Origin: Paracoccus suum
GTDB lineage: Bacteria; Pseudomonadota; Alphaproteobacteria; Rhodobacterales; Rhodobacteraceae
Assembly: GCF_003324675.1 (NCBI RefSeq)
Contig: NZ_CP030918.1
Location: 150,001 to 182,000 of the forward strand
DNA length: 32,000 nt
Direction: 5' to 3'
Part shown: piece by piece, positions 1 through 32,000 of the stretch
Numbering within the stretch: position 1 is the stretch's first letter
How the letters are laid out: each line of letters starts with the position of its first letter
The notes under the pieces: model-generated
Databases searched by the model: none
The model's input: the letters and a program-made list of their open reading frames with translations, nothing else
Told to the model about the DNA's origin: nothing
Program-made: the position numbers and the translations under genes

Positions 1-655
1 CCAGCCGGTCGAGCGCGCGGCGCAGGGATGACGCACCCATGCCGAGTTCACGGGCGAGTTGGGCCACCGTCCAATGCGCATCCGGCTGCGCCGCGATCAG
101 CCACTGCGCGCGCTGGGCGATGTCGCCCGCCAGCAGTATCTGCCCGGCAGAATCCTCCGCCAGCAGCATCAGCAGTTCGGTCAACCGCACCTTGCCGACC
201 GCCGCATGGTTGTTGCCGATGGCGGCGGCGGTGTGGACCAAGGTTTCGACCAGTTCAGCGGTCAGCCTGATGGCCAGACGCTCAATCCGCCGCGGCCCGG
301 CGATCGGTTGGATCGGGGCGGGCAGATTCTCGATGCTGAGGATCAGGGATTCGTACAGCCCACGAGCGTCAGGAATGTTAACCACGTCGACCGGCGCCCC
401 GCCAGGCAGCGCGAAAACGGTACCGGCGGGCAAGACCTCGTTAAACGTGCCGGTCCAGACCTCCTTGGTGCCGCGCAGGACAATGCCGAGCAGGGGCGTC
501 TCGGGCGTCACCGAGGCCAGCCGCTCGCGTTCAAGCGCGCAGTAGCAGAACAGCCGCCCGGCAATGCGCTGCTCGCCGGTGGCGCCGGAGGTGACGACGA
601 AATGGTCGAGGCGCGCGAGCAATTCGGCACTCAGGTCATGGGTCATCTGGTTCAT
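1..655 (-). CDS. AraC family transcriptional regulator (partial; 3' end runs off the left edge)
   Basis: Absent from the ORF track because it is open at the window edge. Reverse-complement translation from ATG at 655 reads MNQMTHDLSAELLARLDHFVVTSGATGEQRIAGRLF...GDIAQRAQWLIAAQPDAHWTVAQLARELGMGASSLRRALDRL. That is a ligand-domain-like N-terminus followed by the start of an AraC-type HTH. It is divergent from the MBL hydrolase gene. Confidence 0.7.
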   Translation of the reverse strand, partial: MNQMTHDLSAELLARLDHFVVTSGATGEQRIAGRLFCYCALERERLASVTPETPLLGIVLRGTKEVWTGTFNEVLPAGTVFALPGGAPVDVVNIPDARGLYESLILSIENLPAPIQPIAGPRRIERLAIRLTAELVETLVHTAAAIGNNHAAVGKVRLTELLMLLAEDSAGQILLAGDIAQRAQWLIAAQPDAHWTVAQLARELGMGASSLRRALDRL

Positions 656-793
656 GGGGCACAGTCTGACATGCAGCAGCCTCCATGTCTGACGCGATTT
701 GAGCGTTTCAGGCCCATTTTGGTGAACTTCGGGCGCATGCGAAGGCCGCTGGAAGGGCACGGTCCGGGCATCTATCCACTTAAGGAACGCGCA

Positions 794-1624
794 ATGAAAT
801 CGTCCCTTCTGACCCTCATTCTGCTGTCGCTGCCGGCCATGGCAACGGCGCAAACCGCACCACCAGCGAAGCCGCAAGTCGAATTATGGCGGCTCGATTG
901 CGGGTCGATCGATGTCAGCAACATCAACTTCTTTTCGGACACCGAGGCGTATCCGGACCACCCGCTGCAGATGACCGACAGTTGCTATCTGATCCGGCAT
1001 GGCGAGGAATATCTGCTCTGGGACGCCGGCCTGCCGCTCGACGCCGCGCCGCAGGGGCCCGGGCCGCAGCCCAAGCCGGGACCGGCGATCACGAAGCAGC
1101 TGGCCGAGATTGGCGTGATGCCCGAACAGGTCACCCGCGTTGGCATCAGTCACGCGCATTTCGACCATATGGGGCAGGCCGCCGACTTTCCCGCAGCGAC
1201 GCTGCTGATTGGGGCAGGCGACTGGGCCGAGCTGACTTCCGACAAGCCCGGTTTCGGCATTGATCCCAAGCTGGCACAGCCGTGGCGCGACGGCGGCAAG
1301 GTCGAGGCGGTGGAAGGCGATCTGGACGTGTTCGGCGACAGCAGCGTGACGATGCTGAAGATGCCCGGCCACACACCAGGCGAGACGGCGCTGCTGGTCC
1401 GGCTGGCCGACTTCGGACCGGTCCTTCTGTCAGGTGACGTGGTGCACTTCGCCCAGCAGCTTCTCACCGGCAGCGTGCCGCCTTTCAATGTCAACCGTGC
1501 CGACAGCCTCGCCTCGATGGCGCGACTTGAGGGGCTTGCAAAAGCCCAGGGCGCGCGACTGGTAATCCAGCATGATCCAGACCACATCGGCCGCCTGCCG
1601 GCCTTCCCGGCGAGTGCGCAATAA
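794..1624 (+). CDS. Secreted MBL-fold metallo-hydrolase (N-acyl-homoserine-lactonase-like)
   Basis: Internal ATG of track ORF 59..1624. The N-terminus MKSSLLTLILLSLPAMATAQ looks like a signal peptide. It has the HxHxDH motif (SHAHFDHMG) and a later MPGHTPGE and HD. The upstream 245 codons of the track ORF are antisense to the AraC gene. Confidence 0.8.
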   Translation: MKSSLLTLILLSLPAMATAQTAPPAKPQVELWRLDCGSIDVSNINFFSDTEAYPDHPLQMTDSCYLIRHGEEYLLWDAGLPLDAAPQGPGPQPKPGPAITKQLAEIGVMPEQVTRVGISHAHFDHMGQAADFPAATLLIGAGDWAELTSDKPGFGIDPKLAQPWRDGGKVEAVEGDLDVFGDSSVTMLKMPGHTPGETALLVRLADFGPVLLSGDVVHFAQQLLTGSVPPFNVNRADSLASMARLEGLAKAQGARLVIQHDPDHIGRLPAFPASAQ

Positions 1625-1821
1625 GCGGGCGCATGCGCCCTGTCGGACGCCGCCAGATCCTCACGCCGCCCCACACGGGGCGGCAAGAGGCGCGGCGACG
1701 GGTCCTGGTGGGGGCAACGGCAACAATAAGGAGGGGTCGCCGATTGCAACTGCCTGTTGGGCCCAGCTAACAGGTTCGAGTGCGACGCGCATGTTATTCG
1801 GGTTTGCAACGCGGCGCCGAC

Positions 1822-2175
1822 CTAGATTATTTCTAACAGCTCGATCCGGTTTCCGAACGGATCGTCGACATAGATCCTTCGGATCTTGGGCAAATCGACA
1901 TCCCTATGAAACTCCAGGCCCAAATTCGCCAAATGTTGTTCGGTTTGCTGCAGCGAGGCCACTTGGAACGCGGGGTGGGCCTTCCTGGCGGGACTGAAAG
2001 GCTCTTCGAGGCCGAGGTGAACCTGCACGCCAGGTCTGAAAAACCAGACTCCGCCTCTGCCTTGCAAGGTATCGGGGTTTTCAATCTCGGTTAATCCCGA
2101 GACTTGCACATAGAATCTGCGGGCAGAACCCTCACCGCCCCGGGGCATCGCAAGTTGGACATGGTGAATTGCCAT
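1822..2175 (-). CDS. VOC (glyoxalase/bleomycin resistance/dioxygenase) family protein
   Basis: MAIHHVQLAMPRGGEGSARRFY...DPFGNRIELLEI is a typical VOC fold sequence. A perfect AGGAGG precedes the GTGATCATG start region, so the start is shortened from the track ORF 1822..2244. G+C is noticeably lower than in the rest of the window. Confidence 0.8.
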   Translation of the reverse strand: MAIHHVQLAMPRGGEGSARRFYVQVSGLTEIENPDTLQGRGGVWFFRPGVQVHLGLEEPFSPARKAHPAFQVASLQQTEQHLANLGLEFHRDVDLPKIRRIYVDDPFGNRIELLEII

Positions 2176-2576
2176 GATCACGATTTCCTCCTTTCGACGC
2201 GCCTGCGCGCCGTCCCGGTTATCGCGCAGCCCCAACCTCGTCATGCCGCAAAGAGATCATGGCGATGACGCCGACCGCTATCCCAAATTCAACGGCCGGA
2301 TAATAACTGCTTGTCGGCCTCGCGAAATGCTTGAGCCTTTGGACAACCAGGCGTCGCGGATCGACGTGTCCAAGGGCCCATTAAACGCCCGCTTACCGGC
2401 TCTAATTTCTGGGTCTGCACCGGAATAGGTGGCGGAGATTTGACGAGGGCGAGGCCAAATGGGCACGCCGGCGAACCATTCCACGGACCGGCCACCTTGT
2501 TGCCAATGCCGGCTCCCGAGGAACGGCCCTGCCGAACAAGCGTTGCCTCTCCAAGCTGGCGTATTGATGCATTGGG

Positions 2577-3236
2577 GTGATGGCGCAGGTTTTCTCTCGA
2601 AATACCGATGGCGTTGTGCGTTTTTTGTTGGCAGGTGGCCTCCTTGCCGTGATCGCCATCGCTGTTGTCGGGACCGCGTGGCTGCGGTCCGATTTCGTGA
2701 CCGGCGTGGGCAAAGCCGTCGCACAGCCGGTGCCGTTCAGCCACAAGCACCATGTGGGCGAGATCGGCATCGACTGCCGCTATTGCCATGCGGGGGTCGA
2801 GACCTCAGCCTCGGCCGGGCTTCCGGCAACGGAGGTCTGCATGACCTGTCACTCGCAACTCTACCCCAACGCCGCCATGCTGGCCCCGGTTCGAGCAAGC
2901 TTCGCCAGCGGCGAGCCGCTGCACTGGCAGCGCGTCAACTCGGTCCCCGATTTCGTTTTCTTCAACCATTCGATCCACGTGGCCAAAGGCGTCGGCTGCG
3001 AGACCTGCCATGGCGAAGTCGATGACATGGCGTTGATGGCCAAGGCCCAGCCGCTATCGATGGAGTGGTGCCTCGGCTGTCACCGCGATCCCGAACCGAA
3101 CCTGAGGCCGCCGCAGGACGTCTTCCTGATGCACTGGAAGCCGCCGGACGACATCAAGGAGGTCCGCAAGGAACTGGTCCAGACCCTCGGTATCCACACC
3201 GAAACCATGACGGACTGCTATGTCTGCCATCGGTGA
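2577..3236 (+). CDS. Pentaheme c-type cytochrome, membrane anchored (Alternative Complex III ActA-like / cytochrome c3 family)
   Basis: Five CxxCH motifs (CRYCH, CMTCH, CETCH, CLGCH, CYVCH) and an N-terminal hydrophobic helix VVRFLLAGGLLAVIAIAVVG. It is followed by, and overlaps, an ActB-like Tat-signal ORF, as in ACIII-type operons. The start is GTG 2577 or ATG 2580. Confidence 0.8.
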   Translation: MMAQVFSRNTDGVVRFLLAGGLLAVIAIAVVGTAWLRSDFVTGVGKAVAQPVPFSHKHHVGEIGIDCRYCHAGVETSASAGLPATEVCMTCHSQLYPNAAMLAPVRASFASGEPLHWQRVNSVPDFVFFNHSIHVAKGVGCETCHGEVDDMALMAKAQPLSMEWCLGCHRDPEPNLRPPQDVFLMHWKPPDDIKEVRKELVQTLGIHTETMTDCYVCHR

Positions 3237-3516
3237 CAGCAAAGCGCCCACCGGGGCCGACCCGTGGCGCAGCCTCGAGGAGCTGGCGGCGCGCAGCGTC
3301 ATGCGAGCGGTGATTGCCGCCAAATTTCCCGCGCTGGCGGCTCGTCTGCCGAACGAAATCGACCGCCGGAGCCTGCTCAAGCTCGCTGGTGCATCGCTTT
3401 CGTTGGCGGCGCTCGCCGCCTGCACTGAGGCAAGCGAGATCGTGCCATATGTCCCCCAGCCCGCCAATCCCTGTTTCGGGGTCGGGCGTGATATTGGCCG
3501 AATAAATCGTCCCTAA
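3220..3516 (+). pseudogene. Truncated N-terminal fragment of a Tat-translocated molybdopterin-type oxidoreductase (ActB-like)
   Basis: DPWRSLEELA...FPALAARLPNEIDRRSLLKLAGASLSLAALAACTEASEIVPYVPQP matches the characteristic N-terminus and twin-arginine region of ActB-type subunits, which are normally about 900-1000 aa. Recognisable sequence stops at about nt 3462, and the ORF ends after 98 codons. Confidence 0.65.
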
Positions 3517-3722
3517 GGGGTCGCGATAGGCCGATCGCCCGCGAAGGGTTTGCCGTTATCGGCGGTATGACAGGCAGCGCAATCCCCTGCGTCGACAAGA
3601 TAGCGGCCGCGGGCCACCTTGGCAAAATCGTTCGTCTCCGCCAGTGCCGGGGTTCCGAAAGCAAGCGTCGCCATGCAAGCGAGCGCAGCGCGGACAGAAC
3701 GTATGGCGAAGCGCCCACTCAT
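3460..3722 (-). pseudogene. N-terminal fragment of the cytochrome c subunit of a three-subunit flavoprotein (gluconate/aldehyde-type) dehydrogenase, frameshifted and truncated
   Basis: MSGRFAIRSVRAALACMATLAFGTPALA is a signal peptide. It is followed by GRYLVDAGDCAACHTADNGKPFAGDRPIATP, then a stop at 3513. Shifting one frame continues with PLGTIYSANITPDPETGIGG, the canonical continuation of this family. Similarity ends at about 3460, exactly where the ActB-like fragment on the other strand ends. Confidence 0.6.
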
Positions 3723-3761
3723 GCCTGCACCAAGGGCCCGGGCGACTTGAGATATTGACCT

Positions 3762-4206
3762 GCCATTCTCCAGAACGGAAATGACTTGGTCCTGCTCCTC
3801 CGGCGCCAAGGCCGCGAAAAGTTTTCCATCTTTCTGCGAGGCGATTTGGTCGTTGATTGCCTTGATTGCCGAGCGGTAAAGAGTAGAGGGATTCATGCGT
3901 GACTGATAACCCTGCGTATCCTGGCCTTTCTGCCAAGGCCCGTGCATATACCAGCTTGCGGCACGTCCGTAATCGCCAGCCAGTTGATGGTCGATGAACA
4001 GCGCGACCCCGCAATCCCTCGCTCCGGGCCCGAGCTCATCCCTGGGGATCAATCTCTCAGTCGCCGCCTCGACAAATGCGAGTTCGGCAGCCGTGAAGAA
4101 TTTGTAATCCTGCGTCTGGGGGGGATTGGGAGCGTCGGCCTGACGCAGCTGCAGTCCCAATGCCGGCAGTGAGGAAATGACGCCGGCTGAAAGCGTCCGA
4201 TTTCAT
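3762..4206 (-). pseudogene. Remnant of gluconate 2-dehydrogenase subunit 3 (gamma) family gene, frameshifted near the Tat signal and missing its C-terminal part
   Basis: The body reads YKFFTAAELAFVEAATERLIPRDELGPGARDCGVALFIDHQLAGDYG...GYQSRMNPSTLYRSAIKAIN...LAPEEQDQVISVLENG. A twin-arginine leader MKSDAFSRRHFLTAGIGTAAAS starts at ATG 4206 but lies in a different frame (4206-4160=46 nt). The body frame is closed by a stop at 4203-4205. The FAD (alpha) subunit gene expected between the gamma and cytochrome genes is absent. Confidence 0.6.
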
Positions 4207-4725
4207 CAGAAACTCCCCGTGTTCAAGGGTAGAAACCCGGGGTCAGATGCAAGGTTCCCGCTGACAATGCCGTCAGTCGGCCGCGACCGGATAACTCATT
4301 GAGGCTCAAGGAAAGGATTTACTCCCTACAAGGCCTGAGGGCGCAGGCAGATCATTAATCCGATGGGCGCGTTGGTGGAAGCGCCGACCAGTGGGCGGAG
4401 ACTGCGTTGACGTAACGTCTGAGATTGGGAAACGAGATCTGGCATCAGTGCCCAACCAGACAGAGCAGTCTCCCACTGCCAAGCGCCCTTTGCACCGATC
4501 AGTTACGATTATACCCGCATTGCTCTGCCTCTGCCGACTCTCAACCGAATTCAGTCCCTGCCGGGTGTGAGGCCTGAACTCGTACCGATCTTTCCCCCGG
4601 GGGCGTGTCTTGTCCGACTGCAAGTGTCGCGCGGGATGGCCCCAGTTCTTGCGGCGACCCACGCCCCCTGTTTCCCGCGCAAGGCTTGTGCCAGACTTCC
4701 CCGTGGGGCGAGCAAGAGCAAAGCG

Positions 4726-5421
4726 ATGACAACTACTGACCGCCCAGCAAGCACGCCCCCAGCTATGCCGCAGCCATCCCTTTTGCGCCGCATACTCGCG
4801 ACGAACGTCGGACAAGCGATCGCGTTCTTCGCCCGTCTTGTTACCGCCGCTTATGCCGAATGGCGCGGGGTCGGCCCGGACCATGCCGCGCCGCGGGTCT
4901 ATTTCGCCAATCACGCGAGCCACGGGGATTTCATCCTCATCTGGTCCGTGTTGCCGCCACGGGACCGTCCCCGGCTTCGGCCGGTCGCCGGTGCGGATTA
5001 CTGGAACCGCCCCGGGCTCCGCCGCTTCATCGGGACTGACGTGTTTCGCGCCCTCCTGATCGACCGGTCGGGTGGCGCGACGGGCGATCCGGTGGCGCAG
5101 ATGGCGACCGCTCTGGACGACGGGGCGACGCTGATCCTCTTCCCTGAGGGCACCCGGAACCTGACCGACGCAGCGCTGCTGCCGTTTCGCTCGGGCCTCT
5201 ACCACCTGGCCGCCGCGCGGCCCGAAACGGAGCTGATCCCCGTGTGGATCAGCAACCTCAACCGCGTGCTGCCCAAGGGAGAGTTCGTGCCGGTTCCCCT
5301 GATGTGCAAGGTCGTCTTCGGCGCACCTCTCCGACTGCAGGAGGCGGAAACCAAGACAGCCTTCCTCGACCGCGCCCGCGCCTCCCTGCTGGCGCTGCGA
5401 CCCGAAAGGACCAGCGCATGA
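4726..5421 (+). CDS. Lysophospholipid / 1-acyl-sn-glycerol-3-phosphate acyltransferase family protein
   Basis: Has the HX4D motif (NHASHGD) and an FPEGTR motif. The start is taken at internal ATG 4726 (MTTTDRPAS...). Its stop overlaps the next start (ATGA at 5418-5421). Confidence 0.8.
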   Translation: MTTTDRPASTPPAMPQPSLLRRILATNVGQAIAFFARLVTAAYAEWRGVGPDHAAPRVYFANHASHGDFILIWSVLPPRDRPRLRPVAGADYWNRPGLRRFIGTDVFRALLIDRSGGATGDPVAQMATALDDGATLILFPEGTRNLTDAALLPFRSGLYHLAAARPETELIPVWISNLNRVLPKGEFVPVPLMCKVVFGAPLRLQEAETKTAFLDRARASLLALRPERTSA

Positions 5422-6368
5422 CCTCCGCCAACGGCGATCTGCTGCGCCTGCTGGCAGGTGTTGCCGCTATCCTGGTCAGCGCCTCGCTGATCGGCTGGCT
5501 GCTGGCCCGGCGCGCGCCGGCGGGAAGCCCGGACGCGACCATCATCAACCTCAACGACCGCATCCGCGCCTGGTGGGCGATGGTGATTGTGCTCGGGATC
5601 GCCTTTCTGCTCGGCCGGACGGGCGTCGTGCTGCTGTTCGCGCTGCTCTCCTTTGCCGCACTGCGCGAGTTCATGACGCTGACCAATGCCGGTCGCGCCG
5701 ATCACTGGACGCTCGCCACGGCGTTTTTCGTTGTCCTGCCGTTGCAATACTGGCTGATCTGGGACGACCGCTACGGCATCTTTTCGATCTTCATCCCGGT
5801 CTACGCGTTCCTGCTGTTGCCGATGCTGTCCGCGGTCCGTGGCCAAACGCAGGGATTTTTGATCCGCGTGGCTGAGGTGCAGTGGGCGCTGATGATCTGC
5901 GTCTATTGCGCGAGCCATGTGCCGGCGCTGCTTTTTCTCGATATTCCCGGCTACGCGGGACGCAGTGTGCTGCTGATCGCGTTCCTGGTCGTCGTCGTGC
6001 AGTCGAGCGACGTGCTGCAATACATCTGGGGCAAACTCGCGGGTCGGCGAAAGGTCGCGCCGTCGCTGTCGCCTTCCAAGACCGTCGAGGGCACCATTGG
6101 CGGCGTCCTCAGCGCCACACTGGTGGGCGCGGCTCTTTGGTGGATCACCCCCTTTTCGCCCTTGAAGGCCGCCGCAATGGCCCTTGTCATTTCGCTGATG
6201 GGATTTGCCGGAGGGCTGGTGATGTCGGCGATCAAGCGCGACCGCGGCGTCAAGGACTGGGGCCACGGCATTCCCGGGCACGGCGGCTTTATCGACCGAC
6301 TCGATTCCGTGGTCTTCGCTGCGCCGATCTTCTTTCACCTGACGCGCTATTTCTGGTCGGTGGCGTGA
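5418..6368 (+). CDS. Phosphatidate cytidylyltransferase family protein (CdsA paralog, YnbB-like)
   Basis: A multi-TM protein ending with the CDS signature SAIKRDRGVKDWGHGIPGHGGFIDRLDSV. The start is ATG 5418, overlapping the upstream stop. The track ORF 5244..6368 is trimmed accordingly. Confidence 0.85.
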   Translation: MTSANGDLLRLLAGVAAILVSASLIGWLLARRAPAGSPDATIINLNDRIRAWWAMVIVLGIAFLLGRTGVVLLFALLSFAALREFMTLTNAGRADHWTLATAFFVVLPLQYWLIWDDRYGIFSIFIPVYAFLLLPMLSAVRGQTQGFLIRVAEVQWALMICVYCASHVPALLFLDIPGYAGRSVLLIAFLVVVVQSSDVLQYIWGKLAGRRKVAPSLSPSKTVEGTIGGVLSATLVGAALWWITPFSPLKAAAMALVISLMGFAGGLVMSAIKRDRGVKDWGHGIPGHGGFIDRLDSVVFAAPIFFHLTRYFWSVA

Positions 6369-7024
6369 TGGAGGGTGGACGGCGGCCCCTGAAAAGTCGC
6401 GCGACCGGATGGGCCGCGGCCCTGACGCGGGCCCTGGCCCGCACCTCGCTTACGCCGAACCAGATCTCGGCCGCGGGCGTCGTAGCCGCCGCACTCTCTG
6501 GCGCGGCCTTCATGGGCCATGCGTCGACAGTCGGCGCGGCGCGCGTGGCGCTGCTAATCCTCGCCGCAGGCTTTGTGCAGTTGCGGCTGCTCTGCAACCT
6601 GCTGGATGGAATGGTGGCGGTCGAGGCCGGTCGGGGCAGCGCCGACGGCCGCTTCTGGAACGAGTTCACCGACCGCCTCGGCGATCTGTTGATCCTCGGC
6701 GGCGTCGGATTCGGAATCGGTCAACCGGCACTGGGCTTTGCCTGCGTGGCGGCGGCTTTCCTGACCGCCTACATCCGCGAGCTTGGCGTCACCTGCGGCG
6801 CGCCCGCCGATTTCCGTGGCCCGATGGCCAAGCCGCACCGTATGGCGCTGATCACCGTGGCCGCGATTGTCGCGGCGTTCGAGCCAGTGTGGAGCGGCAA
6901 GGGCGGGTTGCTGCAGGCGGCACTGTGGTTGCTGTTGGTGGGGACCGTGCTGACCGCGGTGCGTCGCGTCGTGTTTATCATCGGAACCCTGCGGAGAGGA
7001 GCGGGCGGCTCCGACTTGTACTAA
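6368..7024 (+). CDS. CDP-alcohol phosphatidyltransferase family protein (YnbA-like)
   Basis: MEGGRRPLKSR...NLLDGMVAVEAGRGSADGRFWNEFTDRLGDLL matches the DG(x)2A...G(x)n D(x)3D family motif, and the protein has several TM helices. ATG 6368 shares one nt with the upstream TGA (GTGATG). Confidence 0.8.
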   Translation: MEGGRRPLKSRATGWAAALTRALARTSLTPNQISAAGVVAAALSGAAFMGHASTVGAARVALLILAAGFVQLRLLCNLLDGMVAVEAGRGSADGRFWNEFTDRLGDLLILGGVGFGIGQPALGFACVAAAFLTAYIRELGVTCGAPADFRGPMAKPHRMALITVAAIVAAFEPVWSGKGGLLQAALWLLLVGTVLTAVRRVVFIIGTLRRGAGGSDLY

Positions 7025-7316
7025 GGTCCATCCTGAACGGCGATCCGCCGTGTTCTCGCGGCGGCGATCACCCTTCGTCCCGGATTCATCCGGATTCCAA
7101 GGCGGGACCTTCCCAAAGCCGTGCATGTGATCTCGCATCAAGGTCCAGGCGACGCGCGTTGCTTATGCCATCCGGTTGATCGCCGGCTTATTTCGCCTGA
7201 ATCCGAGCGCCGGGAGAGCCCTATAGACGGGCTCAATAGTGCTGCTTCCACACGCTCCGTCATTTGTCGCGCATAGCCAAGCCAAGGAACTCGACAGCAC
7301 CAGTGAATATCGCATA

Positions 7317-7336
7317 TTGTCGACAGGTGACAATCC
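7317..7336. promoter_or_regulatory. Candidate operator TTGTCGACAggtGACaATCC (palindromic core TGTCGACA; also TTGTC-N7-GACAA)
   Basis: Lies 16-35 nt upstream of the GTG start of the binding-protein gene at 7352. Sixteen of 20 positions are identical to a motif at 28546-28565 in the divergent promoter region. Confidence 0.35.
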
Positions 7337-7351
7337 AGAAGGAGAACGACA

Positions 7352-8896
7352 GTGAGCCGTATTTTCCCGCTCCTTTTCTCTGCCGCCGTATTGATCCCGG
7401 CTGTTTCCTACGCTGCGCCCCCGGCGGATACGATTGTGGTCGGCCTTAGCGCCGATGCCAGCACCTTCGAGACGGCGGAAATCCGGTCCGCCGACAACAT
7501 GAACATCGCCCAGTACCTGTTCACGACGCTGACCCAGATCGGCCATGTCGGCACAATCCAGCCGCGCCTGGCCAAGGACTGGACGATCAGCGAGGACGGG
7601 CGCGTTCTGACCTTCAACCTGCCTGAGGGTCGCACCTGCGAGGATGGCGAGGCGCTGACCGCTGATGATGTCGCATGGAGCTATAATCGCGCCGCCGATC
7701 CGGCCCGCAAGTTCGCGGGTAACACGCCAGGCTTTGTCTATACCTCGATGAAGTTCGAAAAAGCCGAGGCGGTGGACGACGACACCGTCGCGATCCACAT
7801 CGCCGAGCGCAACCCGATGGCACTGGGCTTCACCTCGCAGGTGTTCATCCACTGCCGCGAGGGGATGGAAAAGCGCACTGACGATCAAATCGCCCGCGAG
7901 CCCATTTCCTCGGCCGAATATCGCATGGTCGAGTGGTCGCCGAACTCGCAGATCGTCCTCGAAAAACGACAGGACCCCGGCACGTTTCAGAAGATCGTGT
8001 TTCGCGTGATTCCAGAGGGATCGACGCGGACCGCGGAACTGCTGTCCGGTAATGTGGACATCATCGCCAATGTCCCGCCCGATCAGGTCGACGCCATCAA
8101 CGCGAGCGGCGTAGCCAAGGTGCAAGCGGTCCAGGGCCTGCGGCGGATGTATGTCGGCTTTAACCAGAAGGACAGCTTCACCGGCCCCGACGCCGAGGCC
8201 TTTCGCAAGCCCGAGGTGCGGCGCGCGTTGCAATATGCGGTCGATGTGCCCGCGATCTGCAAGCAACTGCTGAACTTCGAATGCCGGCGCATGACCGGTC
8301 CGGTCAATCCTCCGAACGATCACCCGGGCCTCGAGCCCTATCCCTATGATCCCGCAATGACCGAGAAACTGCTGGACGAGGCCGGATATCCGCGCGGGCC
8401 GGACGGTGTGCGCCTGCGCACCAAGCTGCAATCGCCGCGCGGGCGATACCTGAACGACGCCAACGTGGCGCAGGCAGTCGCCGCCTATTTGAGCGAGGTG
8501 GGAATCGAAACCGAGGTCGAGCTGCTGGAATGGGCCTCGGTCTACACACCGCTGATCCGCAACCACGATGCCGGGCCGCTGTTCCTGCTCGGCTCGGGCG
8601 GCGTCTTGTGGAGCGCGGTGTACGACATGGCGATCATGGCACAGGTCGACAGCGGCCCGAACTACACCAACTGGTCCGACCCCGCCTGGTTCGGCCGCTG
8701 GGACGAGATGATGGCCGAGACCGATCCCGCCCGCCAACGCAAGATCATCGAGGAGATGCTCGAGGTCTTTTACAAGGACGGACCCTGGTTGCAGCTTTAT
8801 TACCAGCCGGATTTTTACGGTGTTGGCAAGCGGATCGACTGGACCGCCCGCCGCGACGAAACGATCGACCTGTGGGACGTGAAGCTGGCCGAGTGA
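7352..8896 (+). CDS. ABC transporter substrate-binding protein, family 5 (peptide/nickel/opine type), paralog 1
   Basis: GTG start preceded by AGGAGAA. Signal peptide MSRIFPLLFSAAVLIPAVSYA. Family-5 blocks include TIVVGLSAD, LTADDVAWSYNR, NTPGFV, AICKQLLNFECRRMTGPVNPPND and YYQPDFYGV. Confidence 0.9.
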   Translation: MSRIFPLLFSAAVLIPAVSYAAPPADTIVVGLSADASTFETAEIRSADNMNIAQYLFTTLTQIGHVGTIQPRLAKDWTISEDGRVLTFNLPEGRTCEDGEALTADDVAWSYNRAADPARKFAGNTPGFVYTSMKFEKAEAVDDDTVAIHIAERNPMALGFTSQVFIHCREGMEKRTDDQIAREPISSAEYRMVEWSPNSQIVLEKRQDPGTFQKIVFRVIPEGSTRTAELLSGNVDIIANVPPDQVDAINASGVAKVQAVQGLRRMYVGFNQKDSFTGPDAEAFRKPEVRRALQYAVDVPAICKQLLNFECRRMTGPVNPPNDHPGLEPYPYDPAMTEKLLDEAGYPRGPDGVRLRTKLQSPRGRYLNDANVAQAVAAYLSEVGIETEVELLEWASVYTPLIRNHDAGPLFLLGSGGVLWSAVYDMAIMAQVDSGPNYTNWSDPAWFGRWDEMMAETDPARQRKIIEEMLEVFYKDGPWLQLYYQPDFYGVGKRIDWTARRDETIDLWDVKLAE

Positions 8897-8905
8897 GGCA
8901 TTCGT

Positions 8906-8925
8906 GCGGCGGCATCGGCCGCCGC
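8906..8925 (+). other. GC-rich stem-loop (8-bp stem GCGGCGGC/GCCGCCGC, loop ATCG) followed by CTTTC
   Basis: Read directly from the sequence, 10 nt after the binding-protein stop and before the M14 gene. It could be an intercistronic stabiliser or partial terminator. Confidence 0.45.
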
Positions 8926-8948
8926 CTTTCAATGACAGGGAATATCGC

Positions 8949-10610
8949 ATGAACCCGCCCGCAATACCCTTTGACCGCTATTACAACTACGACGAGATGA
9001 CCGCCCATTTGCATTCGCTCGCCCAACAGTACCCTAAGCTGATGCGCCTCAGTTCGATCGCGAAGAGCCATCGCGGCAGGTCCGTCTGGCTGGTTGAATT
9101 GACCAACCCGGAAACGGGGCCGGCGGACGAAAAGCCAGGCTTTTACATCGACGCCCAGATCCATGCCGAGGAACATGCCACCTCGGCCACCGCGCTTTAT
9201 GCCATCTGGCACCTGCTGACCGGCTACGGCACCGACGAGGAAGTGACGCGCCTTCTCGACACGCAAGTCTTTTACATCCTGCCCCGCATCAACCCGGACG
9301 GGGCCGAATTCTCGCTGACCAGCCCATATCACCCCTGGTGCGGTAACGGACGCTTTCTGCCGGGCGAGGACAGGATCGATGGCCTGGTGCCGCAGGACAT
9401 CGACGGCGACGGCTTCATCGCCCAGATGCGCGTGCCTGACCCCAAGGGCGAATGGAAATGCAGCGCGGCCGACCCCGATCTGATGGTCCAGCGTGAGCCG
9501 GGGGAGGAAGGTGGAACCTACTTCCGCCTCTATCCCGAAGGCCGCATCCGCAACCATGACGGCCTGCACGTCGCGATCGAGCGCGGCAACGACGGCAACA
9601 TGAACCGCAACTTTCCGATCAACTGGTCGCCACGGGAATACGGCGCGGGCGAGTATCCCTTCTCAGAGCCCGAGGCGATGGGCATGGGCAGGCTCATCCT
9701 CGATCATCCCAACATCTGCGGCATGTGCGCCTATCACACCCACGGCGGCATCATCCTGCGCCCCTCCATGACCCGAATGGACGCGGACATGAGCCCGCGC
9801 GATCTCGCGCTCTACAAGGGGCTAGGGAAGGTCGGCACGCGGCTGACCGGTTACCCCGTGATCTCGACCTACGAGGAATTTACGCCCGACAAGAGCAAGG
9901 TCCGCCATGGATCGCTGAAGGACTGGGTCTACGAGGAGATGGGGATAATCTGCTTCTCGACCGAGTTGTGGGATATCGAGACCGAGGCCGGCGCGCGCAA
10001 GGCCGGGTATTACAACCTCGCGCCAGCGGACGACGAAACCGCCGGGGTGATTCAGGACTGGGTCAAGCAGAACGTGGGCGAGCAGGGGTTTCGCCCCTGG
10101 CGCGCCGTGGACCATCCCGAACTCGGCCCGGTCGAGGTCGGCGGCATGGTCTATATCTGGAGCTATCGCAACCCGCCCGGCCATCTGCTGGAGGACATCT
10201 GCCGCCGCAATGTGCTGTTCAACCTGCGCCACGCCGCCGCCGCCCCGCAGGTGCGGATCGACGAACTGACATCCGAGGCGCTGGGCGCGGATTTGCATCG
10301 GGTGACGGCGGTGGTGTCGAACCACGGATATCTGCCGACCAATCTGTCTGACGTGGCCATCGCCAATGGCGTGGCCAAGACGGTGACCGTCACCATCGCG
10401 GGTGCACCCGTCGAGATGAACCCTCAGGTCGCGGACCTCGGGCATCTGTCGGGGCGCAACGAGCGCGCCACGACCTGGTCGCCATGGGGCGAGCAGTGGT
10501 CCCCGGTGACGAAAAAGGCGGAATGGCTGGTGCGCGGGCCGGGCGAGATCACTGTCACGGCACGCTCGCAAAAGGGGGGCACGAGCCGCGCAACCCTACG
10601 ACTGGAGTAA
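8949..10610 (+). CDS. M14 family zinc carboxypeptidase (cytosolic, no signal peptide)
   Basis: MNPPAIPFDRYYNYDEMTAHLHSLAQQYP..., the zinc motif QIHAEEHATS (HxxE), PRINPDG, NRNFP and a later YHTHGG. The start is taken at internal ATG 8949 of track ORF 8904..10610. Confidence 0.85.
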   Translation: MNPPAIPFDRYYNYDEMTAHLHSLAQQYPKLMRLSSIAKSHRGRSVWLVELTNPETGPADEKPGFYIDAQIHAEEHATSATALYAIWHLLTGYGTDEEVTRLLDTQVFYILPRINPDGAEFSLTSPYHPWCGNGRFLPGEDRIDGLVPQDIDGDGFIAQMRVPDPKGEWKCSAADPDLMVQREPGEEGGTYFRLYPEGRIRNHDGLHVAIERGNDGNMNRNFPINWSPREYGAGEYPFSEPEAMGMGRLILDHPNICGMCAYHTHGGIILRPSMTRMDADMSPRDLALYKGLGKVGTRLTGYPVISTYEEFTPDKSKVRHGSLKDWVYEEMGIICFSTELWDIETEAGARKAGYYNLAPADDETAGVIQDWVKQNVGEQGFRPWRAVDHPELGPVEVGGMVYIWSYRNPPGHLLEDICRRNVLFNLRHAAAAPQVRIDELTSEALGADLHRVTAVVSNHGYLPTNLSDVAIANGVAKTVTVTIAGAPVEMNPQVADLGHLSGRNERATTWSPWGEQWSPVTKKAEWLVRGPGEITVTARSQKGGTSRATLRLE

Positions 10611-10629
10611 TCCAGAGGCTAAAAGAATG

Positions 10630-10654
10630 GGGCCGGCCCGCGCAGGGCCGGCCC
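10630..10654. terminator. Bidirectional rho-independent-type terminator between convergent operons
   Basis: GGGCCGGCCC-gcgca-GGGCCGGCCC forms a 10-bp perfect stem with a 5-nt loop. It is flanked by AAAAGAAT on the left, which gives a T-tract for the minus-strand transcript. It lies between stop codons at 10610 (+) and 10662 (-). Confidence 0.6.
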
Positions 10655-10661
10655 TATCGAT

Positions 10662-12227
10662 TCAGCCCTTGAGCCGCGCGGTGGTAGCGTCGATCGACTC
10701 GTCGCGGCGGGGCGTCCAGTCGATGCGATTGGAGACGCCGTAGAAATCGGGCTGGAAGTAAAGAAAGATCCACGGCGCATCGTCGGCAAAGATCGCCAGC
10801 ATCTCGTCCACCGCCTTGCGCTCGTCAGCCGGATCGCGAATGCCTTTCAGCGCCTCCCAGCGCTTGGTCCATTCCTCGTTGCACCACATGCCATTATTCA
10901 CCGGCGCGTCGCATGACGAAAACAGCGACATGTCATAGATGGGGCTGTAGGTCGAACCTCCTTGGCCGATGAAATAGAGCGGACCTGCCGTGTGCTCGCG
11001 CGCACTGGTCCCAAAGATGTTCATCGGTGCCAGTTCGTTCGTCGTGGCAACGCCGATGTCCGACAGGTATTGCGCGACCGCCTGCTGCACCTGCGCATCA
11101 TTCAAAAAGCGTCCGGTCGGCCCTTGCATCACCGCAGTGAAGCGCACCCCGTCCGGACCGCGTTTGTAGCCCGCCTCGTCGAGGAGTTTTTCCGCGCCCT
11201 CAGGGTCGTAGGGATATGGTTTAACCGCCGGATTGCCGAGGTTCGCAGGTCCGGTCATGCGCGCGCAGTCGGTGCCCAGCAACTGCTTGCAAATGGTGGG
11301 CACATCCACGGCCATGTTCAGCGCGTGCCGAACCTGCTTGTCCTTGATCGCCTCGCCCGCAGGAGTGCCGCTGAACTTGTCCGAGAAGTTGAACCCCACG
11401 AACATGCGCCGTGTGCCGGCCACGCCCTCAACATCGGCTGTGTCAAAGCTACGTACTGCCTCGATTTGGTCGGGCGGCACATTGGCGGCAATGTCCACGT
11501 TGCCAGCGACGAGTTCGGCGACCCGCGAGCTTGCTTCGGGGATCACCCGCCAGACCAGCCGCTGAAATCCCGGCGCTTCCAGCGTAAAGGTGGGATTCCG
11601 CTCCAGCACGACCTGCTGGTCCTTGTCCCAGTGAACAAGCTTGTAGGGACCGCTCGCCACCGGATGGGTTGCGGCGTCGGCTATGGACAGTTTTTCGTAG
11701 CTGTCCTTGCAGTGAATGAACGCGTCCGACATCATCCCCGGCACGGTCGAGGAATAGCCCTTGAGGCTCATGACCGCGCGATGCGGGCCCTCGGCGCGGG
11801 CGCCCTGAAAACCGATCGATCCAAAGATGAACCCCGGCGTGTGGCCGATGAACTTGTTGGCCGGATCAGCCGCGCGGTTGAGCGAGTAGGCGACATCCTC
11901 GGCGTCCAGCACCTCGCCATCCTCGCAGGTCAACCCCTCGCGAATGTCAAAGGCCAGCTCCGTCCCGTCCTCGTTCCATGTCCAGCCAGTGGCGAAATAC
12001 GGCACTACCTCGCCCTCGGGCGTGACGGCGGTCAGCGATCCGAAGATGTGGCTGACGACGTTGATCGAGACCGCCTGATTCAGCATGTCCGGCTCAAGGC
12101 TTTCGATATCGACCGATTGCGCGATGACGAGTGTGTCGGGCGCGGGCGCGGCGTGGCCGGGCGCAGCCGCCGAGGCAAAGGCCACAGACGCTGCGAGTAA
12201 CACGCGTGGTGGAGAAGAACAGATCAT
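10662..12227 (-). CDS. ABC transporter substrate-binding protein, family 5, paralog 2
   Basis: Start at internal ATG 12227 (MICSSPPRVLLAASVAFASAAAPGHA signal peptide). Shares blocks with the other two binding proteins: LTCEDGEVLDAEDVAYSLNRAADPANKF, TPGFIF, TICKQLLGTDCARMTGP and YFQPDFYGVSNRIDW. Confidence 0.9.
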   Translation of the reverse strand: MICSSPPRVLLAASVAFASAAAPGHAAPAPDTLVIAQSVDIESLEPDMLNQAVSINVVSHIFGSLTAVTPEGEVVPYFATGWTWNEDGTELAFDIREGLTCEDGEVLDAEDVAYSLNRAADPANKFIGHTPGFIFGSIGFQGARAEGPHRAVMSLKGYSSTVPGMMSDAFIHCKDSYEKLSIADAATHPVASGPYKLVHWDKDQQVVLERNPTFTLEAPGFQRLVWRVIPEASSRVAELVAGNVDIAANVPPDQIEAVRSFDTADVEGVAGTRRMFVGFNFSDKFSGTPAGEAIKDKQVRHALNMAVDVPTICKQLLGTDCARMTGPANLGNPAVKPYPYDPEGAEKLLDEAGYKRGPDGVRFTAVMQGPTGRFLNDAQVQQAVAQYLSDIGVATTNELAPMNIFGTSAREHTAGPLYFIGQGGSTYSPIYDMSLFSSCDAPVNNGMWCNEEWTKRWEALKGIRDPADERKAVDEMLAIFADDAPWIFLYFQPDFYGVSNRIDWTPRRDESIDATTARLKG

Positions 12228-12297
12228 GACGAGGCCTTCCCTGTTGGCGCCGAAATGCGGCGCGATGAAGGGTCGCGGCCCCGGGCCGCGGCCCCGA

Positions 12298-12690
12298 TCA
12301 GCCGTCGCCGAGCCAGGCGACAACCTCGACCTCGACGCGCACTTCTGGCGAGCCCAGCCCGTTGACGATGAATCCGGTGTGTGGCGGGCGATGCTCGCCA
12401 AAGAAGGCGCGGCGCGCGGCGGTGATCGCTGGCCCGTCGGCACGGTCAATCATGATGGTGGTGATCTTGACCACGTTATCCGGGCCGGCGCCTGCTTCGG
12501 CCAGGATCAACCCGATGTTGCGATAGACCTGCGCAGCCTGCGCACCGGCATCGCCGGCCCCCACCCAGTTCCCTTGCGGGTCTCGCGCCACCTGACCGGC
12601 GACGATCAGCATGCCGCCGGCGATTGCCGCGTGGTGATAGCCGGCTACCGGATGCACCCCGGACGGGCTGAAGAGACGGATCCCGGTCAC
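12298..12690 (-). CDS. RidA/YjgF family reactive-intermediate (enamine/imine) deaminase
   Basis: 130 aa reading ...AGYHHAAIAGGMLIVAGQVARDPQG...QVYRNIGLILAEAGAGPDNVVKITTIM...VEVEVVAWL, typical of the family. The start overlaps the M20 stop (ATGA). Confidence 0.85.
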   Translation of the reverse strand: MTGIRLFSPSGVHPVAGYHHAAIAGGMLIVAGQVARDPQGNWVGAGDAGAQAAQVYRNIGLILAEAGAGPDNVVKITTIMIDRADGPAITAARRAFFGEHRPPHTGFIVNGLGSPEVRVEVEVVAWLGDG

Positions 12691-14078
12691 GGCCGCGCCC
12701 TGCCCTCCGCACCGTCGCCGACGAGGCTGAAATGGTGCATGATCGCGGCCGCGTACTTGATCCCCTTGATGTATTTTTCGATGACGATGTTCTCGTCGGG
12801 CGCATGCAGATTGGCGTCAGGATTGGCGAAACCGGTCAGCACGCAGGGAATCCAGACGTGTCGCAGGATCGCTCCCTCGGCCGAGACGCCATTGACCACC
12901 GGCAATTCACCATAAACCTCGGTCGCGGCGGCGATGATGGCCTGGCTGATGTCCTCGCGCACGCTGATCTTGTAGGGCGGCTCGCGGCCCTCATGGGCGT
13001 TGACCTCGATATGGCCAAAGCCGTGCGCAACGAGATGCGCCTTCAGCTTGGCCAGTGCTGCGTCGGGCTGCATGTTGGGGATCAGGCGGAAATCCATGCG
13101 CACGCGCGCCTCGTTCGGCACGATTGTCTTGGTGCCGCGGCCGGTATAGCCCGCGACGATACCCTGGATGTTGGCCGTCGGCTCATAGGTTCGGGCCCGG
13201 ATTGCGTCGATCCCGTCGCGGCCGAGGGCAAAGCTGTCGATGCCCCACTCTTCCCGCATGGCGGCGGTGTCGACACGTGCCGCCTTGTCGCGCAACTGCT
13301 GCTCGTCATCCGGGCCCAGTTGCCAGATTCCCTCCTCCCACCCGTCGATCAGGATGCGACGGTCGCGGTCGAGGATCGTGTTCAGCGCCCACACCAGATC
13401 CCAGACTGGCGAAGGGACCAACGGAAAGTTCAGCGAATGCACATCGCTTTTCGCGCCCCGCGCCACCAGTTCGACGGACAGGATGGACTTGAGCCCAAGC
13501 GAAACGTCCGGCGCCTCGGTTCCCACCTCGAGCGATCCGTCGAGGCAGTGCATTCCGTCCGCCTCCAGAAGGACCGCGTTGCGCTGGGCCCAATCTGACA
13601 GGTGGACGCTGCCAATCTCCTCCTCGCCCTCGATGAAGAGCTTGAGGTTGCAGGGTATCTTGCCCCTGACCTGCAGGAAGGCCTTGGCCGCCTTGTTGAA
13701 CGCCAGCACACCCGACTTGTTATCCGTCGCTCCGCGGCCATAAAGAACACCGTCCACGATGGCGGCCGACCATGGGCCCCCATGGCTCCACGCTTCCAGA
13801 GGCTCGGGCGGTTGCACGTCGTAATGGGAATAACACAGCAGCGTCTGTGCCGGTCCTTCGACGCGCACTTCGCCAAAGACAATGGGCGGCCCGCCGTCGG
13901 TCTCGTACAGATCCGCGGGCAGCCCGTCGCGGTGCATCATGTCCTGCAGCAACTCCGCACAGTCGCGCAGCCCTATATCCTGCGCCGAGACGGAGGGCTG
14001 GCGCACCAGCGTCTGCAGATCGGCAATGCATTCATCGGCATGTGCGTCGATCCAGTCATAGATTTCCTGCATGGACAT
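12687..14078 (-). CDS. M20 family metallopeptidase (dipeptidase/deacylase type)
   Basis: Contains YSHYDVQP, GRGATDNKSG and FIEGEEEIGS motifs. The start is taken at ATG 14078 (MSMQEIYDWIDAH...), which shares one nt with the SDR stop. Confidence 0.9.
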   Translation of the reverse strand: MSMQEIYDWIDAHADECIADLQTLVRQPSVSAQDIGLRDCAELLQDMMHRDGLPADLYETDGGPPIVFGEVRVEGPAQTLLCYSHYDVQPPEPLEAWSHGGPWSAAIVDGVLYGRGATDNKSGVLAFNKAAKAFLQVRGKIPCNLKLFIEGEEEIGSVHLSDWAQRNAVLLEADGMHCLDGSLEVGTEAPDVSLGLKSILSVELVARGAKSDVHSLNFPLVPSPVWDLVWALNTILDRDRRILIDGWEEGIWQLGPDDEQQLRDKAARVDTAAMREEWGIDSFALGRDGIDAIRARTYEPTANIQGIVAGYTGRGTKTIVPNEARVRMDFRLIPNMQPDAALAKLKAHLVAHGFGHIEVNAHEGREPPYKISVREDISQAIIAAATEVYGELPVVNGVSAEGAILRHVWIPCVLTGFANPDANLHAPDENIVIEKYIKGIKYAAAIMHHFSLVGDGAEGRARP

Positions 14079-14779
14079 CAGGCGGCTTCCCTTTGCGAGA
14101 GGTCCCAGGCGCTCAGCCGCTGCCCGGAGAATTCGCGTGGCCGCCTGTCCGAAAGCCAGGTAAAGGCGGGCGCGAGGCGGATCGGGTCCACCCATGCCGC
14201 CCGCGCCTCGGCATCATAAGTCGTCTCGGACATGGGGGTGTGCATCAACATGCCTGGCGTGATGGTGTAAGAGACGATGCCCGATGCCTCGCCTTCCATC
14301 GCCAGGCATTTCGAAAACCCTTCCAGCGCGTGCTTTGCCGCGCAATAGGCGGTCTCATTGGCGAAGCCCTCGATCCCCGAGCGTGAGGAGACGAAGACGA
14401 GGGCACCGCCGCCGCGCGCCGCCATGCCGGGCCAGACGGCCTGAGTCAGCTGGAATGCAGCCTGGATGCCCACGTCCAGCGTCGCGCGGAAGGTGGAAAG
14501 GCTGACCCGTTCGATCGGCTCGACCCGCAGGATGGCGGCATTGTGGATCAACGTGCCGACCTCCTCGCAGGGCAAGCTTGCGATCGCCCGAGCGGTGTCC
14601 TCGGCATCTGACAGGTCAGCCGTCGCGGTCAGCGCGCCCGGACAGGCCGAGGCGGTCGCGGCCAGCCCCACCGCGTCCCGATCGATCAGCAGCATCCGGT
14701 CGCCGCGTGCGGCCATGTGGCGGGCTATGGCGGCGCCGAGGCCCTGCGCCGCGCCGGTTACCAGAACGGTCTCAGGCAT
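14078..14779 (-). CDS. Short-chain dehydrogenase/reductase (SDR)
   Basis: MPETVLVTGAAQGLGAAIARH carries the TGxxxGxG motif, and YCAAKHA carries YxxxK. Start ATG 14779 overlaps the upstream gene's stop by 8 nt. Confidence 0.85.
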   Translation of the reverse strand: MPETVLVTGAAQGLGAAIARHMAARGDRMLLIDRDAVGLAATASACPGALTATADLSDAEDTARAIASLPCEEVGTLIHNAAILRVEPIERVSLSTFRATLDVGIQAAFQLTQAVWPGMAARGGGALVFVSSRSGIEGFANETAYCAAKHALEGFSKCLAMEGEASGIVSYTITPGMLMHTPMSETTYDAEARAAWVDPIRLAPAFTWLSDRRPREFSGQRLSAWDLSQREAA

Positions 14780-15848
14780 CGATGTCCTCCGGGCGCACCC
14801 AGCGACGCTCGCGGCCCGACAGGCGCACAGCGTCCAGCACCTTCTGATTGGCGAGGCCGTCCGCAAAAGTCGCCCCGCGTGCAAGGGGGCGCCCTTCAGT
14901 GATCGCCGCAGCCATTTCCCGCAGAGCCGAGACGACCGAGACGTTCCATACCCCCTTGTTCAGACCCGGCAGCCCCGCATTGGGATCCTTGACGGTAATG
15001 TCGCGGAACTCGCCCCCCGCCGGCGCGAACCACAGCGTCTCGTCGGCATTGTCGAGGCGGATCGTGCCGCGAGAGCCAAAGACATGTGTGCTGTTGCCTA
15101 CATTGTGGGCAGCAACGCCCGAGAGGAAGAGCTGCGCGACCGCGCCGGACTGCATTTCAAGCGTGAACCACGCCACATCGTCCGCGGTGGCCGTCCAGGG
15201 GGCGCCGGTTGCCTTGTCTCGGCGCTCGGGGACCATGATGGGCGCGGCACCTGTCACCCAGGCGACCTCGCCCAACCACCAGCGGAGCATGTCCACCTGG
15301 TGGCTGCCGTTCGCGCCTAGCCGGCCGCCGCCTTGGGCTGCATCGCTCCACCAGTCGCCAGCAGGACGGCTCGCGGGATCTGCCCAACCACTCGAGATGT
15401 TGGCGATGTTGACATGACGGATTTCGCCCAACTCGCCCGCGGCGATCATTTCGGCCACACGCTGGCGGTTGGGGTTAAAGCGCAATTCGTGGTCGATCAT
15501 GTTCAGCCGGTTGGCGCGTTTGGCAGCCTCGAGCATCTGGCCCGCTTCGACCGCGTCCATCGCTGTGGGCTTTTCGCACAGCACATGGGCCCCGGCCTCA
15601 AGCGCGGCCAACGCCTGCGGCGCGTGCAGCACGGTGGGCGTCGCGATGCAGACAAGGTCGAACGCGTGGTCTGCCAGCATCTGGCGCCAGTCCGCCGTCG
15701 CATGGGGGATGCCAAAGGCGTCGGCTGCGGCGCGCGCGCTTTCCTCGCGGCCGGACGCGATAGCGACAACCTCGGCCCCAGGCACATGCGCCAGTGCCGG
15801 CAAATAGGCGTCACGGGCAAAGCTGGCCCCGATGATACCGACTTTCAT
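14772..15848 (-). CDS. Gfo/Idh/MocA family NAD(P)-dependent oxidoreductase
   Basis: MKVGIIGASFARDAYLPAL is an N-terminal Rossmann segment. HVLCEKP is the family's EKP motif. Confidence 0.9.
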   Translation of the reverse strand: MKVGIIGASFARDAYLPALAHVPGAEVVAIASGREESARAAADAFGIPHATADWRQMLADHAFDLVCIATPTVLHAPQALAALEAGAHVLCEKPTAMDAVEAGQMLEAAKRANRLNMIDHELRFNPNRQRVAEMIAAGELGEIRHVNIANISSGWADPASRPAGDWWSDAAQGGGRLGANGSHQVDMLRWWLGEVAWVTGAAPIMVPERRDKATGAPWTATADDVAWFTLEMQSGAVAQLFLSGVAAHNVGNSTHVFGSRGTIRLDNADETLWFAPAGGEFRDITVKDPNAGLPGLNKGVWNVSVVSALREMAAAITEGRPLARGATFADGLANQKVLDAVRLSGRERRWVRPEDIDA

Positions 15849-15858
15849 GTCTGCTCCT

Positions 15859-16776
15859 TTAACGACGCTCTTTCAGGCGCGGGTCCAAGAAGTCCCGCAG
15901 CCAGTCGCCCATGATGTTGAAGCTGAGGACCGTCAGCACGATCGCAAAGCCCGGAAAGATGGCGAGCCACCACTTGTTGGCGATCAGCTGATCGCGGCTC
16001 TCGGCCAGCATGCTGCCCCATGTCGGAACAGAGGGCGGCACCCCGAGGCCGAGGAAGGATAGCGCGGCCTCGGAAAGGATCACGCTGGCGACGTTGAACG
16101 AGGCGACGACCGTCAGCGGCGCGATGATGTTCGGTAGGATGGTCCGAAAGATGATCGAGCTGGTGGAATCGCCCATCGCGCGCGCGGCCTCGACGAACTC
16201 CTTTTCGCGCAGTGACAATGTCTGGCCGCGCACGATGCGCGCGTAGGTGACCCACTGCCCGATCCCCAGGACCAGGATCAGGTTCAGCAGTCCCGGTCCA
16301 AGCACGACCAGGAACATGATCGCCAGCAGGATGAAGGGAAACGCCAATTGGATATCGCCGAGGCGCATGATGATATCGTCGATGCGACCGCCGAAATAAC
16401 CGGCGAGCAGGCCGGCCGTGACGCCAAGCGTGCCGCCCACCGCGATGGACGCGATTCCCACCAGCAGCGAGACACGCGCGCCATAGATGAGGCGACTGAG
16501 CACGTCCCGGCCCAATGCGTCGGTGCCCAGCCAGAACGTCGTGTGGCGCGGCCCTTCGGCCATGGGTGCAGCGAGGCGCAACATGATGTTCTGACGGTTC
16601 GGGTCCATCGGCGCGATGCTGGGCCCGGCCACGGCGACGAACAGCACCACCCCGAGAATCAACAGCGCTAACAGGGGCCAGCCGGCCTGCACCATGCTGC
16701 GGATGGCCCGGCGCAGGTTCTGATTGACACCGCCGGCGCGGACTTCGTGGGTGGGGTCAGATGCGGCTGCGGTCAT
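15859..16776 (-). CDS. ABC transporter permease (DppC/OppC-like)
   Basis: A multi-TM protein with the EAA-like loop region FVEAARAMGDSTSSIIFRTILPN. It sits downstream of the DppB-like permease. Confidence 0.9.
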   Translation of the reverse strand: MTAAASDPTHEVRAGGVNQNLRRAIRSMVQAGWPLLALLILGVVLFVAVAGPSIAPMDPNRQNIMLRLAAPMAEGPRHTTFWLGTDALGRDVLSRLIYGARVSLLVGIASIAVGGTLGVTAGLLAGYFGGRIDDIIMRLGDIQLAFPFILLAIMFLVVLGPGLLNLILVLGIGQWVTYARIVRGQTLSLREKEFVEAARAMGDSTSSIIFRTILPNIIAPLTVVASFNVASVILSEAALSFLGLGVPPSVPTWGSMLAESRDQLIANKWWLAIFPGFAIVLTVLSFNIMGDWLRDFLDPRLKERR

Positions 16777-16786
16777 GGTTGCGCCC

Positions 16787-17761
16787 TCACAGTTTCACGC
16801 GGGGATCGACCTTGGCGTAGATCAGGTCGACAAGCAGGTTGAGCAGCACGAAGATCACGGCCAGCACGATCACTGCCGATTGGACGACCGGGATGTCACG
16901 CTGGTTCACGGCGTTGAACACCAGGCGTCCAAGGCCCGGGTAGCTGAAGACGGTCTCGATCACGACGACCCCGCCAAGCAGAAAGCCGAACTCGAGCCCC
17001 ACCATTGTGATGACCGGCAGCCAGGCATTGCGCAGGGCGTGGTGGACGACGACCGCACGCTCGGTCAGGCCCTTGGAGCGGGCAGTGCGGACGTAGTCCT
17101 GGTTCAGCACCTCGAGCATGGACGAGCGCACGAGCCGGGCGTTGCGCGACAGCGAGTAAAAGCCCACGGCGATCCCTGGCATGACCAGGTAGTAAAGAGT
17201 TCGGGGCAGGTTCTTGAAAGCCGTGACAAAGTCGCCTTGCAGAAGCGGCTGCAGGAATGGCACGTGACCCGAGATCGGGAACCAGTGCAGATAGAGGCCG
17301 AAAAACAGGATCATCATGATCCCCAGCCAGAAGTTCGGGACGGATTGTCCGAACATCGCCAGCGTGATGATGCCGCCGTCGAGCGCCGTGCCGCGGTTCA
17401 GCGCGGCAAAGACCCCGAACGGCACCGCCAATGCCATGGCGAAAACGAGGGCAAAGACGGTCAGTTCGATCGTGGCAGGCAGAGCCCCCAGGACAAGGCC
17501 CATGGCGGGCTGACGATAGCTGAGCGAGTTGCCGAAATCGCCGCGGACGACCTGTCCGATGTAGCTGAGATATTGCACGTACAGCGGCCGGTCGAAACCG
17601 AGAGCATGGCGCACCATCTCGATTTCCTGCTGGCTGGCACGTTCACTGACGAACAGGTAGGTCGGATCGCCACCGATCTGCAGCGCGATGAAGCTGATGA
17701 GCGTCACGCCCAGCAACACAACGATGCTCTGCAGCAATCTACGGGCAATGAAGGTCCACAT
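16787..17761 (-). CDS. ABC transporter permease (DppB/OppB-like)
   Basis: Canonical N-terminus MWTFIARRLLQSIVVLLGVTLISF and the loop DYVRTARSKGLTERAVVVHHALRNA. Confidence 0.9.
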   Translation of the reverse strand: MWTFIARRLLQSIVVLLGVTLISFIALQIGGDPTYLFVSERASQQEIEMVRHALGFDRPLYVQYLSYIGQVVRGDFGNSLSYRQPAMGLVLGALPATIELTVFALVFAMALAVPFGVFAALNRGTALDGGIITLAMFGQSVPNFWLGIMMILFFGLYLHWFPISGHVPFLQPLLQGDFVTAFKNLPRTLYYLVMPGIAVGFYSLSRNARLVRSSMLEVLNQDYVRTARSKGLTERAVVVHHALRNAWLPVITMVGLEFGFLLGGVVVIETVFSYPGLGRLVFNAVNQRDIPVVQSAVIVLAVIFVLLNLLVDLIYAKVDPRVKL

Positions 17762-17781
17762 GGCGGTTCCTCGGGCAACGG

Positions 17782-17813
17782 GGACTGCCGCGCACTGCTA
17801 CGCGCGGCAGTCC
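17782..17813 (-). other. Intercistronic stem-loop (12-bp perfect stem GGACTGCCGCGC/GCGCGGCAGTCC, 8-nt loop)
   Basis: Read directly from the sequence in the 57-nt gap between the binding-protein stop (17819) and the permease start (17761). Confidence 0.5.
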
Positions 17814-17818
17814 GGCTG

Positions 17819-19369
17819 TTACTTCACGGCGACGTCGTGGAGGAAGATTTCCTCGTCGGGCCGGGCGACGAAGTCGATGCGGTTGCTGACGCCGTAGAAA
17901 TCGGGCTGGAAATACAGCAGCAACCAGGGGCCGTCCTCGTAGAACACCGTCAGCATCTCGTCGATGATCTTGCGCCGGTCCTCCTCGGTCGCGGCGTTCT
18001 TGATGTCCTCCCAGCGGTCGAACCAGCGCGGATCGCTCCACCGGGTGTAGTTGGTTCCGGCGTCGACCTCGGACAGATCGCTCATGTCGTAGAGGGCCGA
18101 CCATTTGGCGCCGCCGGTCCCGAGGAAAAACATCGGACCCGCGTTACGCTCGCGGATCAGCGGGACATAGACGCTGCTCCACTCCATCAGTTCGGGCTCG
18201 ACATTGATGCCGATGTCGCCGAGATACTGCGCGATCGCCAGGATGACGTTCTGGTCGTTGAGATAGCGCCCACGTGGACCCTGCAGCTTGATGCTGAAGC
18301 GCTCGCCGCCGTCCTTGCGGGGCCAGCCAGCCTCGTCGAGCAGCTTTTCCGCCATCTCCGGATCGTAAGGATAGGGTTTCAGCGCCTTGTTGTCATTTGG
18401 CGGGTTCACAAGGCCCGTGGCACGCTCGCATTCGAAGTTCAGCAGTTGCTTGCAGATCGCCGGGACGTCGATGGCGTATTGCATCGCACGGCGGACCTTG
18501 GGGTCCTGGATCGCGTCGCCGCCGGGTTGGGTCTTGAACTGCTCGCCCATGTTAAAGCCGACATACATGCGGCGCGTGCCCTGGATGGCCTGCACCTTTG
18601 CCACCTTGCTGGCGTTGATCGCATCGAGCTGGTCGGGCGCCACATTGGTGATCAGATCCACGTTGCCGCCGATCAGCTCGGCCGTGCGGGTGCTGGCCTC
18701 CGGGATGATGCGCCAGACGATGCGGGCTGCCTTGGCACTGGGATCGACCCGCTCCAGCACGACTTCCGAGCCTTTGGCCCAACTCGCCAGCTTGTAGGCG
18801 CCCGATCCGATGGGCGATGTCGCCGCCTGGTCGGGCGACATCTTTTCGTAGCTGTCCTTGCAATGGATATAGACCTCGGCCAGCAGGCCCTCGGCAATCA
18901 GGTTCTTATCGCCGAGCATGATCTTGACGTGGCGATCGTCGACAGCCTCTGCCTTGTCGAATGCAATGGACGAATAGATGAAGCCGGGCGTGTTGCCGGT
19001 AAAGTTGCCCGCCGGGTCCTTGCCGCGGTTGAAGCTGTAGGCGACGTCCTCGGCGGTCAGCGGCTCGCCGTCATGGCAGGTCAGACCTTCCTTCATGGTG
19101 TAGGTGTAGGTCTTGCCGTCCTCCGAAACCTCCAGGCTTTCGGCCAGCGAGGGCTCGAACTTGCCCTCGGCCGACACGGTATAAAGGGTGCCGAAGATGT
19201 GGCGCGCGATATTGGCATTGTCGCGCGACGCGATGTTATCGGGGTCGAAAGTCGTCACGTCCGCAGACAGACCCACGACAATCGTGTCAGCGGCCGGTTG
19301 CGCCATGGCCGGCATCGCCAGCAGCAGCCCCGAGGCTGCGACGGATGCAAGCAGTCCGAGCTTGTTCAT
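17819..19369 (-). CDS. ABC transporter substrate-binding protein, family 5, paralog 3
   Basis: Signal peptide MNKLGLLASVAASGLLLAMPAMA, preceded by GGAGGT. It is very similar by eye to paralog 1 (TIVVGLSAD, LTAEDVAYSFNR, NTPGFIY, AICKQLLNFECERATGLVNPPND). The start overlaps the upstream stop (ATGA). Confidence 0.9.
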   Translation of the reverse strand: MNKLGLLASVAASGLLLAMPAMAQPAADTIVVGLSADVTTFDPDNIASRDNANIARHIFGTLYTVSAEGKFEPSLAESLEVSEDGKTYTYTMKEGLTCHDGEPLTAEDVAYSFNRGKDPAGNFTGNTPGFIYSSIAFDKAEAVDDRHVKIMLGDKNLIAEGLLAEVYIHCKDSYEKMSPDQAATSPIGSGAYKLASWAKGSEVVLERVDPSAKAARIVWRIIPEASTRTAELIGGNVDLITNVAPDQLDAINASKVAKVQAIQGTRRMYVGFNMGEQFKTQPGGDAIQDPKVRRAMQYAIDVPAICKQLLNFECERATGLVNPPNDNKALKPYPYDPEMAEKLLDEAGWPRKDGGERFSIKLQGPRGRYLNDQNVILAIAQYLGDIGINVEPELMEWSSVYVPLIRERNAGPMFFLGTGGAKWSALYDMSDLSEVDAGTNYTRWSDPRWFDRWEDIKNAATEEDRRKIIDEMLTVFYEDGPWLLLYFQPDFYGVSNRIDFVARPDEEIFLHDVAVK

Positions 19370-20421
19370 TCGGTACCTCCCGTGGTCGTTGACCCTGCCG
19401 GCTCCACTGCGGTCAGGGTTCGTGGATCAATGGTCTGGCCGGTGCGTGCGGATTCGATGCACGCCTCGACCATGCGGAGCGAGTTGAGATGATCGGCGCC
19501 GGTGCAGGGGGCGGGACCGCCATGCAAGAGGTGCCGCAGGAAATCGTCCAGCAGACCGGCCGCATCGTCCACCCAAGGCTCGATCGGGGGCAGCGGCACA
19601 GGGGCCAGCGGCTCGTGCCGGCGTCCCTGGACGAGCCCGTCGAACATGTCGGTCTGGACGGCGATGCCCTCGGCGCAGTCGGTGCGCCAGTCAAAGCCCG
19701 GGCTGTCGTGGCTGCCGGCCCAGGTGCCTTGGTAGGTAACCTCGATGCCGTTATCCAAGGTGATCAGCGCCGAGACATTGGCGTCGCCCCGATACATCGA
19801 CCACGGTGGATTCCAGGTCCGGGCCGAGATGGCGACCGCGTCGGCGCCATAGACAAAGCGCATCAGGTCAAAATGGTGGATAGACTGCTCCCACAGCATC
19901 GGCTGGGGCATGGTCAGGGGGTAGCGGTTGATCCCAGGACGGTAGCCGTTGCGCCAACGTTCATACGTAAAGCGGCCAAAGGCCGGCGCACCTAGACGGT
20001 CCGGCGCAAAGAGCGCCATCAGCGCCTGCGTCACCGCAAGATAGCGAAAATTCAGTCCAACGGTCAGCGTGACACCGGCGGCGGCACAGGTCGCGACATG
20101 CGCCTCTGCCTCGGCCACGCTGTCAGCGAGCGGCTTTTCCGCCAGGATGGCGAGGCCGGCTGAGGCCGCTGCGGCGATCTGGCCCGTGCGGCCGCCGGGA
20201 GGGGTGATCAGCAGAACTGCATCGGCAGGCACGGCCGCGGCGACCGTTCCCAGATCGGCGCCGGTTACGACGTCAGGCAGCTGCTCCGCCGCTTCGGCCA
20301 GCGCAGCCTCGTTGGTGTCAACGATGCCGACGATGCGGCAGCGGCCGTCCGCGGCCATCACCTGCCGCCAAAGACGCGAGCGCGCGCCCAGCCCCACCAG
20401 AATGAAACGTGCCTCGTTCAT
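19366..20421 (-). CDS. Gfo/Idh/MocA family oxidoreductase
   Basis: Internal ATG 20421 (MNEARFILVGLGARSRLW...) is preceded by GGAGGG and overlaps the upstream stop (ATGA). The EKP motif appears as AILAEKPLADS. The 143 extra N-terminal codons of the track ORF are Arg/Pro/Gly-rich and overlap the upstream gene. Confidence 0.85.
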   Translation of the reverse strand: MNEARFILVGLGARSRLWRQVMAADGRCRIVGIVDTNEAALAEAAEQLPDVVTGADLGTVAAAVPADAVLLITPPGGRTGQIAAAASAGLAILAEKPLADSVAEAEAHVATCAAAGVTLTVGLNFRYLAVTQALMALFAPDRLGAPAFGRFTYERWRNGYRPGINRYPLTMPQPMLWEQSIHHFDLMRFVYGADAVAISARTWNPPWSMYRGDANVSALITLDNGIEVTYQGTWAGSHDSPGFDWRTDCAEGIAVQTDMFDGLVQGRRHEPLAPVPLPPIEPWVDDAAGLLDDFLRHLLHGGPAPCTGADHLNSLRMVEACIESARTGQTIDPRTLTAVEPAGSTTTGGTE

Positions 20422-21323
20422 GCCGCCCTCCGTCCCGCCGCCAGCGCTGGCAGCGCGTTCTCCGGGCTGGTCCATGGAAAATCCGTCAGGGCCGAAAGCT
20501 GGCTGGCGATCATCGGCCCCTTGATCGCGCCCTGCGCAGGCGCCTCGCGGGTCGGGGCGCCGGGGGCGATCAACGCGCACATCTGGCTGTCGTGGCGGAT
20601 GTGCGGGCTGGCGAGATGGATCGGCCGGTGCGTCGTCCCGCCCGGCTCGTCCACCAGTAGCGCCAGTGCGGCGCCGATGTCGGGCGCCCAGGTCCAGTCG
20701 CGGCGAGGATCCCCCGAGACGATCTCCAGCGCCTGCCCCTGCGCCGCTGCAGCCCGCCAAAGCGCGACGGGCGAGAGGTGCCTGCGGCTCGCACGGGACC
20801 GCTCGTCCGGGCCGTAGATGTGGCCAAGCCGGACGACATGCGCATCGCAAAGCCCGGCGAGGGCTGCCGGCACGATACGTTCGCCAGCAAGCTTGGCCGC
20901 GGCGTATGGCGATGCGCCAGTCGGCACGGCGTCGTCGTCGAGGTCGGGCCGCCCGTCCTGCGGCGCGAATACGCCCGAGGAGGACAGGAAGACGAAAGCC
21001 TTCGGCGGGGTTGCGCTAACAGATTCTAACACCGCCAGCAGTGGATCGAGGTTGGCGCGCAGATGCGCGGCAGGCGTGATGCCCAAGGCCCGCGGCCCGG
21101 TAGTCAGGGCTGCGGCGTGAATCACCAGCTCGGCCGGCGGCAAGTGGGTGCCGGGGCCCAGGTCGCACTCAATCAACGTGGCCCGGGCGAGCGCCCCGCG
21201 CGCCTCTTCGTCAAAGCTACGGTCCAGCGCGGTGACGGCGTGGCCATGGCGCGCAAGCGCCGCCGCAATTGCGCCGCCGACAAAACCGCCGGCGCCGGTG
21301 ACGATGGCGCGCCGCGTGCTCAT
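20418..21323 (-). CDS. NAD-dependent epimerase/dehydratase family protein
   Basis: Internal ATG 21323 gives MSTRRAIVTGAGGFVGGAIAAAL (the GxxGxxG motif). YAAAKLAG carries YxxxK. The start overlaps the GntR stop (ATGA). Confidence 0.8.
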   Translation of the reverse strand: MSTRRAIVTGAGGFVGGAIAAALARHGHAVTALDRSFDEEARGALARATLIECDLGPGTHLPPAELVIHAAALTTGPRALGITPAAHLRANLDPLLAVLESVSATPPKAFVFLSSSGVFAPQDGRPDLDDDAVPTGASPYAAAKLAGERIVPAALAGLCDAHVVRLGHIYGPDERSRASRRHLSPVALWRAAAAQGQALEIVSGDPRRDWTWAPDIGAALALLVDEPGGTTHRPIHLASPHIRHDSQMCALIAPGAPTREAPAQGAIKGPMIASQLSALTDFPWTSPENALPALAAGRRAA

Positions 21324-22006
21324 TCGGACCAGGCCGCCACGGCCGCGGGGTCGAGCGTCGCGAGTTTCCGCGTATGCTCGGAGATGAGCCGGACCGCCAG
21401 TTCGTCGTCGCGATCCTCCATGGCCCTGACGATGGGCGGGTGGTTGGCAGCAATATCGCTCAGCGGCACGCGGCGGTCGTTGCGCAGCGCCATGATCTGA
21501 TGGATGCGCAGATAGATGTCGTTCCAGCTGCGGGCCAGCAACTGGTGCTCGGCCAATCCGATCAGGGTGCGGTGAAAGGACTCGTCGGCCGCGATCAGCG
21601 ACGGACGGTCTTCTGCGACGGCTGCCGCCGTCATTCGGTCGCAGGCCTCCCAAAGCAGCCCCAGATCTGCGCCCGATTCGAGGATCAGGCGCACCGCCAT
21701 GACCTCGAACACTTCGCGCATCTGGTAGGTCTCGGTCACCTCGCGCGGCGAGAGGGGCTTGACCCACTTGCCTTTGTAGGCGGCAGTCTCGACCAGGCCA
21801 TCCGCCTCGAGAATCTGGATCGCCTCGCGGATCGGGGCGCGGCTGACATTCAATTCTTCAGCGAGCGCAGTTTCGACCAGCACGGTGCCGGGACGCAACT
21901 CACCCGAGACGATTGCATTGCGCAACTTGTCGGCGATCTGAAGGCGCAGCGGGATCTGTTCGATCGGACCCAGAATGCGCGCACGTGCGGCGGTTGCTTC
22001 ACGCAT
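21320..22006 (-). CDS. GntR family transcriptional regulator (FadR-like, FCD C-terminal domain)
   Basis: Winged-HTH sequence IADKLRNAIVSGELRPGTVLVETALAEELNVSRAPIREAIQILEADGLV, followed by an all-helical C-terminal domain. Both ends overlap the neighbouring genes. Confidence 0.9.
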   Translation of the reverse strand: MREATAARARILGPIEQIPLRLQIADKLRNAIVSGELRPGTVLVETALAEELNVSRAPIREAIQILEADGLVETAAYKGKWVKPLSPREVTETYQMREVFEVMAVRLILESGADLGLLWEACDRMTAAAVAEDRPSLIAADESFHRTLIGLAEHQLLARSWNDIYLRIHQIMALRNDRRVPLSDIAANHPPIVRAMEDRDDELAVRLISEHTRKLATLDPAAVAAWSE

Positions 22007-22898
22007 CTTCGTTCACCCCGCCGGCAAGGGCCGCGGCCTCGGCGATGGCGGGGGCGGCGGTATCCATGGCGACCAGCGGCGGGCGGGTGCGGGCGTATTC
22101 GGGATCATTCATGCGCCGCGCTACGGCGGCCTTGATCGCCGGGATCAGGTCGGGCCCTTCGAACCGACGTCGCACCTCGGTGACTGCGTCCAGCAGCCGC
22201 GCTTCGTCAGGCGTGCCAAGGCCCCGGATCAGGGCCGCAATGCCATGGGCGTTCACGTTGGCGGTGGCGCTGATGCAGCCCGCCCCGCCTGCCGCGACGT
22301 TGCGCGGCAGCAGGGACTCCGAGGAAGAAAAGATCTCCATCTCGGGGAAGGCGTCGAGCATCGCGGCGGTGTTGTCCCAATTGCCGGAACTGTCCTTCAA
22401 CCCGACGACCATCCCCGGAAACGCCTCGCGCAGTCGCGCGATCAGGTTGGCCGTGACCGGCACGCCAGAGGTCTGGGGGATGTGATACATGTAAAGGCGC
22501 AGGGCCGGCCCCGCGGCCTCGATCACCCGGGCAAAGCTGGCCGCCAATCCGTCATCGCTGACCGGCTTGTAATAGAACGGCGGCAGCGTCAGCGTGCCGC
22601 GCACACCCAGCGATACCGCATGTCTGGTCAGCGCAATCGTGTCGGGGAGTGCCGCGCAACCCGTGCCGGGGACCAGAACGGCAGGATCGATTCCGCCGGC
22701 GACCAGCGCCTCCAGCGCGTCAATGCGTTCGGACACGCTCAGCGAGTTGGCCTCGGAGGTGGTGCCAAACGGCGCGAGGCCGTCGGCGCCATCGGCGATC
22801 AGGCGTTTGCCGATCGTGACAAGGCGCTCGCGATCCACCGACAGATCGGGCCGGAACGGAGTGACGAGCGGGACAAGGACTTGGGGACGAGAGGTCAT
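21999..22898 (-). CDS. Dihydrodipicolinate synthase / N-acetylneuraminate lyase family (class I aldolase/deaminase) protein
   Basis: LVTPF...DGLAPFGTTSEANSLS...PPFYYK...GLKDSSGN. The last block contains the Schiff-base Lys context typical of the DapA family. Confidence 0.85.
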   Translation of the reverse strand: MTSRPQVLVPLVTPFRPDLSVDRERLVTIGKRLIADGADGLAPFGTTSEANSLSVSERIDALEALVAGGIDPAVLVPGTGCAALPDTIALTRHAVSLGVRGTLTLPPFYYKPVSDDGLAASFARVIEAAGPALRLYMYHIPQTSGVPVTANLIARLREAFPGMVVGLKDSSGNWDNTAAMLDAFPEMEIFSSSESLLPRNVAAGGAGCISATANVNAHGIAALIRGLGTPDEARLLDAVTEVRRRFEGPDLIPAIKAAVARRMNDPEYARTRPPLVAMDTAAPAIAEAAALAGGVNEDA

Positions 22899-22905
22899 GT
22901 GCGTT

Positions 22906-23373
22906 TCACCGGGATGAGGGGATGTCGATCATCAGGGGCGCGATATCTGCGAACTGGTCGTCATCGGGCGCACCCCGCCACATCAGCACGGCAAAGCTGC
23001 CGGGGTCGTCAAGGACGGAGATGCCGGCGTGCCAGATACCCTGACGGTAAATAACCCCGCGATTTCCCGGGACAACGAAGGATTTTGCCGCACGGCGCTC
23101 CGGCCCGCCGTCGGGCGCCGCCGGAAAAACCGTGACGAGGTAACGCCCTACGTCGAGCGGGAGGAACGCCTGTGCTGCATAGGGGTGGCGCTCGACCCGG
23201 CTCAGCGTGCAATCGCCCGGCTCGACCCAGTTGGTGTGGAATTGTAGTTTCAACCCGGCGACCGGTGGCATCAGCGGATCCCACATCGTGCGCTCGCCCG
23301 CCCTTGCCGGCGGTGCAACGAGTGCGGCATAGGGCGCCAGGGCCCCCGCATCAGCTGCGGCCGCGCGGATCAC
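22906..23373 (-). CDS. Ureidoglycolate lyase (AllA) family cupin protein
   Basis: ERHPYAAQAFLPL and GVIYRQGIWHAGI blocks match AllA-family sequences as I recall them. The start is proposed at GTG 23373, overlapping the upstream stop (GTGA). The track ORF start at 23418 would overlap the upstream gene by 49 nt. Confidence 0.65.
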   Translation of the reverse strand: MIRAAAADAGALAPYAALVAPPARAGERTMWDPLMPPVAGLKLQFHTNWVEPGDCTLSRVERHPYAAQAFLPLDVGRYLVTVFPAAPDGGPERRAAKSFVVPGNRGVIYRQGIWHAGISVLDDPGSFAVLMWRGAPDDDQFADIAPLMIDIPSSR

Positions 23374-24296
23374 TCGGCTACCTCGCGCCACTGCGGGGCG
23401 GGCACCACCGTACGCCAATGGGCTGCAAGATCAGCACGGCGGCAGATCCAGACGTCGTCGCGACCCTGAAGATGGTCCAGCAGCATCGCGATCCCCACCA
23501 TGCGGCCAGGATGGGCCACCACGCGGGAGTGCATCCCCACCGACATCATGCGCGGATGCAGGTCGGCCTCCGCCCTCATGCCCTCGAAGCTGTCGATCAG
23601 GAACTCGCCGAAGGTGCGCCCGGACACCAGCGGTCCGGAGACGAGCTTGGAATCGTTCGTGGCCAGCGAGTACGGAACGACCAGGTGCGGCTTGGTCCCG
23701 ACCTCGGTCCAATAGGGCAATTCGTCATTATAGGCGTCGCTATCGTAGCTGAATCCGCCATGCTCGACCACAAGCCGGCGGGTGGCCAACGACGGACCAT
23801 AGCGGCAGTAGAACCCCTCGGGCGGGCGACCCAGCAGCTTGGTGAGGACCGCGTGGCCACGGGCGATATGCTCGCGCTCCGTCGCCTCGTCCAGCAGGTA
23901 GTGCTCGACCCAGCGCCAGCCGTGGCAGACGGCGTCCCAGTCCGTTTCGCGCAGGGCGGCTGCCGCCTCTGGGTTGCGCTCCAACGCCAGTGCCGAGGCG
24001 AAGATCGTCAACGGCAGGCCGCGCTCGGCAAACAGGCGATGAATGCGCCAGAAGCCGACGCGACTGCCATATTCAAACATGCTCTCGGCTGCGAGATCCC
24101 GCTGTCCAACGGGAACACGCGGCGCGCTGACCTCTGTCAGGGTCGCATCGCTGCGACCGTCGCCATCGCCCATCGCATATTCGGAGCCTTCTTCGTAGTT
24201 AAGGACGAAATTGACCGCGACGCGCGCGCCGTTGGGCCAGGTGATCTGGGGCACCTGTCTGCCGTAGCCAATCAGATCGCGGGGATGGCGGTCCAT
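23370..24296 (-). CDS. Polysaccharide-deacetylase-fold allantoinase-like protein (PuuE family)
   Basis: Contains DLIGYGRQVPQITWPNGARVAVNFVLNYEEGSE, FEYGSRVGFWRIHRLF, HGWRW, GGFSYDSDAYNDELPYW and VVPYSLATND. The start is at ATG 24296 (MDRHPRDL...), one nt after the upstream stop. Confidence 0.8.
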   Translation of the reverse strand: MDRHPRDLIGYGRQVPQITWPNGARVAVNFVLNYEEGSEYAMGDGDGRSDATLTEVSAPRVPVGQRDLAAESMFEYGSRVGFWRIHRLFAERGLPLTIFASALALERNPEAAAALRETDWDAVCHGWRWVEHYLLDEATEREHIARGHAVLTKLLGRPPEGFYCRYGPSLATRRLVVEHGGFSYDSDAYNDELPYWTEVGTKPHLVVPYSLATNDSKLVSGPLVSGRTFGEFLIDSFEGMRAEADLHPRMMSVGMHSRVVAHPGRMVGIAMLLDHLQGRDDVWICRRADLAAHWRTVVPAPQWREVAE

Positions 24297-24297
24297 G

Positions 24298-25290
24298 TCA
24301 GTCACGGGTGCCTTCGACTTTGCAGAAGAAACAGCACCAGTCACCCGTCGTCACATTGGGCAGCGCGCGCAGGCCAAAGAACATCCCGTCGGCGGGCGCC
24401 ACGATCTCGCTCTGTTCATCGCCGAAGATGTCGACGATGCGGGCGATGCGCTGGCCCTTGGTCATCATCGTCAGGAATTTCACGCCTGGCTCTGGGATGA
24501 AAATGCCCGAGGCTGGGGCGAGCAGCGCCTCCTGGATGCCCTTGTAACGCGGGCTGGGGTAGCTCGCCTCGCCCGGATACATCTTGTAGTGACGCAGGAT
24601 GTTCAGGATCGAGTCCGCGAGATCGCGGCCGACCTTCGCGAAACCCTCCGGCGAGGTCGCCGAACGACCGCCGAGTTCGACCGTGATCCCGACCTTGCCC
24701 AGCGACTTCAGGTGGGCCATCGGGCTGCCCGACGGGTTGAAGTTCGACATGATGCAGCCCCAGCCCGGCCCCATCGCAGTCGCAAGCTCGACCCCCGCCG
24801 GGGACTCGTCGGTGAAGATCGACTTGTCGAGGAAGGAATGCGCCCCGCCCGAGTGGATCGAGATCTCGAAATCCGCGACCGGGCCCATCGCCTCGGCATG
24901 CGCCGCCGCCACGCGCTCGGACAGGTAGCCGCCGGGCTTGCCCGGATAGATGCGGTTCATGTCATAGCTGAAGGTGTCGGCCGGGTTTCCGCGCTGCGCC
25001 GCCTCGAACGCCGGAACGTTCACCACCGGCACCAGCACCAGCGTGCCTTTCAGCTTCGCCGGGTCGACCTCGCGCAGCGCGATCTGGCAGGCCAGCGGCC
25101 CTTCGGGCTCGTCGCCGTGGATTGCGCCGTTGACCCAGAAACAGGGACCCTCGTCAGCACCATTGACGATGACGACCGGGATCTCCAGCGAGGTGCCGCC
25201 CGCGAGGCGGGTGACGGGAATGGCGCCCCGGACCACGGTGCCGGGGGCAGCGGTGGCGGTGCCGACGGTGACGGTTTTGCCTTTGCTCAT
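24298..25290 (-). CDS. Succinylglutamate desuccinylase/aspartoacylase (AstE/AspA) family zinc deacylase
   Basis: Internal ATG 25290 (MSKGKTVTVGTA...). NGAIHGDEPEG supplies zinc ligands, with a later ISIHSGG and VELGG. The upstream 145 codons of track ORF 24298..25725 overlap the VOC gene in another frame. Confidence 0.85.
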   Translation of the reverse strand: MSKGKTVTVGTATAAPGTVVRGAIPVTRLAGGTSLEIPVVIVNGADEGPCFWVNGAIHGDEPEGPLACQIALREVDPAKLKGTLVLVPVVNVPAFEAAQRGNPADTFSYDMNRIYPGKPGGYLSERVAAAHAEAMGPVADFEISIHSGGAHSFLDKSIFTDESPAGVELATAMGPGWGCIMSNFNPSGSPMAHLKSLGKVGITVELGGRSATSPEGFAKVGRDLADSILNILRHYKMYPGEASYPSPRYKGIQEALLAPASGIFIPEPGVKFLTMMTKGQRIARIVDIFGDEQSEIVAPADGMFFGLRALPNVTTGDWCCFFCKVEGTRD

Positions 25291-25294
25291 GACG

Positions 25295-25771
25295 TCAGAC
25301 CCCCTGGACCTGGTACTGTTCCAGTTGCTCGGGCGTGTAGACCTGCATGAACTCGATCTCGATGCCGCCGGCGTCGTTGTCGAGGAACGCGACCCATCCC
25401 TCGGGGTGGGGATGGCTGCCGTATTTCTGGCAAGCCTGGCAGATACGCAGGCTGGCGCCCTGCGCCTCGGCATGGGCCAGCGCCGCGTCGATGTCATCGA
25501 CCTCGTAGCAGATGTGGTGGAGACCCTCGCCGCCGCGTTCGTCGATCCACTTGGCAAAGCGGCCATCGGGAACCATCGACTGGCACAGCTGGTATTCGAT
25601 GCCGCCCAGGTAGAACAGCGCGACCCGGTTCTGGGATTTCGGGAACACGGTGATCTCGGTATCAGCCGGCACGTGCAGGAAGCGGGCGTAGGCAGCCAGC
25701 GCCGTATCGGCGTCACGCACGGCAAAGGCCATGTGCTTGATGCCCTTGACGTTCGGATTATCGGATTTCAT
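25295..25771 (-). CDS. VOC family protein (methylmalonyl-CoA-epimerase-like)
   Basis: IKHMAFAVRDADTALAAYARFL...GLHHICYEVDDIDAALAHAEAQG...GGIEIEF is a paired beta-alpha-beta-beta-beta module pattern. Confidence 0.8.
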   Translation of the reverse strand: MKSDNPNVKGIKHMAFAVRDADTALAAYARFLHVPADTEITVFPKSQNRVALFYLGGIEYQLCQSMVPDGRFAKWIDERGGEGLHHICYEVDDIDAALAHAEAQGASLRICQACQKYGSHPHPEGWVAFLDNDAGGIEIEFMQVYTPEQLEQYQVQGV

Positions 25772-25786
25772 CGGCGTGGACCTCTC

Positions 25787-26980
25787 TCAGGCGGCGCGGG
25801 TTTCGGATCGGATGGCATCGACCACGGCGCGCATGCGCTCGATGGCCTCGTTGATGCGCGGCACGCTCTGGGTCAGTGACATGCGCACAAAATCATCGGT
25901 GTGATCGCCGTAGATCGTGCCCGGATACATCAGCACCCGTCCCTCGCGCAGAAGCCGCTCGCAAAAGACGCCGGCCGGCACGCCGGTCACGGACACATTG
26001 GCGTAGACGTAGAACGCCCCCTGCGGCTCGGCGTAGGGGATGCCGAGGCTGTCGAGCCCGGCGCAAAGCGCGCGCCGCCGCTCCTCGTAGATCGCGCGCA
26101 TTTCGGCCACGCAATCCTGGGGCCCGGTCAGCGCCGCCAGAGCCGCGTGCTGGCTGACAGCGGCCGTCGAGATGGCGAGCGCGTGGTTGATCTCGGCCAG
26201 CGCCGGCATCAGCTCTGGGGGGCCCGCTATATAGCCGATTCGCCAGCCGGTCATCGCGTAGGCCTTGGAAAAGCCCGACAGCGTAAAGGTGCGCTCGGCC
26301 ATGCCGGGCAGCGCCGCGACCGGCTGGGCGCGGTGATTGCCGAACGTCAACTGCGCATAGATCTCGTCCGAGATGACCAGCAAGTCGTGCTCGCGCGCTA
26401 CCTCGGCGATGCGCGCGACCTCGTCTGGGGGAGTGACGGTGCCCGTCGGGTTGTTGGGATTGATCAGTACCAGGATTTTCGAGCGCGGGGTGATGTGCGC
26501 GCGCACCATCTCGGCCGTGATGGTGAAGTTCGTTTCCATGGTCGTGCGGATGTTCACGACCTCAGCCTCTGCCAGTTCGGCGGCCTGGTGATAGGGATTG
26601 TAGCCCGGGCACGGGACCAGGATCTCGTCGCCGGGATTCAACAGGCCCAGCGCGAGGACGAACATCGCCTGCTGGCCGCCCGGGGTTATGATGATCTGGT
26701 CAGGCTGATAGTCGGCGCCGCCGCGCGCACGGATGTCGTCCGCGATTGCCTCGCGCAGCGGCAGGATCCCGAACGGGTGGGTGTAGTGCGTGGCGCCATT
26801 CGCCAGCGCCTCCTGCCCCGCGCGAATGATATGCTCGGGCGTGTCGAGGTCCGGATCGCCCCGCCCGAGCCGGATCACATCCGGCAGGCTTTCGGCGATA
26901 TTGGCCATCTGCGTGACCAGATGGGCATCCTTCAGCTTTACGCGCGTGGCCAGGCGGCTGGTCGGTTCCGTCATGATCAA
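25787..26980 (-). CDS. Pyridoxal-phosphate-dependent aminotransferase, class I/II
   Basis: Contains LGRGDPDLDTP, NPNNPTG and SGFSKAYAMTGWRIGY (the PLP-lysine motif). The start overlaps the M32 stop (ATGA). Confidence 0.9.
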   Translation of the reverse strand: MIMTEPTSRLATRVKLKDAHLVTQMANIAESLPDVIRLGRGDPDLDTPEHIIRAGQEALANGATHYTHPFGILPLREAIADDIRARGGADYQPDQIIITPGGQQAMFVLALGLLNPGDEILVPCPGYNPYHQAAELAEAEVVNIRTTMETNFTITAEMVRAHITPRSKILVLINPNNPTGTVTPPDEVARIAEVAREHDLLVISDEIYAQLTFGNHRAQPVAALPGMAERTFTLSGFSKAYAMTGWRIGYIAGPPELMPALAEINHALAISTAAVSQHAALAALTGPQDCVAEMRAIYEERRRALCAGLDSLGIPYAEPQGAFYVYANVSVTGVPAGVFCERLLREGRVLMYPGTIYGDHTDDFVRMSLTQSVPRINEAIERMRAVVDAIRSETRAA

Positions 26981-28515
26981 ATCCCGTAGATTTCGCTGTA
27001 TTTCTGGGTCAGCTGGGCGATGTAGGGCTCTGGATCGAGGGTTCGGCCCGTGGCCCGCCGCAACAGCTCGTTGCGCTCGTAGCGACGACCGTGCTGGTGT
27101 ACGTTTTTGACCATCCAGCCCAGCAAGGGGCCATAGTCCGCCGCAGCAACGCCGGCCGCCACATCGGCATCCTTGGTCGCGGCCTCGTAAAGCTGGCCGG
27201 CCATGACGTTGCCAATGGTGTAGTTGCAGAAGGTGCCGATCTGGCCGGACGACCAGTGCACATCCTGCAGCACGCCCATGCGGTTGTTCGGCACCTCGAG
27301 CCCCAGATCCTGGCGGATGCGGGCGTTCCAGATTTCGGGAAGGTCTTCGACCTTCAGGCTGCCATCGATGAGGCCGGCCTCAATATCGACGCGCAGCATG
27401 ATGTGGAAATCATAGCTAAGCTCGTCCGCCTCGACCCGGATCAGGCCGGGGGCGACACGGTTCACGCCCCGCCAGAATGCCTCGGCATCAACGTCGGCCA
27501 GCTGTTCGGGGAAGGCGTCGCGGGCGGTGCCGAAATTGGCCTCCCAGAACGCGCGGGAACGGCCGACGTGGTTCTCGAACAAGCGCGACTGGCTTTCATG
27601 CGCGCCAAAGCTGACCCCCGCCACGGCATAGAGGCCGACCAGATCGGTCGCGAGCGGCGTGCGTGTAAAGGCCGGGTCGCAGTTCTGTTCGTAGAGGGCG
27701 TGCCCCGCCTCGTGCAGGCAGCCGAACAGGCACATCGGCATCCAGTTTTCATTGGTGCGGCTGGTGATGCGGACGTCGTTGCGCGTGAACGATACCTCGA
27801 AGGGGTGGACGGTGGTGTCCAACCGGCCCCGGTCGAGGTCGTAGCCGAGCCGCTGGGCCATGGTCCGGCCAAAGGCCAGTTGCTCGTCAACCGGAAAGGG
27901 GCGGCGCAGGAACTCTACATCCGGGGCAGTGCGGGACATGACGGTCTGCAGCAGCGGGCGCAGCGCCTCACGCAGTCGGCCGAACAGAGGCTGCAACGAG
28001 GCGACCGTCTCGCCGGGCTCAAAGCGATACATCAGCGCGTCGTAGGGGTGCTCGGCGTAACCGATATGCTCGGCCATCTCGCGATTGAGGGCGACCGTGT
28101 CGGCCAGCAACGGCGCGAACATCGCGAAATCGTCCTTGGCTCGCGCCTCGGCCCAGATTTCCTGGCCGATCGAACCCATTTCGGTGCGGCGGCGAATCAG
28201 CTCGGCCGGAATGCGGTCGTGATAGTCCAGTGCCTCGCGAACCTGGGCGCAGACCGTCGCCTCGACCGAATCGGCATCCTTGCTCTGGATTTCGGCCTGG
28301 GCCGCGTCGAGCAGGCGCCGGGTTTCGTCCGCCACCAGCGTGTCGCGAGCCAGCACCGAAAGCGTCGCAACCTGCTTTGCCCGCGTCTCCGCGCCGCCGC
28401 GCGGCATCATCACCCGAGCATCCCAAGAGAGGACCGATTTAGCGTTCAGCAGGTCGTTGACCTGGCCCATGCGATTTAGCAGCGCGGCGTATGACACGAG
28501 TTCCAGGCCTTTCAC
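26977..28515 (-). CDS. M32 family carboxypeptidase (Taq-type)
   Basis: HEAGHALYEQ (HExxH), the N-terminal ...LSWDARVMMP, and the YDALMYRFEPG and DVHWSSGQIGTFCNYTIGNV blocks typical of M32. GTG start at 28515. No signal peptide. Confidence 0.9.
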   Translation of the reverse strand: MKGLELVSYAALLNRMGQVNDLLNAKSVLSWDARVMMPRGGAETRAKQVATLSVLARDTLVADETRRLLDAAQAEIQSKDADSVEATVCAQVREALDYHDRIPAELIRRRTEMGSIGQEIWAEARAKDDFAMFAPLLADTVALNREMAEHIGYAEHPYDALMYRFEPGETVASLQPLFGRLREALRPLLQTVMSRTAPDVEFLRRPFPVDEQLAFGRTMAQRLGYDLDRGRLDTTVHPFEVSFTRNDVRITSRTNENWMPMCLFGCLHEAGHALYEQNCDPAFTRTPLATDLVGLYAVAGVSFGAHESQSRLFENHVGRSRAFWEANFGTARDAFPEQLADVDAEAFWRGVNRVAPGLIRVEADELSYDFHIMLRVDIEAGLIDGSLKVEDLPEIWNARIRQDLGLEVPNNRMGVLQDVHWSSGQIGTFCNYTIGNVMAGQLYEAATKDADVAAGVAAADYGPLLGWMVKNVHQHGRRYERNELLRRATGRTLDPEPYIAQLTQKYSEIYGI

Positions 28516-28545
28516 TCAGCAGTCGTCGACGATGTATTTTGTATG

Positions 28546-28565
28546 TTGTCGACATTAGACGATCC
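28546..28565. promoter_or_regulatory. Candidate operator TTGTCGACAttaGACgATCC in the 108-nt divergent control region
   Basis: An 8-bp perfect palindrome TGTCGACA (28547-28554) sits in the most AT-rich stretch of the region. A second 10-bp palindrome TCGTCGACGA lies at 28523-28532. The motif is shared with 7317-7336. Confidence 0.35.
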
Positions 28566-28623
28566 GACTATCGTCAGCTCCGCAACCGGTGTCAAGCATC
28601 GTCGCCGCGAAAGGGAGGACGGA

Positions 28624-29493
28624 TTGGTCGAGCTTCTTCAGTGGAACACCCCACAGCTGGTGGAGATGGCCGTGACCGGACAGGTCAGCCAGCCATCAGT
28701 CCGGCAAGGGGGTGCGCATGTGCATTGGCCAGACGGGCGGGCGGCCGTGCTGCCGGGCATGTTTGGCATCGCCTACAACGCCCGCGTCGGCGATCGCGCC
28801 TTTGGCTGGGCCGGCGATCACGTCGAGCCCGGCGTCTCTATCGCGAATGCTACTGAGGCCGCCGACTTCGCGCTGCACTACCTCACCTGCATCGGCAACG
28901 AGGCCACGGTGACCACCGGCCTCGCGCGGGGCGCGACGGGCGTGGTGACCGGTGAGCATGGCCGTTTGCTCGTCGATTTTGCGCCCGAGATTCTCGAGGA
29001 CATGACCGTCGGCGACACGGTCCAGATTCGCGCGGTCGGCCGGGGCCTAAGCCTGACCGACTACCCCGAGATCGAGTTCAAGAAGACATCGCCCGCCTTG
29101 GCCGAGGCCTACGGCATCAGGCAGGAAAACGGGCAGGTCATCTGCCCCGTCGCCATGGAGTTGCCGGCGCGAATCATGGGCTCGGGGGCCGAGCTGAACT
29201 CGGAATATGTCGATCAGGACCTCATGTCCGGCGACCGGGCGCTGATGACCGAACTGGGCATCGATACTATGCGCCTTGGCGATCTGATCGCGATTCGCGA
29301 CGTGGACCATCGCTTTGGCCGGTCCTTTCGGCCTGACTGGGTCGCGATCTGCATCTGCATCCACGGCGATTCGATCATGACGGGGCACGGCCCCGGAATT
29401 CTGACGCTGATCACCGGTCCGGCCGACAAGCTCGGCTTCAGCGTCGAGCCCGGCGCCAACATTGCCCGCACCCTGAACATCCGGAGCCTGTGA
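28624..29493 (+). CDS. Uncharacterised conserved protein, paralog A (possibly DUF4438-like; family name from memory, unverified)
   Basis: Paralogous to the next ORF. The start is proposed at TTG 28624, 4 nt after a strong AAGGGAGGA. This gives about 289 aa and aligns with the N-terminus of paralog B. The alternative ATG 28543 has no RBS and would leave only 27 nt to the divergent M32 start. Confidence 0.7.
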   Translation: MVELLQWNTPQLVEMAVTGQVSQPSVRQGGAHVHWPDGRAAVLPGMFGIAYNARVGDRAFGWAGDHVEPGVSIANATEAADFALHYLTCIGNEATVTTGLARGATGVVTGEHGRLLVDFAPEILEDMTVGDTVQIRAVGRGLSLTDYPEIEFKKTSPALAEAYGIRQENGQVICPVAMELPARIMGSGAELNSEYVDQDLMSGDRALMTELGIDTMRLGDLIAIRDVDHRFGRSFRPDWVAICICIHGDSIMTGHGPGILTLITGPADKLGFSVEPGANIARTLNIRSL

Positions 29494-29494
29494 C

Positions 29495-30385
29495 ATGACC
29501 GCTTCCAGCAGCCTCGCCACCAATGCGGCCAACCTGGTCGCCGTCTCGGTCGCGGGCCATATTGCCCATCCCGGCTTTCCAGGCCTGCCGGCAGAGCCCT
29601 ACCGCCTCGCCGCCGATGGCCGACCCTTCCTGCTGCCGGCCTATGGCGGCATCGTCTATAATGTCAGCGTCGGCGACCGGGCATTCGGCTGGGCAGCCGA
29701 CTGCGTGCATCCTGGCATCTCGCTGCGCCAGCCCGAGGATACGCGTAACCGCGGCCTGAACGTTTATGCCTGTGTCGGTAATCGTGCCAAGGTCATGACC
29801 GGCCCGGCAGCCGGCGCAAAAGGCGTCGTGACTGGCAAGTCGGGCCGCTTTTCCGAACAGGTGATCGTCCACTTCCCGCGCGAGGCCCGCAAGGCGATGG
29901 CCGTGGGCGATCAGATCGTCATCCGGTCCGAAGGGATCGGAATGGAGCTGACGGACCATCCCGGCGTCATGATGAAGGGAATCGCCCCCGAGCTGCTGGC
30001 CGCCCTGCCCTCGCGCACTGATGGCAAACGGGTCGAATTCGGCGTCGTCGCGCGCATCCCCGCGCATCTCGCAGGTGCCGGCCTGGGTCTGACCTCGGAT
30101 GGGGGCAGCCTGCATATGCAATCGACGGATCGGGCGCTGCTGGCCAGCCTCGGCCTGGACCAAATGCGGCTCGGCGACATCGTGGCGATCGAAGACACCG
30201 ACAGCCGCTACAACCACGGCTATTTGCGCGGCGCCTGCACCATCGGGGTGGTTTGCGCCACCGATGGCCCGCGCGCTGGCTTTGGCCCCGGTATCGCCAT
30301 CCTGATGACCGCGCCGGCGGGCGAGATGGGCACGTTTGCCGAGCCGGCAGCGAACCTCGCCGACCTTCTGAAGCTGGAGGCGTGA
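29495..30385 (+). CDS. Uncharacterised conserved protein, paralog B (possibly DUF4438-like; unverified)
   Basis: 296 aa, starting one nt after the paralog A stop (TGAcATG). Shares blocks YNVSVGDRAFGWA, CVGNRAKVMTGPAAGAKGVVTG, VGDQIVIRSEGIGMELTD, MRLGDIVAIEDTDSR and GPGIAILMTAPA with paralog A. Confidence 0.8.
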   Translation: MTASSSLATNAANLVAVSVAGHIAHPGFPGLPAEPYRLAADGRPFLLPAYGGIVYNVSVGDRAFGWAADCVHPGISLRQPEDTRNRGLNVYACVGNRAKVMTGPAAGAKGVVTGKSGRFSEQVIVHFPREARKAMAVGDQIVIRSEGIGMELTDHPGVMMKGIAPELLAALPSRTDGKRVEFGVVARIPAHLAGAGLGLTSDGGSLHMQSTDRALLASLGLDQMRLGDIVAIEDTDSRYNHGYLRGACTIGVVCATDGPRAGFGPGIAILMTAPAGEMGTFAEPAANLADLLKLEA

Positions 30386-30387
30386 TC

Positions 30388-31470
30388 ATGCCCATCGCGA
30401 TGACCAATGTGACCCGCGCAAGTCTGGCGCGCTTCATGGCGGAAGGGTTCCGGGCCCTCGGCCTCAGCGCCGGGGACGCCGACATCTTCGCCGACGCGCT
30501 GATCTTTTCAGAACTGCGGTTCCACCCCGGGCACGGCCAGGGAGTCCGCCGCCTGCGCCGCTATCAGGAGCGGATTGCCGAGGGGCTGGTAGACCCTGCC
30601 GCGCCGTGGGAGATCATCAAGGAAAGCCCGGCGCTTGCCCTGGTCGATGCGCATAACGGTATCGGCACGGTCGCTGCGGCCAAGGCGATGCGACTGGCGG
30701 CCGAAAAGGCCAAGACCTGCGGCATCGGCCAAGTGGTGGTCCGCAACTCGACACACTATGGCAGCAGCGCGGTCCATGCCTGCGCCGCCGCAGAGGCCGG
30801 CTGCATCGGCATCAGTTTTACCAACGCCGGGCCCGAGATGGCGCCGTGGGGCGCGCGCGAAGGCGCGGTCGGCACCAATCCGTGGGGCATCGCGGCGCCT
30901 ACCGGCCTCGGCTTTCCAGCCGTCCTCGACATCGCGCTGACGACTGCCGGTAAGGGGATGATGCAGTGGCACGCGCGCGAGGGGCGGCCCATGCCGCTCG
31001 ACTGGGCGCTGACCCCGGAGGGCGCCGAGACCGACGATCCCAATGCTGCCATGGCCGGCGCCCTGCTGGGGATCGGCACCTACAAGGGCTACGGCCTGGC
31101 CTTCATGACCGACGTGATGACCGGCGTTCTCGGCGGCGGGGGCTATGGCCTGACGCCCTATGCGGATCAAGGCAAGTTGGACGTCAGTCACACTCTGACC
31201 GCCATCGACATCGAATGGTTCATGCCACTGGAGGAGTTTCGCCGCCGGATGGACGACTTCGCCCGGATGGTGAAGTCGCGCGCCCTGCGCCCCGGATTTA
31301 CCGAGATCCTGCTGCCCGGCGAGCAGGAGGCCCGCCGGGTCGAGCGCAAATCGCGGGCGGGCGTGCCCATCGACGATGAGGTGCTAGCCGACCTTCAGGC
31401 GCTGGGTGATGAACTGGGCCTGTCGGCGAAACTCGAACTGGTCGGCCCATACACGGAGGCGGTCCTGTGA
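30388..31470 (+). CDS. Ldh2 (malate/L-lactate dehydrogenase type 2) family oxidoreductase
   Basis: Internal ATG 30388 is preceded by GGAGG. The sequence has HGIGTVAA, VRNSTHYGSS, GTNPWGIAAP, AGKG and YKGYGLAFM, typical of the family that includes ureidoglycolate dehydrogenase and pyrroline/piperideine-2-carboxylate reductases. Confidence 0.85.
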   Translation: MPIAMTNVTRASLARFMAEGFRALGLSAGDADIFADALIFSELRFHPGHGQGVRRLRRYQERIAEGLVDPAAPWEIIKESPALALVDAHNGIGTVAAAKAMRLAAEKAKTCGIGQVVVRNSTHYGSSAVHACAAAEAGCIGISFTNAGPEMAPWGAREGAVGTNPWGIAAPTGLGFPAVLDIALTTAGKGMMQWHAREGRPMPLDWALTPEGAETDDPNAAMAGALLGIGTYKGYGLAFMTDVMTGVLGGGGYGLTPYADQGKLDVSHTLTAIDIEWFMPLEEFRRRMDDFARMVKSRALRPGFTEILLPGEQEARRVERKSRAGVPIDDEVLADLQALGDELGLSAKLELVGPYTEAVL

Positions 31471-32000
31471 CACCCCTGCCTGCCGCCTTCCACGCCATGC
31501 TGCGCGATCGGCTGCGTGCCCGGGCCGAGGCTGCGGGCCTCGACGGGTTGCTGCTGCTGGCGCCGGGCAATGTGGTCTGGGCGACAGGCTGGGCTTTTTC
31601 GGCCAACGAGCGCCCGCTGGGACTATGGCTGCCAGTGGAGGGCGACGCAGTCCTGATGGTGCCCTCGCTGGAGGTTGAGAACGCAGCCGATGTGCCGGGC
31701 GTCGGCCTGCGCAGCTACGACGAATACCCCGGCGAGACGCCCCCGGTCCTATGGATGATCGCCGAAGCGCGGGCGCAGCGGATCGGCGTGGAACGGCTGG
31801 ACGCGCGCCTGCTGGCCCCGGCACAGGACGTGGCGCGGATCGACCTGACCGATCACGCCACGCCCGAGCGCGCGGTCAAGCACCCGGAGGAGCTTGCCCT
31901 GATCCGCGAGGCCGCGCGGTTCGCCGACATGGTCCTCGACCGCCTGCTGACCGCCGGCGGCGACATCGTGGCGCAAGGTGGGACGGAACTGGACCTGATG
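31467..32000 (+). CDS. M24 family peptidase (Xaa-Pro peptidase/creatinase-like), partial; continues past the right edge
   Basis: Absent from the ORF track because it is open at the edge. GTG 31467 overlaps the Ldh2 stop (GTGA). Translation reads VTPLPAAFHAMLRDRLRARAEAAGLDGLLLLAPGNVVWATGWAFS...VKHPEELALIREAARFADMVLDRL. This resembles a creatinase/prolidase N-domain followed by the start of the pita-bread domain. Confidence 0.75.
   Translation, partial: MTPLPAAFHAMLRDRLRARAEAAGLDGLLLLAPGNVVWATGWAFSANERPLGLWLPVEGDAVLMVPSLEVENAADVPGVGLRSYDEYPGETPPVLWMIAEARAQRIGVERLDARLLAPAQDVARIDLTDHATPERAVKHPEELALIREAARFADMVLDRLLTAGGDIVAQGGTELDLM

Follow-up and report, generated by a model that had tools for sequence, protein, structure and literature searches.

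A strictly paired set of DUF4438 paralogs as a candidate hetero-oligomeric enzyme in a peptide-linked catabolic island of Paracoccus suum

The two adjacent genes described here, A and B, encode paralogous DUF4438 proteins of the same fold that are strictly paired and translationally coupled, that differ from one another at a conserved seven-residue site and that are linked to peptide import and exopeptidases. We propose, at a probability of roughly 40%, that A and B form an obligate hetero-oligomeric DUF4438 enzyme whose substrate would be an imported peptide-like compound and whose activity may be that of a metal-dependent amidohydrolase. The window analysed is a 32,000-nt stretch of the P. 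suum genome (contig NZ_CP030918.1), the relevant features of which are collected in Table 1.

Table 1. Genes and other features of the island surrounding the DUF4438 pair, in window coordinates
Feature	Coordinates	Strand	Basis or remark
Paralog A, canonical DUF4438 subunit	28624..29493	+	289 aa, TTG start; Pfam, AF2/Foldseek, signature
Paralog B, non-canonical DUF4438 subunit	29495..30385	+	296 aa, ATG start; Pfam, AF2/Foldseek, signature
Ldh_2-family NAD(P)-dependent oxidoreductase	30388..31470	+	Pfam E 6e-105; starts 2 nt past the B stop
M24 (creatinase/prolidase-type) peptidase	31467..32000	+	Creatinase_N; GTGA overlap with the Ldh_2 stop; continues beyond the window
Divergent intergenic region, M32 operon (-) versus DUF4438 operon (+)	28516..28623	.	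Sequence reading, promoter scan
M32 carboxypeptidase, first gene of the divergent operon	26977..28515	-	Pfam E 6.5e-169
Rest of the divergent operon	21320..26980	-	Profile matches; syntenic in other phyla
Class I/II aminotransferase	25787-26980	-	
VOC/glyoxalase	25295-25771	-	
AstE/AspA-type deacylase	24298-25290	-	
PuuE-like deacetylase	23370-24344	-	
Ureidoglycolate-lyase-like protein	22906-23418	-	
DHDPS-family protein	21999-22898	-	
GntR/FCD regulator	21320-22006	-	
Uptake and oxidoreductase genes belonging to this conserved island	14772..21350	-	Co-occurrence across loci
Family-5 solute-binding protein	17819-19369	-	
Two permeases	15859-17761	-	
Two GFO/IDH/MocA oxidoreductases and an NAD-dependent epimerase	within 14772..21350	-	

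The proteins A and B were aligned by BLASTP with 39% identity over 290 aa (E 3e-64), a sequence similarity far above chance level. This agrees with the preliminary description of the window, which had judged them paralogs of about one third to 40% identity, and the five shared blocks it had picked out are all found in the alignment. The gene junctions were also as it had read them: A and B are separated by a single nucleotide (ctgTGAcATG), the Ldh_2 gene is led by GGAGG at the B/Ldh_2 junction GGAGGcgTGAtcATG (GGAGG..TGAtcATG), and the gene that overlaps the Ldh_2 stop does carry an M24-type domain. The TTG start assigned to A is placed 4 nt past a Shine-Dalgarno sequence, GGGAGGA (28613-28619), and agrees both with the N-termini of orthologs and with the RefSeq record WP_241963318.1.

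Membership of DUF4438, which the preliminary description had already suggested, proved right for both proteins. The N-terminal domain PF14505 was matched by A with an E-value of 6e-46 (156 bits) and by B with 1e-49 (168 bits), and the C-terminal domain PF20999 (DUF4438_C) with 3e-39 (134 bits) and 1e-34 (119 bits), respectively, the Pfam gathering cut-offs being 24.9 and 27. The domains follow in N-then-C order, the two models together cover each protein in full, and the DUF4438 label is already attached to both genes in the NCBI annotation. The sequence of B is 100% identical to a protein of P. suum. Nothing except DUF4438 was matched by A or B among the Pfam and NCBIfam profiles. As to the repeated KOW/SH3-like modules suggested in the preliminary description, no KOW family in Pfam was matched at E ≤ 0.01, and Foldseek matches of the A and B models to L35Ae, eL14 and the KOW barrel of Spt5 were non-significant (E ~0.08-0.7, all > 0.07). 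Alignment of the N- with the C-terminal domain by hhalign gave a probability of 11%, the best pair of sub-segments reaching 40% over 13 residues; no significant internal domain duplication was detected by this method.

The one solved structure related to the pair is that of TM1086 from Thermotoga maritima (PDB 3DCL and 3N99), which is 37-40% identical to A and B. B was matched to 3N99/3DCL by phmmer over residues 7-292 (E 6e-56), and the DUF4438 family profile retrieved TM1086 from the PDB sequences with an E-value of 5e-129. AlphaFold2 (AF2) models of A (pLDDT 93.8, pTM 0.92) and B (pLDDT 88, pTM 0.90) were superposed on TM1086 by Foldseek with TM-scores of 0.90-0.93 and 0.87-0.92, respectively; E-values against the 3DCL chains were 1e-31 to 1e-34, with the next PDB matches at E > 0.01. 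TM1086 was the sole significant match in PDB sequence searches, including those with the family profile, and in Foldseek searches with both models. The DUF4438 fold is without relatives in the PDB. TM1086 is without an assigned function, so that membership of the family tells us no chemistry. In its crystals the asymmetric unit holds 5 and 30 chains (> 1 MDa), numbers which fit a large oligomer.

No catalytic class had been assigned to the pair in the preliminary description, and this still holds: searches of Pfam, NCBIfam and PDB sequences and Foldseek searches with the AF2 models gave no confident match that ties A or B to a characterised enzyme family. Recognised peptidase or hydrolase motifs (HExxH, HxxEH and the like) and homology to such enzymes are absent from both. 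DUF4438 comprises ~830 sequence clusters at 50% identity, and our literature search found no paper naming the family. The single literature match to PF14505 was discarded, the accession having been mis-cited for another family, and TM1086 was found just in a table of crystallisation methods, besides unrelated C. elegans strain names.

The two paralogs are told apart by a set of seven polar residues. We defined a canonical DUF4438 subgroup by the signature H-E-H-D-D-H-H, corresponding to H60, E62, H106, D195, D197, H243 and H251 of TM1086. The signature is present in A as H65, E67, H111, D196, D198, H246 and H254, and is kept in 77/77 A orthologs, in 120/120 TM1086-clade proteins, in 34/74 family representatives and in all sampled single-copy members of the family. 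A shares with TM1086 not only family and fold but all family-conserved polar residues. B, in contrast to TM1086, lacks the signature and carries C70, H72, S116, S205, H207, A255 and F263 instead, and the canonical set is absent from all 77 B orthologs. B-type proteins have the consensus C-H-S-S-H-Q-Y (or C-H-S-S-H-x-Y), in which the first five replacements are conserved at 93% (C), 100% (H), 93% (S), 100% (S) and 100% (H). From their type and conservation we infer that the seven canonical residues may form one metal or catalytic site. Both paralogs also share a second polar set (D, C, N, D, D, D, N), which could instead be the real active site.

The pair was found in 78/78 related loci, which were sampled from six phyla (Alphaproteobacteria, Gemmatimonadota, Acidobacteriota, Chloroflexota, Deinococcota and one cyanobacterial MAG). 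In 76 of these loci B directly follows A, and in the remaining two a larger gap separates B from the upstream A. A 4-nt overlap of the A stop with the B start occurs across phyla (52/77 loci), and in 69/77 the spacer measures -8 to +10 nt. The two proteins are equally conserved, with mean pairwise identities of 66.1% for A and 64.7% for B, and their divergences correlate with r = 0.90. It had been asked at the outset whether the pair is always duplicated and linked to the same neighbours, and for the orthologs this is so, with Ldh_2, M24, M32 and family-5 transporter genes as linked partners. The opposite possibility that had been raised, of single unlinked genes in related genomes, does not hold for the orthologs but does for the family at large, in which single-copy unlinked DUF4438 genes are common; pairing is thus a trait of the subfamily. 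TM1086 and its clade illustrate this, being single-copy and without an informative or conserved neighbourhood, whereas P. suum has a fixed canonical plus non-canonical pair within a catabolic island.

Across the family, every one of the 27 single-copy loci flanked on both sides by at least 0.9 kb of sequence was canonical. The non-canonical copies sampled (L091, L092, L093 and L097-L100) each adjoin a canonical one; at a further locus (P0448) the adjoining DUF4438 gene is known by family only, its signature being unread. One natural fusion was found (P0242, on a 3.2-kb contig), in which a non-canonical half is followed by a canonical half. A further pair, of the HEI/KQI type, shares just 26-34% identity with A or B, and its canonical member shares 45-49% identity with one single-copy clade. 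Since this pair is far from A/B and its canonical member is nearer a single-copy clade, the sequence relationships indicate that canonical plus non-canonical pairs arose at least twice. Based on the adjacency in every locus, the 4-nt overlaps, the correlated divergence, the fusion and the fact that non-canonical copies never occur alone, we propose that A and B probably associate in a physical complex.

The genes surrounding the pair point to peptides. Ldh_2 is its most constant downstream partner, found in 57/64 loci no more than 3.1 kb past B and on the same strand, and a VOC-fold gene often sits between the two. The island of B-type pairs encodes an ABC importer with a family-5 solute-binding protein, M24 and M32 peptidases and a Xaa-Pro-dipeptidase-like amidohydrolase; M32 is beside the pair in 29/51 full-flank loci, and the full-length M24 ortholog (L001:9975-11138) has Peptidase_M24 and PepQ-like NCBIfam matches. 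An M20 peptidase is also encoded in this window and in just 2/51 full-flank loci. Outside this subfamily, the independent HEI/KQI-type pair lies in an operon of the order M29-noncanonical-canonical, next to an Opp system and a second M29 gene. Furthermore, an M18 or M42 aminopeptidase gene directly follows a single-copy DUF4438 gene at three loci (L102, L105 and L106), although many single-copy genes have no peptidase neighbour. A role of the pair in the breakdown of imported peptide-like compounds is hence very probable. It had been thought that every other gene of the island could be assigned to a family, and this was not borne out: the orthologous islands keep a protein of ~474 aa that has no match in Pfam, NCBIfam or the PDB.

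Overall, we propose that A would keep the ancestral functional site, namely the seven-residue His/Glu/Asp block, which would most simply be a divalent-metal or catalytic site. B would be a co-evolving paralog with a remodelled block, serving as a structural, specificity or gating partner and not as a second copy of the catalyst. The complex would be cytoplasmic and its substrate a small peptide-like nitrogen compound delivered by the family-5 (Opp/Dpp-type) ABC importer. The likeliest activity would be that of a metal-dependent hydrolase directed at an amide or peptide bond outside the reach of the classical exopeptidases of the island, with the Ldh_2 oxidoreductase of the same transcript, the VOC-fold protein and the aminotransferases then taking over the product. 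Hydrolase chemistry taken by itself is a doubtful assignment, read from gene context and residue type alone, and the linkage to Ldh_2, VOC and aminotransferase genes fits small-molecule chemistry, for instance isomerisation or dehydration, as well as hydrolysis.

A hetero-oligomeric enzyme of non-hydrolytic type is the first alternative, and we consider it rather unlikely. The reaction of A and B on an amino-acid-derived intermediate would here be that of an isomerase, epimerase, dehydratase or lyase, and the keto or imino product would be reduced by Ldh_2. There are parallels for such logic in hydroxyectoine catabolism, for which an epimerise-dehydrate-reduce sequence has been proposed for EutABC, and in hydroxyproline catabolism, where a dehydratase is paired with a pyrroline-2-carboxylate reductase. 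The position of Ldh_2 and VOC genes behind B favours it, as does the recurrence of Ldh_2, VOC and aminotransferase genes beside the xESACxY and REHSAAY types of pair. The best NCBIfam match of the VOC protein is methylmalonyl-CoA epimerase (below cut-off), the M24 protein is DoeA-like and the AstE/AspA protein distantly DoeB-like, and an invariant Cys is retained in both paralogs (C88 in A, C93 in B). However, the HEI/KQI-type pair has its M29 and Opp neighbours and no Ldh_2, VOC or aminotransferase gene nearby, and the aminopeptidase genes that adjoin single-copy members speak for peptides. The Ldh_2 protein resembles malate and sulfolactate dehydrogenases more closely than it does the imine reductase DpkA (best NCBIfam match L-sulfolactate dehydrogenase, with every match below cut-off; closest PDB entries 1V9N and 2X06), and no dehydratase or racemase homology was found for the pair by Pfam, PDB profile search or Foldseek.

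Alternatively, A and B could be separate homo-oligomeric enzymes which diverged after duplication and probably catalyse consecutive reactions, their coupling serving just to equalise expression. We hold this to be unlikely, even though several observations speak for it. C70, H72 and H207 of B are each 93-100% conserved, so that B may own a different active site and not be a passive partner, and the C, H and H could make a new metal or catalytic site. Purifying selection on B is as strong as on A, and TM1086 indicates that homo-oligomers are possible for the fold. On the other hand, no replacement ligand set is common to the other non-canonical signatures (NESACSY, REHSAAY, HEICQSA, KQICESA and RTFQHCL), which looks like repeated loss of the site and not like gain of a defined one. 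The absence of any sampled non-canonical copy without a canonical neighbour, the natural fusion and the stop/start overlaps kept across phyla also argue for the hetero-oligomer. Lastly, a non-enzymatic role as a large oligomeric scaffold, cage, chaperone or substrate-holder working with the neighbouring exopeptidases or Ldh_2 would suit the unique fold without catalytic relatives, the very large TM1086 crystal assemblies and the recurrent neighbour peptidases, which are complete enzymes themselves, but is very unlikely given that seven His/Asp/Glu residues are invariant in > 200 diverse canonical sequences, as is more typical of a catalytic or metal site, and that many single-copy genes lack a peptidase neighbour.

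The architecture proposed for A and B has its best analogy in TldD/TldE (PmbA), a heterodimeric metalloprotease whose paralogous, linked or co-occurring subunits act on small peptides inside an enclosed oligomer, and in which the metal-binding catalytic motif (HExxxH) is present in one subunit only, the other being a degenerate partner. This is an analogy only, as A and B are unrelated to it, with no PmbA_TldD Pfam match, no Foldseek match and no HExxxH. Side-by-side paralogs that make up one enzyme each are also known from the mitochondrial processing peptidase alpha/beta (M16), the p-aminobenzoyl-glutamate hydrolase AbgA/AbgB (M20) and the carboxyguanidine deiminase CgdAB; in these, either a single site is active or the two are specialised, and they include catabolic pathways for small nitrogen compounds. 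The paired layout is comparable to that of A/B, but folds and motifs are unrelated. TET aminopeptidases (M42 and M18) are self-compartmentalising large homo- or hetero-oligomers that act on imported oligopeptides. They are tied to DUF4438 by the neighbourhoods of single-copy genes, not by homology, and have a different fold; PhTET1, the sole TET match of the A model in Foldseek, was not significant (E 0.56, TM 0.16).

At its widest, the proposal would make DUF4438 a new enzyme class with a fold of its own, a large self-compartmentalising metal-dependent peptidase/amidase or other peptide-processing catalyst that may form homo-oligomers or, following two or more independent duplications, a hetero-oligomer of catalytic and pseudo-subunit. 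The A/B form would then carry out the committed step of a cross-phyla catabolic pathway for an environmentally common peptide-like nitrogen compound. We regard this wider picture as speculative and somewhat unlikely. The definition of a seven-residue candidate active site nevertheless converts an anonymous family label into a model that can be tested, and the occurrence of non-canonical copies only beside canonical ones leads to the prediction of a hetero-oligomer. The consistent tie to peptide import and exopeptidases narrows the search for the substrate. As the island of ~20 genes is common to marine, soil and wastewater bacteria of the six phyla, it probably handles an abundant dissolved organic nitrogen compound. 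Solving the function of the pair would probably reveal both a new enzyme class and the substrate of the island, which makes A/B a good target for new-enzyme discovery.

Several candidate substrates were considered, namely hydroxyproline peptides, ectoine-like compounds, peptidoglycan stem peptides, ureides and opines, none of which explains the entire island. The solute-binding protein of the island bears only a distant likeness to solved ones, the closest of which bind glutathione, agropinic acid or peptides. A tblastn search of the PLSDB plasmids with A found nothing, and hence no link to opine or Ti plasmids was seen. With regard to the region upstream of A, the GenBank record AXC48435.1 is a longer version of the protein (316 aa) that begins at ATG 28543. 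A promoter scan of the divergent intergenic region located one sigma-70-like site on the minus strand (TTGACA-17-GATAGT, 28595 to 28567; 0.0 expected), which is a match to the consensus only.

The window derives from the Paracoccus suum chromosome, and its ORF B matches a Paracoccus suum protein at NCBI with 100% identity. Genes A and B (see table) aligned with 39% identity over 290 residues (E 3e-64), and all the shared blocks quoted in the preliminary description were found in this alignment. The TTG start of A lies 4 nt past GGGAGGA, agrees with the aligned N-termini of its orthologs and is also the start chosen by RefSeq; the GenBank start differs (ATG 28543). The tight spacing claimed for the operon was likewise confirmed: A passes to B through TGAcATG, B to the gene for the NAD(P)-dependent oxidoreductase Ldh_2 through GGAGGcgTGAtcATG, and the latter overlaps the M24/creatinase-type gene by GTGA.

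A and B each matched both DUF4438 Pfam domains, and neither had any other match in Pfam or any model in NCBIfam. The sole solved relative is TM1086 from Thermotoga maritima (3DCL, 5 chains; 3N99, 30 chains; E 6e-56), beyond which the family profile retrieved nothing from the PDB. AF2 models of A (pLDDT 93.8, pTM 0.92) and B (pLDDT 88, pTM 0.90) superposed on TM1086 with TM 0.87-0.93, and Foldseek placed everything except TM1086 at E > 0.01. On the strength of the Pfam matches and of the TM1086 sequence and fold matches, the DUF4438 assignment suggested in the preliminary description was therefore right. The accompanying idea of KOW/SH3-like modules is not established: small-barrel proteins (L35Ae, KOW proteins, PanD) appeared only among the Foldseek matches at E > 0.01, none of them significant, and hhalign of the N- against the C-terminal domain found no significant internal duplication. 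DUF4438 membership is not new, both genes being so annotated already. The family comprises 834 clusters at 50% identity (E <= 1e-3), 177 of them at E <= 1e-30. A literature search returned no mention of DUF4438, its lone 'PF14505' match being a mis-cited accession, and for TM1086 it gave only a paper on crystallisation methods, in which the asymmetric unit exceeds 1 MDa.

The pairing of A with B is strongly conserved. Among one genome per GTDB species, 80 loci carried B-type orthologs (54-79% identity), in Alphaproteobacteria, Gemmatimonadota, Acidobacteriota, Chloroflexota, Deinococcota and one cyanobacterial MAG. Of the 78 loci with room for it, 76 have A immediately upstream of B; in the remaining two A is still upstream, with a larger gap. 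The stop of A and the start of B overlap by 4 nt in 52/77 loci, and the spacer falls between -8 and +10 nt in 69/77. Both genes are equally conserved (mean pairwise identity 66.1% for A, 64.7% for B) and their divergences correlate (r = 0.90). Two loci showed a less tight pair: one has a 366-nt gap (L039, 9677-10043), and in the other the B match extends over 1310 nt (L069, 10001-11310), which may reflect an insertion or frameshift.

An alignment of 77 A orthologs, 77 B orthologs, 120 TM1086-clade proteins and 74 family representatives revealed an asymmetry. Seven polar positions, the canonical signature H-E-H-D-D-H-H, are 100% conserved in A orthologs and the TM1086 clade (H65, E67, H111, D196, D198, H246 and H254 in A; H60, E62, H106, D195, D197, H243 and H251 in TM1086), and B has other residues at all seven (C70, H72, S116, S205, H207, A255 and F263 in the window). 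The consensus for B reads C-H-S-S-H-Q-Y, with positions 1-5 conserved at 93-100%. Its conserved C/H/H supports the alternative that A and B are two separate neo-functionalised enzymes. Polar residues common to both are D64/D69, C88/C93, N91/N96, D130/D139, D219/D228, D227/D236 and N278/N287; in three of them the Asp belongs to a 'GD' motif and may have a structural role.

A related rule runs across the family. Single-copy DUF4438 genes are all canonical, whether in Thermotoga, Clostridia and other lineages or in some 40 metagenome loci (27 with >= 0.9 kb on both flanks). Each non-canonical copy examined adjoins a canonical one, 78 loci being of the B type; the neighbour of P0448 is known by family only. 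Identity among the B, xESACxY and xQSCQHx types is about 50%. The HEI/KQI type shares only about 30% identity with every other group, and the nearest relative of its canonical partner is one single-copy clade (45-49%); pairing therefore originated on at least two occasions. No set of replacement residues is common to all non-canonical types, a pattern resembling the recurrent loss of a single functional block. The fusion P0242, from one 3.2-kb contig, has a hydrophobic, signal-peptide-like N-terminus (MKKFIISFVSVSSLLILAAFPVSVTG), a hint of possible export for some members of the family.

Features of the window and of related loci
Feature	Location	Strand	Remarks
Gene A	28624-29493	+	289 aa, TTG start
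Gene B	29495-30385	+	296 aa
Family-5 solute-binding protein gene	7352-8896	+	beyond core island
Family-5 solute-binding protein gene	10662-12449	-	beyond core island
M14 carboxypeptidase	8904-10610		beside extra SBP genes
M20 dipeptidase-like gene	12687-14195		beside extra SBP genes
Multihaem cytochrome c	2577-3236	+	c7/c3-type motifs; far end of window
Gluconate 2-dehydrogenase subunit-3-like gene	3513-4160	-	far end of window
Conserved protein of ~474 aa	L001:13587-15011		orthologous island; P. suum copy would fall past window end
Pair	L092		canonical + NESACSY
Pair	L093		HEICQSA + canonical
Pairs	L097-L100		KQICESA + canonical
Pair	L091		LQSCQHY, A-like C-terminus before it
Pair	P0448 locus		REHSAAY, DUF4438 gene adjoining
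Natural fusion P0242	L096:865-2775		single 636-aa ORF: non-canonical half, then canonical half

In 57 of 64 loci, Ldh_2 lies within 3.1 kb downstream of B and on its strand. A census of 51 loci, each flanked on both sides by 8 kb or more, gave as top partners Ldh_2 (47), VOC (45) and aminotransferase (44), followed by a protein of ~474 aa without annotatable family (43), GFO/IDH/MocA and epimerase (41 each), M24 (37), a Xaa-Pro-dipeptidase-like amidohydrolase and GntR (36 each), M32 (29), PuuE-like (28) and AstE/AspA (26). The ~474-aa protein, without match in Pfam, NCBIfam or PDB sequence searches, adds a second uncharacterised member to the pathway; a 472-aa counterpart also occurs in the distant L092 island. 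The closest relatives of the window Ldh_2 are archaeal 'malate' and sulfolactate dehydrogenases, with DpkA more distant; the AstE/AspA protein is distantly DoeB-like, and the island solute-binding protein (SBP) bears only distant likeness to glutathione-, agropinic-acid- and peptide-binding proteins.

Pairs of xESACxY and REHSAAY type again occur with family-5 SBP transporters, VOC, Ldh_2, Amidohydro_1, aminotransferases and oxidoreductases. The HEI/KQI operon runs M29-noncanonical-canonical; an Opp-type importer that includes two SBP5 genes is encoded divergently from it, and a second M29 lies nearby. In one single-copy clade the DUF4438 gene is directly followed by an M18 (L102) or M42 (L105, L106) aminopeptidase. 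Peptide import with exopeptidases is the common denominator of independent lineages; Ldh_2, VOC and aminotransferases belong to the A/B superclade alone.

Overall, the best-supported model is that A and B form an obligate hetero-oligomer, in which A would hold the ancestral site, probably a metal-binding and catalytic one, and B would be its co-evolving, remodelled partner. This complex would take an imported peptide-like compound as its substrate, in a step ahead of Ldh_2, VOC and the aminotransferases. We infer that its chemistry is most likely amide hydrolysis, because independent lineages show a context rich in peptidases and because of the His/Asp/Glu block; neither a hydrolase motif nor homology to a hydrolase was found in A or B. 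TldD/TldE, MPP alpha/beta and AbgAB have analogous architectures, by analogy and not homology. Less well supported are a non-hydrolytic chemistry feeding Ldh_2, the two-enzyme alternative and a non-catalytic scaffold. The observation is real and the reading of it in the preliminary description holds, the pair being a solid enzyme-discovery target, not a startling anomaly; new here are the rule by which canonical and non-canonical copies pair, the candidate site and a link to peptides that runs through the family.

A, B and Ldh_2 of P. suum are 72-82% identical to proteins of Gemmatimonadota, Acidobacteriota and Tabrizicola, and A and B only 59-64% to those of other Rhodobacteraceae (such as Roseicyclus, Pseudooceanicola and Planktomarina), which suggests that the whole island moved horizontally between phyla. 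The family was absent from PLSDB plasmids. Near single DUF4438 genes, a rhomboid protease gene lies 5 nt downstream in Thermotoga sp. KOL6 (L087:8857-9525) and an Rce1-like (CAAX) intramembrane protease gene precedes in Zhenhengia (L089:7044-7973); that both neighbours are membrane proteases may be coincidence. Neighbours in single-copy loci L101-L145 included two encapsulin shell proteins (Linocin_M18), two EncFtn-like cargo proteins and, in one syntenic group, recurrent radical-SAM, GHL10, GTPase and isochorismatase genes, this group probably being one lineage and not independent evidence. In the window itself, the extra SBP, M14 and M20 genes give 7352-14195 an unusual wealth of functions in peptide uptake and hydrolysis; the cytochrome c and gluconate 2-dehydrogenase subunit-3-like genes appear unrelated to the island.
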